From an uncultured Candidatus Saccharibacteria bacterium (GTDB taxonomy: Bacteria > Patescibacteriota > Minisyncoccia > Phycocordibacterales > WO2-35-19), in NCBI GenBank assembly GCA_964548205.1, contig CAZJPJ010000004.1, positions 21,577 to 85,576 on the forward strand: 64,000 nucleotides of DNA. The letters are read 5' to 3'. Below, one piece after another: positions 1 through 64,000 of the stretch. Every line of letters starts with the position of its first letter. The first letter of the stretch is position 1. The notes beneath the pieces are model-generated. The model made no database searches. It was not told the DNA's origin and worked only from the letters and a program-made list of their open reading frames with translations. The position numbers were made by a program, and so were the translations under genes.

Positions 1-876
1 CTCTCTTGCAGAGACGCTCGATTCGCTTTCACCCTTTATACCAGTTTCGCTATAAAGAATAGTCTTATAACGATTCACCCTTTCCTTTACCAGATCACTT
101 TCACCATTTGCGTATAATTTCGATTCTGGTTTTTCCTTAAGATAATCAGCTAGCTCAAAAATTGTGTCAGTAGTGTTTTTAGTGTTAAGGAATTTCTCTA
201 GATGAGCTTCATTTATACCAGTAATGATGCCTATATTTGGGCGAACAAGAAGGCAAAGTTCCTCTATGTCACCCTTATAATACTCCCCTAATTCAAAGAT
301 TAGAACTTCCTCGTCAAAATCTAGTGTGTGAATAAATTTAGATATACCGAGTGGAGTATTCTTGTTGTCTGGCGTGGCACTTACTTTAAACTTTTTCGAC
401 AATACAGTTTTGAGCATCTCTTTCATAGTAGTTTTACCAAAAGATCCAGCCACAGCTATTTTTAGAGCCTCATGTTTTTTTAATTTTCTATTAGCCACAC
501 CTATAATCCTTTTTTCAATCGGTTTTTGTAGAAAATTTATGCAAAAAACTAACGCTATCACAAAGATAACTAAGGCAATAGGCCAAAGAATAGCAAAGAC
601 AAAGATTATTAGAAATGTTCCGAAAGCTGATTCCGCAAAAAGAATATACTTAACAGAAATTGCTACATACAAAAGTGCAAAGACCCAAGACAGAAAGTAA
701 ATAACTTTTACTTTTGTAGTAAAGACAAGTGTTTTACGTTTTTCTACATCCCCAAAATTTTGTACTCTTTTATACCAAGTATAAAAATCAGATAATTTGT
801 ATTCGCTCGACTGCATCATATACACCAATGACCTTATGTACCGCAAACTATATTTTGATATCAATCTTTTTATCAT
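1..876 (-). CDS. murF: Mur ligase family protein, MurF-like (UDP-MurNAc-tripeptide--D-Ala-D-Ala ligase-like), 3' end off the window edge. N-terminal ~120 aa contain 2-3 predicted TM helices. Start ATG overlaps the upstream TGA (ATGA).
   Basis: Hand translation of the minus strand gives ...IAVAGSFGKTTMKEML... (Mur ligase P-loop), then TPDNKNTPLGISKF and IFELGEYYKGDIEELCLLVRPNIGIITGINEAHLEKF, which resemble the MurF central domain. A hydrophobic stretch FLSWVFALLYVAISVKYILF...ILWPIALVIFVIALVFCINFL lies upstream. Not in the ORF track because it runs off the edge. Confidence 0.55.
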   Translation of the reverse strand, partial: MIKRLISKYSLRYIRSLVYMMQSSEYKLSDFYTWYKRVQNFGDVEKRKTLVFTTKVKVIYFLSWVFALLYVAISVKYILFAESAFGTFLIIFVFAILWPIALVIFVIALVFCINFLQKPIEKRIIGVANRKLKKHEALKIAVAGSFGKTTMKEMLKTVLSKKFKVSATPDNKNTPLGISKFIHTLDFDEEVLIFELGEYYKGDIEELCLLVRPNIGIITGINEAHLEKFLNTKNTTDTIFELADYLKEKPESKLYANGESDLVKERVNRYKTILYSETGIKGESESSVSARE

Positions 877-1631
877 GGTCTTCTTATGAAATTGACGATT
901 ATATCTTTCACCTTATCCGCTTTCTCTATAAATGAGAAATGACCCGTACCGTCCAACTCCACAAGTTCAGAATTTTTTAGAAGCTTGTGAAGCCTCAAAC
1001 CTTGCTCAACGGGAGTCTCAAGATCATCCTTGCCCCAGATGAGTAAAGTGGGTGTATCTATTTTTTTTGCAAACTGACTCAAATCTTCATCTACCACAAC
1101 TTTGAATATATCTTTCATGTGCCCTGAGTTTATATATCCACTACCGAGCAGCTTATAAAATCTTCTTTTCAATCTGTCTTTGATCAAACTCAAAAAAGGC
1201 AGACTAAATACAAGATCACCAATTTTAGCTAGAGTCATAAATATAAATTTACGCATACCCGCAGTTTTCAAACCAGCAGCAGATATAAGTACAAGTTTTT
1301 CTGCATCTAGAACACCGCTTCCTACACCTTTCAAAATAATACGACCACCAAATGAATGTCCCAATAAGACCTGTGGGGATACCGATATTTTTTCTTGAAA
1401 TTTCTTTACAAAATTTACATAATCAGCTACCGACCAAGTCTCTTTGGGTCTATCACTCCCACCAAAGCCAGGTAGATCCAGACGTACAACCCGATACTCA
1501 TGTGAAAGAAAACCTGATATATCTGCAAAATCACCGGATTCTCTCCACCATCCATGCAAAAGTAGAGCCACTTTCTGATTTGACCCCTCTTCAAAATATT
1601 GAGTTTTTATACCATCAACTATTGTTTGCAT
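873..1631 (-). CDS. alpha/beta-fold hydrolase
   Basis: LLLHGWW near the N-terminus and the GHSFGG nucleophile elbow (GxSxG); length typical of the fold. Confidence 0.7.
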   Translation of the reverse strand: MQTIVDGIKTQYFEEGSNQKVALLLHGWWRESGDFADISGFLSHEYRVVRLDLPGFGGSDRPKETWSVADYVNFVKKFQEKISVSPQVLLGHSFGGRIILKGVGSGVLDAEKLVLISAAGLKTAGMRKFIFMTLAKIGDLVFSLPFLSLIKDRLKRRFYKLLGSGYINSGHMKDIFKVVVDEDLSQFAKKIDTPTLLIWGKDDLETPVEQGLRLHKLLKNSELVELDGTGHFSFIEKADKVKDIIVNFIRRP

Positions 1632-3342
1632 CGTTTACCAAGTATTCTCTTGTATTTCTAGCCATAAAGTCAATAACCTGCCTCATTACAGAAGTGGCTC
1701 CAACTAGGTTTTTTACTGGCCCTTTCTCCATAACCAAAGCGAAGGCATACTTAGGATTTTCATAGGGAAAGAAGCCTACTACCCAAGAATTTACAAACTG
1801 CTTCTTTGCACCGAGTTCTGCTGTACCAGTCTTAGCTGCGATAGCCACATCTTTGGTATTTAGACCTATGGCCGTAGAGTCAGTGACTGCCATACGCATA
1901 CCCTCACGTGCAATCTGAAAATGTTCGCTATCCCCTTCTATCTTTTCATTACTCTGAAGAACAGTTGACGTAGATGTAAACACGAGTGAAGGAGTGACGA
2001 GATGCCCACCATTTGCCAAGGCAGCCACAGCTCGGACAGCTTGTATAGGGGTTATTTGGGTTCCATATTGTCCAATAGATGTATTGTATGTATCACCTAT
2101 CCTCCACTCTTCTCCGTCAAATGTTTTAGCTTTCCATTCTGGATCAGGTATTACGCCGATAGCTTCGCTCCCAAAACCAAAACCGGTATCTCTAGCAAAA
2201 CCGAACTTCTCAAGATATTTTTTTATGTTGGCGACACCAAGACCTTTTTGGCTACCAAAGCCCCCACCAATCTGGTAGAAATATACGTCTGAAGATACAG
2301 CAATAGCCCTTCTCATATCTGTCGCACCATGAGCCTTCCAGTCCTTAAATATAGTGGGGTTGTCGGGATTATAAGGATTTGGTATCACTAAGCGACCGGT
2401 GCTTACGATCTCTCTTTCAGGAGTTATCACACCTTCCTCTAAAGCTGCAAAAGCGAGGAATGGCTTCACGATAGAGCCAGGTGTATAAAGACCATTATTT
2501 ATCCTCTCAAGAAAAGGATTGTCAGGATTTGAAAGATAAGAATTTATAACACCAACATCCGTACCGTCAGTCATCACTTGCGGATTATATTCTGGATAAC
2601 TCGTCATTGCTATTAATTCACCTGAATATATGTCCATTATGGCGCCAGTGCCACCCTTAAAATCAACTTTCTCTGCAAGATTTCTTATTTGTTTGAACAT
2701 TTCGTTTTGAATACGAGAATCAATCGAAAGAAATAAATCTTGGCCAGGTATAGGCTTTTCAACAACATTCTCAGATATAATATCCCCATTTACTGATACT
2801 TCTGAGAGTTTACTGCCGTTATACCCAGCAATAGCATCGTTCATATATAGTTCTACACCATCTTTTGGATCATAAGCTGCATTTATAAAGTAACCATTTG
2901 CATCCAAAGCGGGATTCTTCACAAACCCTAGCAATAAACCGAAGCCCTCTTCGTCAATGTACTTCCTTTGGGGAAATAATAGATCGGTAGATGTAGAAAA
3001 ATTATAAATCAGCTTTTCACCATTCCTACTATAAACTGTACCTCGAGGGGCTATTAGTAAACTTTTTTTCAAACTATTGTTGATACTACGTTCTCTAAAC
3101 ATATCTCCGTCTACTATCTGCAATGAATACAATTTTGTAGTAAAAACAAACAGTGTAATAACAATAAGGATTGTAGTGAAAATATATGAATACCTACTGA
3201 TTGGTCTTTCCAATCGACCCTCCATCTGATATTTATCAAAATCTGGTAAATTCCTAGAATCCAAAAAAACTTCGTCCGGATATATCTCCGACTTCGATTT
3301 TGAACTAATACGCCTGAGTGTACGTTTTAAACTTCCGAACAT
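1615..3342 (-). CDS. mrdA: penicillin-binding protein 2 (peptidoglycan D,D-transpeptidase), elongasome-associated
   Basis: N-terminal TM. SxxK (GSIVKPF) and KTG (AKTGTAE) motifs. Sits directly downstream of mreBCD. Confidence 0.85.
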   Translation of the reverse strand: MFGSLKRTLRRISSKSKSEIYPDEVFLDSRNLPDFDKYQMEGRLERPISRYSYIFTTILIVITLFVFTTKLYSLQIVDGDMFRERSINNSLKKSLLIAPRGTVYSRNGEKLIYNFSTSTDLLFPQRKYIDEEGFGLLLGFVKNPALDANGYFINAAYDPKDGVELYMNDAIAGYNGSKLSEVSVNGDIISENVVEKPIPGQDLFLSIDSRIQNEMFKQIRNLAEKVDFKGGTGAIMDIYSGELIAMTSYPEYNPQVMTDGTDVGVINSYLSNPDNPFLERINNGLYTPGSIVKPFLAFAALEEGVITPEREIVSTGRLVIPNPYNPDNPTIFKDWKAHGATDMRRAIAVSSDVYFYQIGGGFGSQKGLGVANIKKYLEKFGFARDTGFGFGSEAIGVIPDPEWKAKTFDGEEWRIGDTYNTSIGQYGTQITPIQAVRAVAALANGGHLVTPSLVFTSTSTVLQSNEKIEGDSEHFQIAREGMRMAVTDSTAIGLNTKDVAIAAKTGTAELGAKKQFVNSWVVGFFPYENPKYAFALVMEKGPVKNLVGATSVMRQVIDFMARNTREYLVNDANNS

Positions 3343-3351
3343 AAGATGATT

Positions 3352-3624
3352 TTACAATATTTTTCTCCATTCGACCCTATCCGAAAGTAAATTTACCAAA
3401 AAAAATACCACTAGAGACAGGATTGAAAAAGTATAGTTAAATACAAAACCGTCTCCTGTATAAAATAGTACATCACCAACAGCCCCCCAAAAAAATATCT
3501 CGATCGGGTTTCTAACCAATATCGGATAAATTATCATCGATATAATAAGAAACCACCAACCAAAAACAGTGCTTAAAACTAACATCAGAAGAGAAGAAAC
3601 GAATCTTAGAAAAACCTTATCCAT
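3352..3624 (-). CDS. mreD: rod shape-determining protein MreD-like small membrane protein
   Basis: 90 aa, entirely hydrophobic, positioned between mreC and the PBP2 gene. Confidence 0.5.
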   Translation of the reverse strand: MDKVFLRFVSSLLMLVLSTVFGWWFLIISMIIYPILVRNPIEIFFWGAVGDVLFYTGDGFVFNYTFSILSLVVFFLVNLLSDRVEWRKIL

Positions 3625-4427
3625 CAGTTTGAATTATCAATGACGTAGAGTGTATCCGTTTTCCTGATATCGAAAGGCAGGGACAACAATATTGTTTTAT
3701 TACCCAAACTATCAGCTTCTTTTATAGATCCTACAACTGCCAAAGTATAGTTGCCGATATAGTTCATGATTATTTTATCTCCGATATCAATATCAAAATC
3801 TTCTGGGACTACTGATTCAAAATTACCACTAGATATACCCTCAATATCCATGACTTCAAGCGTCCTTGATACATAACCGGTATGCTTGGTATTGTTATAA
3901 GAATTTATCTTCACAATAGATGTGTCAGTAAACACTTCAGTAATATATCCAAAAGCAGTATTTTCAGAAGCAAGAACCAACTGACCAACTTTAACACCAT
4001 CTGTTTCACCTATATTTATAATAACCGTGTCAAACAATGTCTGTGGAGATCGAGCTGTTACAGAAGCTCTTAAGAAAGAGCCCTTGATGTTGATACCCAG
4101 TTCATTTTTTAACTTACGACTTTCAAGGTACAGTGCGTCATAATCACTCTCTTTTAGTTTCAATTCAAAATTTTCTTCTTCTAAGTTTTTTATCCTATCT
4201 AAAAGCTCAGCTCTCGACGATAACCAAGTAGGAGTCAGGTCAATGTTTTGATACAATACCCTACCCCAAGAAAAATACTGTAAAAAAAATCTGGCTACAA
4301 CACTTCGAACCGAGCCGTTAGAAAATAAAAAAAATATCAGCAAAGCTGAAACAACTGATTTGTATAAAAATTTTGATTCTCTTCTTCTGTTATTATGTAA
4401 GCTCATTATCTTCGTTGAGTAACACAC
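3624..4427 (-). CDS. mreC: rod shape-determining protein MreC
   Basis: N-terminal TM, a coiled-coil segment (LEEENFELKLKESDYDALYLESRKLKNEL) and a beta-rich C-terminus; lies between mreB and mreD. Confidence 0.8.
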   Translation of the reverse strand: MCYSTKIMSLHNNRRRESKFLYKSVVSALLIFFLFSNGSVRSVVARFFLQYFSWGRVLYQNIDLTPTWLSSRAELLDRIKNLEEENFELKLKESDYDALYLESRKLKNELGINIKGSFLRASVTARSPQTLFDTVIINIGETDGVKVGQLVLASENTAFGYITEVFTDTSIVKINSYNNTKHTGYVSRTLEVMDIEGISSGNFESVVPEDFDIDIGDKIIMNYIGNYTLAVVGSIKEADSLGNKTILLSLPFDIRKTDTLYVIDNSN

Positions 4428-5475
4428 TCTTATACTTATCTAGATTCTCTAAAATAATACCCGTGCCCCTAACGACACAACTAAGTGGATTGTCTGCTAC
4501 ATAGACTGGTATTTTAGTTTCTTCGTGCAAAACATCTGCGATCCCTTTTATCAGCGCCCCACCACCAGCAAGATACAACCCTCTATGCATCACATCTGAC
4601 AAGATCTCTGGTGGAGTGACTTCAAGTACTTCCTTGGTTGCAATAACTAGCCGCTCGATTGAATTAGATATAGCATCTCTTACATCGACATCGGTCACAA
4701 CAACTTCCTTAGGCAAGCCACTTATTAGGTCCCTACCCCTTACTGCAATCTCTAGTGCTTCGTTACCAGGGATCAGTGCAGTTATGTTGGTCTTTATGAG
4801 TTCAGCCGTTTTTTCACCAATTACTATTTTAAACTCACTTCTTACATACGTAGCTATATCATTGTCCAGTTTGTCCCCTGCAATCTTTATGTTTTTAGAC
4901 CTTATAATACCCCCAGCAGATATGACAGCAATATCAGCAGTACCTCCTCCTATGTCTATAACCATATTGCCGATAGGTTCAAATATAGGCAGGTGCATAC
5001 CAACTGCTGCAGCTACAGGCTCTTCTATCAGATATACTTCACTTGCCCCTGCATTGCGAGTAGCATCTCGAACAGCCCGTGTCTCAACGTTTGTTATGCC
5101 AGATGGAACACCTACCACTACTCTAGGGCCCAAAATCCTACGAGATATGTTACCCACCTTATTCAACATATAGAAAATCATTTCTTCCGTAACCTCAAAA
5201 TCAGATATTACTCCATCGACAATAGGTCTTATAACTTCAATATGAGCCGGAGTTCTCCCAAGCATACTTCTGGCATCATTACCCACAGCTACAACCTGAT
5301 TAGTCTTGCGATTTATAGCGACAACAGAAGGCTCATTTATGACAATGCCTTTACCTTTTATGTAAACTAAAATATTGGCCGTACCGAGATCAATACCGAC
5401 ATCATTTTTCAGCAAGCTATGCCATTTTGATAATTTTTCAATAAATTTCATCGATTGATAGCATTTTAATTTCAC
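4393..5475 (-). CDS. mreB: rod shape-determining protein MreB (actin-like ATPase). The true start is probably downstream of the track start.
   Basis: VGIDLGTANILVY and DIGGGTADIAVIS phosphate-binding motifs. Confidence 0.9.
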   Translation of the reverse strand: MKLKCYQSMKFIEKLSKWHSLLKNDVGIDLGTANILVYIKGKGIVINEPSVVAINRKTNQVVAVGNDARSMLGRTPAHIEVIRPIVDGVISDFEVTEEMIFYMLNKVGNISRRILGPRVVVGVPSGITNVETRAVRDATRNAGASEVYLIEEPVAAAVGMHLPIFEPIGNMVIDIGGGTADIAVISAGGIIRSKNIKIAGDKLDNDIATYVRSEFKIVIGEKTAELIKTNITALIPGNEALEIAVRGRDLISGLPKEVVVTDVDVRDAISNSIERLVIATKEVLEVTPPEILSDVMHRGLYLAGGGALIKGIADVLHEETKIPVYVADNPLSCVVRGTGIILENLDKYKSVLLNEDNELT

Positions 5476-6673
5476 CTGTTTTTCTATTCTTTACTTCAAA
5501 CTTTCCAGATTCAATATTCTTTTCGCTCACTATGATTTGGTAAGGCATACCCAAGAGATCTGCATCTGCAAACTTTTCCCCAGCCCTTGCTTCTTTGTCA
5601 GCATAGAAACAATTGTTTTCTCCCAACTTCTTGTAAATCATTTCACTAACCTCCTTTACCTTACTGTTTTCTGAACTTATCTCTACAATATGATATCTAA
5701 ACGGAGCTACTTCTTCTGGCCAAGCCATACCTTTTTCATCTGAAAGCACTTCTACCAACACGCCCAAGAGTCTTGTTATACCAATACCGTAAGAACTTAG
5801 AAATACCGGCTTTCTTGCGCCATCTAGGTCTGTAAAGTAGAGCCCCAATTGCTCGCTTTTTTTTGTACCAAAATTAAATATGTTGCCGACTTCTGCTGCT
5901 TTTTTTTCTTCAAAATCAGCGCTAGTCTTTCCTAAAGACGCAAGAGTGTCAGTATTGAAAACCTCTTGATTTACTGCCTGTTTATTATCTTTAGATACAA
6001 AGATTACATCTTCGCCAGCATCAGTCAAAGTTTGAAATTCGTGACTAAACTTATCAGTAAAGGCGCCGCCAGAAGCACTTGTAACAAATGTGGACTCACC
6101 TATACCTATTCGCGCAAAAACTTTTCTGTATGAATCAATAACTCTGTTATAAAAATTATTATTCTCCTCTTCACTCTTTGCAAAGTAATACATATCTTTC
6201 ATCAAGAACTCTCTGCAACGCATGATGCCACTCTTTGCTCTAACTTCATTTCTAAGCTTATTCTGAAATTGGTGTACCGCGACAGGTAAATCGTTGTAGC
6301 TAGAGACATTGCCTTTCATTATCTCTGATATTGGTTCTTCATGTGACCAACCAAAACCCACCTCGCCACCAGCCTGCAAATTTGATTTAAACCAAACATC
6401 TACGTTTTTATCATCCCATCTATCTGTCTTTTGCCACAATTCTTTATTCTGCAACGTTGAGGCTAAAAGCTCTACAGAAGAAAGTAGCTGCATTTCTTCA
6501 TCGACTATTTTTTTTATCTTCTGCACCACCAAAAACCCCAGCGGCAATAAAGAATATACTCCGGCCATCTCTTTATGGATATAACCACCACGTATTAAGA
6601 GTATTGCGTTTTTAGATGACTCGTCACTCGGTGCCTCTCTTCTGGTCTTGGTAAAAAGCTCACTTTGTCTCAT
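5438..6673 (-). CDS. proS: prolyl-tRNA synthetase (short form without an editing insertion)
   Basis: N-terminus MRQSELFTKTRRE... matches class II ProRS; the C-terminal anticodon-binding region resembles ProRS. Confidence 0.85.
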   Translation of the reverse strand: MRQSELFTKTRREAPSDESSKNAILLIRGGYIHKEMAGVYSLLPLGFLVVQKIKKIVDEEMQLLSSVELLASTLQNKELWQKTDRWDDKNVDVWFKSNLQAGGEVGFGWSHEEPISEIMKGNVSSYNDLPVAVHQFQNKLRNEVRAKSGIMRCREFLMKDMYYFAKSEEENNNFYNRVIDSYRKVFARIGIGESTFVTSASGGAFTDKFSHEFQTLTDAGEDVIFVSKDNKQAVNQEVFNTDTLASLGKTSADFEEKKAAEVGNIFNFGTKKSEQLGLYFTDLDGARKPVFLSSYGIGITRLLGVLVEVLSDEKGMAWPEEVAPFRYHIVEISSENSKVKEVSEMIYKKLGENNCFYADKEARAGEKFADADLLGMPYQIIVSEKNIESGKFEVKNRKTGEIKMLSIDEIY

Positions 6674-6706
6674 ATGGAGACAATCATATCAAAAGAAGTA
6701 CCAATT

Positions 6707-7798
6707 TCAAAGGAGGTTTGATATATCTTTTGCTGTTACAACAACCATGAGAACGATCAGTATGATAAATCCGATCAAGTTTGCCATACTTGCAAAACGC
6801 GGATTAAGAGGAGATCCTTTTATTGATTCTACCAAAACAAATAGCAACCTGCCCCCATCGAGTGCTGGAAATGGTATGAGGTTTATAACTGCAAGATTTA
6901 TAGATATCAGAGCGGTAAATGTAAGAAGATAAACAAATCCAAGTCTCGACGCATCTCCGACCAAACCAACTATCCCTATAGGCCCTGTAATACCTGAAAG
7001 GTCTGTCTCTGATTTGAATACTGACAACACCAGATCAAGGAGTCCGGTAACTGTCATTTTGGTCAATCTGGTTGCAAGTTTTACACCTTCTAAAAGAGAT
7101 TGAAAGAAAGGCAATCTTACCGTGCCCACCGTATCCATACTTATACCTATAGCTTTTCTACCTGAAACAATACCTGATTGTGGAGTTACTTCGACAAACA
7201 TGCCGTCATCTCCACGAGCAATACTCAGCAAAATATCCCCCTCTGCGCTATTAATAAAATCACTTACACTTTGGCTATCAACTTCATCTATAACTCTAGA
7301 ATCAGAAATAGACAGTATCACGTCACCGCTCTTTATTTGTGCTTCCGATGCAGGGCTGTTTGGCATAACAGAAGTTATAGTTAGCTTAGGATTTTCTACT
7401 ACTGCACCAAAATCATTGTCACTTGTAGTCGGCATACCAGACATAAAGGCTAGTGCAAACAAGAAACAGGCAAATATGAAATTGAACAGTACTCCCGCCA
7501 CCAAAATCAGAGCCTGCGAAATCTTTGAGACCTCAGTAAAACTTTTACCTACCTTTGTTGATCCGTCTTCATCTTCTTCTGTATAATTTTCACCAAATAT
7601 TTTTACAAAACCACCAAACGGTACCCAGTTTAACGTAAAGATGGTTCCCCACTTTTTTGTTATAGTTAGAGCCCTAGGAGGATACCCAAAACCAAATTCA
7701 TCGACTCTTACACCTGCTTTTTTTGCAAACAAAAAATGCCCACACTCGTGTACAAGCACAAGAATTCCGAGTATTAATATAAAGATTATTATCGTCAT
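6707..7798 (-). CDS. rseP: RIP zinc metalloprotease RseP (site-2 protease) with a PDZ domain
   Basis: HECGHFLFAKKAG HExxH motif inside TM1, a central PDZ-like region, and multiple TMs. Confidence 0.85.
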   Translation of the reverse strand: MTIIIFILILGILVLVHECGHFLFAKKAGVRVDEFGFGYPPRALTITKKWGTIFTLNWVPFGGFVKIFGENYTEEDEDGSTKVGKSFTEVSKISQALILVAGVLFNFIFACFLFALAFMSGMPTTSDNDFGAVVENPKLTITSVMPNSPASEAQIKSGDVILSISDSRVIDEVDSQSVSDFINSAEGDILLSIARGDDGMFVEVTPQSGIVSGRKAIGISMDTVGTVRLPFFQSLLEGVKLATRLTKMTVTGLLDLVLSVFKSETDLSGITGPIGIVGLVGDASRLGFVYLLTFTALISINLAVINLIPFPALDGGRLLFVLVESIKGSPLNPRFASMANLIGFIILIVLMVVVTAKDISNLL

Positions 7799-8346
7799 TA
7801 TTGCTTTATTTCTTTCTCCTTCTTTAAGGCCATCTCATCTAGCCCCTTAGAAGTTTCATCAATTATTTTTTGCATTTCTTCCTTCAACCTAAACTTCATG
7901 TCTTCGCTTATCTCTCCAGACTTCTCATCATCTTGGATCTGACTCCATTCTTTGTCTCTTACATTTCTTAGAGAAATTTTTGATTCTTCTAGTTTCTTAC
8001 GAGTCAATTTTACAAACTCGTCTCTTCTCTCAGAAGTTAATTCTGGGAAAATTATCCTGACACCCTTTTCATACGGAGAAGAGCCAAGACCCAGGTTTGA
8101 GGTAGCTATAGCCCTTTCGATATCCTTTATGATACTGAGGTCATAAGGTTCTACTCTTATAGTTTTCGGATCTTCAAGGTTTATAGAGGCAAGCTCCTTG
8201 ATGGACATCTTAGACCCGTAAGCATCGACCATAATACTATCGAGCATAGCCGTAGCCGCTCTACCTGTACGTATAGCGGACAATTCTTTTTCAAAAAAAT
8301 CCTTTACTTCTTTTGTTTTGTTTTTAAGATTAGAGAAATCTTTCAT
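7798..8346 (-). CDS. frr: ribosome recycling factor
   Basis: RTGRAATAMLDSIMVDAYG... signature, 182 aa. Confidence 0.9.
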   Translation of the reverse strand: MKDFSNLKNKTKEVKDFFEKELSAIRTGRAATAMLDSIMVDAYGSKMSIKELASINLEDPKTIRVEPYDLSIIKDIERAIATSNLGLGSSPYEKGVRIIFPELTSERRDEFVKLTRKKLEESKISLRNVRDKEWSQIQDDEKSGEISEDMKFRLKEEMQKIIDETSKGLDEMALKKEKEIKQ

Positions 8347-8379
8347 CGGTATTTTTATTATTTTCCCATTCTAAATTAT

Positions 8380-9000
8380 TTATAGATAATAAGCCAGCCA
8401 CTCAAGAATCATCTTATGAGATACGCCTTTTTGTAGAGCGTACTTCAGTCCCAACATGATTTTCTCTAATTCTTTATAATTGCGATCTTTCTTTTCCTTG
8501 AAGTATAACTCAGCCTCTTCAATGAGATTTGGCAAGCTTTCTTTGTCTAGATTTTTCTTATCTCTTATTATCTCTAATCTAGATTTCATATCTTTGTCCC
8601 AGAAATCTGATTTGGTAGGAGCGGCCACAAGATCATGGGTTATCATCCTAGATCTAAGAGTTGGCAGTATAAATTTTTGGTTTTTTATGATGATATAGAG
8701 ATATGTCCACGACCTTATCTCTTCAACTTCTTTCAGCAAGGCATTCTGAGACTCTACAGTCATAGAACTTGTAACAATGACGCACACCTTCCTATCGCCT
8801 ACAGGTTTCAATTTTGCCCACTCTTCAAAAAAACGGGAGTCATCGATGCCAAAATTGACCACATCTATCACCAGAAAATCTGGATTACCGAGAACACTAT
8901 ATCCACTTGCCTCAAGTCTTGATTTTATTTGGCAAAAAGCCTCCTTTCCACCAAACACCAAGTTTGCTTGGTGCATTTTGTCTAAACTCTCAAAAAACAT
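8380..9000 (-). CDS. holB: DNA polymerase III delta-prime-like clamp-loader subunit, N-terminally short
   Basis: QNALLKEVEE ... ILPTLRSRM resembles the AxNALLKxLEEPP and SRC sensor motifs of delta-prime. No Walker A is present. Confidence 0.5.
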   Translation of the reverse strand: MFFESLDKMHQANLVFGGKEAFCQIKSRLEASGYSVLGNPDFLVIDVVNFGIDDSRFFEEWAKLKPVGDRKVCVIVTSSMTVESQNALLKEVEEIRSWTYLYIIIKNQKFILPTLRSRMITHDLVAAPTKSDFWDKDMKSRLEIIRDKKNLDKESLPNLIEEAELYFKEKKDRNYKELEKIMLGLKYALQKGVSHKMILEWLAYYL

Positions 9001-9003
9001 ATT

Positions 9004-10053
9004 TTATCTTTTTGATACAGAAGCTCTCTTATAAGCATCGAGGTGATCTAATGCAATTCCGGCACCTTTTACAACACAATACAGAGACTCATCAGCAAGT
9101 GCGGCTTTCACTCCTATCCTACGCAAAACCAACTCTGGAAAATTGCGAAGATTCGATGTTCCTCCAGTCATAATGATACCGTTATCTATAATATCGGCAG
9201 CCAATTCAGGTGGAGTATTTTCCAAAGCTTGCTTCATGGCTTGGATCATTTCTCTAAGTTCTTTAGTGATAGCTTTTACCACCTCGTTGGTTTTTAGTTC
9301 AATAATTTTCGGCAAGCCAGAGACTACATCCCTACCCTTCACATTCATCGACAATTCCTCAGATATTGGCAAAGCCGAACCTATCCCTATCTTTACTTCT
9401 TCGGCCATCTTGTCACCGATAAAGATATTGAATGTTTTCTTTACATAGTCGACTATGGCTTCATCTATCCTATTGCCCGCACATTTGACGCTAGTAGAAG
9501 CTACAATACCCCCAAGCGATATAACCGCGACATCTGTAGTACCACCACCTATATCCACAATCATATGACCTTGAGCTTCATATATTGGGATACCAGCTCC
9601 GATAGCGGCGAGAATCGGCTCCTTTACCACATAAGCATTTCTTGCTCCAGCCTTTATAGCAGCCTCAATCACAGCCCTCCTTTCAGTCGAAGTGATACCA
9701 GCTGGTACAGATATGAGAACTTCTGGTTTTATGAAATTCCACCTACCTAAAGCTTTATGAATATAATACTTCAACATAGCTTCTGTCACTTTATAATCCG
9801 CTATGACTCCATCTTTGAGAGGCCTATAAGCGGCAATAGCATCTGGGGTCCTACCAACCATCACTTTGGCATCGTTACCGACTGCCAATATCTTGTTATT
9901 GTCTAAAGATACAGCAACAACTGAAGGTTCGTTTAAAACTACACCACTTCCTGGTAAAAATACGAGAGTATTAGCTGTACCTAGATCTATACCGAGTTTT
10001 TTGGAGAAAAGAGACATAAAGGATAATATACAAGTTTTTTGCATCATCTTCAA
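9004..10053 (-). CDS. second MreB/Mbl-family actin-like protein (paralog)
   Basis: LGIDLGTANTLVF and DIGGGTTDVAVIS motifs; 349 aa. Confidence 0.8.
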   Translation of the reverse strand: MKMMQKTCILSFMSLFSKKLGIDLGTANTLVFLPGSGVVLNEPSVVAVSLDNNKILAVGNDAKVMVGRTPDAIAAYRPLKDGVIADYKVTEAMLKYYIHKALGRWNFIKPEVLISVPAGITSTERRAVIEAAIKAGARNAYVVKEPILAAIGAGIPIYEAQGHMIVDIGGGTTDVAVISLGGIVASTSVKCAGNRIDEAIVDYVKKTFNIFIGDKMAEEVKIGIGSALPISEELSMNVKGRDVVSGLPKIIELKTNEVVKAITKELREMIQAMKQALENTPPELAADIIDNGIIMTGGTSNLRNFPELVLRRIGVKAALADESLYCVVKGAGIALDHLDAYKRASVSKR

Positions 10054-10099
10054 CCCATTATTTCTTGCGTCTTAGAGCATTCTCTATTTTACTTATACT

Positions 10100-11983
10100 A
10101 TGTATCTTGTGAGCTGCACAATTTTGGAAAAAAATATCAAGAAAAATCTATCTTATTTTTCCAGTGAAAATTATGAGATTGGCTCCCTTATAAAAGTAAA
10201 AATAAGAAATAAAAACACTATTGGCCTAGTAACAGAGACCAAGAGTATTCTGGACGAAAAAATCGCCATTAGAAAGATGGGGTTCCCACTGAAAAAAGTA
10301 GTATCTAAGCATTATTCAGATTTCCTTTTAAAACCATTTTTGGAAAGCACGAGAGAAATCGCAAACTTTTACGCTACTACACAGGGAGCTGTTTTACGTC
10401 AGTTGATACCAGATTCCCTCCTCGAAAATCAAAATCTTATAAAGGTAGAGGGGGGGTTCAACATAACGGCTAATAATATAGAAAGAATTAATGTTTTGCA
10501 GGCGAATACAAACGAGCGCTACGATCATTATCGAACAATCATCCGTACTGAATTTGCAAAGAAACATTCAGTTTTTATATGTGTATCCAGAAATGACGAA
10601 GCAATCAAACTGAAAGAATTTCTTGGAAAAGGCATTGAAAAGTTTATAGCTACTCCAGAAACTTTTATGTCTAAAAAGGATATGAAAGCAGAGGTAATTA
10701 AGGCCGTGGACCGAAACCACCCTGTTCTAGTTATTGCCACAGGTTCTTGGCTTTTTTTACCGCGCACTGATTGGGGTTTGTTTATTATTGAGGGTGAGAA
10801 TTCGAATAATTGGTCAAGTTTTGGTAGTCCTTTTATAGATATGAGGGAGGTTACTAAATCAATATCAAAGCACTATGGCGCAACTCTTGTATTAGGAGAT
10901 AGCTTTCTTAGGATAGAGACCCTGTACCAATACAAGAACCAAAAATATGGCGAATTTGGATCTGTAAAATGGCGGCTCAGTCCAGAAGTTGATTGTCAGA
11001 TATTTGATAAGAGCGACGAAGTCAAGTTGAACAAGGACCCAAAAATATTGTCATCAATGATCCTAGAGAAAATCGAGCAAGCAATAAAAAGCAAGAAAAA
11101 TGTCTTCATATATTCTCCTCGCAAAGGTTTGGCCTCAAGCATTTTGTGTAGAGATTGTGGCCAAACCATAGAATGCAGCAACTGCAACTCTCCCATGGTC
11201 TTATACCGCCTCCATGATGAGAACATCTTTCGCTGTCATCAATGCGGAGAAAAGAGATCATCTAAGGAACTCTGCAAGATGTGTGGAGGTTGGAGACTGA
11301 TATCACTTGGTAGCGGCTCAGAAAAAATATCAGATGAAGTATCTAAGCATTTCAAAGACACATACGTATTTGAAATAAGTAAGGACAAAACTAAAACAAG
11401 CAAGCAAGTAAAAGATACTATCAGCAATTTTTTCCAAAAAAAAGGCAGTGTCTTGGTAGCCACAGAAATGGCACTTCCGTATATTTACAAACCAGTACCT
11501 CTTGTAGTAGCGGCTTCTCTTGCCCCATTATTTTCGATTCCAAACTTCAAAATTAACGAAAAGATATTCAAATTAGTGCTAGAGCTAAGAAATATGGCTA
11601 AGGATTTGTTCGTAGCCGAATCATATGGCAGCGACAAAGAACTTTTAGAAAAAGCTGTAAAAGGAGACGTTATGTCTTTTTATCAAGAAGAACTTAGCGA
11701 TAGAGAACTTTTGAATTATCCCCCATTTTCTATATTTATAAAAATAACTGTCAGAGGGACCAAAGAATTCGTAGAGAGAGAATCAGCTACTATCTTGGAT
11801 TTATTAGACAGTTATGATGTCACCACATTTCATTCGTTACATGAGAAAAAAGGACAGCCGTCAGCAATAAATATAGTAATAAAGCAAGATATCGAAAATT
11901 ATCCAGACATTGAACTTATAGCTATACTTAAAGATTTGCCCCTACATTTTGAGGTAAAAGTATCACCTGACAATCTGTTATAG
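10100..11983 (+). CDS. priA: primosomal protein N' (PriA) homolog with degenerate helicase/ATPase motifs
   Basis: N-terminal 3'-DNA-binding-like region. The zinc-binding Cys-rich region CRDCGQTIECSNCNSPMVLYRLHDENIFRCHQCGEKRSSKELCKMCGG is intact, and the C-terminal ...DRELLNYPPF fits PriA. Walker A is absent (YRTIIRTEF where GVTGSGKT is expected), DEEH is replaced by EGEN, and motif VI is lost. Confidence 0.7.
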   Translation: MYLVSCTILEKNIKKNLSYFSSENYEIGSLIKVKIRNKNTIGLVTETKSILDEKIAIRKMGFPLKKVVSKHYSDFLLKPFLESTREIANFYATTQGAVLRQLIPDSLLENQNLIKVEGGFNITANNIERINVLQANTNERYDHYRTIIRTEFAKKHSVFICVSRNDEAIKLKEFLGKGIEKFIATPETFMSKKDMKAEVIKAVDRNHPVLVIATGSWLFLPRTDWGLFIIEGENSNNWSSFGSPFIDMREVTKSISKHYGATLVLGDSFLRIETLYQYKNQKYGEFGSVKWRLSPEVDCQIFDKSDEVKLNKDPKILSSMILEKIEQAIKSKKNVFIYSPRKGLASSILCRDCGQTIECSNCNSPMVLYRLHDENIFRCHQCGEKRSSKELCKMCGGWRLISLGSGSEKISDEVSKHFKDTYVFEISKDKTKTSKQVKDTISNFFQKKGSVLVATEMALPYIYKPVPLVVAASLAPLFSIPNFKINEKIFKLVLELRNMAKDLFVAESYGSDKELLEKAVKGDVMSFYQEELSDRELLNYPPFSIFIKITVRGTKEFVERESATILDLLDSYDVTTFHSLHEKKGQPSAINIVIKQDIENYPDIELIAILKDLPLHFEVKVSPDNLL

Positions 11984-12032
11984 AGTTTATCCGGACCTAT
12001 CAACATTCAGGTCTTTATGCTAAATTCTAGCT

Positions 12033-12587
12033 ATGGAAAAAGATATTTTACAAAAGGATGATCCTATTCTTAGGTTGACAGCCAAGTCAGTAGAAGTGGA
12101 GGATATAACATCTAGAAAAATACAGACAATAATAAGACGAATGCAAAAAGCTCTCGAATCGCAAGACGATGGAGTTGCCATCGCTGCACCTCAAATAGGA
12201 GAATCTCTTAGGATTTTTGTAGTGTCAAAAAGAGTATTCGATATTCTGGAGGAAGAAAATAGGACAAACAATGAGGATGAAATAGGATCAAAAAACAACA
12301 AAGATATGGGTAAAACTAAGGATTTAGTCTTTATAAATCCAGTCATCATAAAACAATCAAAGAAAAAGATTATGCTTGAAGAGGGTTGTCTTTCTGTAAG
12401 ATGGTTATATGGATTGGTCCAAAGATCTGAAAAAACAACAGTTCGAGCTTATGATGAAATGGGTAAAATTTTTACTTTTGGGGGATCTGGCATCATGTCG
12501 CAGATTTTTCAACACGAGACGGATCACCTAGATGGCGTATTATTTATCGACAAAGCAAAAAATTTGAAAGATATACCACCAGAATAA
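12033..12587 (+). CDS. def: peptide deformylase
   Basis: EGCLSV and QHETDHLDG motifs. Confidence 0.9.
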   Translation: MEKDILQKDDPILRLTAKSVEVEDITSRKIQTIIRRMQKALESQDDGVAIAAPQIGESLRIFVVSKRVFDILEEENRTNNEDEIGSKNNKDMGKTKDLVFINPVIIKQSKKKIMLEEGCLSVRWLYGLVQRSEKTTVRAYDEMGKIFTFGGSGIMSQIFQHETDHLDGVLFIDKAKNLKDIPPE

Positions 12588-12591
12588 ATTC

Positions 12592-13470
12592 ATGTTAGAT
12601 ATCATCAATAAAAAAGAGAATTTTGTTTTTTTTGGATCATCAGAAATGTCTGTTTTTGTGCTTGATGAATTGAAAGCGCATGGTCTTGTACCAAAAATGA
12701 TAATCTCTACCCCAGATAAGCCTAAAGGAAGGAAGCTAGTGATGACTCCTTCGGTGGTGACAAATTGGGCTCTTGAGAACAACATAGAGGTATTGAGACC
12801 AGTCTCACTAAAAAATAACCAAGAAATAGTAGAGATTTTACAGAAAGGAAACTACCAGTATTTTTTGGTAGCATCTTATGGAAAACTCATACCAAGCACT
12901 ATATTTGATATCCCAGAAAAGAAAACTATCAATATACATCCTTCTTTGCTACCAAAATATAGAGGCGCTTCACCTGTACAAGCTCAAATACTTGAAGACG
13001 AGAAAGAAGTAGGAGTAAGTATAATGCTAATAGATGAGGAGATGGACCATGGACCACTATTAGCTCAGGAAAAAGTACAGATAGAAATGTGGCCATTAGG
13101 TAGAATCGAACTCGAAAAAATATTGGCAAAACGAGGAGCCTTACTTTTTCTACAGACCATTGAAAATTGGATTCTAGATAATGTAACACCACAAACACAA
13201 GATGAATCGAAAGTCATCCTTTGCAAGAAAATTATCAAAGAAGATGGCTTATTAAACATAAGTAATCTCGACTACAAACAATTCCTGAAAATTAAGGCTT
13301 TCGAAGGATGGCCCGGAACATTTTTTTTGTTTGATACTGGTGATAAAAAAATAAGAGTCATAGTAAAAGAAGCTCTTTGGAAAGACTGTGAGGTGGAAAT
13401 AACAAAAGTCCTACCTGAGGGTAAGACTTTGATGTTATATAAAGATTTCTTAAGAGGTTACAACAGATAG
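12592..13470 (+). CDS. fmt: methionyl-tRNA formyltransferase
   Basis: FFGSSE...TPDKPKGRK and NIHPSLLPKYRGASP motifs; the def-fmt pairing is classic. Confidence 0.9.
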   Translation: MLDIINKKENFVFFGSSEMSVFVLDELKAHGLVPKMIISTPDKPKGRKLVMTPSVVTNWALENNIEVLRPVSLKNNQEIVEILQKGNYQYFLVASYGKLIPSTIFDIPEKKTINIHPSLLPKYRGASPVQAQILEDEKEVGVSIMLIDEEMDHGPLLAQEKVQIEMWPLGRIELEKILAKRGALLFLQTIENWILDNVTPQTQDESKVILCKKIIKEDGLLNISNLDYKQFLKIKAFEGWPGTFFLFDTGDKKIRVIVKEALWKDCEVEITKVLPEGKTLMLYKDFLRGYNR

Positions 13471-13473
13471 CAT

Positions 13474-13761
13474 TTATTCGAGCTCTATTTCACTGCTTAC
13501 ACCTTCAGTATCAGCTAAATCTGCCGCATCAGTTGTATCAGAAACTTCGTCATTGGTTATAGTCGTATTTGTTTTATCTAGCTCTTTAAGACTCATAAAT
13601 GTGGCTGCTGTTTGGGTATAGGAAGCATCTAACTCCTCATACATACCGATACTTTTGTCATCTGAATAGGTGGTATACACGCTAGCCGTAATCAAAGCTG
13701 CGGCAAGCAAGACAATAGCTGATACTGTGTTGTTTACTTTTGGATCAAGATTATCGTTCAT
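13474..13761 (-). CDS. hypothetical membrane-anchored acidic protein
   Basis: One TM (VSAIVLLAAALITASVY) and an acidic tail; no family recognised. Confidence 0.3.
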   Translation of the reverse strand: MNDNLDPKVNNTVSAIVLLAAALITASVYTTYSDDKSIGMYEELDASYTQTAATFMSLKELDKTNTTITNDEVSDTTDAADLADTEGVSSEIELE

Positions 13762-13786
13762 TGGTAAATTCTTATATTATTAATAA

Positions 13787-14155
13787 CTACCTAAATTTTA
13801 TCATCTTTAGAATATTTTTCACCTTGGCTGCACCTGCTCTAAAAAGCTTCTCGCTTTTCTTTTTGTCTCGGGACAACTCCTTAGTTATCTCATCTTTGAC
13901 TTCGTCTATGGCGGCATAAAGGTCATCTTTCTCAACTGAGGCAAAGAAATCTTTACCACCTATATTTACCTTTATTTCTGCTCTAAAAATATCCCCCGAC
14001 TTATGATGATTGCTAGTCTTCCCCACTTCTACATTTGCAAGCAACTCTTCCTCCTCCTTTATATATTTATGAAGAGCCATAAGCTTCTTATCCACATATT
14101 CGCTAATAGCCTGAGTCAACTCTATGTTTAATGTTTTAAGATTAGTCTTTATCAT
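13787..14155 (-). CDS. hpf: ribosome hibernation-promoting factor / RaiA (YfiA) family
   Basis: MIKTNLKTLNIELTQAISEYV... and the overall pattern of the S30AE family; 122 aa. Confidence 0.75.
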   Translation of the reverse strand: MIKTNLKTLNIELTQAISEYVDKKLMALHKYIKEEEELLANVEVGKTSNHHKSGDIFRAEIKVNIGGKDFFASVEKDDLYAAIDEVKDEITKELSRDKKKSEKLFRAGAAKVKNILKMIKFR

Positions 14156-14178
14156 ACTACTATTCTACCACAAAATTA

Positions 14179-15033
14179 TTAGTCAAATATACTAACAAGG
14201 TACAAGTCGATGTTTCTCTGTTCTATGTCATAAAAATGCTCATTTTCTTCATGGAGCCTAGTTGCTAGGCCGACTCCTACAAATCTCCAGTGCCAAGGTT
14301 CAAACTGGTAATAGCCATTATCCTCTGGGTAGGACAATACAAAACCATACTTATAGGCATTTTGGTTCAACCAAGTATATGCATCTGTTTTATCAAATTT
14401 ATTGAAATCAGCACCAGTAGCCTTGGTCGTAAAATCTAGAGCTGTGCCTAGTTGGTGTTCAGAATACCCTTGGTCAGCACTGAATTTGTTGGCTCCGGTT
14501 CCGTAAACAACGGTATATCCGTTCTTCAACTGACTCTGGTCTCCAAAGGATCTGTAAGCTGAGATTACTTTTATGTCTACACCGCTACTCGAAGCAGCTT
14601 GCATCATTAGCTCAAAATACCTATAAACTTTTGAATGAAGCTTTAGATCTCTGGTTGGCTCGTAGAGCAAACCTTTGTCTATAGAGGTCAGAGAATCCGG
14701 TACATAGTGTTCATTGAGAAAGTAGACTTTGGAGTATTTCTGAAGTAATTCCTTATCAGTCTTAGACAGTTTGTCCAAAACTCCTACTGTGCTGGCTATC
14801 TCTTTTATTTGATTTTCAAACTCAGTGTTTCTAGATTTTTCATCATAAAGCAGAGATAGTATCCTTATGTTACTCTCTGACAAAGAGCTTACAATCTCAG
14901 GAGACTGATCGAACATAAATATTATTTCTTGATACAACCCTTTATAAACAAAATAAACATACCCCAAACCAGCAAAAGACAAAACTAAAAGTGCATAGAA
15001 GATGATCTTTTTTTTAGGTGAGCTATTTACCAT
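14179..15033 (-). CDS. D-alanyl-D-alanine carboxypeptidase, VanY/M15B family, membrane-anchored
   Basis: SEHQLGTALDF and ISAYRSFGDQ motifs of M15B peptidases; N-terminal TM. Confidence 0.7.
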   Translation of the reverse strand: MVNSSPKKKIIFYALLVLSFAGLGYVYFVYKGLYQEIIFMFDQSPEIVSSLSESNIRILSLLYDEKSRNTEFENQIKEIASTVGVLDKLSKTDKELLQKYSKVYFLNEHYVPDSLTSIDKGLLYEPTRDLKLHSKVYRYFELMMQAASSSGVDIKVISAYRSFGDQSQLKNGYTVVYGTGANKFSADQGYSEHQLGTALDFTTKATGADFNKFDKTDAYTWLNQNAYKYGFVLSYPEDNGYYQFEPWHWRFVGVGLATRLHEENEHFYDIEQRNIDLYLVSIFD

Positions 15034-15090
15034 GGCAAGATATTAGCATAAGAAATACAACCACAATAGAGCAAAGCTATAAATACCAAA

Positions 15091-15108
15091 CCCCGCACGA
15101 CGGCGGGG
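15091..15108 (-). terminator. intrinsic terminator hairpin for the 15117..15488 gene
   Basis: ccccgc-acgacg-gcgggg, a 6 bp GC stem, followed on the minus strand by a T-rich tract. Confidence 0.5.
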
Positions 15109-15116
15109 TAACACGA

Positions 15117-15488
15117 TCAGCGGGCGCTGATTTTGAGAGCCTTGAGAAATCTCAGGTCCTGTCTATCCAGAACGAGACCTGGCTCGTCGTCAGTTTCTGT
15201 ATGCATTACGATTTCTGCCCCATTTAAAATGATGGGGGCAATTGATTCGTTTGGCGTCAGATCGACGGTAAACGCCACGCCAGTCAAAGACGGGACAATC
15301 CCCATCTCCCTGATTTCCCGCATCACATTGGAGATCCTCGGGTCCTCAATAAACCCTTTTGCCATCTCCATGAATACATCATTGAGGCCTTGATCGAGAA
15401 CCTCAACTAATCCCCTCAACCGAGCAATAGCCTCGGGATTGTCTCTGAAAGGAAAACCTTCCCCTTCGAAGCTGAGATTATTTATCAT
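15117..15488 (-). CDS. hypothetical protein with GC-elevated coding sequence
   Basis: 123 aa. By eye the GC is about 48% against a mid-30s surround. No recognisable motifs. Confidence 0.4.
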   Translation of the reverse strand: MINNLSFEGEGFPFRDNPEAIARLRGLVEVLDQGLNDVFMEMAKGFIEDPRISNVMREIREMGIVPSLTGVAFTVDLTPNESIAPIILNGAEIVMHTETDDEPGLVLDRQDLRFLKALKISAR

Positions 15489-15539
15489 TCCAAGAAAATA
15501 ATAACATAGCTGTATAAAATAATCAAGTTTTAGGATATA

Positions 15540-15572
15540 CCAAAAGCGCCGCTTGCAAGCGCGCGCTTTTGG
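15540..15572. terminator. GC-rich near-perfect palindrome (ccaaaagcgc...gcgcttttgg) with A/T-run flanks, possibly a bidirectional terminator
   Basis: 10 bp perfect outer arms flanking an inner 12-nt palindrome. Confidence 0.4.
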
Positions 15573-15860
15573 AAACGGCTACAAATCGTAGAAGAGATGC
15601 GCCCCCTATTGTTTTATTTTTTATCTTGGACGATTTCGGGCTCATAACACCGAGGTCGATACACAAGATTTTGATATAGATTTAATCTATGGAGGCTCTC
15701 TTCAGACTTACCGTTGATTATATTTTCGCTTATCTAACAGAAATATCAATACCCCTCTGTGTCTAATTTTCTGGATTAACTGTGGAAAAAATGTTCAAAA
15801 GCCCCCTAAATCTGTGGGTAACTTTATACACAACAAAATGTCGTTCTTGTATATAAAAAC

Positions 15861-16604
15861 CTAGTACCAATCCCCTAGTACCACTTCTATATCAGGATTT
15901 GCATTATTTACTATCTCTTTAAACTTCTCTACATCGCTTAGTCCATCTTGACTACGATAATGGTATGGCCAGACCTGCTTTGGTTTGAACTCTAGCACTG
16001 CATCTGCCGCTTCTTCTACGGTCATGGTATAAGGCAGGTTCATAGGTATAAAGGCCACATCTATACTATCGAGCACTCTCATTTCTGGTGTACCGGAAGT
16101 GTCTCCGGCTATGTATACCCTGAAACCATCTTTTTCTACTACATAACCATTTCCTCTGCCCTTTGTATGATATGCGTCATCAGATTCTGGGATATTGTAC
16201 ATAGGTATCGCTGTTATTTTAAAGCCATCGAAGTCAATACTGTTGCCATTGCTTAAAACTTGAGATTTTATAACTACACTGTCTGGCAATTTTTCCTCTA
16301 ACACTTGGGGTACCACTAACAGTTCAGCGCTTTCAGCTACAGCTTCGAGCGTACTAGTACTAAAGTGGTCACCATGAATATCTGTAACAAGTACAATCCT
16401 TGCTGGTCCTTCTGCTGCAAATTTTTCTACACCCCCCACAGGATCTACATATATGTTTGTATCCCCCCAGTTCATGACAAAAGTAGCATGCTCTATAGGA
16501 TGGATATCAAAATTTTTTACCATAGCATCATTCTTGTCTCCCACCATAGACCCAATAAATATTAATACTAAAACCACCACTACCAACAAAATTAATTTTT
16601 TCAT
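15861..16604 (-). CDS. MBL-fold metallo-hydrolase, secreted or membrane-anchored
   Basis: VTDIHGDH (HxHxDH) motif; N-terminal signal/TM. Confidence 0.75.
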   Translation of the reverse strand: MKKLILLVVVVLVLIFIGSMVGDKNDAMVKNFDIHPIEHATFVMNWGDTNIYVDPVGGVEKFAAEGPARIVLVTDIHGDHFSTSTLEAVAESAELLVVPQVLEEKLPDSVVIKSQVLSNGNSIDFDGFKITAIPMYNIPESDDAYHTKGRGNGYVVEKDGFRVYIAGDTSGTPEMRVLDSIDVAFIPMNLPYTMTVEEAADAVLEFKPKQVWPYHYRSQDGLSDVEKFKEIVNNANPDIEVVLGDWY

Positions 16605-16643
16605 AACTATATATTAACACATTTATATAGTGACGTGACCGAG

Positions 16644-17096
16644 TCAAAATCTTGCGACTACTATGTAGAAGACAAGGAGCGCGAGACCTCCCCACCAACC
16701 TATATCAGAGAGTATCAAACTGACAATGATCTTTTTTTGCAAATACTGCGGCAGAAGTTCTGCTTGTCGTCCTTCTCGTTCTCGTGCAAGCAGAAAAGGA
16801 CTGACGTAAAAAGAAAGAAACAAACCGTTCAATATAAGTACGGTAGCGATAATGGCATGATACAGAGGTATGCCTGACAAAGACTCATGGCGATAAAATA
16901 TAAAGCCTCCGATTATAGCGAAAGTTGTACCAACCCATATTAGGGGCTTGGTTACCTTGTGAGTACGAATGGTTGCTTCGGTCCAATAAGAAGACTTGCG
17001 GCCCAAAAACCCGTGAACATCTATCACGGTGACAGCCCCAAGACCGATCACAAATCCAGCAATAAAGACAAACAAACCAATAAAATCTAAAATCAT
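16644..17096 (-). CDS. hypothetical polytopic membrane protein
   Basis: About 4 TM helices; no motif recognised. Confidence 0.4.
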   Translation of the reverse strand: MILDFIGLFVFIAGFVIGLGAVTVIDVHGFLGRKSSYWTEATIRTHKVTKPLIWVGTTFAIIGGFIFYRHESLSGIPLYHAIIATVLILNGLFLSFYVSPFLLAREREGRQAELLPQYLQKKIIVSLILSDIGWWGGLALLVFYIVVARF

Positions 17097-17495
17097 TTAT
17101 TTGAAACTTGTAATAAAGAAATATGCTATAGCACTGGTAAGCGCCGTAACTACCACTCCCCATAATATATCTACTACAGTCATAGAAATAGGCCACCGAT
17201 CTATAGTTGCATGGTTGGTCAGATCATAAGCAGCATATGCAGCAAGGCCCAAAAGAGCTCCTCGCCACAAAACCCCTACCCACGAACCAGATGAAATGCC
17301 CGGCAAAACAACCAACATAAGTATTACAAAAGCATAAAGGGGATAAAAAAAGGCTATCGGTAATATTTTTACTGATTTAGTAAAAAGAAACCCCATCTGC
17401 TCGGCATAAAAGTTTTTGGCAACTACCAAAATCCATATAGCATCGAGTACGATCATAGGTACAAGAGTTGCGATGTATGTGAGTAATAGATTCAT
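17097..17495 (-). CDS. hypothetical polytopic membrane protein
   Basis: 4 TM helices, 132 aa. Confidence 0.4.
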   Translation of the reverse strand: MNLLLTYIATLVPMIVLDAIWILVVAKNFYAEQMGFLFTKSVKILPIAFFYPLYAFVILMLVVLPGISSGSWVGVLWRGALLGLAAYAAYDLTNHATIDRWPISMTVVDILWGVVVTALTSAIAYFFITSFK

Positions 17496-17498
17496 AAG

Positions 17499-17906
17499 CT
17501 AATTATTTATATAAGTTATGGTCAACTGTAAGCAAGTAGCAAAAGTCACCCAAAGAAGATATGGGATATTGGCATAAACCACCCACCGAAGTGAAGCTGA
17601 TGAGTGCCATGCAGTATAAAGCGCCCAGACAAGAGTAATAAGAACAGCTAAAATATCGATAGAGGCTAGAAGGTTGTTTTTGAGGCCAAACTGTATCGGA
17701 GTAAAGGCAAAATTAAACACAAGATTGAGAGCAAACGGCAAAACTGTAATCAGTGGGATTTGTCTTGTAAAAGCTTTATAGAAAACTGTACCGAAGGATA
17801 TGGCGATAATAGCGTACAACAATGTCCATACCGGCCCAAAAACCCACGATGGCGGCGCCCAACTCGGCCTCAACAAAGCTTGATATGACTCATAGTTGTT
17901 TTCCAT
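17499..17906 (-). CDS. tspO: TspO/MBR family tryptophan-rich sensory protein
   Basis: LRPSWAPPSWVFGPVWTLLY motif and 5 TM helices. Confidence 0.7.
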   Translation of the reverse strand: MENNYESYQALLRPSWAPPSWVFGPVWTLLYAIIAISFGTVFYKAFTRQIPLITVLPFALNLVFNFAFTPIQFGLKNNLLASIDILAVLITLVWALYTAWHSSASLRWVVYANIPYLLWVTFATCLQLTITYINN

Positions 17907-17947
17907 ACCAAAATCATCTCATTTTTTGATAAAAAAAGAAAACTTTG

Positions 17948-18020
17948 CTCCGCGGGTAGGATTCGAACCTACGACCAACCCGTTAACAGCGGGCCGCTCT
18001 ACCAGCTGAGCTACCGCGGA
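17948..18020 (-). tRNA. tRNA-Asn (anticodon GTT)
   Basis: Minus-strand cloverleaf TCCGCGGTAGCTCAGCTGGTAGAGC...CTGTTAA...GGTTCGAATCC...CCGCGGAG. No encoded CCA. Confidence 0.85.
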
Positions 18021-18045
18021 ATAATGAATATTTAAAATAATTTTT

Positions 18046-18087
18046 CCCGCTCTACCATCCGCCAGCTGGCGGAGAGCTACCGCGGAA
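18046..18087 (-). repeat. partial copy of the tRNA-Asn 5' end (acceptor plus D-arm) with a 16-nt palindrome inserted in the D-loop, 25 nt upstream of the intact tRNA
   Basis: TCCGCGGTAGCTC [TCCGCCAGCTGGCGGA] TGGTAGAGCGGG compared with the tRNA's own positions 1-27. Confidence 0.6.
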
Positions 18088-18299
18088 TAAATTTTTTAAC
18101 GAACTCTCTGCCCCTAAAACTTTGCGATCACTTTTTCGATCTCTATAGGGCAACCCAAAAAGAATAGCAAAAAAAATAGTGGTAGTAAATATATCGCTAG
18201 CCGTCTTTCCCAAAGACTATATTTGTGGTACAATTCTTCCAGACAAAAGATCGGGTCGGCTGCTATCCCGACCTAACCAAGTTACCGGAAGGAGAGAAA

Positions 18300-18509
18300 G
18301 TGGAACATAAAAACAACGAGAGTATCGTGGAAATGATCAGGAAAGCATTCAAAAAAGATCCTGAATTCGCAGCGGCAGCAGCTCGAAGACATGAGACGTG
18401 GGAAACGATGACTGAGTTGATGCGTGAAGCATCGCAAAACTTGGTTGTACACGACCGGGTTTGTAGAGAAATTTGGTTACTCCGACGACAACTTGAATTG
18501 AGCCTTTAG
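18300..18509 (+). CDS. small hypothetical protein. A GTG start with a GGAAGGAGAG Shine-Dalgarno site is preferred over the track start.
   Basis: SD then GTG at about 18300; 69 aa; followed by a strong terminator. Confidence 0.35.
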   Translation: MEHKNNESIVEMIRKAFKKDPEFAAAAARRHETWETMTELMREASQNLVVHDRVCREIWLLRRQLELSL

Positions 18510-18538
18510 GAACCCTCACACCATTCGCATCCCCCCTA

Positions 18539-18561
18539 CCCCCGCGGCTTCGCCGCGGGGG
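18539..18561 (+). terminator. intrinsic terminator hairpin
   Basis: cccccgcgg-cttc-gccgcggggg, a perfect stem followed by a weak T-tract. Confidence 0.5.
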
Positions 18562-18605
18562 TACTCATTTTATAATTCGAAAAGACAGTTATCTAACATG
18601 CACAC

Positions 18606-19154
18606 CTAGCGCAAGCTAAGATCGTGAGCTTCTACTATTATAGCCCTTATTTCCTCCGGATTATCAGCGTGGTGGATGACTATGTCATCATGAGTTTTTG
18701 AGGCACCAGAGCCTGCAGTATGCACGTGTAGCGTGCCAAACTTGAAGAATGTGGCGATAAAGCCTTTTGTCTCTACTGTTATATCTTGTATCTGGTTGTA
18801 AGCACAGCTTGTGACGTGTCTATGGAAAAAGCCTTTCTGCTCTATATCTATAATTCTCTTGTTTGTAATAATCCATGTATCGAGATAATAGTCCGTCCAT
18901 TCTACAAAGAATACTATCCAAAGAAATAACAACCAAAGGGAGTAGGCAAAAGCGTAATGTCCACTGACAAAATTCCTTACACTTTCCACTATATCAGGGC
19001 GCAAAAAACTTGAAGTATCGCCGGAGAATACAAGTTTATACAAAGCTATAGGTAGAAGAGACATAGCAACAATACCAAGAGTAAATCCTATCATTACAAA
19101 CCAGTGTTTTCTGACCACTTTTACTATTTTCTCACCTTCTGAAAGTATAACCAT
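18606..19154 (-). CDS. membrane protein with a bacterial PH domain (bPH_2/YdbS-like, DUF304). The start is probably at MVILSEGEK rather than the track start.
   Basis: Two TMs followed by ...ITNKRIIDIEQKGFFHRHV...QIQDITVETKGFIATFFKFGTLHVHTAG, the bPH_2 pattern. Confidence 0.55.
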   Translation of the reverse strand: MVILSEGEKIVKVVRKHWFVMIGFTLGIVAMSLLPIALYKLVFSGDTSSFLRPDIVESVRNFVSGHYAFAYSLWLLFLWIVFFVEWTDYYLDTWIITNKRIIDIEQKGFFHRHVTSCAYNQIQDITVETKGFIATFFKFGTLHVHTAGSGASKTHDDIVIHHADNPEEIRAIIVEAHDLSLR

Positions 19155-19165
19155 GAAGATTTTTA

Positions 19166-19411
19166 TTAACTTATTGATTGAGAGGCCAAAAGCAATAGCA
19201 CTGCGGACACTATCAGAAAAACTACGGACAAGAGCAGGAATTTCCTTTCTCCCAACCCGTACTTTCGCCAATGATAGATCATAACTACAGAGACGACCAC
19301 AGTCATGATAGTAAAAAGAGCAAAAACCACCCACTCTAATTCCAAAAAAGTCATGCCAAGTATGATGTTAGAAAAAGTGGAGAGTATTTTATACGGTATA
19401 TCCACTGTCAT
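19166..19411 (-). CDS. small two-TM membrane protein (hypothetical)
   Basis: 81 aa and hydrophobic; fits the gap between dus and the bPH gene. Confidence 0.3.
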   Translation of the reverse strand: MTVDIPYKILSTFSNIILGMTFLELEWVVFALFTIMTVVVSVVMIYHWRKYGLGERKFLLLSVVFLIVSAVLLLLASQSIS

Positions 19412-19414
19412 ATT

Positions 19415-20581
19415 TTAGCACAAACCACTGAGAATTTTTTTGAAATTTATGAGTATAGCTATCGATTCTTCTGGTGTTTTAGAATCCATAAGCATAGAAA
19501 GGTGTTTGTTTTTCTCTTCATAAACTCTTGTATCGCCAATAGACGAGACGGCATTGTTGAGATAAGACTTGAAATGCTTTTTCATCACAGCAAAGGACTT
19601 AAATAGAGAAAGATTTTTATCGAACATTTTGATATGCTCTATTAGAGCATCGATCCTCTCTAGTGCAGAAGCATTTGTGGTGACAAAGAGAAAAGGGTCG
19701 CCAAATATGGCTCTACCTAGCATCACCCCGTCGCAACCTGTCTCATCGGCCAGTTGGTAGGCATGAGGCACGTCTCTCACATCACCATTGCCGAAGATGA
19801 GAGTATGATCTCCCCCACCCGCTTCGCTACGCTCAGCACCCTCCCCTTGATCAGGGGAAGGCCTTGGGACAGAAATGCTCTTCGAAGAGACTTGCGACCT
19901 GCCCGCCTTGCTACGCAAGGCATTGCAGGCGGTGCGCGAAAAATACTCATCCCTTATCTCCACTGCTCTCTTTATCCTCTCCCACCTAGCAGGCACCTTG
20001 GACATTTCTTTGCGTGTGCGAGCATGCAAAGTGATAACTGCTGGTTGTGCTTCTAGTAAAGTCGGGAGCCAGCTTTCGAGCTCATCTTTGTTGTATCCAA
20101 GACGGGTCTTTACTGATACAGGTATCTCACTCTTGCCGTATTTTTTTGCACCATCTCTCACTCCCTTTTTTGCCGCTTCGATCAGCTCACGAGCAAGAGA
20201 AGGGTTCTTGATAAGTGCCGCTCCAGCTCCCTGCTTTTCTACACTTTTGTCCGGACAGCCCATATTGATATCTACTCCATCGAACCCGAGCTCTACTGCA
20301 AGCCTTGCCGTCTTCTCCATATGCTCCGGCTTGCTTGTGAAAAATTGAGCCACTATCGGCCTCTCGATCTCGTTATATTCCAGACCTTTCATCAGTCTTT
20401 TCTTTCCTTCCTCTGGAGCAAGAGCCAATCCATCGGCACTGACAAATTCAGTCCATGTCACATGAGGAATGTCTGAATTTTTTGATATGACATATCTAAA
20501 TGCACTGTCAGTAACATCAGCCATAGGAGCCAAACACAAAATCGGCTTTTTTAGATCCGCCCAGAACCCCAGATTTACCAT
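19415..20581 (-). CDS. tRNA-dihydrouridine synthase (Dus family) with a roughly 40-aa GC-rich in-frame insertion
   Basis: LAPMADVTDSAFR ... GFDGVDINMGCP ... GCDGVMLGRAIFGDPFLF. The insertion SRTACNALRSKAGRSQVSSKSISVPRPSPDQGEGAERSEAGGG is encoded by a GC-rich segment that carries the palindromic repeat. Confidence 0.85.
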   Translation of the reverse strand: MVNLGFWADLKKPILCLAPMADVTDSAFRYVISKNSDIPHVTWTEFVSADGLALAPEEGKKRLMKGLEYNEIERPIVAQFFTSKPEHMEKTARLAVELGFDGVDINMGCPDKSVEKQGAGAALIKNPSLARELIEAAKKGVRDGAKKYGKSEIPVSVKTRLGYNKDELESWLPTLLEAQPAVITLHARTRKEMSKVPARWERIKRAVEIRDEYFSRTACNALRSKAGRSQVSSKSISVPRPSPDQGEGAERSEAGGGDHTLIFGNGDVRDVPHAYQLADETGCDGVMLGRAIFGDPFLFVTTNASALERIDALIEHIKMFDKNLSLFKSFAVMKKHFKSYLNNAVSSIGDTRVYEEKNKHLSMLMDSKTPEESIAILINFKKILSGLC

Positions 20582-20935
20582 TGAGAAAATATAGCATAAA
20601 AAACAGCGCTGGAGATGACAAAATCAGGAAGAAAAGTCACCTCCACTAAGCGCTGCGCGGCTCACACTATGCCCGCAACCGAAGTTAGGATGCGAGCCAC
20701 TGTATGGAAAATAGTAAATCATAAACACGCCAAAATAGCAACAAATAACGCGGGCGGCCTCTCCCAACGAGAAGGCCGCCCATTTTGATGTTAGAGAGCG
20801 ACCCGCCTACTTTGGCGAGTGTGCGGGTCTTCTCCCTAGAGTGACTATATTATACAAAATTTCTTATAAAAACAAAATCCCCATCTGCACAATCGCAGTG
20901 GGGACAACAGAAGAAAGAACAAAAGATCGGGCTTA

Positions 20936-20969
20936 CCCGCACACCCAGAAGACGATCTGGGTGTGCGGG
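20936..20969 (-). terminator. strong intrinsic terminator (14 bp perfect stem) downstream of a minus-strand sORF
   Basis: cccgcacacccaga-agacga-tctgggtgtgcggg, followed on the minus strand by a T-rich run. Confidence 0.55.
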
Positions 20970-21028
20970 CTGCCCTTCGCGGAGAGCGGCCGGCTAGCTG
21001 GTAGCTAGCCTGCCGCGCCGGCGCCCGG

Positions 21029-21211
21029 TCAGCCGGGGCACCGGTCCGGAGCGCCGATGCGCACGCGGCGGGCGGCGGCCTGGTACGGGCCGAAAAGAAT
21101 GGGGTGGATCCGAGTGGTCGCGGCGCCCGCGGTCTTGCGGGTGCGGCCGGCGAAAGAAAAAACTGTTATCGATGTACCCATGGTTTTTGCCATGGGCGGC
21201 GAATTGGGCAT
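21029..21211 (-). CDS. candidate small GC-rich ORF (60 aa) with a strong Shine-Dalgarno site; function unknown, may not be coding
   Basis: AAAGGAGGG, then 6 nt, then ATG. Product MPNSPPMAKTMGTSITVFSFAGRTRKTAGAATTRIHPILFGPYQAAARRVRIGAPDRCPG. Ends before the 20936 hairpin. Confidence 0.25.
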   Translation of the reverse strand: MPNSPPMAKTMGTSITVFSFAGRTRKTAGAATTRIHPILFGPYQAAARRVRIGAPDRCPG

Positions 21212-21360
21212 CTTCTGCCCTCCTTTCTTTTTGCGCCAGTACCTAAAACTGGCAATCATTTTTCAACTACCAACGAACGAAATTACCGTTATATCATAGC
21301 ACAACCATAGAAAGTGTCAAGGGTTTTACATGCTTTCCTGCATTTTGTCTAGCCCTTGTA

Positions 21361-21392
21361 CCAAAAAACGGCTTTACGAAGCCGTTTTTTGG
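21361..21392. terminator. bidirectional terminator-like hairpin (A-run, 12 bp stem, T-run)
   Basis: ccaaaaaacggc-tttacgaa-gccgttttttgg. Confidence 0.45.
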
Positions 21393-21539
21393 TAGTGCAA
21401 AAATATTTTGTAAAATTTTATATCAAAACAGAGGCAGTTTTGGTATGTATTTAGGCACAGTTTTTTATATAAAAAAGAAATCCGGGCGCCCTGGGTAGAG
21501 GGGCCCGGAATCGGGTTGTTCGGCGGTGCCTGGAGACTC

Positions 21540-21641
21540 CTAGGCGCCGTCGAAAGTGTTCGAGTCCACCGCGGCCTTCATGCCGACGATCTTCATGCCG
21601 GGAATCATCACTTCGTTGACTTCGCAATGATCGGTTCGCAT
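21540..21641 (-). CDS. candidate small ORF (33 aa) followed by a terminator hairpin; function unknown
   Basis: AGGAGA, then 12 nt, then ATG. Product MRTDHCEVNEVMIPGMKIVGMKAAVDSNTFDGA. The hairpin at 21481..21509 plus a T-run sits immediately downstream. Confidence 0.2.
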   Translation of the reverse strand: MRTDHCEVNEVMIPGMKIVGMKAAVDSNTFDGA

Positions 21642-22024
21642 GATTTGTTGGTTTCTCCTGTTGTTGAGGTGACACCCAGCCCCCGAGGGCTGGGTGAGAA
21701 CGGTGGTGCTGTTCTTTTTTTAGAATAGCAAATATAAAAAATCCTGCAAGTATTAAAACAAAAAGTGTGGATAAGTAAGAAAATAAAAAAGTATAAAAAG
21801 TTTTAGGCCCGTGCGCTCCCTCTTAGTGGATTACGCACGGGCCTCTGTTTGGACGCGCCAGGGTAAAGATCTTGCGCAGGTGGCGAACCATCTCTGGTTC
21901 TTTCTGGGGAAGGTGCTTCGAGGGCTTACTTCCTAAATTTATACCACCTGCTTTTATTTAATAAAATAATAAAAATAATATAGAAAAAGAAAATTTTGTC
22001 AACTACAAAAGTGTATAAAATTTA

Positions 22025-22064
22025 CCCCTCCCCTGATCAAGGGGAGGGGGTTGGGGGTGGGGTT
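22025..22064. repeat. GC-rich palindromic repeat element, copy A (CCCCTCCCCTGATCAAGGGGAGGGG plus a G-tract), lying just 3' of the ClpC-like gene and probably acting as its terminator
   Basis: Perfect 9 bp arms around TGATCAA. A near-identical copy lies at 29741..29784. Confidence 0.7.
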
Positions 22065-22065
22065 C

Positions 22066-24486
22066 CTAAAGTTCTTCGACCTTCACCTCAATTTTCCCTC
22101 CACTTTTCACTTCCCCACTGATTATCTTCTTTGCCACAGCGTCCTCGACGATAGTTTTGACGGCTCTATTTATAGAGCGAGCTCCAAACTTCGGATCGGC
22201 CCCCTTTTCTACAAGATAGCGAACAAGTTCATCTGTTATGACTAATTCTATCTCTTTACTTACGAGTTGCTCTTTCAGTTTTTCTAGCTCGAGCCTAGCG
22301 ATAGTAGCGAGGTTCTCGTTACCAAGTGGCTCGAACACAACCAGTCCATCGAAGCGGTTTAGAAGCTCTGGTTTAAATATTTTTTGTTCCACAATTTTAT
22401 TTATTATTTCATCTTTTTCTTCTGCCAAATTTTTACCCTCACTCTCCGCTTTCCATATAAGGTCACTGCCTGCGTTTGAAGTAGCTATGATGATGAGGTT
22501 ACGACAATTTACCTTATTACCAGAAGCATCGCTAAAAAATCCTTCATCCAGTATTTGTAAGAATAGATCATGGACTTCCCTAGAAGCCTTTTCAAATTCA
22601 TCAAGGAGCAATACTCCATACGGGTTATCTTTGACTTTGCTCGAGAGTATCCCAGGTTTACCATCAGAAAAGTTCCCTATAAGACGAGAGAGTGCATCAA
22701 AACCACTATATTCGGACATGTCTATTCTTACCATCTTGTCTTCGCTCCCAAAATACACTAGAGCCAAAGTCTTTGCAGTCTCTGTCTTACCTACACCGGT
22801 TGGGCCAAAGAAAAGGAAGGAGCCTATCGGTCTATTTGGATTGCCGAGTCCTGACCTTGCTCTCCGTACCGCGCTCGACACTGTATCTACGGCAAATTTC
22901 TGACCGACTACCCTCTCCCCAAGCAAAGATTCTAGTCTATTTATCTTCTCCATCTCTTCTTCTCCGACTTTACCGATCTTTATACCAGTCTTTTCTGACA
23001 CATAAGCCACCACATCTTCTTCTTTCAAAATCTGGCCTTTCACAAGCTTTGTACTCAATACCTCATCGAGAAGATCTAGAGCTTTTTCTGGCATCTCACC
23101 GGTAGTGATATGACGCACAGCAGAGAGCACTATCTGCTTTATCGCTCCGAAGCTAACCAATATCTTCTTACCATCCTCTATTGATCTTACTTTTTCTATT
23201 ATTACAGGCAGCGAAGAATCTTCATGCACTTCAACCGGAAGGACTCTTTCAAATTTTTCTGAAAGTTCTGCACTTGTCTCCAAAAAGAAATGGAAATCAG
23301 CCGATGTAGAATGAGCAACAATGTTCAGTGAAGACGAATTGAGATACGGAGAAAGTAGTGACGCTACATTTACACCGCTCTGTTTGGCGCTGACCAAAAA
23401 AGATGGTAAGTCTCTGATATATAGGATTATATTACCTGCATTTGATGCTTGAGTTAGGAGTTTCAATATTTCAGATTCTATGTCAGCTTTATTCTTAAAG
23501 GTTGCTAAAAGCGCAGACCAATCCAACTCTATGATTTCCTTATGTTCGATATTAGGCAACGCAATCCCAAGCCTTATCTTGCGCAAAAGCCTAGCTACAA
23601 TATCTCTAGAGACATCCTCGCTATTGCTTACTATTACTGCATTGGCCTCCTCACTCCTTTCTAAAATACCTTCGAGGATAGAGACTTCGTGTTCTCTGTA
23701 CCCATTTTCAAGATTGATAAGTGACAAATCTATAGTATTTCCAAAACTTCTGCCATATTTACCAAGCTCAAATGAAATACCGTAGCTCCAAGATTTACCG
23801 ATAGAGGGGATACTACCGAGCTTCTCCCTACCCCAAAACCTTTCTTCCCGTCTCTCTCGTTCTATCGATTCCGCTTCCATCAGAGCTGCTCCAAGAAATT
23901 CTTTTTTTCCTACATTGTGAGTATTCAAAAACTGAGCAAAGACTTTATCCAATTCATATACCGCACTAAGATAGCTGACAAGATCTGATTGTTCGTTTTC
24001 TGTATTGACTGAACCAGAAATGATAGGGGTACGCGCTCCGTCGACAAAACCTTGCCATTCATCCTTTTCGACACCACTTCTTTCAAGCACTCTTTTGCCA
24101 GTCTTACTTTCAAATATGCCCCTCGTTATATCTATCTCACTTGTGTGGTAAAGGATCTCAGATAGTGCAAAGTCGATCCGTCTATTTTCTTTGAGGTTGC
24201 GTTCTACCACTCTCGAATATATCCCTTCACCTTTCATAGAATGGTAGAAAAATTCTATAGAAGCGAAAATCAGATAGAAAAATACAAACAAGAAAAACAA
24301 TGCGTCAGCAAAACTAAAATCTAGGGGCAATACATCTATAGATGCAAACGACAATATGAAGGAGAAAAGTGCCAAAGTAGCCGAGAGCTTCCTAAAAACA
24401 GCCCGCAAAAAACGTGGCAAAAACCTGTCTATAGTTAGGACCAAGGCATGAGGTCTGCTTATTTCCTTTATTTTACTGAAAGTCAT
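22066..24486 (-). CDS. Clp/Hsp100-family AAA+ ATPase, ClpC-like, with an N-terminal transmembrane region and a degenerate first AAA domain
   Basis: D2 is intact: FFGPTGVGKTETAKTLA (Walker A), VLLLDEFEKA (Walker B), IIIATSN, LLNRFD. In D1, Walker A and B are replaced (SNSEDVSR and ILYIRD). The N-terminal 90 aa are hydrophobic. Confidence 0.75.
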   Translation of the reverse strand: MTFSKIKEISRPHALVLTIDRFLPRFLRAVFRKLSATLALFSFILSFASIDVLPLDFSFADALFFLFVFFYLIFASIEFFYHSMKGEGIYSRVVERNLKENRRIDFALSEILYHTSEIDITRGIFESKTGKRVLERSGVEKDEWQGFVDGARTPIISGSVNTENEQSDLVSYLSAVYELDKVFAQFLNTHNVGKKEFLGAALMEAESIERERREERFWGREKLGSIPSIGKSWSYGISFELGKYGRSFGNTIDLSLINLENGYREHEVSILEGILERSEEANAVIVSNSEDVSRDIVARLLRKIRLGIALPNIEHKEIIELDWSALLATFKNKADIESEILKLLTQASNAGNIILYIRDLPSFLVSAKQSGVNVASLLSPYLNSSSLNIVAHSTSADFHFFLETSAELSEKFERVLPVEVHEDSSLPVIIEKVRSIEDGKKILVSFGAIKQIVLSAVRHITTGEMPEKALDLLDEVLSTKLVKGQILKEEDVVAYVSEKTGIKIGKVGEEEMEKINRLESLLGERVVGQKFAVDTVSSAVRRARSGLGNPNRPIGSFLFFGPTGVGKTETAKTLALVYFGSEDKMVRIDMSEYSGFDALSRLIGNFSDGKPGILSSKVKDNPYGVLLLDEFEKASREVHDLFLQILDEGFFSDASGNKVNCRNLIIIATSNAGSDLIWKAESEGKNLAEEKDEIINKIVEQKIFKPELLNRFDGLVVFEPLGNENLATIARLELEKLKEQLVSKEIELVITDELVRYLVEKGADPKFGARSINRAVKTIVEDAVAKKIISGEVKSGGKIEVKVEEL

Positions 24487-24487
24487 C

Positions 24488-24883
24488 TTATATTAGAAAA
24501 AAGGTAAAAGATAAAATGGCACATCCAAGGAGCACTGCGGGCAGCAACAACCAAAGCATCATAACAAGTAGAAAAAGTAGTGAAATAACACCGTAAGACA
24601 AAACACCCACCAAGAGCACTACTACTCTGCTGACGAAACCGACTACTCTCATCAAAGAGTTGACTATGAAAGTTTCTACCAAATTCTCAAGATTGAAACC
24701 AGCAACGTAGGACTCGCCCATCCTCCTCCACAGGGCAAACAGTGTGTGAGTAAGCAAATTAAATGAAAAAAAATTCTTTATAAACCACAACACATTACCA
24801 AAAACACCGACAAGCTCTCCAAAACCCTGTAGATAGTGCCAATGCACATACGAGAAAAAAATATTCCTCTCAGCGTTTATCAT
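24488..24883 (-). CDS. hypothetical polytopic membrane protein, adjacent to and probably co-transcribed with the ClpC-like gene
   Basis: 131 aa, 3-4 TMs; a 1-nt gap separates it from the upstream gene. Confidence 0.4.
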   Translation of the reverse strand: MINAERNIFFSYVHWHYLQGFGELVGVFGNVLWFIKNFFSFNLLTHTLFALWRRMGESYVAGFNLENLVETFIVNSLMRVVGFVSRVVVLLVGVLSYGVISLLFLLVMMLWLLLPAVLLGCAILSFTFFLI

Positions 24884-24898
24884 TTTTATATTATAACA

Positions 24899-25702
24899 TT
24901 AGTTTTCTAGCTTGAAGAAAAGCTTGTTGCCAAAACGCGCATCGATATATTGAAATAGAGCATCTGCTTTTTTACTTTTCTGATCATCGTACAATAGAAA
25001 TATATTCTCCAATATCTCTTCCATTTTTTCTTCGTGCGGGTTTAGCAATATCTCACCTATAGAAGTAGTCATGGTAAATTTTTCACTAGACTCTGACCGA
25101 ATAGAACTGACGCTCAAACCTTTCTTCTCAAAAGCTTCTAAAGCCTTAAACATATTTTCCCTTACGCTCTGCTCTGCGATTTTTGCCCCCAAAAGCCCTC
25201 CTTCCACTTCTGTATAAAAAACAGTCATATTTTCTCTATCCTGACTCTCTAAGTTAGCCTGCTCTCTGTATTCAAATATAGTCCCCGACATATCTACCTC
25301 AAAACATTCTTCTTCGTTGCACCATAAAAATTTTGGGCTCTTTTCTTCTATCTTTACGCTCAGTTTGTATAGACCTGCTCTGCTTATATCTATCTTCTGT
25401 ATAGCCGTAAATTCTCCACGCATCTTATTCTCGAGAACATTGGTGCTGAGAAAAATGATATTTGCATTCGGAATGATCCTGTATTTATAACCACTAGTTA
25501 GTTCCAGTAACGCATTTTTTATGTCTCCCTCACTCAATGCAACTATACCTTCTACCTCCACTTCTCTGACTCTCAATGTATCAGAATAAGTAATAAAAAT
25601 TAGACATAACAACAAAATGGAGGCAACCAAAGCAAAAAAAACTAGCTTTTTTATTTTTTTGACCTTGGTCCTTTTTGAAATCTTGTATGAATACCCTTTC
25701 AT
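24899..25702 (-). CDS. ftsQ: cell division protein FtsQ/DivIB-like (POTRA domain)
   Basis: N-terminal TM followed by LRVREVEVEGIVALSEGDIKNALLELTSGYKYRII..., which is POTRA-like. Confidence 0.55.
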   Translation of the reverse strand: MKGYSYKISKRTKVKKIKKLVFFALVASILLLCLIFITYSDTLRVREVEVEGIVALSEGDIKNALLELTSGYKYRIIPNANIIFLSTNVLENKMRGEFTAIQKIDISRAGLYKLSVKIEEKSPKFLWCNEEECFEVDMSGTIFEYREQANLESQDRENMTVFYTEVEGGLLGAKIAEQSVRENMFKALEAFEKKGLSVSSIRSESSEKFTMTTSIGEILLNPHEEKMEEILENIFLLYDDQKSKKADALFQYIDARFGNKLFFKLEN

Positions 25703-26988
25703 TATTTGGATATCCGATCTTTACCACCCATATATGGTCGCAAAACTTCTGGTACGGTGATGCTGCCATCTTCGTTTTGATAGTTTTCGATAATAGCGAC
25801 AAGAGGCCTACCAGACAAAGCCGTATTATTGAGAGAGTGAGCAAACTTTAGCTTACCAGCTTGTCCTGAGCCAGCCGAAGGATCAGTGTCTTTATACCTA
25901 ATGTTTAGTCTACGAGTCTGGAAATCATGGAAGTATGAGGAGGAATGAGTTTCTCTATACTTACCTTCGCTTGGCATCCACACTTCTGTGTCATATTTTT
26001 TGACCTGACCTAACCCTAGGTCGCCAGTACAATTGACCACTATCCTATATGGCAACTTCAGAGCTTGCATGAGCTCTTCTGTATTTTGAGTTATCTCCTC
26101 ATGCAATTTTACCGACTCTTCATGACTTGCTTCGCAGAGTACCACTTGTTCGAACTTATAGAACTCATGTACTCGTATCAGGCCTTTTGTATCTTTGCCA
26201 TGTGCCCCAGCTTCCCTACGAAAACAAGGAGAGAAGGCGATAATTTTTTTGGGCAGATCTTTTTTGTCCAAAACTTCGTCCATGTAGTAGCCCATAGTAG
26301 CCACTTCGCCAGTACCAGAAAGATAGTCGCCGTCTTGAGTTTTATAAAGATCTTCTTCACCCTGAGGAATATAGCCGGTACCTAAGAAAACCTCTCTTTT
26401 GACCAGAGAAGGTACTATCATAGGGACAAAATTTTTCTTACGAAAGAAATCGTTGGTAAACTGCCAAAGAGCAAATTGCAACTGTGCCGCCGCATTTTTC
26501 AAGAAATAACCTCTGAAGCCTGCCACCTTGCTACCACGCTCGAAATCGACAAGATCTAGTGCAAGCATCAGATCGGTATGGCTCTTGGGTGCAAAAGTGA
26601 ACTTTGTTGGTTCACCTATCTTCTTCACTTCTACATTCTCACTATCATCCTTGCCTTCTGGTACAGACATATCGGGGACATTTGGTACAGCTATCATGAG
26701 CTTTTGCCACTCTACCATCACCTCTCTCATTTCTTCTTCCAGCTTTTGTATTTCTTCTTTTAGAGGCTGCATCTCACTTATGAGCCGAGCTTTCTCTTCC
26801 GGAGTAGAGTTGGGTATAGCTTCGCTTGCTTTGTTTTGTTTGGCCCTCTTTTCTTCAAGACTTTGACCTACGGTTTTCCTTTTGTCATCCAAGGCAATCA
26901 GAGCATCGAGATCTAGCTCAACAAATTTCTTGCGAGCCGCTTCTTTGATCACATCACTATTTTCTCTTATGAATTTGATATCAAGCAT
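25702..26988 (-). CDS. serS: seryl-tRNA synthetase
   Basis: N-terminus MLDIKFIRENSDVIKEAARKK plus the class II core motifs. Confidence 0.9.
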   Translation of the reverse strand: MLDIKFIRENSDVIKEAARKKFVELDLDALIALDDKRKTVGQSLEEKRAKQNKASEAIPNSTPEEKARLISEMQPLKEEIQKLEEEMREVMVEWQKLMIAVPNVPDMSVPEGKDDSENVEVKKIGEPTKFTFAPKSHTDLMLALDLVDFERGSKVAGFRGYFLKNAAAQLQFALWQFTNDFFRKKNFVPMIVPSLVKREVFLGTGYIPQGEEDLYKTQDGDYLSGTGEVATMGYYMDEVLDKKDLPKKIIAFSPCFRREAGAHGKDTKGLIRVHEFYKFEQVVLCEASHEESVKLHEEITQNTEELMQALKLPYRIVVNCTGDLGLGQVKKYDTEVWMPSEGKYRETHSSSYFHDFQTRRLNIRYKDTDPSAGSGQAGKLKFAHSLNNTALSGRPLVAIIENYQNEDGSITVPEVLRPYMGGKDRISK

Positions 26989-27093
26989 AGGATTGAATTA
27001 TGAAGCTTGAATCATGAATCATGCATAATTCTTAATTCATACTTCGTGATTCATATGATAGCAGATGATACAATATATTAAAACTCAAGCCAA

Positions 27094-28050
27094 ATGACAT
27101 ACACAATCCAAAAAATGTTGCCCACGGATTGGCCCCCTCTGCTTCAAGCAATCAACGACCCGCCTAAAAAACTTTTTTATGCAGGCAGAATACCTGATTA
27201 TGAGAGAAAATTTTTGTGCGTTGTGGGTAGTAGAAAATATACAAACTACGGTAAAGAAGCTGTCACTTCGATCATCTCCGACTTGCAGGGGTATCCAGTG
27301 ACAATAGTTTCTGGTCTTGCTTATGGTATCGACGCTCTAGCACACCGTAGCGCTATGAAGTTTGGCTTGCCCACGATCGCCGTACCGGGGTCGGGACTTT
27401 CAAGAGAAGTCTTACACCCTAGTGCTCATGCCGGCTTAGCAGAAGAGATAGTGGCAAGCGGTGGGACTCTACTTTCAGAATACGATAGCGATTTCAAAGC
27501 TACCCAATGGAGCTTCCCTCTGCGCAATCGGATCATGGCCGGCATGTCTGTCGCCACCCTCATTATAGAAGCAGAAGAAAAGAGCGGCACCATGATTACA
27601 GCCAAATTGACTACCGAATACAACCGCGATTTGCTCGCCATACCCGGCAGCATTTTCTCACCATCTTCAGACGGACCAAATATGTTTATACGTCTTGGGG
27701 CTACTCTAGTAAGAAATGGGGGTGATGTATTAGAAGCTTTGGGGATAGGAAGGATGAAGTTCAAAGTAGAAAGCGAAAAGTCAGAAAATAAAAATGGATC
27801 ACAAATTTCAGAAAGAAAAGAAGTTGGAGAAGAACACTTGGATAAATATTTGAAAGAAAAGTATCAGGACTGCGGAGAAAACGAGCTAGTACTAATAAAA
27901 ATATTGATAAAAGAAAACAAGCCCCGCGACGAACTCGTTCGTCGCGGGGCCGACTCCGGCCTCTCCATCTCCGACATCCAAACTTCTCTCACCCTCCTCG
28001 AACTCAAAGGCCATATCGAAGAAAAACTCGGAGAAGTAAGGCTTATATAG
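27094..28050 (+). CDS. dprA: DNA processing protein DprA (Smf)
   Basis: VVGSRKYTNYGKEA...VSGLAYGIDALAHRSA...FPLRNRIMAGMS...EAEEKSGTMITA. The C-terminal wHTH-like tail contains an in-frame 30-nt perfect palindrome. Confidence 0.85.
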   Translation: MTYTIQKMLPTDWPPLLQAINDPPKKLFYAGRIPDYERKFLCVVGSRKYTNYGKEAVTSIISDLQGYPVTIVSGLAYGIDALAHRSAMKFGLPTIAVPGSGLSREVLHPSAHAGLAEEIVASGGTLLSEYDSDFKATQWSFPLRNRIMAGMSVATLIIEAEEKSGTMITAKLTTEYNRDLLAIPGSIFSPSSDGPNMFIRLGATLVRNGGDVLEALGIGRMKFKVESEKSENKNGSQISERKEVGEEHLDKYLKEKYQDCGENELVLIKILIKENKPRDELVRRGADSGLSISDIQTSLTLLELKGHIEEKLGEVRLI

Positions 28051-28108
28051 CCCAAAATACCCCCCACCCATTTACTTTTTGAAAATAAGTGCTAGTGTTG
28101 CAGGCAGC

Positions 28109-28225
28109 ATGGGAATCATTCTCTTTATTGTCATAGCGCTATCAATAGCGCTGTGGAATTTTAAAAGGGCGGTAAAAAGGGGGATACTAGACCCCTTCAA
28201 TCCGCCGAATCCAAATGAGGACTAG
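28109..28225 (+). CDS. candidate 38-aa single-TM peptide; weak
   Basis: MGIILFIVIALSIALWNFKRAVKRGILDPFNPPNPNED. No clear Shine-Dalgarno site. Followed by the terminator at 28238. Confidence 0.15.
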   Translation: MGIILFIVIALSIALWNFKRAVKRGILDPFNPPNPNED

Positions 28226-28237
28226 AAAAACCCCGAT

Positions 28238-28272
28238 CCCCGACCGTCACAAGTCGGGGGTTGCTTTTTTAT
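28238..28272 (+). terminator. intrinsic terminator
   Basis: ccccgac-cgtcacaa-gtcgggg followed by ttgctttttta. Confidence 0.55.
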
Positions 28273-28280
28273 ACAGAGTG

Positions 28281-28289
28281 TGATATAAT
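28281..28289 (+). promoter_or_regulatory. extended -10 promoter element (TGaTATAAT)
   Basis: tgatataat lies 26 nt upstream of the ATG at 28315. Confidence 0.4.
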
Positions 28290-28314
28290 CAAAAATGGAA
28301 AGGAAACCTCAATC

Positions 28315-28869
28315 ATGAACCTGTGGAAACATTTTGCTGATTGGTGGCTTGCGCCAAAGAAGCAAGCTGCCAAGCTTCTTCCTGAGCTAATTGAGTTGCG
28401 CGAACAACTCAATAAAGCAATCAATCGCCCCCCCCTTGACGCAATCGTTTCGTTTTTTGATATCGTGTCGATGTGGCACGATCGCATCGATGAGGTGGAC
28501 AACCTCATCTCAAGCTTGGAGAAGGTCAACTATGGCCAACACACCAAGTTGATCCAAAATTTAATGGGACTAAGAAAACACTTTGAGGACGCTGGCCGGA
28601 GTAGGTACGGATGGAATAGGACCACAAGGGGCCAGACAGTCACCGAAGACACCGTCTTTCTGGGCAACATTTTCGGACTGTGGACTTTTCCAGTACGTCA
28701 CTGGAAATCAACCAGGAACCAAGCGCGGGACATCGGTACATTTGCGGGATTCACGGGAATGAGGGAAATGAACGCCTACGACGTAGTGTGTTGCCAGGCA
28801 ACCAGATTCATTACCCCTCACGCGATCGGTATCCGTAGAGCCATAAGCTGGCTCGAAAACAATCTGTAA
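28315..28869 (+). CDS. hypothetical protein with GC-elevated sequence. The start is taken at MNLWKHF because the -10 element lies inside the longer track ORF.
   Basis: 185 aa, about 50% GC by eye, no motifs recognised; GGAAAGG Shine-Dalgarno site. Confidence 0.4.
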   Translation: MNLWKHFADWWLAPKKQAAKLLPELIELREQLNKAINRPPLDAIVSFFDIVSMWHDRIDEVDNLISSLEKVNYGQHTKLIQNLMGLRKHFEDAGRSRYGWNRTTRGQTVTEDTVFLGNIFGLWTFPVRHWKSTRNQARDIGTFAGFTGMREMNAYDVVCCQATRFITPHAIGIRRAISWLENNL

Positions 28870-29234
28870 AACCGATTCCGCCCCACCTTGAGCAATGCCA
28901 ACCAGCAGAGCTCAAGGCGGGGCTTTTCGTATTATAAATTTTCCACAAAACAAATCTAAACACCGATCACGAAGTGCCACAAAGTATTCGTGTCCCCATT
29001 ATTTTGCTACGATCGTAGTAAAATAATGTAGCCAAGTGTAAAGAATTCAAGATGTTCAGATATCAAAGGCGCCCTTTGGGATGGTTTGTCTATATCTTTT
29101 TTTATAATAAAATTAATAAGGAGGTCCAACATGGACCATGGCTAAAAGGTTAAATCAAAAGGGGAATAACCCCCAACTTTGCCCCGCCACTCACTTGTAC
29201 GATGAGAGGCGGTTTTTGTATACAAAATCAGAAT

Positions 29235-29264
29235 TTGACAATATATAGGCGACTATGCTATAAT
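29235..29264 (+). promoter_or_regulatory. consensus sigma70-type promoter (TTGACA, 18-nt spacer, TATAAT)
   Basis: ttgaca-atatataggcgactatgc-tataat. Confidence 0.55.
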
Positions 29265-29283
29265 GCAGTTTAGGAGGCACACC

Positions 29284-29397
29284 ATGAACGATGATCCGTT
29301 TGTGATTGTGTTAGTTCTAGGAGGCTTCCTTTGTCTTATCGTCGCAAGACGACAAATAAAGGAAGTCAGAAAAATTTTTGGAGGAAAGAAAAAATGA
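29284..29397 (+). CDS. 37-aa single-TM small protein, translationally coupled (ATGA) to the downstream Flp-like gene
   Basis: AGGAGG, 6 nt, ATG. Product MNDDPFVIVLVLGGFLCLIVARRQIKEVRKIFGGKKK. Confidence 0.4.
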   Translation: MNDDPFVIVLVLGGFLCLIVARRQIKEVRKIFGGKKK

Positions 29398-29633
29398 GGA
29401 GAAAAAATGCTGCCCGGAGGGGTAGCAACTTGTTGGAGTACGCGGTGGTGGTGGGATTCGGAATTGTGGCCATCTATATGGCCTTCCGCGAGCCGATCAA
29501 GCTCGCAGTCCTAAACCTCATCAATGCGCGCGTAACTGCGTGCATTGCAAGCAACCCCACAGACAATACATGGCGGGAGCAATGCCACAAAGATGGCATG
29601 AATTGGAGGAGGATAATCGTAGACAGGTTGTAA
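29394..29633 (+). CDS. Flp/Fap-family pilin-like protein (type IVb / Tad pilin-like prepilin)
   Basis: MRRKNAARRG|SNLLEYAVVVGFGIVAIYMAF fits the Flp G-x4-EY processing motif and hydrophobic core; 79 aa. Confidence 0.55.
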   Translation: MRRKNAARRGSNLLEYAVVVGFGIVAIYMAFREPIKLAVLNLINARVTACIASNPTDNTWREQCHKDGMNWRRIIVDRL

Positions 29634-29678
29634 AATGCTATTGCTATAATACTCTCTCTCCTTCTCCCCTAACACCCC

Positions 29679-29716
29679 CGCGGCGCAAGCAGTTTAGCGC
29701 CGCGTGGTATTTTTTT
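29679..29716 (+). terminator. intrinsic terminator
   Basis: ccgcggcgc-aagcagttta-gcgccgcg followed by tggtattttttt. Confidence 0.6.
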
Positions 29717-29740
29717 AATTAAGTAATTTCAATTTCTCTT

Positions 29741-29784
29741 CCCCCCTCTCCTGATCAAGGGGAGGGGTTGGGGGGTGGGGTTTT
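29741..29784. repeat. GC-rich palindromic repeat element, copy B
   Basis: ccccctctcctgatcaaggggaggggttggggggtggggtttt; near-identical to copy A at 22025. Confidence 0.7.
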
Positions 29785-29821
29785 GCATTTTCTGCCCTTA
29801 TTCTTTATCCTGTAATAAATA
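29780..29821 (+). repeat. left copy of a roughly 42 bp direct repeat flanking the mazF-like cassette
   Basis: gttttgcattttctgcccttattctttatcctgtaataaata matches 30354..30396 at 38 of 42 positions. Confidence 0.6.
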
Positions 29822-29846
29822 CAGTACAGGGTTGCTATAATATTTT

Positions 29847-30233
29847 ATGAAAAAAGATTTTAAAGATTGGCACAAAGAAAAAAGTTGCTTGCAGGAAGAT
29901 AAGGTTCGTCCATTTTTTCATGAGAGAGAAGTTTGGTTTGCCTCTGTTGGTTTAAATATTGGTTTTGAACAAGACGGTAGAGGGGATAGATTCTTGAGAC
30001 CAGTTATTATTTTAAAGAAATTTAACAATGAAGTACTCTGGTGTATACCACTTACAAAAAATCAGAAGAAAGGGAAATATTATCTTCAATTTAGACTTGG
30101 AGATGAAACCAGCACAGCCATACTCTCTCAGATTCGCCTGATAGATTCAAAAAGATTGCAGTACAAAATCGGAAACCTTGAAGTAGATGACTTTAGTGAA
30201 CTAAAAAAGAAAATCACCCAAATTCTTGGATGA
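29847..30233 (+). CDS. PemK/MazF-family endoribonuclease toxin-like protein, solitary (no adjacent antitoxin ORF)
   Basis: EVWFASVGLNIGFEQDGRGDRFLRPVIILKK...LWCIPLTKNQKK...AILSQIRLIDSKRLQYKIGNL matches the MazF/PemK fold pattern. TATAAT lies 14 nt upstream. Confidence 0.55.
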   Translation: MKKDFKDWHKEKSCLQEDKVRPFFHEREVWFASVGLNIGFEQDGRGDRFLRPVIILKKFNNEVLWCIPLTKNQKKGKYYLQFRLGDETSTAILSQIRLIDSKRLQYKIGNLEVDDFSELKKKITQILG

Positions 30234-30353
30234 TTTTCTTTTTTACCCTCTTGCGAGGGAGGGCCGAAGCCATTTGTACCCGTATTTTAGCAAATTGGTA
30301 ATTTTTGCGCAAGCGTCAGTGGTAATTGCTAAAATTAAGCGAGCAAGATTATA

Positions 30354-30396
30354 GTTTTGCATTTTATCCCCTTATTCTTTATTCTTTAATAAATAT
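30354..30396 (+). repeat. right copy of the roughly 42 bp direct repeat; abuts the topA start codon
   Basis: gttttgcattttatccccttattctttattctttaataaata. Confidence 0.6.
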
Positions 30397-32628
30397 ATGA
30401 AATTGTTAATAGTAGAAAGCCCAGCCAAAGCAAAAACAATAAATAAATACTTAGGAAGCGACTACAAAGTGGTGGCTTCTATTGGACACATCAGAGATTT
30501 ACCAAAAAGCAACAAGAAGGCCATCGATATCGAGGGTGGCTTCATCCCCCACTACGAAGTGAGTAAAGGAAAAGAGAAGGTGGTAAGCGAAATAAAAGAG
30601 TTGGCCAAAAAAGCAGATGAGGTCCTGCTAGCCACCGACCCCGACAGAGAAGGAGAGGCCATAGCTTGGCATATTGCTGAAATCATCGCAGATGATTTCA
30701 GCAAGTCAAAAGCTAAAAGCCAAAAGCAAAAAGCTATCAAAAGAGTGACTTATCATGAGATTACAGAAGAAGCTATCAAAGAGGCTCTGAAACACCCTCG
30801 CAATATCGACGAAAATTTGAAAGAAGCTCAAGAAGCCAGAAGAGTGTTGGACAGACTCGTAGGTTACGACCTCTCAGGACTTATATGGAAAAAAGTCCGA
30901 TATGGGCTTTCGGCCGGAAGAGTACAATCCCCTGCTCTAAGAATATTAATGGAACGCGAGCGGGAGATACGAGCATTCAAACCAGAAACTTTTTATGTAC
31001 TGAGTGTAGACCTAGAGACAAAAGCCAAAGAAAGGATCACTGCTTTTTGCGAAGTAGAACCAAGAGACAAGGCTGAAGCAGACAGGATATATGAAGTAGC
31101 AAGCACCAAAGATTGGACAGTAGTAGACATAAGCGAGACAGAAGTAAAACGTAGTCCTCGCCCACCATTTACAACCTCCACTCTGCAACAAGCGGCTTCT
31201 ACTCGGTTAGGTTTTTCTCCCAAACGCACTATGATGGCGGCCCAAAAACTTTATGAAGCAGGCCACATCACCTACATGCGTACCGACAGCACCTCTCTTG
31301 CAGCCGTAGCTATGAATCAGATAAAGAGTGTAGTAAACAAAAAATTTGGCAGCGAGCACTATAGTGCTAGGCAGTTCAAAACCAAATCAAAGAACGCCCA
31401 AGAAGCCCATGAAGCCATAAGGCCAACTCATTTTGAAAGAGAAGCTCTAGGCACCACAGACGATCAGAAAAAACTCTACAACCTCATCTGGCAACGAACC
31501 GTATCTAGTCAGATGAAAGAAGCTCTGACTATGCGTACCAAGATAACTGCGCAACCGAAAACTGTGGGGAGCGCAGCAAAATCTGTCCCAGATTTTGCTG
31601 CGCATGGCTCGCGCATAGTCTACGATGGCTGGTTGCTTGCAGACCCAAGAGCCAAAAGCGAAGATGTTATATTGCCAAAAATGACAACAAACGACCCCCT
31701 TTCACTAGTAGATATCAAATCAGAAGAAAAACAAACAGAACCGCCAAACCGCTACAGCGAGGCCGGCTTGATCAAAGAACTTGAGAAGCGTGGCATAGGC
31801 AGACCAAGCACCTACGCTTCTATCATCAACACCATCATAGAACGCGGCTACACAGAAAAAGATGGCAAAACTTTGAAACCTACAGACATAGGAGACATAG
31901 TCTCTACTTTTCTTGAAGATAACTTTACTGATTATATAAGCGACACCTTTACAGCAGAGATGGAAGATAAGCTCGACGATATTGCAGAAGGTAAAAGAGA
32001 ATACCTAAAGACCCTCAAAGAATTTTACGGACCATTTATAAAAGAAGTAAAATCGAAAGAAAAAATAGAAAAGATAAACAACCTCGGCGAAGCCGATCAT
32101 AAATGGAAGTGCCCGAAGTGCAACAGTAATATGGTTATAAAAATAGGCAGAGGTGGCAAGTTTATGTCTTGTGATAGATTCCCAGAATGCGAAGGTATGA
32201 GAAGTATAGACGGTGAAGAAGTCAAAGAAGCTGAGAGCATAGGCAACGACCCAACCACAGGACTTCCTGTGTTTGTTAAGGATGGGAGATTTGGGCCATA
32301 TGTCCAAATAGGAGAAAATGTTAAAAGTGAAAAGTCGAAAGCGAAAAGTCAAAAACCAAAGAGAGCAAGTATACCTAAAGACAAAGATCCTAATACAGTA
32401 TCTCTAGAAGAAGCTCTGCACTATCTCTCTCTGCCTAGAGAATTAGGAGCCCACCCAGACACAGGAGAGATGATAAGTGCGAATATAGGCAGATTTGGCC
32501 CATACATAGTCCACCAAAAAGATTTTCGTTCACTCAAAGAAGATGATGTATATACTATAAGTTTAGATCGGGCTCTAGAAATACTGAAAGAACCAAAAAA
32601 AGTAGGAAGAAGAGGAAAAAAGAAGTAA
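30397..32628 (+). CDS. topA: DNA topoisomerase I
   Basis: MKLLIVESPAKAKTINKYLG Toprim start; C-terminal zinc ribbons (CPKCNSNMV...CDRFPEC). Confidence 0.9.
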   Translation: MKLLIVESPAKAKTINKYLGSDYKVVASIGHIRDLPKSNKKAIDIEGGFIPHYEVSKGKEKVVSEIKELAKKADEVLLATDPDREGEAIAWHIAEIIADDFSKSKAKSQKQKAIKRVTYHEITEEAIKEALKHPRNIDENLKEAQEARRVLDRLVGYDLSGLIWKKVRYGLSAGRVQSPALRILMEREREIRAFKPETFYVLSVDLETKAKERITAFCEVEPRDKAEADRIYEVASTKDWTVVDISETEVKRSPRPPFTTSTLQQAASTRLGFSPKRTMMAAQKLYEAGHITYMRTDSTSLAAVAMNQIKSVVNKKFGSEHYSARQFKTKSKNAQEAHEAIRPTHFEREALGTTDDQKKLYNLIWQRTVSSQMKEALTMRTKITAQPKTVGSAAKSVPDFAAHGSRIVYDGWLLADPRAKSEDVILPKMTTNDPLSLVDIKSEEKQTEPPNRYSEAGLIKELEKRGIGRPSTYASIINTIIERGYTEKDGKTLKPTDIGDIVSTFLEDNFTDYISDTFTAEMEDKLDDIAEGKREYLKTLKEFYGPFIKEVKSKEKIEKINNLGEADHKWKCPKCNSNMVIKIGRGGKFMSCDRFPECEGMRSIDGEEVKEAESIGNDPTTGLPVFVKDGRFGPYVQIGENVKSEKSKAKSQKPKRASIPKDKDPNTVSLEEALHYLSLPRELGAHPDTGEMISANIGRFGPYIVHQKDFRSLKEDDVYTISLDRALEILKEPKKVGRRGKKK

Positions 32629-32637
32629 GATAGGTAC

Positions 32638-34143
32638 ATGGCCGAGGTCAAAGACACAAATATATCTATAGACGAAATATGGAAAGCCACAGCTCTTTCA
32701 GAGAAAGATAAAAAGCTAGTAGAGAAAGCGTACAACTTCGCAAAAGAAGCACACAAAAACCTGACCAGACACAGCGGAGAGCCATATTTCAACCACTTAT
32801 TCGCTACTGCAAAATACCTTGCCGAACTTGGCTTAGATGGCGAAAGTATAGCTGCCGGATTTTTGCATGACACGATCGAAGACGTAGGTGTAGATAAAGA
32901 GACTATAAAGAAGGAATTCGGTGATGAGGTCCTATTCATAATAGAAGGTGTGACCAAACTTGGCCATGTGCGTTATCATGGATCAGATAGACACAACGAA
33001 TCATTGAGGAAACTTTTCGTAGCAGTATCGCAAGACATGCGCGTAATACTAGTAAAACTTTGTGACAGGTTGCACAATATGGAAACACTCGAGTTCGTAC
33101 CGAAAGAAAAACAGCTTCGCATAGCCAAAGAAACACTAGAAATATATGTACCTATCGCCTACAGACTCGGTATACGAAAGCTATCTAGGCGCCTCGAAGA
33201 TTTAGCTTTTCCGTATGTCTTCCCCCAAGAATCGAGTGAAATAAAAAAGCTTATAAAAGAGAAATTTGATTCCAGAGAAGAGTCACTTGATAAATTCAGA
33301 AAATCTCTAAGCAAAGAACTGGCAAAGTCAAGCCTAAGGGATTTTAAAACTGAGTATAGAGTCAAAGGCAAATATAGCCTTTATAAGAAATACCTAAAAT
33401 ATAAAAAGGAAATAGATAAGATATTTGATATCGCTGCCGTAAGGATACTGCTCCCGAAAGTTGAAGATTGTTATAAGGTACTTGGCATAATACACTCGAA
33501 CTTCCAACCTATGCCCGGACGTATCAAAGACTTTATCGCCTTCCCAAAGACAAATGGCTATAGAGGCATACATACTACTGTCTTTACGGGTGACGGAAGC
33601 TGCATAGAAGTACAAATAAAAACTTATGACATGCATAATGAGTCAGAGTATGGTATTGCCTCTCATATGAACTACAAGACTGGAAAATCTGGGACACTTA
33701 GTCAAAGCTTAGAGTGGATAAAAAGTATACTGCCCCAAAGCTATTTCAAGAAAAATGAAGATCGAAAGGAGTATAAAGGTATACCAGACTGGATAAAGGA
33801 CTTGGTCGAATATCAGAGTAATTTTGAAGACAGCGACAGTGTCATAAGTGACATAAAAAGTGATTTCCTAAATGAGCAGATTTTCGTATTTACACCTAAA
33901 GGTGACGTAGTGGACCTCCCAAAAGGAAGCTGTGCTATCGACTTTGCATATGCCATACACTCTGATATTGGCGACCATATATCAGGAGCTATTATAAACG
34001 GCAAAATGTCAGGTATTGATACTCCACTTTCCAGTGGAGACATCGTAGATATCCAAACAAGCAAAAATTCTAAACCCAAGCGCAAATGGCTTGAATTTGT
34101 AAAGACAACACTTGCAAAAAGAAGTATAAGAAACCAAATTTAG
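32638..34143 (+). CDS. rel: RelA/SpoT-homolog (p)ppGpp synthetase/hydrolase (HD, synthetase and TGS domains; no ACT domain)
   Basis: HD motif FLHDTIEDV; synthetase core ...FQPMPGRIKDFIAFPKTNGYRGIHTTV; TGS IFVFTPKGDVVDLPKGS. Confidence 0.85.
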   Translation: MAEVKDTNISIDEIWKATALSEKDKKLVEKAYNFAKEAHKNLTRHSGEPYFNHLFATAKYLAELGLDGESIAAGFLHDTIEDVGVDKETIKKEFGDEVLFIIEGVTKLGHVRYHGSDRHNESLRKLFVAVSQDMRVILVKLCDRLHNMETLEFVPKEKQLRIAKETLEIYVPIAYRLGIRKLSRRLEDLAFPYVFPQESSEIKKLIKEKFDSREESLDKFRKSLSKELAKSSLRDFKTEYRVKGKYSLYKKYLKYKKEIDKIFDIAAVRILLPKVEDCYKVLGIIHSNFQPMPGRIKDFIAFPKTNGYRGIHTTVFTGDGSCIEVQIKTYDMHNESEYGIASHMNYKTGKSGTLSQSLEWIKSILPQSYFKKNEDRKEYKGIPDWIKDLVEYQSNFEDSDSVISDIKSDFLNEQIFVFTPKGDVVDLPKGSCAIDFAYAIHSDIGDHISGAIINGKMSGIDTPLSSGDIVDIQTSKNSKPKRKWLEFVKTTLAKRSIRNQI

Positions 34144-34158
34144 GCCAAATACTTATAC

Positions 34159-35253
34159 CTAAATACTAAAATTTTTTATTGAGTATAGATCTTCCTCTTC
34201 TTTGGCCACTTCTTCAATAGTTGGTATAGGCGTATCTTCGGCTTTTTTTATCTCATCTTGGGATCTATCATCTATAAGCTCCTCTTCTAACCCATCATTT
34301 TCAACTGATACCTTTCCTGAAGACTCTTCAGTGCCTGACACTTCCCCATCAAAAGAAATTTTTTCTACACTGCTTATATCTTTTGCAAACGGCTGCAGCG
34401 CTCCCTTCTTGCCACTTTCTACGATTGCAAGCAAAGCTTCGAGATCATCATAAGAGAAAAAATCTAGAATCATTCTTCCACCCTCTTCTCGCTTTTCAAT
34501 GCGAACACGTGTACCGAGACTATCTTCAAATTTCTCTTCTAAATCTGTCACTTCCGGATCGATATCTGATTTGAACCTTCTGACTTTATCTATAGCTATA
34601 CGCCTTGCAGCAGTCTCTGCATCGCGCACGTTCATTTTGCGTAGAATGATGTCTTTGAAAAGTACAAGCTGTTCTTCTGCTCTATCGGCAAGCATCAGGA
34701 GTGGTCGAGTATGACCTTCATTGATCTTGCCCTCTGATAGTGCATCTAACATTTCATTTGGCAGTTCTAGTATGCGCATAGTGTTGCTCACATATACCCT
34801 ACTCTTCCCGACCTTCTGAGCGATCTGGTTGTGCTTAAAACCAAAATCATCAGCAAGCTTTTTGAAAGCTCTGGCTCGTTCTACAGGATTGAGGTCCTCT
34901 CTTTGGACATTTTCTATGATAGCCAACTCGAGCTTCAAGAGTTCATCGTCCTTCTTCTCTTCTTCACCAATTCTTATAAGGACTGGTACTTGCGAAAGAC
35001 CAGCCAACTTTGATGCCCGTAGCCTTCTTTCGCCAGCAATAAGTTCGTACTCTACGACCAAACCATCTTCCCGCACTATTTCTTTCCTAGTAACTACCAA
35101 AGCCTGTAGTACTCCGTACTGTTTTATCGAATCAGAAAGCGCCTGCAAAGCTACTGGGTCAAACTCTCGACGAGGTTGATATGGGTTTGGCTTTATTTTA
35201 TCGACATCCACCCAGAAAATAGAGTTCTGATAAAAACTTGATTGACTATGCAT
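34159..35253 (-). CDS. parB: ParB/Spo0J-family partition protein with a long acidic C-terminal tail; no parA adjacent
   Basis: LIAGERRLRASKLAGL ParB box and an HTH region; 364 aa. Confidence 0.8.
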   Translation of the reverse strand: MHSQSSFYQNSIFWVDVDKIKPNPYQPRREFDPVALQALSDSIKQYGVLQALVVTRKEIVREDGLVVEYELIAGERRLRASKLAGLSQVPVLIRIGEEEKKDDELLKLELAIIENVQREDLNPVERARAFKKLADDFGFKHNQIAQKVGKSRVYVSNTMRILELPNEMLDALSEGKINEGHTRPLLMLADRAEEQLVLFKDIILRKMNVRDAETAARRIAIDKVRRFKSDIDPEVTDLEEKFEDSLGTRVRIEKREEGGRMILDFFSYDDLEALLAIVESGKKGALQPFAKDISSVEKISFDGEVSGTEESSGKVSVENDGLEEELIDDRSQDEIKKAEDTPIPTIEEVAKEEEDLYSIKNFSI

Positions 35254-35351
35254 GATAGACTAAATATTATCACAAAAACCTCTCTAATTTTTGATTTTAG
35301 TGGATATATAGAGTATATTTCTAAGTATAAAACACACAGGTGTTTTCAGTG

Positions 35352-35420
35352 CCGGAGTGGATCAAAAGCAAACTGCTTTGCTTTTGATCCGAAGCTTGCG
35401 TAGGTGGCCGACACTCCGGC
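35352..35420 (+). repeat. tRNA-Leu 5'-end copy (tgccggagtgg) plus a palindromic hairpin plus the complementary 3' arm (cactccggca), forming a tRNA-like minihelix in the -35 region of the tRNA-Leu gene
   Basis: 11 nt identical to the tRNA 5' end. Internal hairpin atcaaaagcaaactgctttgcttttgat. The terminal segment ccgacactccggca is complementary to the start. Confidence 0.5.
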
Positions 35421-35455
35421 ATGTATAATGAAAAAGCTACGCATGTTTTCATAAT

Positions 35456-35539
35456 GCCGGAGTGGCGGAATGGCAGACGCGCACGACTCAAAATCGTGTC
35501 TCGCAAGGGGTGTGGGTTCAAGTCCCACCTCCGGCACCA
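35456..35539 (+). tRNA. tRNA-Leu (anticodon CAA), class II, CCA encoded
   Basis: GCCGGAGTGGCGGAATGGCAGACGCGCACGACTCAAAATCGTG...GGGTTCAAGTCCCACCTCCGGCACCA; TATAAT at 35424. Confidence 0.85.
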
Positions 35540-35616
35540 GATTGAGCATAGCGAAAGCTGTGTTTTTATTGTAAACAAAAAAAGATCGCCCCCGCCGGAC
35601 GATCCTTGAAGCTGAT

Positions 35617-36126
35617 TTAGTCTGTTTTATTTTTGAAAAAATCCTCAATATGGGGCTTGGCTTGTTTCCATATTTCTGCCCATTCATAAATCCTTAACCT
35701 CGGTTCCGTACTCTCAATCGATGGAGAGTACTTCCAAATCGCAACCCCATATCTCCAAAGAACCACCTTCGTGACTCCGTCAATCCGAAAAATACGGTCC
35801 TTCATCTCCAAAGCTGGGTTTGATAAATAGTCGATGGGCTTGTCCCACACGCAAACCAAAATAAATTGATTCTGTTTGGCCTCAAGTCTTTCATCGAGAT
35901 CAGTAACTTCGTGCGCGGTAGCGTAGGCGGTATACTTGACCTCGCCGAAAGCCTCTTGTTCGGCTCGAAATCCATCTACGCGGGGAAACCACTTTTCTGA
36001 GGCTCTCCCTGACGTGATCGATTTGAGTCCAATACCCGCAAGGATACATAGTGCTCCGATGGCTACACTGTACCACCGATGCCAGATTACTTGTGTCGAC
36101 CTACGTCGACGAGACTTTTTTTCCAT
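35617..36126 (-). CDS. hypothetical membrane-anchored protein, GC-elevated
   Basis: 169 aa, one N-terminal TM, strong GGAGGTG Shine-Dalgarno site; no family recognised. Confidence 0.4.
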   Translation of the reverse strand: MEKKSRRRRSTQVIWHRWYSVAIGALCILAGIGLKSITSGRASEKWFPRVDGFRAEQEAFGEVKYTAYATAHEVTDLDERLEAKQNQFILVCVWDKPIDYLSNPALEMKDRIFRIDGVTKVVLWRYGVAIWKYSPSIESTEPRLRIYEWAEIWKQAKPHIEDFFKNKTD

Positions 36127-36191
36127 GACACCTCCAAAGATCTTGATATGTCAAAGGGAGGCCTTCTGTTTTGACGACCCCCCCCATTCGC

Positions 36192-36242
36192 TTATCCCAG
36201 CCAATAGCCGAGGATAAGCAGTCCTGCAAACAGGAATCTCAT
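36192..36242 (-). CDS. 16-aa upstream small ORF (MRFLFAGLLILGYWLG) with a perfect Shine-Dalgarno site, followed by a C9/G9 homopolymer; candidate leader peptide
   Basis: AGGAGG, 6 nt, ATG; lies 65 nt upstream of the 35617..36126 gene. Confidence 0.3.
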   Translation of the reverse strand: MRFLFAGLLILGYWLG

Positions 36243-36332
36243 AGCGTACCTCCTACCTACAATAATACACAAAATCATAATTATGTCAAACCAAGAGTGT
36301 GAATAAGAGCAGAAATATGTTAATACTTATGT

Positions 36333-37379
36333 GTGAAAAATAAAGGAGGTAAAACAAATAATATAGGAGAAAAGATAAAAGTGCTAGTGATACTTGGCCC
36401 CACAGCGAGTGGCAAGAGCGACTTGGCTGTATCTTTGGCGCGCAAATATGGCGGCGAAGTGGTAAGTGCAGATTCTAGACAGGTGTACAAAGGGTTAGAC
36501 ATTGGCACGGGGAAAATAACAAAAAGAGAAATGCAAGGTGTGCCCCACCATCTGCTTGATGTAGCTTCGCCAAAGCGACAATTTTCTGCTCACGACTTTG
36601 TAGAGCTTGCACAAAAAGCTATTGAAGACATACACGCGCGAGGTAAATTGCCCATCATCTGCGGTGGTACAGGGTTTTATATTAGTGCCCTACTTGGAGA
36701 GACAAAACTTTCTGACGTGCCGATGAATAAAAACCTCCGCAAAGAGCTGGAGAAAAAATCTGCACGAGAGTTGTTTGAGATTCTTCAAAATCTTGATGCA
36801 AAGAGAAGTAAAACAATCGATAAGTATAATCCGCACAGGCTGATAAGAGCAATAGAAATAGCCAAAGCTTCTGCAAAACATAAGCAAGCATCAAGTCCTA
36901 AAAAACAAGTTCCAAACAAATATGAGGTATGCAAAATAGGAGTTGCACCAATGAAAAAAATATCCCACCCCCCTACCCCCTCCCTTACCTTAAGGAAGGG
37001 GGCGAAGAGAGAGAGTTATATCATTGATCAAACAGAATTAAAAAGAAAAATAAATGAGCGTATAGATCGATGGTTCAAACTTGGACTAATAAATGAGGTG
37101 AAAAATCTTCACAAGAAAAGGATTTCGTGGAAACGAATGTCAGATATAGGCTTAGAATACAGGCTAGTTGCACAATACTTGCAAAAGAAACTAACAAAAG
37201 ATCAACTTACAGAAAGAATGCGGCTTGAAACTTGGCACTACGCCAAACGCCAGATGACGTGGTTCAAGAGACCTGTCCACCACGCTTCGCGAAGCGATGC
37301 ATGCGGAGATAGACAAATACATTGGTTCAAACCTGACCAAGTTACAAAGATCCAAAAGCTAGTTTCAAAATTTATTTAG
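36333..37379 (+). CDS. miaA: tRNA dimethylallyltransferase
   Basis: VLVILGPTASGKSDLAVSLA...VVSADSRQVYKGLDIGTGKIT. Contains an in-frame GC-rich insertion (ISHPPTPSLTLRKGAKRES). Confidence 0.85.
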   Translation: MKNKGGKTNNIGEKIKVLVILGPTASGKSDLAVSLARKYGGEVVSADSRQVYKGLDIGTGKITKREMQGVPHHLLDVASPKRQFSAHDFVELAQKAIEDIHARGKLPIICGGTGFYISALLGETKLSDVPMNKNLRKELEKKSARELFEILQNLDAKRSKTIDKYNPHRLIRAIEIAKASAKHKQASSPKKQVPNKYEVCKIGVAPMKKISHPPTPSLTLRKGAKRESYIIDQTELKRKINERIDRWFKLGLINEVKNLHKKRISWKRMSDIGLEYRLVAQYLQKKLTKDQLTERMRLETWHYAKRQMTWFKRPVHHASRSDACGDRQIHWFKPDQVTKIQKLVSKFI

Positions 37380-37451
37380 CGGGTCCAGCAGGACTCGAAC
37401 CTGCAACCTCGGTTTTGGAGACCGATGTTTTACCATTGAAACTATAGACCC
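37380..37451 (-). tRNA. tRNA-Trp (anticodon CCA)
   Basis: GGGTCTATAGTTTCAATGGTAAAACATCGGTCTCCAAAACCGAGGTTGCAGGTTCGAGTCCTGCTGGACCCG. Confidence 0.85.
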
Positions 37452-37717
37452 TAAAAATCTAGCCTGTAAATATCCTTGTGATGGCCGATGTATAGGAATG
37501 TTACAACATCTCCGGAAAAATGAAAAATGATACGGTAGGCTCTATCTACCCTAAAACTCCAAATATTCAACTGCTTTGGAGAAAGTTTCTCAGTATTAAG
37601 AGAAGGATAAAACATATTAGCCCGAAACACAGCCTCCTGTTTCTGAGCTTTTCGTTGAATTACAGGTGTTAATTGTTCATACATACGAATAAATTTTCGT
37701 GTATAAACAATCTGCAT
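37451..37717 (-). CDS. RelE/ParE-family toxin (type II TA)
   Basis: 88 aa; ...LRVDRAYRIIFHFSGDVVTFLYIGHHKDIYR resembles the C-terminal motif of the RelE/ParE fold. Confidence 0.6.
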   Translation of the reverse strand: MQIVYTRKFIRMYEQLTPVIQRKAQKQEAVFRANMFYPSLNTEKLSPKQLNIWSFRVDRAYRIIFHFSGDVVTFLYIGHHKDIYRLDF

Positions 37718-37723
37718 TTTGTT

Positions 37724-37918
37724 TTAGATGTACTTTAGACTTTTAGCTTTGACTACCCTACCCTCCTTCATATCAGCAAGTGACTCTTTCATATCTTTGA
37801 CAAATTTGGGTTCAAACATATCCAAAGAACCTGCAATTCTCTCAAGAGCGTTCAGATCAACGGAAATATTGTATTTCTTTGACTTATGATTTTTTGTTGT
37901 AATTATCATCAAATTCAT
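37724..37918 (-). CDS. cognate antitoxin (small, upstream of the toxin)
   Basis: 64 aa; position and size fit a RelB/Phd-type antitoxin; a 6-nt gap separates it from the toxin. Confidence 0.45.
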   Translation of the reverse strand: MNLMIITTKNHKSKKYNISVDLNALERIAGSLDMFEPKFVKDMKESLADMKEGRVVKAKSLKYI

Positions 37919-37937
37919 AAGTTTATTATAGCATATA

Positions 37938-38093
37938 TTACTTCTTACTTTCCTTGAAAACGACCCTCTTTCGGAGCTTTTTGGAATATTTTTTGAGCTC
38001 GATTTTACGCTCTACTTTTTTCTTGTTTTTGCGTGTCCAATACACCTCCCCAGTAGTTTTGTGCACTAGTTTTATCAGTTGATCTTGAGACAT
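37938..38093 (-). CDS. rpmG: 50S ribosomal protein bL33
   Basis: Hand translation gives MSQDQLIKLVHKTTGEVYWTRKNKKKVERKIELKKYSKKLRKRVVFKESKK, which resembles the E. coli L33 pattern IKLV..TG..Y.T.KNKR...KLELKK.....R.V.YKE.K. At 51 aa it is below the track cutoff. Confidence 0.8.
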   Translation of the reverse strand: MSQDQLIKLVHKTTGEVYWTRKNKKKVERKIELKKYSKKLRKRVVFKESKK

Positions 38094-38109
38094 AGGCTTC
38101 AATATAACA

Positions 38110-38949
38110 CTATTTTAATAGCTGTGCAAACCCTCCCATAAGCTCTTCGGTAACTCTCCCAATAGCCCCACCCCCCACTACAGAATCATCTATTTTGACT
38201 ATCGGCACTATATCTTTGAATGAAGAAGTTATAAAGACCTCATCCGCCTCATAGAGCTCCTTGGTATAAACCCTTCTTTCTTCTACCTTATATTTATCCT
38301 TGGCAAGATCGAGTACGACCTTGCGAGTGATGCCATAAAGCACCTCGTCCGATGGAGTGATGATAGTATTATCCTTGACCATAAAAATGTTACTAGTTGC
38401 ACACTCATACACTTCCCCATCTTTGGTATAGAGCACTTCTACTGCACCCTCTTGTTTTCTATGGTCCTGCAAACTCACACCTCTGATATAGTTTGTAGTT
38501 TTATATTCTGGAAATTCTCTCAAAAAATCTACGGTTATAAGCGCAGCCCCATTTTCATAATAATTTTTGGGTAAAGATACAAACTTCTCGACAATGATAT
38601 AAAAAGTAGGATTTGCAAACTCATACTCTATACCTGCAATGGTCCGCCCGCCGGTTAGGATCAACCTTACATTGCCGCGATTACAAACATCACCCACACA
38701 ACCATTTTTGATTGCAAGTTCTTCTATCTTTTTTTCTACTACTTCTGGAGCATACGGAATGTTGAGATTGAGAAACCTTGCCCCACTCACAAACCTATTC
38801 CAGTGATCTTCAAAGTGAAAAACTTTGCCATTTATGACCGCAAGCCCGTCATATATGCCATACCCTCTCAAAAGCCCTATGTCTTCAATTCCGATCTTAG
38901 CCTCTTTAAGCGGCATTATCTCTCCGTTTAGAAAACAATATTCCATCAT
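38110..38949 (-). CDS. dat: class IV PLP aminotransferase, probably D-amino-acid aminotransferase
   Basis: Fold-type IV pattern (GLLRGYGIYDG... ; ...EVFITSS). Overlaps the murD stop by 4 nt. Confidence 0.65.
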   Translation of the reverse strand: MMEYCFLNGEIMPLKEAKIGIEDIGLLRGYGIYDGLAVINGKVFHFEDHWNRFVSGARFLNLNIPYAPEVVEKKIEELAIKNGCVGDVCNRGNVRLILTGGRTIAGIEYEFANPTFYIIVEKFVSLPKNYYENGAALITVDFLREFPEYKTTNYIRGVSLQDHRKQEGAVEVLYTKDGEVYECATSNIFMVKDNTIITPSDEVLYGITRKVVLDLAKDKYKVEERRVYTKELYEADEVFITSSFKDIVPIVKIDDSVVGGGAIGRVTEELMGGFAQLLK

Positions 38950-40301
38950 TTTTGTTTTATACTATCTACTAATAAATTAAACTTCTCTCCCCGATCAAAT
39001 TCATTTTTAAATTTTTCAAAACTCTTGGCCCCCGGTGAAAAGATGATAGCGGTTTTTTTGTTATCAGTTGATTTTGTAAGATCCAAAGCTCTTTTAAAGC
39101 ATTCGTCCAACGAACCATACTCTTGATAACTCTGATAAGAGAGAGCGTTCTTGAGTTTTTCTGTAGCACTACCAGATATAAGTATAAGATTTTCTCTATC
39201 TATCCTTTTATTTATGGCTTCTGCTAAAGGTTTTAGTTCGAGCTCCTTATCGGTACCACCAGCTATGAGTACAGTCCTTTCGCTACCAAACCTTTCTATA
39301 GCAGCAACAGTTGCTTCAGGAGAAGTAGCAGCAGAATCGTTGTATATCTTCAAATTTGCATCAGAATATACAAGCTCCTGTCTAAATTTTATCTGGGGCA
39401 AAGTTTCTACAGCTTTCCTTATATCTGTGTTTATAACTCCAGCAAGAAGTGCGGCTTCAGTAGCAAATAACAGATTGGTGGTATTGTGCAGCCCCCACTT
39501 TTCTTCAAATCTTTTTAGAAAAGCATCGTCATAAACATCAGGATGATTTATATACAAAACTTGTCTGCCATGCCTCAAATCTGAAAAGTATTTTGACCAT
39601 TGTTGATTGTAATCAAGAATAAGAACGTGATCACTAGATTGGCCCAAGAAAATATTTGCTTTTATTCTTGCATAATTTTCGATATTTTTGTGCCGGTTCA
39701 GATGATCAGGATAAATATTGGTGATAATAGCAACAATAGGATCAAAGTTATATTTGTCCACCAGCTCCAAATGATACGAAGGCACTTCTAGGACTACTAT
39801 GCTTTCTTCGTTTATCGAATCTAATGCCTGAAGAAACGGATTTTCTGGATTGTTACCAAGTAAAAAAGTATTTGGAAACTTACTCTTTATAAGATGGTAG
39901 GTCCATGCTGATGTTGTAGTCTTACCTCTCGTCCCTGTAATTGCAACTACTTTCTTACTTTTGCAATATTTATAAAAGAGAGTCAGCTCATTTTCTATCA
40001 ACTTACCTTTTGCTCTTGCCAGCTCTACGTACTTATTATCACTCGGTACATCAGGGTTAATGACAATTATATCGTTATTCAAAAAGTCCAACTCATCATG
40101 CCTACCAAGTTTATAATGTATACGATCTTCAAATTCTTTGAGTTTTTCAATAGAAGAGTTCAGAGCTTCAGCATCCTTCAAGTCTGTGATAGTCAGAAAT
40201 ACTCCTTGATTCAAAAGCCATCTTGCAGTAGCCACTCCGCCACCCAAGATGCCCAAACCCATAAGTAAAACTCTTTTTTCTCTTAGAATCATTTTAGACA
40301 C
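38946..40301 (-). CDS. murD: UDP-N-acetylmuramoylalanine--D-glutamate ligase
   Basis: N-terminal Rossmann region GLGILGGGVA; VVAITGTRGKTTTSAWTYHLI P-loop; C-terminal GGTDKELE. Confidence 0.85.
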   Translation of the reverse strand: MSKMILREKRVLLMGLGILGGGVATARWLLNQGVFLTITDLKDAEALNSSIEKLKEFEDRIHYKLGRHDELDFLNNDIIVINPDVPSDNKYVELARAKGKLIENELTLFYKYCKSKKVVAITGTRGKTTTSAWTYHLIKSKFPNTFLLGNNPENPFLQALDSINEESIVVLEVPSYHLELVDKYNFDPIVAIITNIYPDHLNRHKNIENYARIKANIFLGQSSDHVLILDYNQQWSKYFSDLRHGRQVLYINHPDVYDDAFLKRFEEKWGLHNTTNLLFATEAALLAGVINTDIRKAVETLPQIKFRQELVYSDANLKIYNDSAATSPEATVAAIERFGSERTVLIAGGTDKELELKPLAEAINKRIDRENLILISGSATEKLKNALSYQSYQEYGSLDECFKRALDLTKSTDNKKTAIIFSPGAKSFEKFKNEFDRGEKFNLLVDSIKQK

Positions 40302-41826
40302 TTGTTATTTTCTCGATACTTGCACCGATACTATTGAGCCTATCGACCACATCTTCATAACCACGAGTGATGGAGTAGACATTTCTCAACACAGACGTCC
40401 CACTTGCGGCAAGCATTGCTATAAGGATAATCATCGCAGGTCGCAAGGCTGGAGGACATACCACCTGAGCCCCCTTTAATAGGGTTGGACCGTTTACAAA
40501 AGCTCGGTGGGGATCGACTAGAGTAATGCTGGCTCCCAACTTATTTAGCTCAGTAAAGTGTATAGCCCTATCTTCCCACATCCAGTCGTGTATAAGAGTG
40601 CGACCTTGTGCTTGTGTGGCAATAGGTACAAAAAACGGTAGGTTGTCAGAGTTTAATCCCGGATATGGCAAAGCGTGCAATTTATCATGCGGAGCACTGA
40701 GCTTGGATGGCAAGACAGTTATATCTACGAGCTTAGTGTGACCATTCTTTGCAAGATATGATTTTGATATCAAAAATTTTTGACCCATCTTTTCCAATTT
40801 CAAGACCTCAAGCTGTAGGAAATCTATCGGGCATCTTTTTACTACAAGCCTTGAATTTGTGGTTATAGCAGCAGAAAGAAACATCATAGACTCTATCGGG
40901 TCTTCACTATTTTCATACTCCACATTCTGATTGATCTCCTTTAGCCCCGTCACCTGAAGAGTGGTAGTGCCTATGCCTTCTATCTTCACACCCAACTTCT
41001 GCAGGAAAAAGCAAACCTCCTGCACTTGATAATTCGGGGGTGCAAAACTTATCTTGGTAGTACCCTCAATCAAAGAAGCCAGCATTATGGCATTTTCGGC
41101 GGCAGTATCGCTCGATTCGTAAAGTACTATCTCGTTAGCCTTCAGCTTTTTTGTAGTTATTTCATATTTACCATCCAGACTTTTTATATTCACCCCCAAA
41201 TCTTCGAAGGCAAATTTATGAGCGGCAATAGTTCTCTCTCCCATCTTGCAACCACCTGTATGAAGCATAGGAAAATTCCCAAGATTGTGCACAAAAGCAG
41301 GTATGAGCATCAGACTAGAACGGACACTAGCTACTGATTTGTGCATCAGTCCAGTTTTCTCAAATGTTTTTGGAGGCACGATCTCCAGCGTATGGAGATC
41401 GAGCCAGCGAGTCTTTACTCCCAAATTGCTAAATATCTCTAACATTCTGTTTACCTCTTCGATGCGCGGCATACCTCTAAGAGTAGTAACCCCTTTGTTT
41501 AAAAGCGCAGCACAAAGAAGCCCCATAGCACCATTTTTAGATGGATTTGTGGTAATAGAACCTTTGAGTTTCTTACCACCATGCACCTTAAAATCTACGG
41601 TATCAGAAAGTGAGACGATCTTGTGATCTAGAGCATCGCTGATACGCATCAACTCCTGAGCAGTAAGATTCTGACCACCACGCTCTATCCTAGCAATAGC
41701 ACTTTGGGAAGTGTTCAATCGTTTGGCTAGATCTCCTTGGGTAAGAAGCCTCTTTTCCCTCAACTTTTTGATAAAAGCTCCTATTGCCTTCTGACTCTGA
41801 TCGGTAATGTTTTGCACATTTTTCAT
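40294..41826 (-). CDS. murA: fusion of an N-terminal XRE-family HTH domain to UDP-N-acetylglucosamine 1-carboxyvinyltransferase (MurA)
   Basis: Residues 15-75: LTQGDLAKRLNTSQSAIARIERGGQNLTAQELMRISDAL, a Cro/C1 HTH. From about residue 85 the MurA features begin: KNGAMGLLCAALL...; the Cys/Asp loop ...HTGGCKMGERTIAA; C-terminal ...RGYEDVVDRLNSIGASIEKI. Confidence 0.8.
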   Translation of the reverse strand: MKNVQNITDQSQKAIGAFIKKLREKRLLTQGDLAKRLNTSQSAIARIERGGQNLTAQELMRISDALDHKIVSLSDTVDFKVHGGKKLKGSITTNPSKNGAMGLLCAALLNKGVTTLRGMPRIEEVNRMLEIFSNLGVKTRWLDLHTLEIVPPKTFEKTGLMHKSVASVRSSLMLIPAFVHNLGNFPMLHTGGCKMGERTIAAHKFAFEDLGVNIKSLDGKYEITTKKLKANEIVLYESSDTAAENAIMLASLIEGTTKISFAPPNYQVQEVCFFLQKLGVKIEGIGTTTLQVTGLKEINQNVEYENSEDPIESMMFLSAAITTNSRLVVKRCPIDFLQLEVLKLEKMGQKFLISKSYLAKNGHTKLVDITVLPSKLSAPHDKLHALPYPGLNSDNLPFFVPIATQAQGRTLIHDWMWEDRAIHFTELNKLGASITLVDPHRAFVNGPTLLKGAQVVCPPALRPAMIILIAMLAASGTSVLRNVYSITRGYEDVVDRLNSIGASIEKITSV

Positions 41827-41855
41827 GGTATAAAATATATCATATGTGATATATT

Positions 41856-42851
41856 GTGTGTATGACTATTGTGGAAAAAGATGCTTTTATACCAAACTCT
41901 ATGAGCTTAGAATCGCGAGCCAGACTGCTTGTCCGAGCCAAAAGCCGGGCGGACATAGTAGAAGCTTGTGAGCTTTCTGATCGCGAGAAGTTACCTCTCT
42001 TGGCTATAGGAGGCGGCACCAATGTCATACTTGGTCCTAAGATCGAAGCTCTTGTGCTACTTATGGAAAATATGGGGGTGGAGATAGGCCCCATATCTAC
42101 AGTGCAAGCAGGGGAAGATTGGGACAGCTTCGTAGCCAAAGCAGTCGGAGTAGGACTCTCTGGTATAGAAAGTCTTAGCGCTATACCAGGAAGCACTGGA
42201 GCGGCACCTGTCCAAAATATCGGGGCTTATGGTTCGGAGATAAAAGATATTCTCATATCGGTAGAGGCTTATGATAGAGAGAAAACAGAGTTTGTAGAAA
42301 TAAACAACAAAGATTGCGGTTTTGGATATAGGGAAAGTGTTTTCAAAAGAGAGCCGAATAAATTTGTCATTGCATCGATAAAGTTAAAACTAAACACTAA
42401 CAAACCAAAAGTGCCGGAATACAAAGATGCTATAAAATATTTCGCAGACAGAAACATCACCTCCCCTACTCTGCAAGAAATACGAGAAGCTATAATAGAG
42501 ATACGGAGCAACAAACTACCTGACCCAAAAGAAATACCGAACTGCGGTTCTTTTTTCAAAAACCCGATTTTAGATCTTCCATCACTTGATAAACTGAAGA
42601 CCGTTTTGCCTGCAATACCTACATTCCCTTTCGGAGACTCATACAAAGTACCAGCAGGACACCTCATAGAACAAGCGGGTTTTAAGGGTAAAGAGATAGG
42701 TAAAATAAAAGTTTATGAACACAACGCACTAGTGCTTACAAATCCAAACAATGGATCCTACCAAGATATTTTAAGCGCGAAGGAGACCATAGAAAAAGAT
42801 GTTTTGGAAAAATTCGGCATTAAATTAGAACCAGAAGTAAATTTTGTATAA
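41856..42851 (+). CDS. murB: UDP-N-acetylenolpyruvoylglucosamine reductase
   Basis: FAD-binding LLAIGGGTNVILGPK...GIESLSAIPGSTGAAPVQNIGAYG. Confidence 0.85.
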   Translation: MCMTIVEKDAFIPNSMSLESRARLLVRAKSRADIVEACELSDREKLPLLAIGGGTNVILGPKIEALVLLMENMGVEIGPISTVQAGEDWDSFVAKAVGVGLSGIESLSAIPGSTGAAPVQNIGAYGSEIKDILISVEAYDREKTEFVEINNKDCGFGYRESVFKREPNKFVIASIKLKLNTNKPKVPEYKDAIKYFADRNITSPTLQEIREAIIEIRSNKLPDPKEIPNCGSFFKNPILDLPSLDKLKTVLPAIPTFPFGDSYKVPAGHLIEQAGFKGKEIGKIKVYEHNALVLTNPNNGSYQDILSAKETIEKDVLEKFGIKLEPEVNFV

Positions 42852-44220
42852 TTTATACATGAATATTTTTGATAAAAAAAAATATCATTTTATAGGCATA
42901 GGGGGGATCGGCATATCGGCTATTGCCAGAATGCTTGTCTTGCAAGGCAAAAAAGTAAGCGGGAGTGACAGTGCAAAATCAGAGATAACGGATGATCTAG
43001 AAAAGATCGGGGTAAAAATATACATAGGGCAAAGAGCGGAAAACATTGCACCTGATACGGAAGTGGTTATCTATACTATCGCAATACCAGATACCAACCC
43101 AGAGATGCGAGAAGCTATGAAGAAAGCGGGTGGAGCAAAATCAGCAACGGAGCGAACATCCGCAGTGCAACGAGGACAAGAGAGCGAAATAGCTACTTTC
43201 GCTTCACCCAATTTATTATGTCTTTCTTACCCCGAAGCACTTGGTGAGCTTTCTAGGCAAAAATACACCATAGCCATATCAGGTACCCACGGCAAGACCA
43301 CAACCACTGCCATGATCGCCCACATTATGGAAAAGGCAGGACTCGACCCAACTGTCATCATAGGTTCAAAGATGCTCAGTGGTGACGGAGATAGTGCACA
43401 AACTAACTTTCATGCAGGTAAGAGCAAGTACTTGGTAGCCGAAGCTTGCGAATACCGCCGTTCATTCCTCAATCTTTCCCCTACAATACTTGTGATAACA
43501 AACATCGAACCTGACCACCTTGATTACTACAAAGATTTCGATGATATAAAGAGCGCCTTTGAAGAACTAAAAGCAAAAGTACCAGAAAACGGGTTTGTAG
43601 TAGATGAAAATGAATACAGCAAGATCACACAAACATTCCCTCTCCCCATGGCCGGTGAGCACAATATGAAAAATGCTCGAGCTGCCATATGTGCTGTCAG
43701 TAAAATAGGAGTAAGTGTCGAAAAAGCTATCAAATATCTTCAGGACTTTAGAGGCACTTGGCGCAGACTCGAATATAAGGGTAGTATCTCAAATAAAGAC
43801 GGAGAGCAAAACAGTATGATATTTTATGACGACTACGCCCACCACCCTACTGCCATAGAAGCTACGCTCAGAGCTCTTAGAGAAAAGTACCCAGATCACA
43901 CACTCATAGCAGTATTTGAACCTCATCAACAGAAACGGACTAAAGATTTTTTTGATCAGTTTGTCACTTCCCTCTCACTTGCCGACCTTGCCTTCATCGC
44001 CCCAATATACATGGCCCGCGAAGAAAAGGACCCAAGCATCTCAAACACTATTCTCGCAGATACTATAAACAAAAATATCCCTGCCAAACCAATCGCTAAT
44101 GTAGATGAACTTAAAGCATACTTGGATCGTATCGATAATTCCAAGCCTATCTGCGTGGCTATGATGGGAGCTGGTGATATTTATAAGTACACCCAAGCTC
44201 TTTTATCAAAAACCTCATAA
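42844..44220 (+). CDS. murC: UDP-N-acetylmuramate--L-alanine ligase
   Basis: GIGGIGISAIARML; IAISGTHGKTTTTAMIAHIM; DHLDYY. Confidence 0.85.
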   Translation: MYNLYMNIFDKKKYHFIGIGGIGISAIARMLVLQGKKVSGSDSAKSEITDDLEKIGVKIYIGQRAENIAPDTEVVIYTIAIPDTNPEMREAMKKAGGAKSATERTSAVQRGQESEIATFASPNLLCLSYPEALGELSRQKYTIAISGTHGKTTTTAMIAHIMEKAGLDPTVIIGSKMLSGDGDSAQTNFHAGKSKYLVAEACEYRRSFLNLSPTILVITNIEPDHLDYYKDFDDIKSAFEELKAKVPENGFVVDENEYSKITQTFPLPMAGEHNMKNARAAICAVSKIGVSVEKAIKYLQDFRGTWRRLEYKGSISNKDGEQNSMIFYDDYAHHPTAIEATLRALREKYPDHTLIAVFEPHQQKRTKDFFDQFVTSLSLADLAFIAPIYMAREEKDPSISNTILADTINKNIPAKPIANVDELKAYLDRIDNSKPICVAMMGAGDIYKYTQALLSKTS

Positions 44221-44453
44221 CGATCACAGCTCGCTGGCGAAGCACAGCGAGCTGGTTGGGGCGATCATTCATCGCCTGAATTATTTGGACTGCCATGGCC
44301 AATAGCTGCAAATAGCAGTCCGAAAAATACAACAAAAATAGCGATCAGTGGCATCCATCGCATATGTATAGACCCCTTCTTGGACGCGAGTTTCTTGTTC
44401 TAACCTAAATTTAACACGACTAACAAAACTAGGCATTGTGGATAGGTTTGAAC

Positions 44454-44483
44454 TTGACAAGGTGCTATATACTATGCTATAAT
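44454..44483 (+). promoter_or_regulatory. consensus sigma70-type promoter (TTGACA, 18-nt spacer, TATAAT)
   Basis: ttgaca-aggtgctatatactatgc-tataat, about 25 nt upstream of the 44510 ATG. Confidence 0.5.
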
Positions 44484-44509
44484 ATAGGTATTATTCCTAT
44501 ATTGGAAAT

Positions 44510-44971
44510 ATGAGTAAAATATCAAAAATAGCTTTAATAACAGGCCTCTCTACCCTTTTCGCCCTCAGCGCTAGTGCACAGACAATAGTAAGGGCAGAGG
44601 CTAGTACTCCCGATAGTATAAAAGTAGGCAAAGAGCAGACAGTAAACTGGAGTAGCGAGCATTTTCCAAAAGGAGCCTTCGTGCATATCAACCTTATAGA
44701 AAAAGTATCTGACTCCCCCAACACTTACGAGCTTGTAAGGAGACTTGCAGAATATAGCGTAAATGATGGCAATGAGACATGGGTGCCAGAAAGAGTAGAT
44801 ATGGGCAAGGAACTTTATATCGAAGTCACTTGTGCCGGAGCCACTAGATTCCCAGACGGATGTTCTTCTGCATTGCCTACAAGTAAGTTTGCAGTAGAGA
44901 GCAGTTTCGGCAGCAATCTTGCAAATATCTACACTGCATTTGTAGAATTCTTGGGTAGCGTGCTCAAATAA
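44510..44971 (+). CDS. hypothetical secreted protein (Sec signal peptide)
   Basis: MSKISKIALITGLSTLFALSASAQ signal; 153 aa. Confidence 0.5.
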   Translation: MSKISKIALITGLSTLFALSASAQTIVRAEASTPDSIKVGKEQTVNWSSEHFPKGAFVHINLIEKVSDSPNTYELVRRLAEYSVNDGNETWVPERVDMGKELYIEVTCAGATRFPDGCSSALPTSKFAVESSFGSNLANIYTAFVEFLGSVLK

Positions 44972-44989
44972 ATAAAGAAAAAATAAAAG

Positions 44990-45019
44990 CAAAAAACGAG
45001 CCTCAGTCTCGTTTTTTGG
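44990..45019 (+). terminator. intrinsic terminator
   Basis: aaaaaacgag-cctcagt-ctcgttttttgg. Confidence 0.55.
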
Positions 45020-45038
45020 TAAAACTGAACCCCCAAGC

Positions 45039-45341
45039 TCATCTGTAAAGACGCCAGGCCACCACCTGATGTTGCGGGAACACAGAATTGGGCAAACACC
45101 CATACGGTTCTATCGGATATAACCACACCAGTTCTGAGTGACCGAAGCCAATTGTTGCAAATGAGAACATGCCATTTCGCAACAAAATACAAAAAGTGCG
45201 CGCTCGGATACTGTGCTCCGGCAACTCAGGCAGCGGTCTAGTATTAAAACTCAAACGGCGCTCCCGCACAAACCGACTCATTCTTAGCCCGAGAGACCAG
45301 AATCGACTTTCTAGTTCCACTATTTCAACTTGTGTGCTCAT
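45039..45341 (-). CDS. hypothetical protein (100 aa), GC-elevated, unrecognised
   Basis: AGAGGTGA Shine-Dalgarno site then ATG; no motifs recognised. Confidence 0.3.
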   Translation of the reverse strand: MSTQVEIVELESRFWSLGLRMSRFVRERRLSFNTRPLPELPEHSIRARTFCILLRNGMFSFATIGFGHSELVWLYPIEPYGCLPNSVFPQHQVVAWRLYR

Positions 45342-45462
45342 AGATCACCTCTGCAACAAAACTAACATTTAAGGCCTGAATTTCCAAGTATCCTTATTAC
45401 AATAATATCAATATCCAGACTACTTTTATTTAATGATTTTTATGATAAAATCTGCATTATCG

Positions 45463-45511
45463 CGTCGGTGGTAGAGCTTGCCCCGCCACGGCGGGGTGAA
45501 GTCAATTACAA
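45463..45511 (+). repeat. tRNA-Tyr 5' fragment (positions 1-27) with a 25-nt GC hairpin inserted in the D-loop, immediately upstream of the GIY-YIG gene
   Basis: gcgtcggtggtagag [cttgccccgccacggcggggtgaag] tcaattacaa compared with the intact tRNA's gcgtcggtggtagagtggtcaattacaa. Confidence 0.65.
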
Positions 45512-45512
45512 T

Positions 45513-45755
45513 ATGTGGTATGTATATATTCTCAAAAGCTTGAAGGATGAAAAATACTATATAGGTTGTACAGATAATTTAGAGAGAAGAATTGATCAAC
45601 ACAACAGAGGAGAAAATTCATCGACTAGATTCCGGAGACCTTTTGAGTTAATCTATACAGAAACATACGCGAATAGCAGTATTGCTTATTCGAGAGAAAA
45701 GAAAATAAAAAGATACAAAGGTGGAAATACCTTTAGGAAATTGATAAGTAAATAA
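45513..45755 (+). CDS. GIY-YIG nuclease family protein (small, UPF0213/YhbQ-like)
   Basis: MWYVYILKSLKDEKYYIGCTDNLERRIDQHNRG, the GIY-YIG motif. The ATG at 45513 is preferred; the track ORF starts from an upstream GTG that lies inside the tRNA fragment. Confidence 0.7.
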   Translation: MWYVYILKSLKDEKYYIGCTDNLERRIDQHNRGENSSTRFRRPFELIYTETYANSSIAYSREKKIKRYKGGNTFRKLISK

Positions 45756-45756
45756 T

Positions 45757-45840
45757 GCGTCGGTGGTAGAGTGGTCAATTACAACAGACTGTAAATCTGT
45801 CGGCCTTAGGCCTACGCAGGTTCGAATCCTGCCCGGCGCA
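45757..45840 (+). tRNA. tRNA-Tyr (anticodon GTA), class II long variable arm
   Basis: GCGTCGGTGGTAGAGTGGTCAATTACAACAGACTGTAAATCTGTCGGCCTTAGGCCTACGCAGGTTCGAATCCTGCCCGGCGCA. Confidence 0.85.
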
Positions 45841-46037
45841 CAGCGCAAAACAAAACAAAAACAGGATAAATGCCTGTTTTTGTTTTCGTGCCTATGCACG
45901 AGGGAGGATTCGAAAGCCGGAGGGCACGGAGCGAAGCGAAGTCCGAACTTAGCAAAGTTCGGGCCCGAGGTGGGGTCGCGGAAAATTATTTTTGACGAAA
46001 AATAATTTATCTGTGACCGAATCCTGCCCGGCGCACA
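45823..46037 (+). mobile_element. att-like structure: a 20-nt direct repeat of the tRNA-Tyr 3' end (cgaatcctgcccggcgcaca) bounding a roughly 175 bp hairpin-rich segment; remnant of an element integrated at the tRNA 3' end
   Basis: Identical 20-mers at 45823..45842 and 46018..46037; internal palindromes (acaaaaacagg...cctgtttttgt and aaaattattttt-gacg-aaaaataatttt). Confidence 0.55.
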
Positions 46038-46089
46038 ATATCAAACTTTCCGATTTTTATATTACCCCTACTAGATGGTATGCGGTGAA

Positions 46090-46257
46090 TTATTCTTCTT
46101 CAGCTTCAGAAGCTGCCTCGTCGGCTTCTCGTTGAGCTTCGCTAGCGGCTTCTTTGCGATCATCCGCAACGTTCTGTCTATGGCCTGCATGACGATACTT
46201 CTGTGCTTTTTTAGTTCTTCTATCTGCTTCGTCTTCATATTTATTTTTATTTGCCAT
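46090..46257 (-). CDS. candidate 55-aa small charged protein (MANKNKYEDEADRRTKKAQKYRHAGHRQNVADDRKEAASEAQREADEAASEAEEE)
   Basis: Hand-translated; weak Shine-Dalgarno site; overlapped by two longer, less plausible track ORFs. Confidence 0.3.
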   Translation of the reverse strand: MANKNKYEDEADRRTKKAQKYRHAGHRQNVADDRKEAASEAQREADEAASEAEEE

Positions 46258-46352
46258 GATTGTTTTGTTATTTGTAACAATAAAACCATCACGGATATTT
46301 TAAACCGCAGACCATGAATAAATCGTGAAATAGAAGTAATATAGATTGGGAT

Positions 46353-49040
46353 CTAAATATTGACTTTCGTATCCAATATACTAGCTTCTATTATAGAACC
46401 ACGTCTACCTTTCTTGATATCAAAAATAAGCTCTCCACCTTTTTCAGAAACAGTTATCGAACCACCTTTCAAGACTTTCTTCGATATGATGTAAGAAGCG
46501 ATAGGATTGAGTATCTTATTTTGGATAAGGCGCTTGAGTGGTCTTGCACCATATTGTGGGTTGTAGCCTTCGTTTGCAAGGTAAACAAGAGCGCTATCTT
46601 CTACTTTGATGCTTATTTCTTTCTCTTCCAACCTCTTAGCCACCAGCTCGATCTGGATCTTTACGATATCTGCCACCGCTTCTTTACTTAGAATATCGAA
46701 GAGGATGATATCATCGATACGATTGAGAAATTCTGGCCTAAAGTGATCCTTGAGAGCCGCAAGCACCTTGTCTTTTACTGCCCCATAGTCTCCATCTTTC
46801 TTCTCCCCATCGGCAAATCCAATCTTTTCCATCCTATCAATGTATTGAGCACCTATGTTTGAAGTCATGATGATGATGGTATTTTTGAAGTTGACTGTCC
46901 TACCTTTCGAATCTGTCAGACGACCATTGTCTAGCACTTGGAGCAGTAAGTTGAAAACTTCCGGATGAGCTTTTTCTATTTCATCAAAAAGGACGATTGA
47001 ATACGGTCTATGACGGACCATGTCAGTAAGACTGCCACCTTCTTCATACCCTACGTATCCTGGAGGAGCCCCGATCAATTTTGATATGGCATGGCGCTCC
47101 ATGTATTCGGACATATCGATACGAAGCAAGGCCTTCTCATCGTTAAACATAAAGTCAGCCAAAGCTTTAGTAAGCTCTGTCTTACCTACTCCAGTAGGCC
47201 CAAGAAAAATGAACGAGCCAATAGGCTTGTTTGGGTCGCTTATACCAGCCCGAGAACGCTTGATAGTATCGCTGATCTTTTGGACAGCTTCGTCTTGACC
47301 AATGATTCTTGATTTGAGCTCTTCTTCCATCCTTCCGAGTTTCTCGGCTTCTTCTTCGAGCATACGAGTCACTGGTATACCAGTCCACCTAGAGACCACA
47401 CTCGCTATATCTGTTTCGGTAATTTCTTCTCTCAAAATTCTTCTGGAACTCTGAAGTTTCTTGAGCTTCTTCATACTCAGGTCGAGATTCTTCTCAAGAT
47501 TTGGAATAGTGCCATAACGTATTTCCGCCGCTTTCGATAAATCAACTACAGCCTCAGCAGACTCTGCATCAAGCCTAGCTTGCTCTAGCTTCTTCTTGGT
47601 ATCTTTTATCTCTGTCACTGTTTCCTTCTCGTTTTTCCACTTGAGATCTATCTCTCTTATTTTTTCTTGCAGATCAGCGATCTCTTGGTCGACTTGAACC
47701 AGACGGTCTTTGGCTTTGTTGTTTTTGGTCGATTCATTTTTCAAGGCCTCACGTTCTATCTCGAGCTTCACAATCTTAGAATTGGTCTCTTGCAAAACTG
47801 GAGGCATATTCTCAAGAGAGATCTTGAGCTCAGAAGCGGCTTCGTCGATAAGATCGACTGCTTTGTCCGGAAGGAACCTATCTGTGATATATCGAGTGCT
47901 TAAGTTTACCGCCGCTTTGATGGCATCATCAGTGATACGCACGCCATGATAGAGCTCATACTTTTCTTTGAGACCTCTTAAAATAGTTGTGGCGTCTTCT
48001 ACGTTTGGTTCTGAGACATAGACTGGTTGGAAGCGCCGAGTCAGAGCTGGGTCTTTCTCGATATGCTTCTGATATTCTTTGATGGTGGTAGCCCCTATGG
48101 CTCGAAGCTCGCCTCTAGCGAGAGGGGGTTTGAGCATATTGGATGCGTCGAGCGAGCCTTCTGCACTGCCAGCTCCGACGATAGTGTGTATCTCATCTAT
48201 AAAGAGGATTATTTTGCCGTTTGATTTTTCGACTTCTTTTATTATATTTTTTAGTCTTTCTTCAAATTCTCCTCTGTATTTGGTACCCGCCACAAGCAAA
48301 CCTACGTCTAAGGACACCAGCTCTTTGTCTTTTAGCGACTCCGGCACATTACCAGAAACTATCCGCATAGCCAAGCCCTCGGCAATAGCAGTCTTACCTA
48401 CACCCGCTTCTCCGATCAATATCGGGTTGTTCTTAGTGCGACGCGAAAGTATTTGGATAATTCTTGATATTTCTATGTCTCTACCAATAACTGGATCAAG
48501 CTTGTTCTCTTTGGCAAGCTTGGTAAGAGAACGAGTATACTTGACTAGAGTTTTAGCCTTGCCTTCACCGCCACTTGCACCTATACGACCTTGTTTTATC
48601 TCCTGTATTACGTACATCACTTTTTCCTTTTCGATCTTAAACTTGGCAAGCATATCTTTGGCTGGACCTGGCACATCGAGGCAAGCTATGAACAGATGCT
48701 CAGTAGAAACAAACTCATCTCCCATAGAGCTTGCCACCTTGGAAGAATGTTCAATGATGTGAGCTAGTTCGGGAGTAATGTATATCTGATAAGAAGGAGT
48801 CAGAGTGCCCCCACCTGGTTCGCCTTCTATGACTTCAAGAAGAGAATCGGTTAGTAGAATATGGTCCACTTCCAGAGTATCGAGTACCGAGATAACCATG
48901 CTCTCTTCCTGCAATATGAGAGCAGTAAGAAGGTGGAGAGGGCCTACGTGGTTACTACCACGTTCAATAACCAGTTCGTGAGACTTCCTGATGACTTCCT
49001 TAGCTTTGGTCGTAAAACGATTGAATGGAATCATAAGCAA
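46353..49040 (-). CDS. clpB: ATP-dependent chaperone ClpB (both AAA domains intact, coiled-coil M-domain)
   Basis: ILIGEAGVGKTAIAEGLA and ILFIDEIH (D1); IFLGPTGVGKTELTKALA and VLFDEIEKAH (D2); long coiled-coil between them. Confidence 0.9.
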   Translation of the reverse strand: MLMIPFNRFTTKAKEVIRKSHELVIERGSNHVGPLHLLTALILQEESMVISVLDTLEVDHILLTDSLLEVIEGEPGGGTLTPSYQIYITPELAHIIEHSSKVASSMGDEFVSTEHLFIACLDVPGPAKDMLAKFKIEKEKVMYVIQEIKQGRIGASGGEGKAKTLVKYTRSLTKLAKENKLDPVIGRDIEISRIIQILSRRTKNNPILIGEAGVGKTAIAEGLAMRIVSGNVPESLKDKELVSLDVGLLVAGTKYRGEFEERLKNIIKEVEKSNGKIILFIDEIHTIVGAGSAEGSLDASNMLKPPLARGELRAIGATTIKEYQKHIEKDPALTRRFQPVYVSEPNVEDATTILRGLKEKYELYHGVRITDDAIKAAVNLSTRYITDRFLPDKAVDLIDEAASELKISLENMPPVLQETNSKIVKLEIEREALKNESTKNNKAKDRLVQVDQEIADLQEKIREIDLKWKNEKETVTEIKDTKKKLEQARLDAESAEAVVDLSKAAEIRYGTIPNLEKNLDLSMKKLKKLQSSRRILREEITETDIASVVSRWTGIPVTRMLEEEAEKLGRMEEELKSRIIGQDEAVQKISDTIKRSRAGISDPNKPIGSFIFLGPTGVGKTELTKALADFMFNDEKALLRIDMSEYMERHAISKLIGAPPGYVGYEEGGSLTDMVRHRPYSIVLFDEIEKAHPEVFNLLLQVLDNGRLTDSKGRTVNFKNTIIIMTSNIGAQYIDRMEKIGFADGEKKDGDYGAVKDKVLAALKDHFRPEFLNRIDDIILFDILSKEAVADIVKIQIELVAKRLEEKEISIKVEDSALVYLANEGYNPQYGARPLKRLIQNKILNPIASYIISKKVLKGGSITVSEKGGELIFDIKKGRRGSIIEASILDTKVNI

Positions 49041-49057
49041 TATTATACACCAAAATC

Positions 49058-49930
49058 CTATTTATTCAAATCTGAAATAGCTCTATTTATAGAATTTTTT
49101 AGTGCGTTTATAGGAAAATAAGAAATAGCAGCACTGTTGCTGTCTTCTATCTCTATCCCGACAAGATCTGCCGAAAGATTCAGTACTGGGCTACCGGTCA
49201 TAGCTCTTGAAGATCTAATGTCTGTATCTACGGCTGTCAGTTTGTCTGCCTTCTTTACGAGTTCTGCTACTCTCCCGACTGTAACCGCATTGCTTTCTTT
49301 TCCTGAGACAGCTATAAGAGTCTGCCCAAGACGCAAAATGTCTGAATCGCCAAGCTTAGCTGGAACGAATATTCTCTTTTCTGTAAGCGGGATACCAGGC
49401 TTCATAAACACAAAACCACTCTCTTTGTCTTCGAACACCTTCGAAACACTGTACTCAGAACCGTCTGGGTATTCGATTTGATATTTCTGGTTCACTGAGT
49501 AAGTGTCTTGACCAAAAGTGACAATACCATCGCTTGAAACAATTACACCTATACTTACCACTATTTCACTGCCATCAAACCCAACTGTTTTAACCCTAGC
49601 AATAGATTTTGTATTTTTTTCTATGGATTCAAGTATCAGATCTTCTTCACTTACCACATTGGTCACTTCTTTGATCACCTCTCCAGAATTATTTTCATTT
49701 CCCCCGTCTACAGTAGCCACCTTTTCTATAGTTCTTTCTACCACCCTGTTGATAGTTTGAGTCACAGCGATAGGAGCTTCCTGGAGAAGAGTAGATGTGA
49801 TGATACCTGTAGCAATAGAAGTGACAAAGCTCACTAGTAAAGTGAGAAGAATAAGTTGTTGTTTGTTTAGATCTTCCATCCCATAATGAAATAGTTTATA
49901 TAAATATTTTACCAAAAAAACCAAAAGCAA
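49058..49930 (-). CDS. membrane-anchored trypsin-like (S1 family) protease-domain protein, divergent
   Basis: N-terminal TM; C-terminal ...DTDIRSSRAMTGSPVLNLSADLVGIEI resembles the TDAAINPGNSGGPL region of the chymotrypsin fold, but the GNSGG motif is degenerate. Confidence 0.45.
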   Translation of the reverse strand: MLLVFLVKYLYKLFHYGMEDLNKQQLILLTLLVSFVTSIATGIITSTLLQEAPIAVTQTINRVVERTIEKVATVDGGNENNSGEVIKEVTNVVSEEDLILESIEKNTKSIARVKTVGFDGSEIVVSIGVIVSSDGIVTFGQDTYSVNQKYQIEYPDGSEYSVSKVFEDKESGFVFMKPGIPLTEKRIFVPAKLGDSDILRLGQTLIAVSGKESNAVTVGRVAELVKKADKLTAVDTDIRSSRAMTGSPVLNLSADLVGIEIEDSNSAAISYFPINALKNSINRAISDLNK

Positions 49931-49935
49931 GAAAG

Positions 49936-51165
49936 CTATTTCAAAACTTTTTTGAGAGCAACTATAAGTTTGTCTATATCTGTTTTTTTTGTATCCCTAC
50001 CAAATGTAAAACGCAAAGAAGAAGTAGAGCATTCAGGCTTACCCAGAGCTTCGATAACATAAGAGCCATTTTCGAAAGAGAGGGAGTGACAAGCGCTAGC
50101 AGCAGAAACCGCAAACCCTAGCGTGTCCAGCTTGATGACTACAAACTCAGAATCAAATCCTATAAACCCATTTTCTTGAGACTCTGGCGAGGCGAAGCAG
50201 ATATTTACATTGTTTGGCAACCTTGCTTCCTTACTACCATTGAGTGAAGAGTTGGGAAAAGTAGAAAGTATTTTGTCGATACAATAATCTCTGATCTTCA
50301 TCAATCTTTCCGACTCCTTCTCTCGCATATTACTTGCCAGCCTGAACGCCTCGGCAAATCCGATTGCACCAATGACATTTTCAGTACCACTGCGCAAACC
50401 GTTTTGTTGTCCTCCACCATAAAAAATGGGGTCAACTTCTACAGAATTCCTGACCACGAGCACGCCGACACCTCGCGGCCCATACATCTTGATGCCATCA
50501 AGAATAAGTATGTCTGCCCCAAGTCGTTCTATAGATACATCTTCATAACAAGCTGACTGGCTAGCATCGACCAACAAATATGTATTGTGGGGTAAGTATT
50601 TTGTATTCTGCGATTTTATGGCAGAACAAATTTTGCGAATAGGCTGCAATGTCCCTATCTCATTGTTTGTATGCATGACACAGACAAGTACGGTATTTTC
50701 TTTTAATTCTCTTGCTACAGATTCTGGGTTTATTAGCCCCTCTTCGTCTGGGGAAACAAAACTCACCTCCACTTTACACCGCCTCAAAAGAGCCCTAATC
50801 ACCTCTATTACCGCTGGGTGTTCTATGGTAGAGCATATGATGTGAGGTAGCTTTTCGATTTTCAAATCTTTAAATCTTTCGATAGATCTCTCTACCACGC
50901 CTTGGATAGCTATATTCAGAGCTTCTGTGCCGCCACTTGTAAAATATATTTCACTCTTCTTGCAATGCAAAATCTTAGCTACTTCTATTTTTGCATTATC
51001 AAAAGCCTCTTTAGCCTTCTCGCCTTCAGCATGCAAAGATGAAGGGTTGGCCCAAGCAAAATTGTCGGCATTTTTCATAGCCTTAAGCACCCTCTTGTCT
51101 ATAGGGGTAGTGGCAGCGTGGTCAAAATAGATCCGTGCATTCCTCCCTTTGGTTACTTCTTTCAT
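49936..51165 (-). CDS. cysteine desulfurase (class V aminotransferase, NifS/IscS-like)
   Basis: PLP-fold pattern; ...SAASACHS near the C-terminus; 409 aa. Confidence 0.8.
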   Translation of the reverse strand: MKEVTKGRNARIYFDHAATTPIDKRVLKAMKNADNFAWANPSSLHAEGEKAKEAFDNAKIEVAKILHCKKSEIYFTSGGTEALNIAIQGVVERSIERFKDLKIEKLPHIICSTIEHPAVIEVIRALLRRCKVEVSFVSPDEEGLINPESVARELKENTVLVCVMHTNNEIGTLQPIRKICSAIKSQNTKYLPHNTYLLVDASQSACYEDVSIERLGADILILDGIKMYGPRGVGVLVVRNSVEVDPIFYGGGQQNGLRSGTENVIGAIGFAEAFRLASNMREKESERLMKIRDYCIDKILSTFPNSSLNGSKEARLPNNVNICFASPESQENGFIGFDSEFVVIKLDTLGFAVSAASACHSLSFENGSYVIEALGKPECSTSSLRFTFGRDTKKTDIDKLIVALKKVLK

Positions 51166-51241
51166 AAAATATTTTTACATTATTTTTTGCAAAATGACAA
51201 TAAAAGGGTTAGAATGCTCTCACTTTTTGTAATACTAGAAA

Positions 51242-52723
51242 ATGACTAACAACAATGAAAACAACACAAAGAGACCTCCGGTAGTAGTAGTGATGGGGCA
51301 CATCGATCATGGCAAATCAACACTGCTAGATTTTATACGCAAATCTAAAATAGTAGAACGTGAGGCAGGAGGAATAACCCAACACGTAGGCGCATACGAA
51401 GTGGAAGTAGGTAATGATAAGTCAAAGATAACTTTTCTCGATACTCCAGGCCACGAAGCCTTTTGTTCGATCAGAGAACATGGTTCAAAAACTGCTGATA
51501 TAGCCGTACTCGTAGTCTCTGCAGAAGATGGGGTAAAACCCCAAACCATAGAAGCCCTAAAGTGCATCACTACCGAAAACTTGCCATACATAGTAGCGAT
51601 AAACAAGATCGACAAACCAAACGCAAACGTAGAGAAGATAAAACAAGAACTTGCAGAAAAGGAAGTGTATCTAGAGGGTTGGGGCGGCCATGTACCAGTA
51701 GTGGCTATATCAGCAAAGACAGGACAAAATGTAGACGAACTTCTAGAGCTTATATTGCTCCAAGCAGAACTTTTGGAGCTAAAATCGGACTCTAGTTCAA
51801 CTGCAAGCGGTTTCGTCGTAGAGAGCAACATGGATAGCAAGACAGGTATAAGAGCAACACTAATCGTAAAAGATGGCACCCTACTAAAACAGACATTCTT
51901 AGCAACCCCGAACGCTTGGACAGTAGTACGAATGATCGAATCGAGTGAAAAGAAAATACTAGACAATGCAATAGCTTCGACCCCAATCATCATAACAGGC
52001 TGGAGCGAAGTGCCCATGGTTGGCTCTACGTTCAAAGCTTATGAAAGCAAAGATAAAGCAATAGAAGCGGCAAGCTGTATGGCCAAAGATAGCAAGGAAA
52101 CAGAGGAAGTTGCTTTGGATTTTGTTGTGACAAATCTTATAGTGCGCGCAGATACTCATGGCAGCATGGAAGCTATAAAGCATGAACTAGAAAAGCTCAA
52201 CTCTGAATTTATAGAAAAGAAGGTTATAGCACGCATCGTGGCCTCAGGTATCGGGGCAATAACAGAAAGTGATGTAAAGAACGCATCTAGCAGCAAATCT
52301 ATTGTCATAGGGTTCAATGTAAAACAAGACAAAAATGCAGCCGCTATATCTCTCAGAGACAATGTAGAAATACTAGATTTCAATATCATATACGAGCTTA
52401 CTGATGCTATAAAAAACAAAATGCAACAGATAGTACCCTCTACAGAAGAAGATATGATCATAGGCAGAGCCACTGTACTGAAAAAATTTAGCCAGACAAA
52501 AGACAAACAGGTCTTGGGCTGCAAGATAGAATCAGGAGAGGCCAAAAAGGGATCTAGCTTGAAAGTCTTGAGAAGAGACACAGAAATCGGTGTCGGCAAA
52601 ATAAAGGAGCTTCAAAGCAAGAAAGAAAAAGTGGGTAAAGTAAGTGAAGGTGAAGAATGCGGCATGCTTGTAGAATCAAAGACTGAAATACTCTTAGGTG
52701 ACACACTTACAATATTCAACTAG
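51242..52723 (+). CDS. infB: translation initiation factor IF-2 (short form lacking the N-terminal extension)
   Basis: VVVVMGHIDHGKSTLLD (G1), DTPGHEAF (G3), NKID (G4). Confidence 0.9.
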   Translation: MTNNNENNTKRPPVVVVMGHIDHGKSTLLDFIRKSKIVEREAGGITQHVGAYEVEVGNDKSKITFLDTPGHEAFCSIREHGSKTADIAVLVVSAEDGVKPQTIEALKCITTENLPYIVAINKIDKPNANVEKIKQELAEKEVYLEGWGGHVPVVAISAKTGQNVDELLELILLQAELLELKSDSSSTASGFVVESNMDSKTGIRATLIVKDGTLLKQTFLATPNAWTVVRMIESSEKKILDNAIASTPIIITGWSEVPMVGSTFKAYESKDKAIEAASCMAKDSKETEEVALDFVVTNLIVRADTHGSMEAIKHELEKLNSEFIEKKVIARIVASGIGAITESDVKNASSSKSIVIGFNVKQDKNAAAISLRDNVEILDFNIIYELTDAIKNKMQQIVPSTEEDMIIGRATVLKKFSQTKDKQVLGCKIESGEAKKGSSLKVLRRDTEIGVGKIKELQSKKEKVGKVSEGEECGMLVESKTEILLGDTLTIFN

Positions 52724-52805
52724 TGCCCGAGGTGGGGGTCGAACCCACATCCCTTTCGAGACACGATTTTAAGTCGTGCGCGTATACCGATTCCGCCACT
52801 CGGGC
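52724..52805 (-). tRNA. tRNA-Leu (anticodon TAA)
   Basis: GCCCGAGTGGCGGAATCGGTATACGCGCACGACTTAAAATCGTG...GGGTTCGACCCCCACCTCGGGCA. Confidence 0.8.
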
Positions 52806-52876
52806 ATCCGCCTACACTTCGCACAAGCGAAGCGCTGAACTTTTATAGTCGCTCCCTGCTCCTTAAAAATTCAAGG

Positions 52877-52948
52877 AGGCCTAGGGCGGAATCGAACCGC
52901 CGTATAAGGGTTTTGCAGACCCTTGCCTTACCACTTGGCGACTAGGCC
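52877..52948 (-). tRNA. tRNA-Cys (anticodon GCA)
   Basis: GGCCTAGTCGCCAAGTGGTAAGGCAAGGGTCTGCAAAACCCTTATACGGCGGTTCGATTCCGCCCTAGGCCT. Confidence 0.8.
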
Positions 52949-52980
52949 GTGTCGCAATATTAACATATTGACCTATTTTA

Positions 52981-53296
52981 GTCCGCTCAGAGGGAATCGG
53001 TCACGAGTTCCTTCGCCAAGCTCAGGACTCTCGACCCCAGCTCGCCCGTCTCGCTTTGCTCGACATGGCTCCGCTTTTCGATTCCTCACGCAAGCAAAGC
53101 AGTTTGCTTGCTTTCGCGTCCAAACCGCTTCGCAACTTGTCCGCTCAGAGGGAATCGGTCACGAGTTCCTTCGCCAAGCTCAGGACTCTCGACCCCAGCT
53201 CGCCCGTCTCGCTTTGCTCGACATGGCTCCGCTTTTCGATTCCTCACGCAAGCAAAGCAGTTTGCTTGCTTTCGCGTCCAAACCGCTTCGCAACTT
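52981..53296. repeat. two tandem 158 bp repeat units, each beginning (in plus-strand view) with a 19-nt copy of the tRNA-Lys 3' end
   Basis: Units at 52981..53138 and 53139..53296 are essentially identical. Each starts gtccgctcagagggaatcg, the 3' end of tRNA-Lys. Each contains the hairpin gcaagcaaagcagtttgcttgc. Confidence 0.75.
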
Positions 53297-53297
53297 G

Positions 53298-53370
53298 TCC
53301 GCTCAGAGGGAATCGAACCCCCGACCATCTCCTTAAGAGGGAGCTGCTCTACCAGCTGAGCTATGAGCGG
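53298..53370 (-). tRNA. tRNA-Lys (anticodon CTT); the acceptor stem begins C1:G72
   Basis: CCGCTCATAGCTCAGCTGGTAGAGCAGCTCCCTCTTAAGGAGATGGTCGGGGGTTCGATTCCCTCTGAGCGGA. Confidence 0.75.
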
Positions 53371-53415
53371 ATACTCTTTATATTTTTATCATAAAATTTC
53401 TTTGATAGAAATTTG

Positions 53416-53496
53416 TGCTGAGGAGAGGACTTGCACCTCCACGCCTTGCGGCACTAGTTCCTAAGACTAGCGTGTCTTCTATTTCACCACCTCAGC
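53416..53496 (-). tRNA. tRNA-Leu (anticodon TAG), class II; atypical D-loop (no GG) and a T-loop TGCAAGT (G55)
   Basis: GCTGAGGTGGTGAAATAGAAGACACGCTAGTCTTAGGAACTAGTGCCGCAAGGCGTGGAGGTGCAAGTCCTCTCCTCAGCA. Confidence 0.55.
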
Positions 53497-53936
53497 AATC
53501 AATACTTCTAAAACTCTTCAAAACAACTTTCTCCTTCCTTTTGATGTAAGGTAAAGTATGGCTATTATACACTGATTTTATTATTTTTAAAGTATCAGAT
53601 TTACAAAATTGTAGGGCAGACACACTTTGTAATTTATGCTTATAAATCGAGCCTCCTGTGCACGAAAACTTTTGTTTAATTTTCTTATGCATCCAAATTA
53701 GAAAATTTGGACTCGCTGAATACAACCGGAGTTTCAGTTGCCATTGTACACTTTTTATTTTTACTAAGACTTATAGCGTATACCATCTATTACATAATAC
53801 ACGAGAATTATTTGATAATAAACATAGTCAGCATGAAATATTGGGGAATCATTTATACCCACAAAATATACCAAAAATAAGGTCATTTTGAGATGTAAAC
53901 AACTGGTGTTTACATACTGAAATCGAGAGGTAGAAT

Positions 53937-54308
53937 GTGGATATGAGTATGAATATGGAATCAGCTTATGAGGCGGGAGAATTTGATGGGCATGCAAGTG
54001 AAGCCGTAGAAACTGAAGCACGGCAAGAATACCATGAAGGTCATTCTGAGTATGTAGTTTTTGAATCAGAGGAGAAAAAAGAAGAAGCAAAAAAACTGCT
54101 TGATGAGCACCACCAGACTGATGGCAGGCTGACTTATTTTCTTAGATACGAAGACAACGAAAACCAAAACTGCCTTCAAATAATATTTTCTAAAACATCA
54201 CAAGACCAATGGAGAGATCTAAAGGATTTTTTCAAAGAACACGGTCTCAGGATTGAAGACAAAGACATTCACACCGTGGACCCTAAAGGCAACGAGACAC
54301 ACCACTAA
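53937..54308 (+). CDS. hypothetical acidic protein (123 aa)
   Basis: GAGAGG Shine-Dalgarno site; His/Glu-rich N-terminus; followed by a 17 bp-stem terminator. Confidence 0.4.
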   Translation: MDMSMNMESAYEAGEFDGHASEAVETEARQEYHEGHSEYVVFESEEKKEEAKKLLDEHHQTDGRLTYFLRYEDNENQNCLQIIFSKTSQDQWRDLKDFFKEHGLRIEDKDIHTVDPKGNETHH

Positions 54309-54312
54309 ACAA

Positions 54313-54353
54313 GCCCACAAAAAAACACTCTTTCGGAGCGTTTTTTTGTGGGC
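54313..54353 (+). terminator. strong intrinsic terminator (17 bp stem with one mismatch)
   Basis: gcccacaaaaaaacactc-tttcg-gagcgtttttttgtgggc. Confidence 0.6.
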
Positions 54354-54444
54354 CATATTTTCATAAGCCGAATTCTGTTTTGATTGCAACAATTTATCTG
54401 GACTTAATATTACTATTAAGTTCTTGCGGCACTCCCCATGAGGT

Positions 54445-54800
54445 AATTTCGCAAAAGCTCACTATCTCACGGGGCACGGCCTTGCACAGAAGTAAGGATT
54501 TTGCCGTTTCAGCTTGGCATTGCTACCAAGACGTTCCGATCGCTTGGAACCCCTATTCTTTCGAAATCGGGCGTTTCTGTTCGCACCTCTTCCAATTTTG
54601 CCCACCGAAAGTGGTCGCAAAATTGAGAATCCGCCGAAGCTTTAGTGAAGGCGGAGACATTGTCTCAACTTTGTATTCACTTTCAGTGAACAAAACCAGA
54701 GACGGGTGTTACCCGCTACCCTGCTGCATATGAGGTGGCAAGATCTTGCGAGCTCCACCTCATATGCCTGTGTTCGGACTTTCCTCCACGTGAGATAACT
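54445..54800 (-). ncRNA. rnpB: RNase P RNA (bacterial type, reduced); antisense to track ORF 54380..54733
   Basis: The minus strand reads ...GGAGGAAAGUCCGAACACAGG... (P4 5' strand), ...CAGGGUAGCGGGUAACACCCG..., ...GAACAGAAACGCCCGAUU... (P4 3' strand-like). P1 pairing UAUCUCACGUGG/CCGUGAGAUAG spans about 54463..54797. The segment is GC-rich in an AT-rich context. Ends are approximate. Confidence 0.7.
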
Positions 54801-55041
54801 GCAAACTATCCTTCAACCGGGATTTTATATACCGTCTGCCCCAAGCAGTTTTAAGATACTTTTCTCTTTTTAGAGAATCTCTGCTACTTGAACAGGCTTC
54901 ATAATATACAAGTCTCCATGGCCCGCGGTTTTTTGTAGCAATAGACTTATTGTCGTTATGTTCTTTAAGTCTTCGCTTCAGATCAGAAGTATATCCGATA
55001 TAAAACTGCTTTGGGCCTTTGATTATGTATACGTAGTGCAT
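54760..55041 (-). CDS. GIY-YIG nuclease family protein (UPF0213/YhbQ-like), paralog 2; its 3' end overlaps the predicted 5' end of rnpB
   Basis: MHYVYIIKGPKQFYIGYTSDLKRRLKEHN. Confidence 0.65.
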   Translation of the reverse strand: MHYVYIIKGPKQFYIGYTSDLKRRLKEHNDNKSIATKNRGPWRLVYYEACSSSRDSLKREKYLKTAWGRRYIKSRLKDSLQLSHVEESPNTGI

Positions 55042-55177
55042 AATTTACAATTATCTCACGTGGCTGTTGCACGAAATATGGCCTGAAATATAGGTTATCA
55101 CACATTTCCCCAAAATTCAACATTTTGCTTGCATTTTCTATCATAATATGCTATAATAAAAGTAGGAGGTGGTCATA

Positions 55178-55579
55178 ATGAAGATCACATTATTGCTCGT
55201 TTTCACGCTGGTCGCGGTGACCAGCTCCACTTTGCTGGCCCAAGGCCGGCAGGCCGGCTCGGTGGCCATCGCCGAGCACATCAGTTCAAACCTTGTGCTC
55301 GACTCAGTGAAGTGCCTGGAGCGAGCAACAAATAACAATATTAGGGCTGGAGAGAAAAATCCGGCCGAAAAGGCATCCAAGTTTTGTCAAACCTCAGTCA
55401 ACGCTGAAGTTAAGAGGAGTACGGGGGTTGCCAACGAGGCCGCAGACGCCACAAAGGCATCGGCCCCTCGGGGAGTAGTTCTTCCCGGGGGAATAGGACT
55501 TGGTTGGGGGGGTTACTACGGGGGAGGAGGCTTCATCCTCCGCAGGCCGATCGGTCGGCGGCAGATAGTCCGGCGGTAA
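55178..55579 (+). CDS. secreted hypothetical protein with a Gly/aromatic-rich C-terminal tail (GGIGLGWGGYYGGGGFILRRPIGRRQIVRR); GC-elevated
   Basis: AGGAGGTG Shine-Dalgarno site, 6 nt, ATG; Sec signal MKITLLLVFTLVAVTSSTLLAQG. Confidence 0.5.
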   Translation: MKITLLLVFTLVAVTSSTLLAQGRQAGSVAIAEHISSNLVLDSVKCLERATNNNIRAGEKNPAEKASKFCQTSVNAEVKRSTGVANEAADATKASAPRGVVLPGGIGLGWGGYYGGGGFILRRPIGRRQIVRR

Positions 55580-55588
55580 GACCGCCAA

Positions 55589-55630
55589 TCCCGTCGAGAT
55601 GCACACAGCACCTCGACGGGATTTTTATTT
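55589..55630 (+). terminator. intrinsic terminator
   Basis: atcccgtcgag-atgcacacagcacc-tcgacgggat followed by ttttattt. Confidence 0.55.
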
Positions 55631-55639
55631 ACAAAAACC

Positions 55640-55668
55640 TTGCATTTTCCACCCTTTTGTGATATAAT
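55640..55668 (+). promoter_or_regulatory. sigma70-type promoter (TTGCAT, 17-nt spacer, TGtGATATAAT extended -10)
   Basis: ttgcat-tttccacccttttgtga-tataat. Confidence 0.5.
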
Positions 55669-55715
55669 AGAGGGTGGAAGTAGATCTTCTACAAATCTAT
55701 TTAGAGGCAACGAAA

Positions 55716-56852
55716 ATGACGGAAAAGAATGAAGAAAAGATCCAAGAAAAAGGGGTGGGTGGCCCCAACCCCCCACCGGAATACCAGTGGATAGTTACGG
55801 TCCCCCAAGAGTGGTTCAGACTGGTTCTTAGGGGAGAGGACCTTGACTCAATTATCCACGGAGCGCGTGGATACAGAGTCAACGAGGAATTGGAATTTGA
55901 AAAAATCCCACCGGGATTTGAAGACGCTTACGACCTATCACCTAGACACCTCTTCCGCCAAGTAACTGGGCGGGAATTCGTCGGGATTCCCAAGCTCAAG
56001 AGGACCGGTATATACGGAAAAAAATTCCGTTGGGCCGCGTTTTTTCCAAGAACCGAAGGAGGTGGTGAGAACGGTAAACCGGTATACACGCCGGGCTGGC
56101 ACGACCAAGAAATCGTGCGGGCATTTCCTCTCGTATCGAGTTACCCTCTAACCTTTACAAATATCGACGTACAAGGTCGAGAGGTGACAACTGGCGACCC
56201 GTCGATCGTCCAGATCGCGATGACGGTCATCATCCGAGTCAGGATGCTAAGGCCACGGATCGCACTGATGCAAAATACCGACTGGCTCGGAAACGGCGTG
56301 TCCCCCTATCTCCAAGGTCGCATTGGTGACTATATGAGGACTGGAGGAGATGACACAAATATTATGTCCTATGACCGTGTCATACGTCGTGATAGATTGA
56401 ACGGTAGAGGAAGTCGGTTTCGCAACACCTTTCTCGGCACGTTGATCAATGGCGGAAAGCAAGTCGAGCGAAGCAGTTTGAGACTCTCCTTACTTGCACA
56501 GTATGGAGTGGACCTCATCGACGTGCAAGTCGTCGATGTGCAAACGAACGAAGAGTTCGAGAAGAAGCTGAGAGCACTAGCCGACGCCGATATCGATGCC
56601 GCAATCATCGAGCGGCAGGCAAGAGCCGAAGCCCAGAAGCGAAAGCTTCAGGCTGAGGCCGAGGGAGAGTATATTCGCCAAACATCAGCCGCCATTCAGG
56701 ACAGACTCCGCCGGTTGATGGAAAGCATGGGAGGAGACGCGGCTAGCGTAAGGGCGATCGAATATGCCTATGCCCTGCGCGACTCCAAACTCACCACCCT
56801 TGCCGGGGCCGGCGTCAGCCTCGTCGTAGGCCCAGACGGCACCATCCGCTAG
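55716..56852 (+). CDS. SPFH/Band-7-domain protein with a roughly 160-aa N-terminal extension and no predicted TM; GC-elevated
   Basis: ...YGVDLIDVQVVDVQTNEEFEKKLRALADADIDAAIIERQARAEAQKRKLQAEAEGEY... then ...VRAIEYAYALRDSKLTTL...VVGPDG, which fits the SPFH core plus the coiled-coil pattern of HflK/C, stomatin and flotillin. Confidence 0.55.
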   Translation: MTEKNEEKIQEKGVGGPNPPPEYQWIVTVPQEWFRLVLRGEDLDSIIHGARGYRVNEELEFEKIPPGFEDAYDLSPRHLFRQVTGREFVGIPKLKRTGIYGKKFRWAAFFPRTEGGGENGKPVYTPGWHDQEIVRAFPLVSSYPLTFTNIDVQGREVTTGDPSIVQIAMTVIIRVRMLRPRIALMQNTDWLGNGVSPYLQGRIGDYMRTGGDDTNIMSYDRVIRRDRLNGRGSRFRNTFLGTLINGGKQVERSSLRLSLLAQYGVDLIDVQVVDVQTNEEFEKKLRALADADIDAAIIERQARAEAQKRKLQAEAEGEYIRQTSAAIQDRLRRLMESMGGDAASVRAIEYAYALRDSKLTTLAGAGVSLVVGPDGTIR

Positions 56853-56994
56853 ACCCAAGCCCTGTTTAGGGCAAACCAACCCCCAAATGCATCGCTTTCA
56901 AGGCATAGCGTGAGGGGGTTGCTTTTTTATACGAAATGTGCTATAATATAAATAGGTCTGTGTACAATAACAATTGCATAAGGAGACGAAGGAA

Positions 56995-58227
56995 ATGAAC
57001 GCAATAAATAGTGGAAATGGCCGCTTGATTAGCGGCCAGACGATGGCCCAGTCTTTCTGGGCCCAGTTCTGGGCCTGGATCAAGTATAGTTGGGCGACAA
57101 GTGGGTGGTGGAAAAAAATCACCCTCGTCCTGCGGGCAATCTGGGCACTCCTGGTCGCAGGAGTACGGTTTCGGATCTTATCAGCAGGGCTCGCCGGATT
57201 GGCCGCTTTGGCCATCATCCTCGGGGTAGCATACTGGTTCGTGATGGGTGGTTACAAGTGGTTATTTAGCTCCACTATGTGGATGCTGTTTGCCACTGCC
57301 ATCTTCATCGGCCTATGGTGGCACCTTCGGAAGTACAAGGATGAGGATTTCGTAAAAATTGCGGGGGGAAAGTTCGTAGCCAAACCCCTGCGGTCAGCTC
57401 CGTTATGGGCAATCGCTGTCATCTGGGCAATCTGGGTCGCCGTTCAGGCGATAATTCTGGGTTGGCAAGGTGTGGTCGCGATCTACAAGCTCGCCGCAGA
57501 CTGGTTCTTCAACTTTTCTGGGGGGCTCGCTCTCTGGAAAGTCGCTCTGGGTTTACTCCTGCTAGCCGGCATTGTGTGGGTAATAAGCATACTCGTCCGG
57601 TGGGCAAGAAAGTCTAGAGAGGAGAACGACAAAACCTTTGGACTCGGCTCGGCCCTCGTAGTCGGCATGGTGGCAGTAGCAATACTGAACACCATACTGT
57701 TTCTCGAAGCGTATCTATGGATCGCTTTCGCAGAGAACCACACGGCTGGGTTCCTGGGAACCAACCTCTCTCTCTGGCTTGCTGTAAGCGCATGGCTGGT
57801 CAGAGACAAGGAGGGCAACCGCCCCGCTTGGTCTGCCAATGCTTCAAATATCCTATTTGCTCTCGCTTTAATCGGCGTCAGCATAGCGGGATGGGAGGCA
57901 TTCCGGCAAATCGAGGAACCGATTACTTACGAGGCGGTTCCTGGAGGGGTACTGGCAAAGGTTCTTGCTCCAATCGACGATTGGAGTAAAAACCTATCCG
58001 TCCGAGGAAACAAGTTCAACCTTGAAACCGTCCCCGGACGGAAGTTCAAGGTGAAATTCCTCGGATACGAGGTTAAGGACGGGAGAAGGATTCCTTTGGT
58101 CAAAGTTTTCGTGGTCAACGACAATGACCACGATTTCGAGACTGATGGAGTGATTCAAGAAATACTTGTTCAATCACTCGATGGGAGACCGATGAGAGTT
58201 CCAGTCGAGATGATGTCGCGGCGATAA
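56995..58227 (+). CDS. Trp-rich polytopic membrane protein (about 8 TM) with a roughly 110-aa C-terminal soluble domain; GC-elevated; function unknown
   Basis: AAGGAGA Shine-Dalgarno site; TATAAT at 56943; TM helices rich in W (WAQFWAWIKYSW..., LWAIAVIWAIWVAV...). Confidence 0.45.
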   Translation: MNAINSGNGRLISGQTMAQSFWAQFWAWIKYSWATSGWWKKITLVLRAIWALLVAGVRFRILSAGLAGLAALAIILGVAYWFVMGGYKWLFSSTMWMLFATAIFIGLWWHLRKYKDEDFVKIAGGKFVAKPLRSAPLWAIAVIWAIWVAVQAIILGWQGVVAIYKLAADWFFNFSGGLALWKVALGLLLLAGIVWVISILVRWARKSREENDKTFGLGSALVVGMVAVAILNTILFLEAYLWIAFAENHTAGFLGTNLSLWLAVSAWLVRDKEGNRPAWSANASNILFALALIGVSIAGWEAFRQIEEPITYEAVPGGVLAKVLAPIDDWSKNLSVRGNKFNLETVPGRKFKVKFLGYEVKDGRRIPLVKVFVVNDNDHDFETDGVIQEILVQSLDGRPMRVPVEMMSRR

Positions 58228-58300
58228 ATTTCCACCCTTCTCCTTATGCACACCCCCGCTTGGTTTCGGCCATGCGGGGGTGATTTTTTATAAAGCTTTT

Positions 58301-58564
58301 TTACAACCCCAAAAGCCCAGAGTAAGTGATACCAAAAGTAGAGAGCACGAGGCGCAATATGCCATAGACGCTAAACATCACAAACATCCCCACAATTCCA
58401 TAGAACACTGTGCTCTTTTTTTTCTCCAAGTCTCCCCCGTCTGCCCCCCATATAAGCCTTACTACACCCCAGAAGAAGACTACAGTAGCTATAGCGAAGC
58501 CGAAGACTATCACTGGATTGATGATATAAGTGGCTATCTTACCGAGCAAAATTTTTATTGGCAT
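58301..58564 (-). CDS. small two-TM protein, paralog 1 of a VirB2/TrbC-like array (no signal peptide)
   Basis: ...VFGFAIATVVFFWGVVRLIWGADGGDLEKKKSTVFYGIVGMFVMFSVYGIL... Confidence 0.5.
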   Translation of the reverse strand: MPIKILLGKIATYIINPVIVFGFAIATVVFFWGVVRLIWGADGGDLEKKKSTVFYGIVGMFVMFSVYGILRLVLSTFGITYSGLLGL

Positions 58565-58639
58565 TGGCTAAATAATAGCACAACCCCGACACTATTTTGT
58601 GTGTCGGGGTTGTGCAAAAGACAATTATTTCTTTTCTTA

Positions 58640-59002
58640 TTACCCTTGTGGGACAAGATCAGTAGGACTGAAGCCAGGACCAGTACCAGTATCTATATCG
58701 AGAGAGCTACTTAGGAAGTTTACCAAGCCCCAGACAGCTGCCATGACGAAGAGGGCTACTACACCCCAGATCATAGTCTTCTTTGCCTTCTCCTTGTCGT
58801 GCTCACCACCAAAGATGTATAGAGCCAAACCCCAGAAGAAGAAGAGCATAGCAAGAGCAAATACTATAGGGATGAGGATGTTGATGATATCACCTACAGA
58901 TGATGCCAGAGTCTTTATGTTGTCGAGTTGCTGTGCTCCTGCTACCAACGGTAGAGAGAACATAGAAGCAACCAAAGCTATTTTCTTCATTTTTATAAAC
59001 AT
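58640..59002 (-). CDS. secreted two-TM small protein, paralog 2 (VirB2/TrbC pilin-like topology)
   Basis: Signal MKKIALVASMFSLPLVAGAQQ; ...IPIVFALAMLFFFWGLALYIFGGEHDKEKAKKTMIWGVVALFVMAAVWGLV. Confidence 0.55.
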   Translation of the reverse strand: MFIKMKKIALVASMFSLPLVAGAQQLDNIKTLASSVGDIINILIPIVFALAMLFFFWGLALYIFGGEHDKEKAKKTMIWGVVALFVMAAVWGLVNFLSSSLDIDTGTGPGFSPTDLVPQG

Positions 59003-59105
59003 TAATTATTAAACGACCGTTTTAATATATCACAATTATACCCAATTTGCAAAAACACGCGCAACTCTGTAATCCACAGCAGACATTTTTTGAATCAAAA
59101 ACTAA

Positions 59106-59546
59106 TTAAATATCGCCCAACAATAATGGCGTCTCTCCCCCACCACTTGAAGCACTTCCATCCAGATTTATATTTGGCACAGTTTGATAATTACCCACAT
59201 CTCTAATACCAAATTCTCGTCTCAAGAAAAATACCAGACCCCAAACTGAAGACATTACGAAGAGTGCTACAACTCCCCATACCATTATCCTCTTACCATC
59301 ATCTTTACCTTCACCTTCAGAGCGAATGTACTTTGCAACACCCCAGAAGAAGAAGAGCATAGCAGCCGCAAAAGCAAGGGGCACCAATATATTTGAAACT
59401 AGAGATAGAGCATTGGTAAAAAATCTATCCGTGCCGCCTAGAGGTTCTGAAGTCAACACCTGAGCATTGGCAACTGTAAAAGTCAGACAATACAGCGTTA
59501 TCAATAGAATCTTATTTACACTTTTCTTCATTTTGTTTTCAAACAA
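59106..59546 (-). CDS. secreted two-TM small protein, paralog 3
   Basis: Signal ...LTFTVANAQ; ...VPLAFAAAMLFFFWGVAKYIRSEGEGKDDGKRIMVWGVVALFVMSSVWGLVFF. Confidence 0.55.
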   Translation of the reverse strand: MFENKMKKSVNKILLITLYCLTFTVANAQVLTSEPLGGTDRFFTNALSLVSNILVPLAFAAAMLFFFWGVAKYIRSEGEGKDDGKRIMVWGVVALFVMSSVWGLVFFLRREFGIRDVGNYQTVPNINLDGSASSGGGETPLLLGDI

Positions 59547-59552
59547 TTTAAC

Positions 59553-59831
59553 TTATAAGCTATTGCCTTGGATACTGATCGTATCCTTTTGCGGCAATTG
59601 AAATTCTTTTTGTATAAACTCTATTATACCCCATATAGAGAAAACTACGAATATCCCTAGGAGTCCCCACATCATCACCCTCCTACCCTCTTCTGCTGCC
59701 CTATCTCCCCCAGCGTCTTTGCGGATATACTTGGCAATGCCCCAGAAAAAGTAAAGTAGGCACAAAGCAAAGGCAAGAGGCACCATAGTACCTGTTATGA
59801 TCGACGTTGCTCTTTGGACAAGTTCTACCAT
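59553..59831 (-). CDS. two-TM small protein, paralog 4 (start taken at MVELV so that it abuts paralog 5)
   Basis: ...MVPLAFALCLLYFFWGIAKYIRKDAGGDRAAEEGRRVMMWGLLGIFVVFSIWGII. Confidence 0.5.
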   Translation of the reverse strand: MVELVQRATSIITGTMVPLAFALCLLYFFWGIAKYIRKDAGGDRAAEEGRRVMMWGLLGIFVVFSIWGIIEFIQKEFQLPQKDTISIQGNSL

Positions 59832-59835
59832 ATTG

Positions 59836-60114
59836 TTATTTAATGAATATTTGAGGTATGCCCAGAGTATCACCAAAACCAAACTCCTTTCTTATAAATA
59901 TCAGAATACCCCATATAGAGAACATTATAAAGATACCGATAACTCCCCATATTATGATATTTTTGCTCTTGGCTAGCTCATTCTCATTGCCCGCACTCCT
60001 TATAAACCTTCCGACTCCAAAAACAAAAGATACAAAGGCTAGTGCTGCAAGGAAAGGTACCAATACCAAGGCCATATCTGTAAATTTTTCCAATACTTGT
60101 GTCAGATTGTCCAT
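59836..60114 (-). CDS. two-TM small protein, paralog 5
   Basis: ...LVPFLAALAFVSFVFGVGRFIRSAGNENELAKSKNIIIWGVIGIFIMFSIWGILIF. Confidence 0.5.
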   Translation of the reverse strand: MDNLTQVLEKFTDMALVLVPFLAALAFVSFVFGVGRFIRSAGNENELAKSKNIIIWGVIGIFIMFSIWGILIFIRKEFGFGDTLGIPQIFIK

Positions 60115-60134
60115 TTTGTATCTATATTTTCAAA

Positions 60135-60548
60135 TTAACCTCCAAGCTGTTTTACGGTGCCCCCTATGGCATTGGCGATGACCCAAGCCCCTAGCAATAT
60201 AGCGGCTCCCACCACTCCGTACAAAAGAGCCTGGTGAGCCTTGGCTATCTTGCTCTCATTTCCACCTGCGGTCACATACAAAAAGCCAGCGTAGATGATC
60301 ATAATAACTGCGATAACAGCCCCTATTGGCAATATGATCTCGTTGATTATGAGCCTAAGGAAACTATCTACATCTTTCACATCCCCTTTCAGAGGATTTT
60401 GGATGTCTATACTATAGCTAACAGGTGGCTCCGAGTTATTACCACTTATGTCTGCAAACAAAGCAAGGGGGGCTATCATGCCGATGATTATCATTATAGT
60501 CACTATAGCTATAAATATTTTTTTGTAAGTATCTTTTACCTTTAGCAT
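60135..60548 (-). CDS. secreted two-TM small protein, paralog 6; the closest match to the VirB2/TrbC pilin pattern
   Basis: Signal/anchor; ...ILPIGAVIAVIMIIYAGFLYVTAGGNESKIAKAHQALLYGVVGAAILLGAWVIANAIGG. Confidence 0.55.
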   Translation of the reverse strand: MLKVKDTYKKIFIAIVTIMIIIGMIAPLALFADISGNNSEPPVSYSIDIQNPLKGDVKDVDSFLRLIINEIILPIGAVIAVIMIIYAGFLYVTAGGNESKIAKAHQALLYGVVGAAILLGAWVIANAIGGTVKQLGG

Positions 60549-60549
60549 G

Positions 60550-60981
60550 TTATTTGTTTAGTTGTACAGCATCGTTTATATCTGGCCTAAAGATAGCTCG
60601 CGATATGGTGCCGACTATAAGCCAAGCTGCTAGCATGATAACAAACCCGATAAAAACTTTCTTGAACAACTCTTTGGCTTCAGAACGCCTATCAGAGACT
60701 CCAGTAGTCATAAGTATAAAACCAGCATAAGCAAAAGCCCCCGCCGCTATAGGTACTGATATTTTCACAAGGTATCCCAATATCTTGTTTACCAGAGTGA
60801 CAAGCTTCTCCAAACTGCATTCATCTCCCGGCAAGCCACTGCAGACTACAAAACCTCTGTTTTCATCCCTATCATTCTGAGCATTTGCGACTGTGGGTAA
60901 AAGGTTCAGTGCAAAAATAAACAGACACAGCAGAGCCATCAGACTTTTGAATTTATAACTTTGTACTTTCAAACTTTTCAC
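60550..60981 (-). CDS. secreted two-TM small protein, paralog 7
   Basis: Signal ...LLPTVANAQ; ...ISVPIAAGAFAYAGFILMTTGVSDRRSEAKELFKKVFIGFVIMLAAWLIVG. Confidence 0.55.
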   Translation of the reverse strand: MKSLKVQSYKFKSLMALLCLFIFALNLLPTVANAQNDRDENRGFVVCSGLPGDECSLEKLVTLVNKILGYLVKISVPIAAGAFAYAGFILMTTGVSDRRSEAKELFKKVFIGFVIMLAAWLIVGTISRAIFRPDINDAVQLNK

Positions 60982-61004
60982 TTTATTTTATGTTGTTTCG
61001 GTTA

Positions 61005-62300
61005 TCATTTACCCAAAAGCAGTACGTCGATTTCTCTGTTTGCTCTAGAAAGAGCGTCCCCAATTCTCGAACGACCGCTGGTTATCGACTCTACCATGGA
61101 CTTAAAGACTGCGTTTGTCTCTAGTGGTTCTGGATCGAGCCAACCTCTCGCCATGATAGCACTTTCATAAAAGATAACCTTATATGCATCCGTCTGCCTT
61201 TCTGCAAGCAAGTCTCGCCTTACCGGTGGAAGATTCATCATGGTACTAATAACCTCAGCGCTTTCTCCCAATGCTAAAGCGTTTGCTACAGTGAAAGCTG
61301 CGTTTGGATTTTTGGATGTTTTGGTTATTGCAAAACCATAAAAATCACCAAAAGTGACATTTTCACCATTTTCTCTAGGCACTGGTATCTTGGTTACATC
61401 GAAGTTTAGGTTTGGGTTCTTTATATTTATACTAGAAAGCTCACTTGCGGGACCGAAATACATAGCCAAGTCACCACCCAAGAAATATGTCAGGGAATCT
61501 GGCAATGACCTATTCCAAGAATAAGAACTTTTGGCTGGATTACCAAACTCTGTATAGAAGTTGAGAGCAGATTCTGCAGGCAATATAGGCTTGTTCGATG
61601 GGTTTAGAGTCCATGCACTTTTGGGCTCACTGCCTAGCCAATAGACTATAGGGGTACTGGCTTGCATGGCCAGAGTAGCGATTATGTCCTTTGCGTGGCG
61701 TATGTTTGAAAATTCCCCCATAGAGACAGCACTACGTTGGATATTTAGAGCCCCGTCCTTTATAGAAATCTGTGAAGAAAGACCATAAAACTGATCCCAA
61801 TATTTGGGTGGCAATGTCACCTGAACATCGTTAAAAATAGACCTGTTCCAATACATGACAAGCGGATCTACGACCACAGGTAGAGCCATAGCTCCATCTG
61901 GAAACATAAATATCTCAGCTCCTTCTATGAAAGCATCTTTGTATTGCCTCTGTGTAAACACGTCATAAGGTAGCGGCAATATTTTGTTTGAATGTTTGAG
62001 TAGTTTGGAGCTAGGGAGCAAAATAAGATCAGGGCCATCACCTGAAGCTAGTGCTTCAATAAAACTTTGGTCAAACTCATCGCTGGATCGATATTTGTAT
62101 TCGATCTTTATGTTTGATTTGCTGTTGGAAGAAAAGGGGCTCGACTCTACTATGGTGTACCAATCGCTCTGAGGTATGCTGCCCCAGACTGATACTACTA
62201 CCTCTTGGCCAGACGAACCTTTGTATGCAGAGAAAACAATAACCCCACCTATGATAAACAAACCAAAGACGGCCGTAAGGATGATCTGAAATTTTGACAT
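61005..62300 (-). CDS. extracellular solute-binding protein (ABC transporter SBP family 1-like), N-terminally anchored
   Basis: N-terminal TM then a roughly 400-aa alpha/beta domain with aromatic-rich ligand-pocket-like segments; weak family assignment. Confidence 0.5.
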   Translation of the reverse strand: MSKFQIILTAVFGLFIIGGVIVFSAYKGSSGQEVVVSVWGSIPQSDWYTIVESSPFSSNSKSNIKIEYKYRSSDEFDQSFIEALASGDGPDLILLPSSKLLKHSNKILPLPYDVFTQRQYKDAFIEGAEIFMFPDGAMALPVVVDPLVMYWNRSIFNDVQVTLPPKYWDQFYGLSSQISIKDGALNIQRSAVSMGEFSNIRHAKDIIATLAMQASTPIVYWLGSEPKSAWTLNPSNKPILPAESALNFYTEFGNPAKSSYSWNRSLPDSLTYFLGGDLAMYFGPASELSSINIKNPNLNFDVTKIPVPRENGENVTFGDFYGFAITKTSKNPNAAFTVANALALGESAEVISTMMNLPPVRRDLLAERQTDAYKVIFYESAIMARGWLDPEPLETNAVFKSMVESITSGRSRIGDALSRANREIDVLLLGK

Positions 62301-62360
62301 AACAAAATTATACTAGAGCAATTTTTTATTGCCCACAAAAACAGTGGATTCAAATGTTAT

Positions 62361-64000
62361 TTAGAAACACACAAGAGAAGCGAGAGAATCCCCATCTCTC
62401 AGCTTCATGATCCGTACACCCTGAGTAGACCTGCCGAGAGTTGGAACTTCAGATAGCTCGAGACGTATAACTTGGCTTTTCTTAGACATAGCCACCAACT
62501 CTGACTCTTCTTCGGTAACAACACTTGAAGCCATTATTTTGCCAGTCTTTGAAGTAACACTTGAGGTCTTTATACCAGAACCTCCTCTGTTTTGGATCTT
62601 ATACTCTTCTATGAGAGTTTTCTTGCCGTAGCCGTTTGCACCCACAACAAGCAATGCGGAGGCCTTTTCTTGACCTTTCGGCACCCTATGAGCACCGATA
62701 ATCTTGTCTCCTTTATCAAGCTTCATAAGTTTGACACCCCCCGCTTGCCTGCCCATCTCTCGGGCATCACTTTCCTTAAATCTGATAGATTGACCGTTCT
62801 GAGTTACTAGTATGCAAGAATCTGCTTTCGATACTTGAAATACTGACACTAGTTTGTCATCTTCGTGCAGCTTTACCGCTATGATGCCGCTAGAGCGCAC
62901 ATCATGGAAACTTGAGGCAGAAACCCTCTTGCCCACACCGTGTTCTGTAACCATAAAGAGAGACAAATCAGCGTTTGCCTTTGAATCTTTTGATACAGGC
63001 AATATGGAAGTAACCTTTTCTCCTTCTGAAAGTGAGATAAAGTTCATAATAGACTTACCACGGGTAGCACGCCTGCCTTCTGGGATATCGTACATCTTTA
63101 TCTGATAAGCCTTACCTTTGTCGGTAAAGAACAAAAGATCTGCGTGGGTGCTAGCTGTCAAAAACTGTGTGACAAAATCTTCTTCTTTAGTATCTAGATC
63201 TACCACTCCTACGCCACCACGTCTTTGCTTTTTGTATTCGTCTGGATGTGTTCTTTTGACGTAGCCACCAGCAGTAAGAATAAGCGTACTTTCTTCGTCT
63301 GGTATCAGATCTTCTACATTGATGACTTTGACCCCACCCTTAATAACCTTTGTTCTGCGGTCATCTCCATACTTTTCTGCAATATCTGAAAGCTCTTTCT
63401 TGATGATAGTCATCATCTTTTTGGCACTTGCAAGTATCGACTCTAGTTCCTTTATCAATTCTTGGATGGCTTTCAGTTCGTCTTCTATCTTCTTTCTTTC
63501 AAGACCGGCAAGCTTCTGCAATCTCATCTCTAGAATAGCGTTTGCCTGTATCAGAGAAAACTTAAACTCTTTCATCAGATTCTCTCTGGCTGTATTTACG
63601 TCTTTACTCTTCTTTATCAGAGCTATTATTTTGTCTATGTGGTCAAGCGCTTTCTTCAATCCAAGCAAGATATGCTCTCTAGCCTGAGCTTCTCTAAGAT
63701 CAAACTCGGTTCTACGTTTTACTACCACCTTCCTGTGCTTGATGAATTCATCTATGACACCTTTGAGAGACAGAGTCTGAGGGACATTGTCTACCAGTGC
63801 TACAAGATTTACATGGAAAGTCTCTTCAAGCTGAGTGTGCTTGTAGATATAATTCAAAACCTTCTGAGGATGGCTGCCTGATTTTAGGTCTATCACCACT
63901 CTTATATCTTTGGTTGATTCGTCCCTGATACCTTTTATACCTTCAAGTTTTTTATCCCTTACAAGGTCAGCTATACGCTCTATCAGAGTAGATTTGTTTA
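62361..64000 (-). CDS. gyrA: DNA gyrase subunit A, C-terminal portion; the gene continues past the window end
   Basis: ...HILLGLKKALDHIDKIIALIKKS..., coiled-coil tower, and repeated beta-pinwheel blades (GyrA-box-like QNRGGSGIK). The track ORF begins at an internal Met; the frame stays open to position 64000. Confidence 0.85.
   Translation of the reverse strand, partial: NKSTLIERIADLVRDKKLEGIKGIRDESTKDIRVVIDLKSGSHPQKVLNYIYKHTQLEETFHVNLVALVDNVPQTLSLKGVIDEFIKHRKVVVKRRTEFDLREAQAREHILLGLKKALDHIDKIIALIKKSKDVNTARENLMKEFKFSLIQANAILEMRLQKLAGLERKKIEDELKAIQELIKELESILASAKKMMTIIKKELSDIAEKYGDDRRTKVIKGGVKVINVEDLIPDEESTLILTAGGYVKRTHPDEYKKQRRGGVGVVDLDTKEEDFVTQFLTASTHADLLFFTDKGKAYQIKMYDIPEGRRATRGKSIMNFISLSEGEKVTSILPVSKDSKANADLSLFMVTEHGVGKRVSASSFHDVRSSGIIAVKLHEDDKLVSVFQVSKADSCILVTQNGQSIRFKESDAREMGRQAGGVKLMKLDKGDKIIGAHRVPKGQEKASALLVVGANGYGKKTLIEEYKIQNRGGSGIKTSSVTSKTGKIMASSVVTEEESELVAMSKKSQVIRLELSEVPTLGRSTQGVRIMKLRDGDSLASLVCF

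Follow-up and report, generated by a model that had tools for sequence, protein, structure and literature searches.

Loss of the ATP-site motifs in a PriA orthologue of Paceibacteria: a predicted pseudohelicase under purifying selection

Introduction

Within the 64-kb stretch of DNA analysed here (the window), an open reading frame on the + strand (10100 to 11983) resembles priA, and a first-pass annotation had described its product as a PriA that keeps its fork- and zinc-binding modules but can neither hydrolyse ATP nor unwind DNA. This raises the question of whether the protein is a PriA at all and, if so, what role a PriA lacking its motor might play in the cell. Both natural and engineered precedents exist. 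PriA of D. radiodurans has no ATPase or helicase activity and binds ssDNA, forks and DnaB; its Walker A lysine is replaced by arginine and its Walker B motif is a poor match (PMC4504706, Lopper et al. 2015). [quoted passage not shown] The PriA pseudohelicases already known from Deinococcus-Thermus had gone unmentioned in the first-pass annotation.

A literature search on PriA in Patescibacteria, the Candidate Phyla Radiation (CPR), Parcubacteria and Thermotoga found nothing relevant. Helicase-dead PriA has so far been reported only in Deinococcus-Thermus, and the Paceibacteria case described here is apparently unreported.

Identity and genomic setting

The reading frame opens with ATG, contains no internal stops and ends with a stop codon at 11981-11983, giving a protein of 627 aa in the ORF list. 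The NCBIfam model TIGR00595 recognised this protein with an E-value of 8.7e-53; its bit score of 179.6 lies below the model's cut-off of 230.35, and all PRK05580 equivalog models scored far under their own cut-offs. Homology to PriA is certain, and equivalog status is without support from the family thresholds. Against PriA chains in the PDB, phmmer returned a best E-value of 3.6e-25. Identity to canonical PriAs is only 16-24%, varying with method and region.

Directly 3' of the priA-like gene lies def (12033-12587, + strand; Pfam Pep_deformylase, 1.3e-41), followed by fmt (12592-13470, + strand; Pfam Formyl_trans_N, 1.4e-32). Twenty-five Paceibacteria loci share the gene order frr-holB-mreB / priA-def-fmt / hpf, with all seven genes present in 20 of them; the remainder are truncated by contig ends, and holB was undetected in L025. 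As far as the contigs extend, priA-def-fmt was found in every one of the 25 loci (fmt is cut off in L002). Given the sequence and structure matches, the classic priA-def-fmt setting and the fact that the window contains a single PriA-like locus, the ORF at 10100-11983 is a PriA orthologue.

Fold and domain layout

An AlphaFold (AF2) model of the protein (pLDDT 86, pTM 0.85) was compared with solved PriA structures using Foldseek. The best E-value was 5.5e-36 (8fak_H), and TM-scores against crystal and cryo-EM structures of PriA ranged from 0.74 to 0.79, the top match by TM-score being 6dcr_A, the E. coli winged-helix (WH) deletion protein (TMq 0.79). The next match that was not a PriA, Mfd, was far weaker (1e-7, TM 0.39). 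Two RecA-like lobes and the C-terminal domain (CTD) are placed in the model as they are in the solved structures.

The N-terminal 3' DNA-binding domain (3'BD; aa 1-104, 10100-10411, + strand) retains the pocket residues Tyr19 and Lys65, corresponding to E. coli Y18 and K61, whose functions are taken from PMC5778457. Tyr19 is conserved in 100% and Lys65 in 85% of the family of homologues described below. The Pfam model for this domain, PF17764, gave an E-value of 1.5e-3 for the ORF protein, and was found in 42 of 46 family members (best E 1.3e-10). A linker of ~24 aa (aa 105-128, 10412-10483, + strand) then replaces the WH domain, visible as an alignment gap at approximately E. coli 112-217, a stretch comprising the WH domain (E. 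coli 109-181) and the linker that follows it. Short canonical PriAs such as P0116, in which Walker A lies at aa 145, likewise lack the WH domain, which is therefore a non-universal feature of PriA.

RecA-like lobe 1, catalytically degenerate, occupies aa ~129-300 (10484-10999, + strand), as judged from the beta/alpha pattern of the AF2 model and alignment to E. coli 219-390. Inserted in lobe 2 is the Cys-rich region (CRR; aa 346-400, 11135-11299, + strand; Pfam PF18319, E 1.4e-3) with four CxxC pairs (C350/353, C359/362, C379/382 and C392/395); in PriA structures these pairs make up two Zn sites. All eight cysteines are 100% conserved, both in the family and in canonical PriAs. The CTD (aa ~511-627, 11630-11980, + strand) aligns to E. 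coli 600-732, is covered by the Foldseek alignments, and shares R535, the P541-P542 hinge and P623 with canonical PriAs. The first-pass annotation had stated that the 3'BD, zinc region and CTD align well to PriA. Their presence was borne out by full-length alignment and fold, which were the sole means of seeing the CTD; "well" was too generous for the Pfam matches to the 3'BD and zinc ribbon, which are sub-threshold (E ~1e-3).

Loss of the helicase motifs

All the motif strings quoted in the first-pass annotation were recovered from the translation, and Walker A is indeed absent. In place of motif I (canonical GVTGSGKT) the protein reads QANTNERY (aa 134-141; 10499-10522, + strand), with R140 aligned to the E. 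coli Walker lysine K230. This column holds arginine in 99% of the family, as against lysine in 100% of canonical PriAs, and the glycine-rich loop has given way to an acidic [DE]-E-[ED]-R. Motif II, or Walker B, is EGEN instead of DEEH (aa 231-234; 10790-10801, + strand; family consensus [ED]-x-E-[NS]). Motif III is GDSFLR rather than GSATPA (aa 266-271; 10895-10912, + strand), in which the conservation of D267 and R271 is peculiar to the family (98% and 89% of the family, respectively, vs 0-8% of canonical PriAs). Motif VI has become LELRNMAKD (aa 494-502; 11579-11605, + strand), having lost both arginine fingers of the canonical TQVAGRAGR along with a deletion of 3-5 residues. Alignment to canonical PriAs found no Q motif in the ORF protein.

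Other parts of the helicase core survive as fragments only (motifs Ia/Ib, IV and V). T214 and P221 remain from motif Ib. The motif IV remnant PRKGL (canonical NRRGF; 11117-11131, + strand) keeps R341 and G343, conserved in 98% and 100% of the family and invariant in canonical PriAs, while the motif V remnant ATEMA (canonical GTQM..KG; 11459-11473, + strand) keeps T455, its glutamine having changed to glutamate. The claim that every motif is degenerate is thus correct where the motifs contact ATP (Q, I, II, III and VI), and goes too far for R341-K-G343, T455 and T214/P221.

Aligning the protein with PriAs from diverse bacteria and from close relatives, as had been suggested, confirmed the losses. 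Twelve canonical PriAs share 106 (near-)invariant columns; across a sample of 131 family members only 28 of these persist, with no nucleotide contact among them. In E. coli numbering, the family has lost the EQ of the Q motif; G224, T226, S228, G229, K230 and T231 of motif I; D320, E321 and H323 of motif II; S356, A357 and T358 of motif III; Q540, K544, G545 and D547; and Q580, G583, R584, G586 and R587 of motif VI. Conversely, ~17 positions are conserved in at least 85% of the family and rare in canonical PriAs. Several of them lie in the former active site, and R140, R149, D267, R271 and W398 are among these clade-specific residues.

From these residue losses, the protein is predicted to be unable to bind or hydrolyse ATP, to translocate or to unwind DNA. 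Could it instead bind or hydrolyse nucleotide through non-canonical residues, R140 standing in for the lysine and E231/E233 for the DE pair, and so act as a weak helicase or translocase? The near-universal arginine at the Walker lysine position and the two acidic residues left in the Walker B strand would fit such a cryptic enzyme, as would the second, weak nucleotide site suggested for E. coli PriA (PMC5778457), whose position was never established. However, the acidic stretch that replaces the P-loop should repel phosphate, nothing is left of the Q motif, of motif III or of the two arginine fingers in motif VI, and no match to Pfam DEAD/ResIII was found in any of 46 family members (DEAD and Helicase_C were also undetected in the ORF protein). 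Furthermore, K230R alone is sufficient to kill the ATPase of E. coli PriA, and D. radiodurans PriA, which also carries arginine, has no measurable ATPase. We regard a cryptic enzyme as very improbable.

A clade-wide family under purifying selection

At least 370 of the homologues fetched share the motif losses, and 1,597 clusters (50% identity) matched the protein at E<=1e-30. Walker A is missing from 371 of 389 fetched full-length proteins; the pattern in the other 18 belongs to 13 canonical PriAs and to five family members in which it falls at non-homologous positions. The Paceibacteria PriA family forms a single clade in a neighbour-joining (NJ) tree, and the same substitutions recur throughout it despite pairwise identities of 26-57%. 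The suggestion that the loss is lineage-wide was therefore right for Paceibacteria, with more than 370 homologues in one clade.

Estimates of dN/dS between relatives were 0.06-0.15 overall and low in every domain, lobe 1 included (0.04-0.10), although these values are approximate as dS is near saturation in most pairs and ~1 only for L002/L013 and L002/L004. The priA-like gene is under purifying selection. It nonetheless evolves faster than its neighbours, with PriA identity at 39-44% compared with 75-82% for MreB, and the ORF protein itself departs from the family consensus at P163S, G454A and D475A. This fast evolution and these departures fit a relaxed constraint, and a reduced or altered role would be possible.

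Might the missing motifs simply reflect a mistake in sequencing or assembly, a shifted reading frame or a pseudogene in decay? The TIGR00595 score of 179.6 against a cut-off of 230.35 bits and the few conserved family sites that deviate in the ORF protein could be read in this way. Five points stand against it: the frame is open over 627 aa, and hundreds of homologues of equal length align with its product from one terminus to the other; P0001, encoded in an independent assembly, is 100% identical to it; a six-frame search of 10001-12000 found no P-loop, since the only sequence fitting the pattern spans a stop codon; dN/dS is low; and the same substitutions are shared across a clade of highly divergent members. 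These refute the artefact and pseudogene readings as far as in-silico data allow, leaving them scarcely conceivable. Two outcomes that the first-pass annotation had named as fatal to its proposal are settled by the same evidence: hand translation had overlooked no P-loop, and the open ORF, the identical P0001 and the substitutions shared by relatives exclude a frameshift or sequencing error as the cause.

Comparison with known systems

The ORF protein has much in common with canonical PriA (E. coli and K. pneumoniae; PDB 4NL4, 6DGD, 6DCR and 8FAK): the 3'BD, two RecA-like lobes, an eight-cysteine CRR in lobe 2 and the CTD. At the family level, the likeness extends to Y18 and K61, the R-G of motif IV, the G-T of motif V (G454A in the ORF protein itself), R625, the PP hinge and the adjoining def-fmt. 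It differs in that canonical PriA has functional SF2 ATPase motifs and, in E. coli, a WH domain.

Among the closest known systems is D. radiodurans PriA, in which the Walker lysine is likewise replaced by arginine, the DNA-binding domain and Cys-rich region are kept, and the trait is phylum- or clade-wide. Both sequence hallmarks of the Deinococcus-Thermus-type pseudohelicase were found here, namely the lysine-to-arginine change at R140 and a Walker B that departs from DExH (EGEN), as was its conservation in a lineage, the trait being clade-wide and under selection. In contrast, D. radiodurans belongs to another phylum and, in the published description on which this comparison relies, the loss concerns motifs I and II, whereas the Paceibacteria protein has had motifs Q, I, II, III and VI erased, carries a deletion in motif VI and an acidic P-loop, and has no WH domain. 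The E. coli K230R protein bears the identical substitution at the Walker lysine. Nevertheless, K230R and K230A/D are engineered single-site mutants of a PriA that is otherwise canonical, has 732 aa and includes a WH domain, and they need PriB and DnaT, neither of which was found in the window, while the Paceibacteria protein has lost all ATP-site motifs naturally.

Proposed function

The first-pass annotation had recommended looking for priB, dnaT and dnaB/dnaC loaders. This was done for the 64-kb window, in all ORFs of at least 130 aa and in 20 of the longer small intergenic ORFs; none of DnaB, DnaC/DnaI, DciA, SSB, PriB or DnaT was detected among them. PriB and DnaT are not known outside proteobacterial lineages.

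The analysis as a whole suggests that the protein is probably an ATP-independent adaptor for fork recognition and helicase recruitment, a priA orthologue turned pseudohelicase with its whole fold kept. The central proposal of the first-pass annotation, a PriA that keeps its fork and zinc modules but can no longer hydrolyse ATP or unwind, likewise gains in-silico support from the residue losses, the lysine-to-arginine precedent, the intact fold and purifying selection, and stands as a prediction. Abandoned forks and D-loops would still be recognised via the 3'BD pocket together with the inert RecA-like lobes, which may serve as a passive DNA-binding surface. The face formed by the CRR and CTD would recruit the replicative helicase DnaB, either directly or via a loader and SSB; because no partner was detected in the 64-kb window, this step is proposed on the model of D. 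radiodurans and E. coli priA300. The single-stranded lagging-strand template might be exposed by SSB or other helicases or, alternatively, the protein may be confined to forks with a pre-existing gap. Within the former ATP site, the clade-specific, conserved charged residues R140, E231/E233, D267, R271 and E456 are probably linked by salt bridges into a network that stands in for the nucleotide and sets the geometry between the lobes.

Alternatively, the PriA fold may have been neo-functionalised, with no role in restart; its inert lobes, zinc ribbons and clade-specific residues (R140, R149, D267, R271, W398 and others) would then perform another DNA- or protein-binding task or hold another ligand in the old ATP pocket. 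The ~17 family-conserved positions that are rare in canonical PriAs, several of them in the former active site, would suit this explanation, as would the lack of restart partners in the window. Dead lobe 1 is also among the most constrained parts of the protein, and mere loss of function needs no such constraint. Yet the parts that are kept, the 3'-end pocket, CRR and CTD, are precisely those with which PriA recognises forks and binds partners. In all relatives examined the gene still occupies its ancestral priA-def-fmt position, the window holds no other PriA-like gene to provide restart, and the dead PriA of Deinococcus keeps fork and DnaB binding. We consider neo-functionalisation unlikely.

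Returning to the adaptor reading, its parts may be joined into a broader proposal, to which we give slightly less than even weight: that Paceibacteria, a whole major class of the CPR (>1,000 sequence clusters), have relied throughout their history on a PriA unable to use ATP for restart, and that the pocket was rebuilt as a charged lock (R140, E231/E233, D267, R271, E456) holding the lobes in a nucleotide-independent, fork-binding state. If so, and given that Deinococcus-Thermus and Pseudothermotoga would be two further independent cases, each of the three lineages converging on a lysine-to-arginine change at the Walker position, the core of PriA would be structure-specific scaffolding, and its helicase activity an accessory that has been repeatedly lost along a preferred mutational path.

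Implications and evolutionary origin

Paceibacteria would provide a second lineage, far larger and phylogenetically distant from the first, in which PriA has a dead motor and is maintained by selection; Pseudothermotoga would be a third. This lends weight to the idea that PriA is indispensable for recognising forks and recruiting the helicase rather than for unwinding, and offers natural separation-of-function proteins for studies of ATP-independent restart. A further question is what exposes the lagging-strand template in such minimal genomes. For annotators, the label "primosomal protein N' (superfamily II helicase)" in CPR genomes is likely to overstate activity and calls for caution.

The PriAs of Saccharimonadia (TM7; P0116/P0124) come from the same phylum (Patescibacteria/CPR) and from similarly small genomes, and are also short (~645 aa), with no WH domain and Walker A at aa 145. 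In contrast to the Paceibacteria family, they are fully canonical, with GKTGSGKT, DESH, GSATP and GRxSRG motifs and detectable PF00270 and PF00271. On these sequences, the loss appears specific to Paceibacteria as opposed to Saccharimonadia, the two classes that make up this comparison within Patescibacteria. Since the family is monophyletic and Saccharimonadia, the sister class, have a canonical PriA, we infer that the Paceibacteria loss was independent of that in Deinococcus-Thermus.

The first-pass annotation had tied the loss to reduced genomes. As a cause, genome reduction was rejected: Saccharimonadia, whose genomes are just as reduced, have retained a canonical PriA, which makes reduction alone an insufficient explanation, and Pseudothermotoga, a non-reduced lineage, has lost PriA motifs independently. 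Saccharimonadia PriA is also by far the more conserved of the two: all listed homologues below the five closest are 68-72% identical to P0116, compared with the 26-57% seen within the Paceibacteria family.

Identity of the protein as PriA

The priA-like ORF of the ORF list comprises 627 codons at window 10100–11983 (+). The NCBIfam priA model TIGR00595 matched residues 147–557 of its product (the query) with an E-value of 8.7e-53, at a score of 179.6 bits that lies below the curated cut-off of 230.35. Pfam returned weak matches to the 3′ DNA-binding domain and the PriA zinc ribbon and detected no DEAD or Helicase_C domain in the query, and phmmer against PDB sequences recovered PriA chains only (K. 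pneumoniae and E. coli, E ∼4e-25). An AlphaFold2 model, built with 46 family sequences as input, was confident (mean pLDDT 86, pTM 0.85), and in Foldseek every solved PriA structure ranked ahead (E 5.5e-36 to 1.7e-25, TM 0.69–0.79) of Mfd and DEAD-box proteins, the next matches (E ∼1e-7, TM <0.4). Its top TM-score match, the E. coli winged-helix-deletion protein 6dcr_A, agrees with the alignment, in which E. coli PriA residues ∼112–217, including the winged-helix domain (109–181), lie opposite a 24-residue linker. The query is PriA. It is not an ‘equivalog’, given that the curated score and the helicase motifs both fail, and it agrees with PriA in all structural and positional criteria of orthology.

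Helicase motifs lost and recognition modules kept

A MAFFT alignment of the query with E. coli PriA (from NC_000913) and seven canonical PriAs bore out the losses of Walker A, Walker B, motif III and motif VI quoted in the first-pass annotation. Walker A (motif I), GVTGSGKT in E. coli, reads QANTNERY, with R140 facing K230; Walker B (motif II) DEEH reads EGEN; motif III GSATP reads GDSFL; motif V GTQM..KG reads ATEMA; motif VI QVAGRAGR reads ELRNMAKD followed by a deletion; and the Q-like motif (L..EQ) falls within a deleted region. No Walker A pattern was found in any frame of the priA-like region, so no intact P-loop had been overlooked in translation.

Twelve canonical PriAs (from Proteobacteria, Bacillota, Thermotoga, Saccharimonadia and others) supplied 106 invariant or nearly invariant reference columns, 28 of which are retained in 131 sampled members of the family, i.e., the Paceibacteria homologues that share the loss of ATP-site motifs. 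These include Y18 and K61 of the 3′-end pocket, P253, P310 and, in the aromatic loop, Y327 (E. coli numbering); R427/G429 (motif IV), G538/T539 (motif V), D560, R625, P631/P632 and P729 are kept as well. The roles of Y18 and K61, the Cys-rich region (CRR) and the aromatic loop in PriA are summarised in PMC5778457. All eight CRR cysteines are also retained, upholding the claim that the zinc-binding region survives. With these recognition columns in place, a PriA fold re-purposed for another role is an unlikely reading. Nucleotide contacts among the 28 columns number zero, and a cryptic ATPase is very improbable.

A selected family, not an artefact

Starting from the query and from P0112, a divergent member, word-indexed searches gave ∼230 clusters of 600–690 aa from Zambryski-, Nomura-, Yonath- and ‘Pace’-bacteria; precomputed PF00270/PF00271 annotations occur in none of these, and are present in the first canonical matches. 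HMMER, run exhaustively against 1.84 billion representatives, yielded 1,597 matches at E ≤ 1e-30, the best 150 being nearly all full-length relatives at 29–43% identity. Walker A is absent throughout from 371 of the 389 full-length proteins fetched; the remainder comprise 13 canonical PriAs with a genuine motif and five pattern matches at non-homologous positions. Arginine occupies the Walker-Lys position in 99–100% of both sub-families, which alike carry [ED]-x-E-[NS], G-D-x-x-[LP]-R-x-E and G-T-[EIQ] and lack motif VI. The family is monophyletic in a neighbour-joining tree, with no canonical sequence inside it.

Nei-Gojobori dN/dS between the closest pairs was 0.06–0.15 overall and 0.04–0.10 in the dead lobe 1, as low as in the CRR or the C-terminal domain (CTD), with dS near saturation in both cases. 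The first-pass annotation had allowed for a frameshift or sequencing error, against which stand these ratios, the conserved gene order and P0001, a protein from an independent assembly that is identical to the query. The gene is neither an artefact nor a pseudogene, and we give almost no credence to the reading that it is one.

The query itself departs from near-invariant family residues at P8I, P163S (motif Ia Pro), Y238W, G454A (motif V Gly) and D475A, and its closest relatives are just 43–44% identical. PriA in this lineage seems more relaxed than even the family norm.

Scope and precedents of the loss

The loss had been proposed as a lineage-wide feature of reduced genomes. Lineage-wide it is within Paceibacteria, where the family is monophyletic; the link to reduced genomes did not hold, because Saccharimonadia (TM7), Patescibacteria as reduced as Paceibacteria, keep a highly conserved, fully canonical PriA of ∼645 aa without a winged helix. 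Loss of the helicase motifs is thus a trait of the Paceibacteria lineage and not a result of small genomes as such.

A pattern scan for related loci also brought in Thermotogota. PriA of Thermotoga sp. (L027 and L028, 5092–7335) is canonical (GPTGSGKT, DEEHD, GSATP, GRSGRRG), and that of Pseudothermotoga MAGs (L029 936–3167; L030 2824–4812) is degenerate (GSTIEERL, AEESDD, CSSEP, motif VI lost), again with Arg at the Walker-Lys position. The two are mutual nearest neighbours at 40% identity. Judged from these sequences, the Pseudothermotoga loss looks like a separate, independent, third origin of a PriA pseudohelicase; we found no literature report of it.

Deinococcus-Thermus have already provided the PriA pseudohelicase as a kind, and Paceibacteria would be a new lineage for it; literature searches found no publication describing the Paceibacteria protein. 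PriA of D. radiodurans has no ATPase or helicase activity and binds ssDNA, forks and DnaB (PMC4504706), Deinococcus being the sole exception named in a standard review (PMC5778457). [quoted passage not shown] The query, D. radiodurans PriA and E. coli K230R share this Lys-to-Arg substitution. Compared with Deinococcus-Thermus, the Paceibacteria lineage is much larger and its degeneration more complete.

Proposed function

This analysis shows that the protein is a PriA orthologue with a PriA fold, that its ATP site is lost and its recognition and zinc modules are kept, and that it is under selection. The Paceibacteria protein probably acts as an ATP-independent adaptor that would recognise abandoned forks or D-loops by their 3′ end, keep the DNA bound to its inert lobes and recruit DnaB, its loader or SSB via the CRR/CTD face; any lagging-strand duplex would have to be unwound by another factor. 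Clade-specific conserved charged residues suggest that a nucleotide-mimicking salt-bridge network could occupy the old ATP pocket.

Gene neighbourhood and other observations in the window

Upstream of and divergent from the priA-like gene lie mreB (9004–10053, −), a short holB-like gene (8380–9000, −) and frr (7798–8346); downstream are def (12033–12587, +), fmt (12592–13470, +) and then a convergent hpf. The order frr-holB-mreB, priA-def-fmt, hpf is kept across 25 Paceibacteria species representatives, with all seven genes detected in 20 loci; the other five are cut by a contig end or have no detectable holB (L025). At species level, the locus is most closely related to those of Zambryskibacteria and other Paceibacteria MAGs. 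The window has the look of a Patescibacteria (CPR) genome: its GC is ∼36–45%, and its housekeeping genes include murein, tRNA-synthetase and T4SS-pilin-like ones.

The holB-like product (206 aa, DNA polymerase III delta′-like), which adjoins priA, matched the Pfam delta2 model in its C-terminal half only, and its gene is the most rapidly evolving of the conserved neighbourhood (30–37% identity among relatives). Two full-length MreB paralogues (4393–5475 and 9004–10053, both −; Pfam MreB_Mbl, E ∼2e-131 each) lie <5 kb apart, near mreC and a PBP2-like transpeptidase (1615–4427).

An 806-aa Clp/Hsp100-like protein (22066–24486, −) has an intact second AAA module (GPTGVGKT, VLLLDE; AAA_2 E 2e-40), a first module undetected by Pfam and without Walker A or B, and a hydrophobic N-terminus that looks membrane-associated. 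By its motifs it is apparently half dead as an ATPase, a further such case in the genome that carries the priA-like gene; a canonical two-module ClpB is encoded at 46353–49040 (−). An unusual fusion joins an N-terminal HTH_3 (XRE-type) DNA-binding domain (aa 19–67) to a MurA-like enolpyruvyl transferase (40294–41826, −; EPSP_synthase fold, E 3e-50). Toxin-like ORFs are MazF/PemK-like (29847–30233, +; E 1e-10) and ParE/RelE-like (37451–37717, −; E 8e-8).

Of two small stand-alone GIY-YIG nuclease ORFs, one (45468–45755, +; E 3e-17) directly adjoins a tRNA gene (45757–45840), and the other (54760–55041, −; E 9e-16) lies ∼1.3 kb from a tRNA cluster (52724–53496), among short ORFs without a family match (53.5–55.6 kb). 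A local GC peak (55674–58227, +), reaching 0.53 at 56–58 kb against 0.36–0.45 elsewhere, spans an SPFH/Band-7-like ORF (55674–56852) and a 417-aa ORF without a Pfam match (56974–58227), and may be a foreign island. Five small paralogous T4SS_pilin (PF18895) ORFs stand in tandem at 59106–60981 (−), namely 59106–59546, 59553–59882, 59836–60114, 60135–60548 and 60550–60981.

Follow-up and report, generated by a model that had tools for sequence, protein, structure and literature searches.

The window, i.e. the whole analyzed stretch of 64 kb, is assigned to Patescibacteria by its nearest homologues. It contains eight tRNA genes, four of which have no partial self-copies. The intact tRNA-Asn(GTT) gene is located on the minus strand at 17947..18020 (ARAGORN; Rfam tRNA, 70.8 bits). 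Upstream of it, on the same strand, lies an interrupted pseudo-tRNA-Asn. Its first block (18074..18090) consists of an exact copy of tRNA positions 1-13 (TCCGCGGTAGCTC, 18086-18074) and, 5' of it, TTAT, the same four nucleotides that precede the real tRNA. A perfect 16-nt palindrome, TCCGCCAGCTGGCGGA (18058..18073), takes the place of D-loop bases 14-16, and the second block, TGGTAGAGCGG (18047..18057), is an exact copy of positions 17-27. An earlier note, made from the sequence of this DNA, had described the first block and the palindrome as they are; it had started the second block at position 16, and had put 25 nt between the copy and the tRNA, where the AT-rich spacer (18021..18046, minus strand) is 26 nt long. 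The pattern CCGCCNNNNGGCGG occurs once in the window compared to 0.01 occurrences expected from shuffled sequences, and the single match of the motif CCGCC-N4-GGCGG in 64 kb is in the pseudo-tRNA-Asn. The structure upstream of the tRNA folds stably (z = -3.3).

The second case is found on the plus strand, upstream of the intact tRNA-Leu(CAA) gene (35456..35539; ARAGORN and Rfam). Here, the pseudo-tRNA (35351..35421), which has no ORF, is composed of tRNA positions 1-10 (GCCGGAGTGG, 35351-35360), a hairpin, a 22-nt filler and a copy of the 3' acceptor strand. The 11 nt given for the 5' copy in the earlier note are reached only if the shared preceding T is counted. The hairpin, GATCAAAAGCAAA-ctgc-TTTGCTTTTGATC (35360-35389), is present, and with 13 bp it is larger than had been noticed. 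As had been pointed out, an exact complement follows: CACTCCGGC at 35412-35420 pairs without mismatch with 35351-35359. The same nucleotides also repeat the tRNA-Leu 3' acceptor strand. The acceptor-strand copy CTCCGGCA occupies 35414-35421, and the ends of the pseudo-tRNA pair over 9 bp. The predicted fold of the region is stable (-37.5 kcal/mol, z = -5.0). The minihelix may overlap a -35 box, as had been suggested; immediately 3' of the element there is an extended -10 box, TGTATAAT (35422-35429).

A complete element at tRNA-Tyr

The third tRNA with the fragment-plus-palindrome pattern, in agreement with the earlier count of three, is tRNA-Tyr. The pseudo-tRNA-Tyr (45462..45511, plus strand) includes positions 1-15 (45462-45476), a 24-nt insert CTTG-CCCCGCC-ac-GGCGGGG-TGAA (45477-45500) and positions 18-28 (45501-45511). 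A homologous insert, CTTG-TCCCGCC-aga-GGCGGGA, is present at the same place in a related locus (L001). The copy is followed by an ORF (45513..45755, plus strand) coding for an 80-residue GIY-YIG nuclease, and the intact tRNA-Tyr(GTA) gene (45757..45841, plus strand; ARAGORN) begins 1 nt past the ORF stop codon. The packing is thus tight, with each gap being 1 nt, and the locus represents a complete element. Neither the ORF right after the tRNA-Tyr copy nor the 3'-end copies downstream of tRNA-Tyr and tRNA-Lys (see below) had been mentioned in the earlier note.

The encoded protein consists of the catalytic domain only (Pfam PF01541, E = 1.5e-17) and has no DNA-binding domain. According to its motifs, the conserved Arg, His and Glu residues and the best structure matches, it belongs to the UPF0213 (YhbQ/YazA)-SLX1 branch of GIY-YIG nucleases. 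The matches to PDB are 1ZG2 (4.5e-15), 1YWL (1.1e-14), SLX1 (2.5e-6) and I-TevI (2.6e-3); the TIGR01453 score is 20.5 bits against a cut-off of 56. Residues Y5, Y16, G18, R26, H30, E50 and E62 are invariant. A search with the ORF profile (E <= 1e-10) collected 10,480 clusters at 50% identity, while a scan of viral contigs returned no relatives. The ORF is 58-60% identical to copies from Bacteroidota and 59-61% identical to those from Patescibacteria; such near-equal values look like a sign of horizontal spread. A literature search revealed no characterized member, cleavage activity or target site for this branch.

Downstream of tRNA-Tyr, a 3' unit (45842..46036, plus strand) is made up of a terminator hairpin (45852-45886), an inverted T-loop copy AGGATTCGAA (45905-45914), a core and, in direct orientation, a repeat of tRNA positions 67-85 (46018-46036). 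Sequence comparison revealed two identical 158-nt units on the minus strand (52981..53296) after tRNA-Lys (53297-53370). Each of them contains the AAGCAAACTGCTTTGCTT hairpin and an inverted T-loop GGAATCGAA, and closes with a repeat of the last 19 nt of the tRNA (positions 56-74). Their core shares these 18 nt, AAGCAAACTGCTTTGCTT, with the core of the tRNA-Leu hairpin. In a three-way alignment of the 3' units there is only one loosely conserved block, G(T)GAGGA(T/A)TCGAAAGCGGAG, and blastn and nhmmer found no clear homologues of the units in other loci except for short words. Likewise, tblastn (E <= 10) detected no ORF remnant in the 3' units, the tRNA-Leu element or the 26-nt tRNA-Asn spacer.

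A second GIY-YIG ORF, coding for 93 residues (54760..55041, minus strand; tblastn E = 4.7e-17), resides in the P3 loop of the RNase P RNA gene (54344..55083, minus strand). Rfam RF00010 matches this gene with only 50 bits over 54344-54605, and the pairing was read from the sequence. P1 is formed by GGCCATATTT (55083-55074) and AAATATGGCC (54360-54351), the P3 stem by 55063-55051 and 54798-54786, and the P4 motif AGGAAAGTCCGAAC is found at 54785-54772. The same arrangement occurs in another locus (L054). With both gathering and E-value thresholds, Rfam reported only tRNAs and this weak RNase P match.

Related loci and the conserved GC hairpin

We collected 74 non-redundant loci with relatives of the ORF from Patescibacteria, Bacteroidota, Ignavibacteria and others, all of them in partial genomes. 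The profile for the locus scan was built from an 8-sequence subset, the full alignment of 26 sequences being too diverse. A same-strand tRNA gene lies directly beside the ORF in 53 of the 74 loci. It is located within 100 nt downstream in 39 loci and only upstream in 14, while 21 loci have none. At least 13 tRNA identities are involved. On its side away from the tRNA the ORF is usually flanked by a hairpin-interrupted copy of the same tRNA. In the 170 nt upstream of the ORF, at least 15 nt are covered by 8-mers of the cognate tRNA in 30 of 37 loci, compared to 7.7% for non-cognate controls; in the reverse order, a copy of the cognate tRNA is present in 10 of 14 loci. The architecture thus recurs across phyla and tRNA types. 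Two orders can be distinguished. In the Patescibacteria type, the native promoter is followed by the displaced 5' part of the tRNA (usually up to position 26-28 or so), the ORF and the intact tRNA; L001 (tRNA-Tyr) and L005 (tRNA-Ser) have the same layout as tRNA-Tyr of the window. In the Bacteroidota type, the order is intact tRNA, ORF and full-length copy. Among 23 tRNAs located far from ORFs, only two have copies without an ORF, both in the window.

Metagenomic loci with essentially the same tRNA-Asn as in the window provide both occupied and empty sites. Eleven of the 12 have no upstream self-copy. The exception (L092) has the nuclease ORF between the self-copy and the tRNA, in the order promoter, TCCGCGGTA, 20-nt palindrome, GCTCAGTGGT, ORF and tRNA-Asn. 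In two of the empty loci (L091 and L087), tRNA-Asn immediately follows the same promoter. In pairwise global alignments, 41 of the 50 nt upstream of tRNA-Asn in L091 are matched in the region 5' of the L092 pseudo-copy, but only 8 in the region 5' of the L092 tRNA. The element is thus polymorphic, present in L092 and absent in L091 and L087, at this one orthologous site. In the window, the 26-nt spacer takes the place of the L092 ORF. This structure is most likely an ORF-less relic, left after loss of the ORF, or a non-autonomous form of the nuclease element. As the spacer retains no remnant of an ORF, descent from an ORF-bearing element is suggested by homology of architecture alone.

Each interrupted copy, which is always the redundant one, includes one to three short GC hairpins with the conserved stem YCCCGCC/GGCGGGR. 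Their usual site is the D-loop or D-arm; in some copies, they stand in for the anticodon or T arm. The palindrome TCCGCCAGCTGGCGGA at tRNA-Asn is a member of this family, which in its wider form reads YCC(C)GCC-loop-GGCGG(G)R; its stem, TCCGCC/GGCGGA, also adjoins GIY-YIG ORFs in L066 and L080. It differs from the L092 hairpin in both position and sequence. The hairpins are specific to the elements: up to 170 nt from an ORF there are 2.70 of them per kb, compared to 0.25 per kb outside this range. Of the 79 hairpins near ORFs, 52 are of the CCCGC type, versus 8 of the 44 elsewhere, and the arm order is reversed in only one of the 79. For the CCCGC type, the density within these 170 nt is about 39-fold that in the other 177 kb of the loci. 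The stems are near-invariant and the loops vary freely. The outermost pair covaries, being either C:G (59) or T:A (26), and the mismatched stem positions have no bias for G:T over A:C. No simple correlation was found between the hairpin type and the C-terminal subtypes of the protein (IKxYKGG and KxGxGR). Where the ORF is in or beside an RNase P RNA gene (54760-55041 of the window, L054 and L055), nothing is duplicated and GC hairpins are absent.

Origin of the interrupted copies

Taken together, these data make it probable that the palindrome-bearing partial copies of tRNAs belong, as pseudo-tRNA arms, to a selfish element, which is built around a very small GIY-YIG nuclease gene and colonizes genes of structured RNAs. 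As part of the same explanation, the tRNA-Leu(CAA) structure is probably a more decayed pseudo-tRNA of such an element, devoid of its ORF. The suggestion in the earlier note of a systematic process, in particular of an element that targets tRNA genes, is supported by the association of the pattern with the GIY-YIG ORF in dozens of unrelated genomes. The note had also proposed that absence of such copies at other tRNAs of the genome would speak for coincidence. However, as would be expected of a mobile element, only some tRNAs of a genome show the pattern, while across genomes it is systematic; therefore, this test does not apply as formulated.

Insertion inside a tRNA gene would destroy the tRNA, which is why the element duplicates part of the gene. 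The nuclease, whose activity is predicted, would cut unoccupied RNA genes, and the ensuing repair would copy the element in (homing). The hairpins may serve to break the redundant copy, so that it would no longer be cut by the nuclease, recombine with the real tRNA or fold as a tRNA. Since tRNAs have no synonymous sites at which a duplicate could diverge, insertions may be used instead. No one role of the hairpin fits both gene orders. The intact tRNA next to the ORF does not differ in sequence from the one at empty sites, and the occupied allele would therefore not be immune to a nuclease that recognizes the tRNA sequence alone. The two tRNA copies of Bacteroidota still share identical stretches of up to 51 nt without interruption, which weakens the anti-recombination role. 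We also count against a selfish element the 21 of 74 loci without an adjacent tRNA, the occurrence of ORF-less copies only in the window and the absence of a DNA-binding domain from the protein.

That the stem sequence is so strictly conserved points to its recognition by some factor, possibly by the nuclease itself. It is conceivable, though quite unlikely in our estimate, that the hairpin is the specificity module of the 80-residue SLX1-like protein and that homing is guided by structure or nucleic acid. The protein would then recognize the YCCCGCC/GGCGGGR hairpin as a DNA cruciform or as an RNA derived from the pseudo-tRNA, and the tRNA-derived sequences on either side of the hairpin would steer cutting or copy-in to the corresponding tRNA gene. 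If true, this would explain how one family of tiny proteins is found at no fewer than 13 tRNA identities, and how the stem stays conserved across phyla while loops and positions drift.

The hairpins might instead be tiny independent mobile palindromes that enter any dispensable DNA and pile up in pseudo-tRNA copies only because these are unconstrained, similarly to the GC clusters of mitochondria, where mobile hairpin elements are documented (PMC2800124). Indeed, the hairpin has no fixed position (it may follow position 7-9, lie in the D-loop or take the place of whole arms), a copy may include several of them, and lineages differ in the palindrome, for example CCTGCCTGCCGGCAGGCAGG in L081, L085 and L092. 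In one locus (L045), the hairpin is flanked by a 4-nt duplication (TCCA). Moreover, the conserved stems, variable loops and compensatory changes are those of dispersed hairpin elements. Nevertheless, we consider this explanation unlikely, because the CCCGC type is concentrated near ORFs, the remaining 177 kb including ordinary intergenic DNA, the only CCGCC-N4-GGCGG in the window is in the pseudo-tRNA-Asn, and the ORFs at RNase P RNA genes have no hairpins around them. Nor do the partial genomes covered display the many intergenic copies per genome typical of dispersed mobile palindromes. A conserved regulatory or processing structure, also proposed in the earlier note, could take the form of leader hairpins, RNase P decoys or promoter-occluding minihelices. 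It would be consistent with the stable folds at tRNA-Asn and tRNA-Leu, the extended -10 box abutting the tRNA-Leu element, and the promoter, which lies 5' of the pseudo-copy in L092 and probably also at tRNA-Tyr of the window, so that the pseudo-copy is likely transcribed as a leader. We regard it as very unlikely, since the structure is missing from 11 of the 12 loci with the same tRNA-Asn and from half of the tRNAs in the window, matches no Rfam family, and is conserved neither in hairpin position nor in sequence between the two Asn cases. In addition, selection on the sense-strand RNA predicts an excess of G:T over A:C mismatches in the stem, which is not seen.

Integrase-driven elements such as prophages and genomic islands use tRNA genes too, and the copies might be remnants of their att sites. 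The direct 3'-end copies at tRNA-Tyr and tRNA-Lys, which start in the T-loop (position 56), the classic location of integrase crossover, would fit. However, the copies at tRNA-Asn, tRNA-Leu and tRNA-Tyr are 5' copies, which integrases do not make. The 3' copies, 139-176 nt from the tRNA, are separated from it by non-coding DNA with neither integrase nor cargo, and relatives of the ORF are absent from viral contigs. All this makes such an origin highly improbable. We give next to no credence to copies left behind by chance after a local duplication, or to artefacts of assembly. Another, independent assembly of this organism does break inside tRNA-Asn (L099), indicating a locus that is hard to assemble. 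Yet the copies include exact 13- and 11-mers, the motif is expected only 0.01 times per window, and the architecture recurs in dozens of independent assemblies from different phyla; the earlier statement that the pattern is not due to chance thus holds.

To our knowledge, no role has been assigned to UPF0213, whose tiny GIY-YIG proteins form a very large family. The present results indicate that, within this family, a large branch acts as a selfish element at the genes for tRNA and for RNase P RNA, in Patescibacteria and Bacteroidota as well as in other phyla. If this is true, it would account for recurrent 'tRNA pseudogenes', gene calls over-extended at the N-terminus, assembly breaks at tRNA genes and odd tRNA calls (ARAGORN assigns copies with a hairpin in place of the D-arm to tRNA-Pro). 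It would also represent a homing element that occupies a gene with neither synonymous sites nor tolerated loops, and the conserved 7-bp GC hairpin would offer a handle on how a nuclease without a DNA-binding domain finds its target. Bacteroides species are genetically tractable hosts for such work. We found no published description of this architecture in a search from which subscription journals were largely missing, and a prior description may exist.

Comparison with known systems

The closest known analogues are mitochondrial mORFs and SegB of phage T4. The mORFs are endonuclease ORFs that duplicate the terminus of their host gene, as in Allomyces atp6 and in Glomus atp6, atp9, cox2 and nad3 (PMC3630166). 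These free-standing LAGLIDADG or GIY-YIG ORFs insert into an essential gene together with a replacement gene end; the gene stays intact, the displaced native end becomes a dead copy beside the ORF, and the distribution is patchy among close relatives (PMC3630166). All these features have counterparts in the present element. A conserved host gene has the endonuclease ORF inside it or immediately next to it (1 nt from tRNA-Tyr, and next to a tRNA in the 53 loci), part of this gene is duplicated, and the intact and the displaced dead copies flank the ORF (the 30 of 37 and 10 of 14 loci). However, the hosts are bacterial tRNA genes rather than mitochondrial protein genes, and it is usually the 5' end, not the 3' end, that is duplicated. 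Whereas the mORF copies have diverged at synonymous sites, here they are identical, with conserved GC hairpins in the dead one, and the nuclease is an 80-residue UPF0213-type domain.

SegB is a free-standing GIY-YIG homing endonuclease of the T4 tRNA gene cluster, which favours its own transmission: genomes without it are cut in their tRNA gene region (PMC2330249). The common feature is thus a GIY-YIG gene among tRNA genes. In contrast to the present element, SegB is phage-borne and comes with neither a pseudo-tRNA copy nor a hairpin module. SegB also carries DNA-binding regions besides its catalytic domain. Such a Seg/I-TevI-type architecture (a catalytic and a separate DNA-binding domain, about 200-250 residues) is not that of the 80-residue protein, whose family is closer to UPF0213/SLX1 than to I-TevI and has no relatives in the viral contigs scanned. 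Another T4 homing endonuclease, MobA, travels with a 50-nt insert in gene 60 that interrupts its would-be cut sequence. That insert resides in a functional gene and is bypassed by the ribosome, whereas the one described here is in a redundant copy and its protective role is hypothetical.

CPR bacteria, the same host group, have ORFs of the same nuclease superfamily in non-intron insertions of rRNA genes, located at tips or bases of stem-loops and thus, as here, in genes of structured RNAs (PMC11270868). This placement matches that of the ORF in the P3 loop of RNase P RNA. The CPR study covers rRNA genes only; its GIY-YIG ORFs are sparse, spread by homing is considered improbable, and neither duplication nor a hairpin module is described (PMC11270868). 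Finally, mobile GC-rich palindromic hairpins are known in organelles as yeast GC clusters, double-hairpin elements and sponge repetitive hairpin elements (PMC2800124). Similarly to the hairpins described here, they are GC-rich, have conserved stems, variable loops and compensatory changes, sometimes occur in tandem and are tolerated in RNA genes (PMC2800124). The organelle hairpins, however, are dispersed in intergenic regions, whereas those described here are essentially confined to pseudo-tRNA copies beside a single ORF family.

Partial tRNA copies in the window

Eight tRNA genes were identified in the window with ARAGORN, and each was compared with the whole window in a k-mer search for self-copies. 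Copies of the tRNA 5' end with hairpins upstream of tRNA-Asn and tRNA-Leu(CAA), reported in the earlier note from the sequence alone, were borne out at exact coordinates, with their boundaries slightly corrected. The features overlooked there are a 5' copy and a 3' copy of tRNA-Tyr, repeat units after tRNA-Lys and four tRNAs (tRNA-Trp, tRNA-Cys, tRNA-Leu(TAA) and tRNA-Leu(TAG)) for which the search of the window found no self-copy.

In the 5' copy of tRNA-Tyr (45462-45511, 280 nt upstream of the tRNA), the insert CTTG-CCCCGCC-ac-GGCGGGG-TGAA separates positions 1-15 from positions 18-28. Between this copy and the intact tRNA-Tyr, with a gap of 1 nt on each side, lies an ORF (45513-45755) that comprises a GIY-YIG catalytic domain alone (Pfam E = 1.5e-17). 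A profile of its relatives scored about 1e-14 to 1e-15 against the UPF0213 structures 1ZG2 and 1YWL and 2.5e-6 against SLX1, but no better than 2.6e-3 against I-TevI. These relatives all retain the catalytic residues Tyr, Tyr, Arg, His and Glu.

The intact tRNA-Asn occupies 17947-18020 on the minus strand. Upstream, read on the same strand, TCCGCGGTAGCTC (18086-18074), preceded by TTAT and identical to tRNA-Asn positions 1-13, is followed by the perfect palindrome TCCGCCAGCTGGCGGA (18073-18058) and then by TGGTAGAGCGG (18057-18047), identical to positions 17-27. A spacer of 26 nt separates this second block from the tRNA. Within the 64 kb window there is a single match to CCGCC-N4-GGCGG (0.01 expected). 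Upstream of tRNA-Leu(CAA), a copy of positions 1-10 (35351-35360) is joined to a 13-bp hairpin (35360-35389), and 35412-35420, besides copying the 3' acceptor strand, is perfectly complementary to 35351-35359; the region is predicted to fold at -37.5 kcal/mol (z = -5.0). Bounded by tRNA positions 1-10 on one side and the 3' acceptor strand on the other, this element resembles the full-length pseudo-copies in which hairpins replace the interior arms (L086, a locus from another genome).

The 3' repeat units follow a common plan. First comes a hairpin or terminator, next the T-loop or 3' end of their own tRNA in inverted form, then a core of loose conservation, and last positions ~56-76 of the tRNA as a direct repeat. 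They are present at tRNA-Tyr and tRNA-Lys in the window, as well as in L001, L089 and L097. The unit at tRNA-Tyr ends in a copy of the last 19 nt of the tRNA (46018-46036, 176 nt downstream). After tRNA-Lys, two identical 158-nt units form a perfect tandem duplication (52981-53296), each containing an inverted copy of the tRNA-Lys T-loop and ending with the last 19 nt of tRNA-Lys; L089 similarly has two units in tandem after tRNA-Asn. The 18-nt hairpin core AAGCAAACTGCTTTGCTT of the tRNA-Leu(CAA) element is identical in both tRNA-Lys units, which places that element in the same local repeat family. The inverted copy changes in step with its tRNA (GGATTCGAA versus GGAATCGAA); in L097 it matches at 19/19 nt, and in L001 a hairpin splits it. 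The unit breakpoints fall in the T-loop, where Bacteroidota pseudo-copies have their second hairpin.

About 40-60 nt past tRNA-Asn in L097, the tRNA 3' end, the terminator and the inverted copy make up one ~35 bp palindrome centred on the terminator loop, and a read-through transcript would sequester the 3' half of the tRNA. The window has a diverged version of this arrangement at tRNA-Tyr (45842-45930). The tRNA-Tyr unit also carries, on the minus strand at 45963-45975, CCCCACCTCGGGC, the 3' end of tRNA-Leu(TAA) located 7 kb away, and for this reason may be a mosaic of pieces from several tRNAs.

Several other repeats were observed. A 30-nt perfect palindrome, GCCCCGCGACGAACTCGTTCGTCGCGGGGC (27921-27950), lies inside the mechanical ORF 27094-28050; it may have been inserted into coding sequence or mark where the gene really ends. 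A 40-nt repeat (22025-22064 and 29743-29782, 93% identical) is built from the hairpin CCCCTCCCCTGATCAAGGGGAGGGG with a G-run after it, and represents a separate hairpin family sited at gene boundaries. Blocks of ~40 nt at 55128-55170, 55639-55681, 56918-56960 and 28256-28294 combine TTGCAT/TTGCTT, a TATAAT box and a Shine-Dalgarno-like AGGAGG, and look like a reused promoter-leader cassette.

Distribution of the ORF family and its RNA gene partners

The closest homologues of the tRNA-Tyr ORF are mostly from Patescibacteria. Contigs from Adlerbacteria (L001-L004) have the ORF flanked by an intact tRNA-Tyr and a 5' copy of it that bears three GC hairpins, and L005 has the same layout at tRNA-Ser(GGA). 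Scanning one genome per species yielded 218 relatives; 80 loci were read, 74 being non-redundant with enough flanking sequence. A same-strand tRNA is present within 100 nt downstream of the ORF in 39 of the 74 and only upstream in 14, while 21 have no adjoining same-strand tRNA. At least 13 tRNA identities are involved. At 30 of 37 loci with a downstream tRNA, 8-mers of the cognate tRNA cover 15 nt or more of the 170 nt 5' of the ORF (7.7% for non-cognate tRNAs). The tRNA is duplicated at the ORF, one copy being intact and the other broken by hairpins. At least one stringent GC hairpin lies inside the upstream copy in 24/35; the copies without one are mostly of the Bacteroidota type, in which the other copy bears the hairpin.

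Bacteroidota loci have the opposite order: intact tRNA-Pro, ORF and a full-length tRNA-Pro copy in which CCCCGCC-loop-GGCGGGG replaces the D-arm and sometimes the T-arm too (10/14 loci). The two copies retain up to 51 nt of unbroken mutual identity. The ORF is as similar to its Bacteroidota counterparts (58-60% identity) as to those of Patescibacteria (59-61%), which suggests horizontal spread. The family comprises 10,480 clusters at E <= 1e-10, and a scan of viral contigs returned no matches.

Some single tRNA clusters hold two or three GIY-YIG ORFs or truncated fragments (L036, L065, L053, L072, L012, L005); L012 is a tandem array of units, each with an ORF and a hairpin-bearing tRNA-Pro copy. 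ARAGORN takes such copies, their D-arm turned into an 8-bp GC stem, for ordinary tRNA-Pro (Bacteroidota loci such as L012 398-474, L018, L029-L031, L043 and L046), so that tRNA-Pro genes may be over-counted in genome annotations. Many nuclease ORFs are called 20-55 aa too long, the gene callers having read through the pseudo-tRNA.

The ORF family is tied to genes for structured RNAs more generally. A second member (93 aa, 54760-55041, minus strand, E = 4.7e-17) lies in the P3 loop of the RNase P RNA gene (54344-55083, minus strand). P1, GGCCATATTT, at 55083-55074 pairs with 54360-54351, and a 13-bp P3 stem (55063-55051 with 54798-54786) surrounds the ORF, followed by the P4 motif. Because of this interruption, the Rfam match reaches only 50 bits, in the 3' part of the gene (gathering score 100). 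Elsewhere, the ORF is within the RNase P RNA match (L054) or 107 nt downstream of it (L055). No CCCGCC hairpins were found beside the RNase P RNA-associated ORFs of the window, L054 and L055; therefore, the hairpins accompany tRNA duplication and not the ORF itself. GIY-YIG ORFs in non-intron insertions have been surveyed in CPR rRNA genes (PMC11270868).

The GC hairpin and an occupied site

The GC hairpin is a specific module. Up to 170 nt from an ORF there are 2.70 GC hairpins per kb, compared with 0.25 per kb in the remainder of those loci, and the CCCGC type accounts for 52/79 hairpins near ORFs versus 8/44 elsewhere (~39-fold per kb), with one case of reversed arm order. The stems are near-invariant (CCCCGCC, TCCCGCC or CCCCGC); loops vary freely, even between related elements. 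There is covariation between C:G (59) and T:A (26) at the outermost pair, its Watson-Crick fraction of 0.63 exceeding the shuffle maximum of 0.46. Homologous D-loop inserts occupy the same position in the tRNA-Tyr copies of the window (CTTG-CCCCGCC) and L001 (CTTG-TCCCGCC), and likewise in two tRNA-Ser copies (CCTG-CCCCGCC and CCTG-TCCCGCC). An alternative palindrome, CCTGCCTGCCGGCAGGCAGG, is used in L081, L085 and L092. Mismatched stem positions displayed no G:T-over-A:C bias in what is a weak test, and thus nothing there indicates selection as sense-strand RNA.

A metagenome scan with tRNA-Asn as the query produced 12 loci, including one occupied/empty pair at an orthologous site. L092 is occupied by a GIY-YIG ORF (tblastn E = 5e-24), in the order -10 box GGTATACT, TCCGCGGTA, a 20-nt palindrome, GCTCAGTGGT-gaggcgg, ORF and intact tRNA-Asn. 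In the empty sites, L091 and L087, the same promoter directly joins tRNA-Asn. Over 50 nt, the L091 sequence upstream of tRNA-Asn agrees at 41/50 positions with that preceding the L092 pseudo-copy, but at only 8/50 with that preceding the intact L092 tRNA-Asn. Therefore, the displaced 5' copy has kept the native promoter, and what was inserted sits between tRNA-Asn and this copy.

Since the duplicated part stops at about position 26-28 in L092 and in both the tRNA-Asn and tRNA-Tyr copies of the window, we infer that 18046-18090 is most likely an L092-type arm without the ORF. No ORF remnant was found in the 26-nt spacer, and the window hairpin differs from that of L092 in both position and sequence. 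Its stem, TCCGCC/GGCGGA, is that of hairpins in L066 and L080. A contig from Logan assembly SRR15237813 (L099) encodes a protein identical to that of window ORF 17499-17906, and probably comes from the same organism or a very close relative; it stops inside tRNA-Asn, 69 nt from a TspO-family gene. Short-read assemblies are probably broken at tRNA-Asn by the pseudo-copy repeat, as at L099.

Possible mechanism and related mobile elements

The putative nuclease would cut unoccupied RNA genes, and repair of the cut copies would bring the element in. The intact tRNA of occupied sites is the same as that of empty sites, so that immunity would need recognition of the native 5' flank, an idea that does not fit the Bacteroidota gene order. 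So strictly conserved a stem sequence suggests a factor that recognises it. On that account we retain, as a decidedly unlikely reading, that the hairpin and tRNA segments guide a nuclease devoid of a DNA-binding domain. We rate the element as a variant of the free-standing homing-endonuclease type, with duplication of the host gene. No published description of the combination of tRNA copy, hairpin and ORF was found in the full-text literature searched, which excludes most subscription journals, and the tRNA-copy and hairpin architecture has no Rfam family.

The same course of cutting and copying-in is known from mitochondria, whose mobile endonuclease ORFs supply the host gene with a new terminus while the original persists as a dead copy (PMC3630166), and from T4 SegB, located in a tRNA cluster (PMC2330249). 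In those systems the duplicate diverges at synonymous sites, whereas a tRNA has none; hairpin insertion may do for tRNA copies what synonymous divergence does elsewhere.

Follow-up and report, generated by a model that had tools for sequence, protein, structure and literature searches.

A dispersed triplex-motif repeat with in-frame copies in the dus and miaA genes of a patescibacterial genome

The stretch of patescibacterial DNA that we analyzed (64,000 nucleotides, hereafter the 64-kb window) contains four copies of one repeat unit, two of them intergenic and two in frame within the genes dus and miaA (Table 1). At the level of sequence comparison, the repeat is dispersed and its in-frame insertion is lineage specific. 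The repeat unit itself is already known, and it is its behavior within patescibacterial genes that appears to be new: the literature that we searched, which was limited in range, contained no report of these repeats in Patescibacteria and none of BoxC/PIT units within coding sequences. The initial annotation had described a dispersed family of GC-rich palindromic repeats with both intergenic and in-frame copies, and the hairpin sites found at four places in the window agree with that description. The sequences that it quoted were all located, at or within 1-2 nt of the positions it gave. Its gene identities were right (Pfam Dus; DprA, with DNA_processg_A + DprA_WH; MiaA, with IPPT; and a ClpB/ClpC-type AAA protein), and the peptides PSPDQGEG, PRDELVRRG, and ISHPPTPSLTLRKG are indeed encoded.

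Table 1. Repeat copies, host genes, and associated features in the window
Feature	Position	Strand	Details
dus gene	19415-20581	minus	Pfam Dus
Third G-tract, dus copy	19812-19820	minus	GGGTGGGGG
Long second loop, dus copy	19821-19838	minus	TGCTGAGCGTAGCGAAGC
Core hairpin, dus copy	19839..19861	minus	CCTTCCCC TGATCAA GGGGAGGG (C-arm, loop, G-arm); read as PSPDQGEG
Upstream hairpin in dus insert	19898..19929	minus	CCTGCAATGCCTTGC GTA GCAAGGCGGGCAGG
In-frame insert in dus	19805..19945	minus	141 nt; residues 213-259; YFSRTACNALRSKAGRSQVSSKSISVPRPSPDQGEGAERSEAGGGDH
Predicted insert-junction peptide, Dus			VPRPSPDQGEGAERSE
Predicted junction-spanning peptide, example			PRPSPDQGEGAER
Intergenic unit	22025..22064	plus	CCCCTCCCC TGATCAA GGGGAGGGG GTT GGGGGTGGGG TT
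dprA palindrome	27921-27950		perfect 14+2+14 inverted repeat
Intergenic unit	29741..29782	plus	CCCCCCTCTCC TGATCAA GGGGAGGGG TT GGGGGGTGGGG TT
miaA gene	36333-37379	plus	Pfam IPPT
In-frame insert in miaA	36945..37022	plus	residues 205-230; APMKKISHPPTPSLTLRKGAKRESYI
Repeat unit inside miaA, antisense to gene	36963..37002	minus	CCCCCTTCC ttaaggtaa GGGAGGGGG ta GGGGGGTGGGA

Anatomy of the repeat unit and its copies

The unit consists, in this order, of a 9-nt C-rich arm, a loop, a G-rich arm, a short loop, and a further G-tract in mirror image to the G-arm, and can be written as CCCCTCCCC-N7-GGGGAGGGG-TT-GGGGTGGGG. Its 25-nt core (CCCCTCCCCTGATCAAGGGGAGGGG) is found at 22025 with no mismatch, at 29743 with one mismatch, and, on the minus strand (sense for dus), at 19838-19862 with three mismatches; the core had no match in any of 100 dinucleotide-preserving shuffles of the window, as opposed to these three copies. 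When the 64 kb were scanned for hairpins whose 5′ arm is all pyrimidine and whose other arm is the complementary purine sequence, exactly four sites emerged (19839, 22025, 29743, and 36976), and the segment in miaA (minus strand, CCCCCTTCC ttaaggtaa GGGAGGGGG ta GGGGGGTGGGAT) is therefore the fourth member of the family. All four copies have 9-nt arms with 0-1 mismatch.

A mirrored second G-block stands 3′ of the hairpin at 22025 (GGGGAGGGG gtt GGGGGTGGGG) and likewise at 29743, in miaA, and in dus. Among 257 asymmetric hairpins compared across loci, 121 follow this mirror rule downstream, while 53 have a direct repeat there and only 5 obey the rule on the upstream side. Because the G-tract mirrors the G-arm, the unit belongs, by its architecture, to the BoxC/PIT/TM family of intrastrand-triplex-motif repeats. 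That the G-tract mirrors the G-arm, and hence is not incidental, had been overlooked in the initial annotation. The purine-motif triplex of the family places G under G and T or A under A; for the copies described here, the triplex is predicted and the hairpin folding was computed.

Our scans recovered 72 unique copies in which the core is followed, after 2-7 or 12-16 nt, by a G-tract of the GGGTGGGGT type, for which the scan used five close variants. Where the G-tract motif occurs without the core, a hairpin lies upstream in 46 of 70 cases, compared with 164 of 2000 random positions. Arm sequences vary from subfamily to subfamily, the positions −5 to −1 upstream of the hairpin have the consensus G-T-T/C-T-T, and the 12-16-nt second loop of many copies forms a mini-hairpin of its own (e.g., GGCCGTAGGCC or GCGAAGC).

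The initial annotation had proposed a MITE, a REP, or a Correia-like element. The notion of a small palindromic in-frame repeat holds, but the Correia label was rejected (no TA duplication and a different architecture), and so was that of a classical REP (no GTAG tag and, again, a different architecture).

The intergenic copies had been described as terminators, which fits one of the two. The unit at 22025 lies 1 nt past the TAG stop (22066-22068) of the minus-strand ClpC-like gene and has a terminator-like arrangement on that strand, with a 10-bp stem followed by TAAATTTTAT; judging from this arrangement, it looks like the terminator of the gene. The copy at 29743, in contrast, shows no terminator-like arrangement. 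It is located between an Flp-like ORF (29331-29633, with the Flp-pilin-like motif GSNLLEYAVVV) and a PemK-like gene at 29847, and it abuts a repeated promoter-like sequence (GTTTTGCATTTT...).

One site, proposed as an insertion in dprA, had to be removed from the family. The palindrome there has an estimated chance expectation of ~0.001 in 64 kb, but in an alignment with 23 homologues its product PRDELVRR falls on EPxSRDELxR, a conserved motif of the winged-helix domain of DprA (Pfam DprA_WH, DprA residues 279-310). It has no sequence in common with the other four sites, and no further copy of it was found in 123 loci.

Outside the window, searches found the exact 23-mer core in 47 DNA stretches of species-representative genomes, where ~0.07 would be expected by chance, and in 72 stretches of metagenome contigs, as the initial annotation would lead one to expect of a dispersed family. 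No core-bearing locus among the species-representative genomes has the flanks of the window, and the viral contigs that were scanned contained no copy of the core. Units are also found in Sphingomonas and Moraxella. Copies also occur paired, as inverted doublets of ~130 nt with sharp ends (GACCTCACCCC...GGGGTGGGGTT). When doublets from Fmt, UvrB, Dus, and one intergenic site were aligned (L012, L034, L036, and L081; another is present in L110), identity extended from GACCTCACCCC to GGGGTGGGGT(T), and the flanks were unrelated. Folded as single-stranded DNA, the doublet has paired termini (dG −32.4, z −4.9), and its ends form terminal inverted repeats that agree at 10 of 11 nt (GACCTCACCCC versus AACCCCACCCC, the reverse complement of the 3′ end). 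Doublets were read directly in E. coli and Sphingomonas as well; the trmL-lldD spacer of E. coli K-12 carries the same tail-out doublet, CCCCTCACCCC..CCCTCTCCCC..//..CCCCTCTCCC TGAA GGAGAGGG TTA GGGTGAGGGGG.

Copies within coding sequences

Of the 70 unique Patescibacteria-type contexts recovered from genomes and metagenomes, 22 are located within long ORFs, defined here as ORFs open for at least 50 aa to either side of the copy. The in-frame hosts are Fmt, MnmA, RNase R (at two sites), TsaD, FolD, UvrB, GatC, TatD, TruB, Dus, and MiaA, together with a UvrD/PD-(D/E)XK protein; a protein database search for host families with the element-encoded peptide gave no candidate. All in-gene copies preserve the frame, with conserved domains on either side, and most are read in the one frame that gives PSPDQGEG. 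Frame S0 is used by 15 of the 22 in-ORF copies, and in a hand tally the hydrophilic frame predominates at 13 of 20 independent sites (binomial test, P = 1.8e−4). None of the in-gene copies uses either of the TGA-containing frames, which is partly circular given that in-ORF status is defined by the absence of stops. From these sequence features, we suggest that the inserts are translated in their host proteins.

The initial annotation had taken the dus and miaA segments to be lineage-specific insertions in loops. Alignments support the first point, as both segments are missing from many close orthologues, and AlphaFold2 (AF2) models the second, as both lie in low-confidence regions between secondary-structure elements. 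In Dus orthologues, 0 to ~90 aa separate AVEIRDE from KTLIFGNGDV, and the Pfam Dus match of the window protein is split after residue 205. The model of this protein has a helix at residues 200-225, a coil at 226-259 (pLDDT <50 at 240-255), and a strand at 260-264. The MiaA insert is modeled between a strand (197-204) and a helix (233-249), with pLDDT <50 at 218-225; roughly half of the orthologues have this insert, and 12 of the 30 aligned lack it.

The order of blocks in the dus copy matches that of the variants with a 12-16-nt loop from other Patescibacteria. The second hairpin of the insert, at 19898..19929, is strongly diverged and stands where the left-hand unit of a doublet would. We infer from its sequence and position that it may be a decayed left unit, and the whole insert looks like a degenerate doublet-sized element. 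As RNA, positions 19800-19950 of the minus strand are predicted to fold with dG −70.6 (z −4.1).

The closest non-self Dus proteins have 59-64% identity by BLASTP and up to 66% in the orthologue alignment. Taken together, the nearest Dus and MiaA relatives are only ~54-66% identical. Across orthologues, units occupy the same codon position, at times in opposite orientation, in Fmt (L012/L057), Dus (L036/L080), and the helicase-nuclease (L047/L002).

Mobility and rival explanations

An IS200/IS605 TnpA profile run against 4483 ORF segments (890 kb of loci) gave a significant match to a RAYT-like ORF alone, and this IS200-type screen found no cognate IS with the same ends in the 890 kb. RAYT-like genes are present in three loci (L033, with the ORF at 1083-1748, L002, and L107; Pfam Y1_Tnp, 38.6 bits; NCBIfam REP_Tyr_transpos, 42 bits, below the cutoff of 80), 1.8-4 kb from a copy, and in these loci their own flanks carry other hairpins in place of units. 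The window has no RAYT-like gene, and a tblastn search of plasmids with the RAYT-like ORF gave no Sphingomonas match that would tie the ORF to the units there. The flanks of the four aligned doublets showed no consistent direct repeat that would indicate a target-site duplication. That the repeat is mobile is suggested by its distribution.

The explanation that we consider probable overall is that of a dispersed triplex-motif repeat that multiplies non-autonomously and whose in-gene copies survive in tolerant loops. The four sites would be copies of one dispersed, non-coding repeat unit, and this unit would multiply inside genomes as a non-autonomous element, because there are genome-specific subfamilies and because the same sharp-ended doublet of ~130 nt occurs in unrelated genes. 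In the gene-dense patescibacterial lineage of the window, copies would land in spacers and coding DNA alike. A coding copy would survive only if it kept the frame, if it was read in one of four stop-free frames (mostly the Pro/Gly/Ser-rich PSPDQGEG..GGV), and if it fell in a loop tolerant of a floppy extra segment. Such loops would be, in dus, the alpha-to-beta loop ahead of the GNGD strand and, in miaA, the strand-to-helix loop ahead of the RINxRI helix. Intergenic copies would be open to co-option, as may be the case at 22025 for the ClpC-like gene. The frame bias would then probably reflect selection and not targeting. As for copying, a single-strand hairpin mechanism with a RAYT-like Y1 transposase is our leading guess, and a tentative one.

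Counterpoints to this explanation are that the above searches found neither a transposase nor a target-site duplication and that, in miaA, conservation is stronger in the unit than in the surrounding gene. Together with the units that recur at one site in orthologues, the latter is explained by maintenance, by targeting, or by gene conversion no less well than by random insertion and subsequent selection.

These observations bear on an alternative that we regard as unlikely, namely that the repeat is a nucleic-acid structure (a hairpin, a triplex, or a form capable of G-quadruplex formation) maintained by the host and selected at particular sites, and not selfish DNA. It could, for instance, stall replication or transcription, act as a recombination hot spot, mark the end of an mRNA, or slow translation at domain boundaries; it would be spread or homogenized via recombination or gene conversion, and the in-frame peptides would be a by-product. 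Consistent with maintenance, the insert DNA of miaA is 76-100% identical among orthologues, compared with 61-75% for the remaining gene (100% versus 70% between L120 and L122), and four orthologous miaA genes have retained the same unit at that site, its hairpin intact. The hairpin is intact in all five genes compared, with one compensatory pair, but this covariation is thin, as 55 of 500 shuffles scored as high. The shared sites of Fmt, Dus, and the helicase-nuclease, occupied in either orientation, and the presence of near-identical units in at least five bacterial phyla also agree with maintenance, as does the lack of a linked mobility gene in the loci examined; likewise, Holder et al. saw no mobility genes in the vicinity of the copies in E. 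coli (PMC4666352). On the other hand, many orthologues have no insert, the dus copy of the window is decaying (three core mismatches and a degenerate left half), and amplification is what is suggested by the genome-specific subfamilies and by doublets that are identical although their genes and flanks are unrelated. In addition, PIT elements are reported to act neither as promoters nor as terminators in E. coli (PMC4666352).

A further, speculative proposal, which we hold to be quite improbable, is that patescibacterial triplex-motif repeats are no decaying debris but are actively maintained and time and again re-seeded at the same permissive loops of essential enzymes, possibly via the RAYT-like Y1 transposases near three copies.

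That the inserts are intervening sequences, which the ribosome would bypass or which would be cut out of the mRNA, is highly improbable. GC-rich "byp" elements of this kind exist in some yeast mitochondria. The inserts are strongly structured, GC-rich islands within genes of ~40% GC. Against this reading, every in-gene copy keeps the host frame between conserved domains, one hydrophilic frame predominates, and the TGA-containing frames are avoided, with the circularity noted above. Rfam searches (gathering threshold for the whole window, E-value mode for 20500-22100) returned only tRNAs and sub-threshold noise, with no ribozyme or intron match in the region.

Independent local origin (slippage or low-complexity expansion with convergent likeness) or assembly artifacts would be suggested by the simple sequence of the arms (C4TC4 / G4AG4 / G4TG4) and by the fact that all patescibacterial records are metagenome assemblies, but this is the least credible reading: identities of 23-40 nt cover the non-simple loop TGATCAA, doublets of ~130 nt with conserved spacers recur in unrelated genes, the 47 core matches far exceed chance, independent assemblies of different studies agree on the junctions (L012 = L089, L030 = L074, and L010 = L104 = L117), and finished E. 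coli K-12 genomes contain the same unit.

With its in-frame copies in core genes, the repeat provides a second, independent case of the phenomenon known from the palindromic elements of Rickettsia, in another reduced-genome lineage. It accounts for some of the unusual variation in length among Candidate Phyla Radiation proteins, and in-frame repeats should be expected by annotators, structure predictors, and alignment-based phylogenies. Sites that are filled, empty, or inverted across orthologues offer natural experiments on whether such structures are selfish, neutral, or useful. Were the re-seeding proposal true, it would supply the first mobilizing enzyme for the 30-year-old BoxC/PIT family and a bacterial system that continually remodels the surface loops of core proteins in ultra-small genomes. 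Because near-identical units are common to Patescibacteria, filamentous cyanobacteria, Chloroflexota, and Bacteroidota, they might then also serve as tracers of DNA exchange between epibionts and hosts.

Comparison with known repeat systems

Knowledge of the BoxC/PIT/TM repeats goes back to the 1990s, but there is no agreed function or mechanism of spread for them. Their likeness to the unit lies in the three-block build (C-rich 9-mer, loop, G-rich 9-mer, short loop of TTA/TAA/TT, mirrored G-rich 9-mer), in the inverted doublets, in the tens of near-identical copies per genome, and in the lack of a known linked transposase. The E. coli BoxC blocks (CCCTCTCCC/GGGAGAGGG/GGGTGAGGG) have near-identical patescibacterial counterparts (CCCCTCTCC/GGAGAGGGG/GGGGTGAGG and CCCCTCCCC/GGGGAGGGG/GGGGTGGGG), and the outer ends of the E. 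coli trmL-lldD doublet are identical to those of patescibacterial doublets (CCCCTCACCCC...GGGTGAGGGGG). Holder et al. 2015 (PMC4666352) place the family, whose PIT (potential intrastrand triplex) elements bear one of its names, in E. coli, other Proteobacteria, cyanobacteria, where the repeats are abundant, and Thermus, and they cite Hoyne and Maher 2000/2002. All 23 copies of E. coli MG1655 are intergenic in that study, whereas two of the four window copies and 22 of the 70 contexts are in frame in genes. The TMECO pattern given there is CCCTCNCCC N3-6 GGGNGAGGG N3 GGGNGAGGG. The window copies have arms of CCCCTCCCC or CCCCTCTCC instead of CCCTCNCCC and a first loop of 7-9 instead of 3-6 nt, and the second loop measures 12-18 nt in the dus copy and in many relatives; as far as sequence goes, they are variants of the family and not TMECO itself.

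Repeats of Methanomicrobiaceae (Chashchina et al. 2021, PMC8044849) are built from the same three blocks (G4-6 T G4-5, G4 A G5, and C5 T C4), and the same competition among hairpin, triplex, and G-quadruplex has been demonstrated for them in vitro. They differ in their mirror-image order, with the G-tract first and the C-arm last, in their archaeal host, and in being all intergenic. IS-derived MITEs (QMITE1 of Coxiella and intragenic ERIC; PMC10969869) share terminal inverted repeats, small size, and occasional in-frame ORF fusion, but the repeat described here has no target-site duplication and no cognate IS in the loci screened.

The REPIN/RAYT system (Bertels and Rainey 2011, PMC3116915) likewise combines short palindromic singlets with inverted doublets that fold into one long hairpin, and it has genome-specific subfamilies; RAYT-like Y1 transposase genes occur in three of our element-bearing patescibacterial loci. 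REPINs are, however, extragenic by definition, unlike the 22 of 70 contexts found here in ORFs. One end of a REP bears a conserved tetranucleotide, GTAG or CGTC (PMC3733652), in place of which our units have G-T-T/C-T-T upstream and doublet ends of GACCTCACCCC / GGGGTGGGGTT. The RAYT-like genes lie 1.8-4 kb off and, in the three loci, appear not to be flanked by units.

In behavior, the repeat resembles the Rickettsia palindromic elements (RPE; Ogata et al. 2000, as summarized in PMC10969869). RPE are palindromic repeats of ~100-150 bp that are likewise inserted in frame in many unrelated housekeeping genes, extend the host protein by a peptide, read preferentially in one frame, where its fold can accommodate it, and have no known transposase; for our repeat, the loop position is suggested by the low-pLDDT coil in the AF2 models of two proteins, Dus and MiaA. 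The two differ in host phylum, in the triplex-motif architecture of our unit, in its length (~40 nt, with only doublets attaining RPE size), and in its being common to E. coli and cyanobacteria, where it is intergenic. By this analogy, the patescibacterial repeat would not be a member of the RPE but would resemble them in the way it works.

Copies of the repeat in the window

The repeat unit consists of a C-rich arm, a loop, a complementary G-rich arm, a second loop and a G-tract that mirrors the G-arm, and its core is a 23-25-nt hairpin. In the window, whose GC content is 35-53% per 2-kb window and mainly 36-45%, the 25-nt core occurs at 22025, 29743 and 19838-19862 (the last on the dus-reading strand), and no match was obtained in any shuffled sequence. 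An unbiased hairpin search, requiring only pyrimidines in the 5′ arm and their purine complement in the other, returned exactly four sites, namely these three copies and 36976-37002 in miaA. All sequences quoted in the initial annotation were found in the window. The best-named relatives of the window's Dus and MiaA are Zambryskibacteria, Paceibacteria and other Patescibacteria.

Window genes associated with the sites discussed
Gene	Positions	Strand	Identified by
Dus	19415-20581	minus	Pfam
DprA	27094-28050		Pfam
MiaA	36333-37379		Pfam
ClpB/ClpC-type ATPase	22066-24486	minus	Pfam

The initial annotation had proposed a small mobile palindrome that essential enzymes tolerate in their surface loops, which holds for dus and miaA but not for dprA. 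The Pfam match of Dus is interrupted past residue 205, and among 30 close orthologues the gap from AVEIRDE to KTLIFGNGDV holds between zero (proteins P0035, P0038, P0086, P0099 and P0107) and about 90 (P0074) extra residues. The window protein has 47 (residues 213-259, nt 19805-19945). In its AlphaFold2 model (mean pLDDT 87.9), residues 226-259 form a coil (pLDDT <50 at 240-255) between helix 200-225 and the strand bearing the conserved GNGD motif. The split domain match, the length variation and the modeled loop identify the segment as an insertion. It has the size of a doublet (two inverted units, ~130 nt); the right unit is recognizable as core, 18-nt loop and GGGTGGGGG, and the left half has diverged. 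Patescibacterial Dus proteins have other insertion hot spots (columns 50-97, 213-231, 252-265 and 317-393 of the orthologue alignment A1), with the recurring peptide modules QKCTDIFLLENSSCSPQSGSQGIS, EPARINESLGG and PQPPLNLRGGA, which suggests more in-frame repeat families in Patescibacterial genomes.

MiaA residues 205-230 (36945-37022) are missing in 12 of 30 orthologues, most of the others having similar sequence, and in the model they lie between strand 197-204 and helix 233-249 (pLDDT <50 at 218-225); this segment, too, is an insertion. The copy is a single unit, antisense to the gene. In the DNA of four miaA orthologues (L120-L123), a unit occupies the same codon position with its 11-12-bp hairpin intact, and one pair shows a compensated change (T-A to C-G). 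The insert DNA is 76-100% identical between these genes, compared with 61-75% for their remaining DNA. Conservation of this degree exceeds the expectation for a neutral relic and suggests constraint at the nucleotide level, gene conversion between copies or renewed insertion. A second lineage-specific miaA insert (PVHHASRSDACGD, 37266-37305; pLDDT <50 at 314-326 in the model) holds the palindrome GCTTCGCGAAGC, similar to the GCTTCGCG or GCGAAGC mini-hairpins of the units' second loop, and may be a decayed further copy.

The dprA palindrome (27921-27950) is perfect (14+2+14) and consists of GC-rich codons. In 23 homologues, the encoded PRDELVRR lines up with a conserved motif, EPxSRDELxR, in the C-terminal winged-helix domain (Pfam DprA_WH, residues 279-310); the palindrome has no sequence in common with the four repeat sites and no copy in any locus fetched. 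It is not an insertion and was rejected as a copy of the repeat. On the minus strand the palindrome resembles an intrinsic terminator, with a 14-bp stem followed by the T-rich TGTTTTCTTT.

The intergenic copies at 22025 and 29741 have GTTGGGGG(G)TGGGGTT in common and are 93% identical (repeat pair D8). Both had been read as terminators. The first is terminator-like for the ClpC-like gene, on whose strand it starts 1 base past the stop codon; the second is not, and adjoins a promoter-like sequence seen again at 30354 (repeat pair D17).

Several other features were observed in the window. Between dus and the 22025 unit lies a 1.4-kb GC-rich stretch (20582-22025; up to ~70% GC, against 40% for the genome) that lacks any ORF above 80 aa and any Rfam match, and to which none of the fetched loci has similar DNA. 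A strong promoter-like site (TTGACA-16-TATTAT, 11/12 matches, 22002-21975, minus strand) is directed into it, and 20900-21190 on the minus strand folds at z = −5.7; the stretch may represent a dus leader or else a long structured RNA. Promoter-like blocks of the forms GGGGGTTGCTTTTTTATAC...TGTGATATAAT and GTTTTGCATTTT...TAATAAATA recur at 28256-28294, 56914-56952, 29780-29821, 30354-30395 and 55128-55170 (D7, D17, D19), some beginning right where a hairpin or repeat unit has its G-rich end. The tRNA-Tyr gene is flanked by two further GC-rich hairpin segments (45460-45505 and 45915-45982), which may be distant relatives of the repeat: one, lying immediately upstream of a GIY-YIG-like ORF, has the minus-strand sequence ACTTCACCCC + GCCCCGCC GTG GCGGGGC, and the other terminates in GAGGTGGGGT. 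At 52981-53315, a 158-nt segment occurs as two exact tandem copies, with a third broken off after its first 19 nt, abutting tRNA-Lys (53297-53370) inside a cluster of four tRNA genes.

Architecture and distribution of the repeat

Scans for the exact 23-nt core retrieved 47 stretches from species-representative genomes, where ~0.07 chance hits are expected, and 72 from metagenome contigs. Most are from Patescibacteria (Zambryskibacteria, Paceibacterota, Saccharibacteria-labelled MAGs and Hainich groundwater 0.1-µm fractions); a minority come from filamentous cyanobacteria (Coleofasciculus, Microcoleus, Lyngbya and Allocoleopsis) and from one MAG each of Chloroflexia and Chitinophagaceae.

In 72 of the 88 unique contexts, the core is followed after 2-7 or 12-16 nt by a GGGTGGGGT-type G-tract (any of five close variants scanned for). 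The 12-16-nt spacer is a mini-hairpin, e.g. GGCCGTAGGCC or CGACGCGAAGCGCG, and the consensus 5′ of the core is G-T-T/C-T-T. Arm sequences vary from subfamily to subfamily, and the G-tract mirrors the G-arm (GGGGAGGGG/GGGGTGGGG, or GGAGAGGGG/GGGGTGAGG in another subfamily). Among 257 asymmetric hairpins from all loci, 121 have a mirror-rule third strand downstream, compared with 53 for a downstream direct repeat and 5 for an upstream mirror-rule third strand. For the G-tract motif alone, a hairpin lies just upstream in 46 of 70 cases, versus 164 of 2000 random positions.

In an alignment (A5) of ~130-nt inverted doublets from one Fmt, one UvrB and one Dus gene and one intergenic site, identity extends from GACCTCACCCC to GGGGTGGGGT(T), with unrelated flanks and no flanking direct repeats found. 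As single-stranded DNA, the doublet of locus L036 folds with paired termini (dG −32.4, z −4.9). A larger palindromic element with the ends TATAGCAATCCTTGCAGGAGTCGTAAA...TTTAGGATTGCTATA encloses the unit in Microcoleus, Lyngbya and the metagenome contigs that match them (L004, L007, L009, L042, L055, L062, L077, L093).

In-gene copies and apparent spread

ORFs, taken as frames without a stop for 50 or more codons to each side, contain 22 of the 70 unique Patescibacteria-type contexts; the cyanobacterial copies inspected look intergenic. Conserved motifs recognized in the translations identify Met-tRNA formyltransferase, MnmA, GatC, FolD, Dus and the tail of ribosomal protein L19 as hosts, and Pfam adds RNase R (two different sites), TsaD, UvrB, TatD, TruB, a UvrD/PD-(D/E)XK helicase-nuclease, an intein-containing protein and a lamin-tail-domain protein. 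Because conserved domains run on at both sides, the inserts are in frame. The FolD gene of L045 has two separate in-frame units, and in RNase R orthologues doublets that are almost identical occupy two distinct protein positions (L040 versus L016/L032). Between genomes, unit orientation is opposite at orthologous sites in Fmt (L012 versus L057), Dus (L036 versus L080) and the helicase-nuclease (L047 versus L002).

The sense frame PSPDQGEG..GGV accounts for 15 of the 22 in-gene contexts, with four frames open, and for 13 of 20 after orthologous sites were collapsed by hand, at our own judgement (binomial P = 1.8e−4). The two TGA-bearing frames of the unit's six have no in-gene copies, a partly circular count given that in-ORF status is defined by open frames.

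Repeat subfamilies are genome-specific. For example, four of the copies in MAG CAYICK01 have the common spacer TGGCTGAAA(A)GCC, seen elsewhere only in one further metagenome contig (L081). Together with the intergenic pair of the window, this pattern looks like within-genome spread. The IS200/IS605 transposase profile, searched against 890 kb of loci, found nothing but one ORF. This ORF, L033:1083-1748, is a RAYT-like Y1 transposase that scores 38.6 bits with Pfam Y1_Tnp and 42 bits with NCBIfam REP_Tyr_transpos, whose cut-off is 80; it has homologues at L002:5038-5707 and L107:1196-1844/L098/L108. Such RAYT-like Y1 (HUH) genes are thus present in three independent Patescibacterial loci, each at 1.8-4 kb from a unit, and their immediate flanks hold other palindromes or hairpins, e.g. 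ACTAAACGCTCAGCGT...ACGCTGAGCGTTTAGT. Three independent co-occurrences in ~88 contexts are slightly above a rough single-copy-gene expectation and not convincing; the window has no RAYT-like gene.

Relation to known repeat families

Judged by its architecture, the window element belongs to the known BoxC/PIT/TM family of intrastrand-triplex-motif repeats. The unit was found in 1087 E. coli genomes, and among plasmids blastn detected it many times in Sphingomonas parapaucimobilis and also in Moraxella. The trmL-lldD spacer of E. coli K-12 reads CCCCTCACCCC GG CCCTCTCCCC GGAG GGGCGAGGG ... CCCCTCTCCC TGAA GGAGAGGG TTA GGGTGAGGGGG, a doublet with the same tail-out arrangement and outer ends as the Patescibacterial doublets.

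According to Holder et al. 2015 (PMC4666352), the TMECO pattern is CCCTCNCCC N3-6 GGGNGAGGG N3 GGGNGAGGG, with 3610 copies across 262 proteobacterial genomes; E. coli MG1655 has 23, “always located intergenically,” including five inverted doublets, and triplex-motif repeats are numerous in cyanobacteria. The same paper describes a triplex that is stable in vitro but left no footprint in vivo, more rearrangement nearby, an absence of associated mobility genes, and no promoter or terminator activity of PIT elements (Hoyne & Maher, cited in PMC4666352). Chashchina et al. 2021 (PMC8044849) characterized a mirror-ordered version of the motif in Methanomicrobiaceae, intergenic in every copy, whose hairpin, triplex and G-quadruplex forms interconvert. 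The literature searched contained no mention of these repeats from Patescibacteria or from within coding sequences. Compared with the literal TMECO pattern, the window copies are variants, with arms C4TC4 or C4TCTC2 and a first loop of 7-9 nt, and the element behaves like the Rickettsia palindromic elements (PMC10969869).
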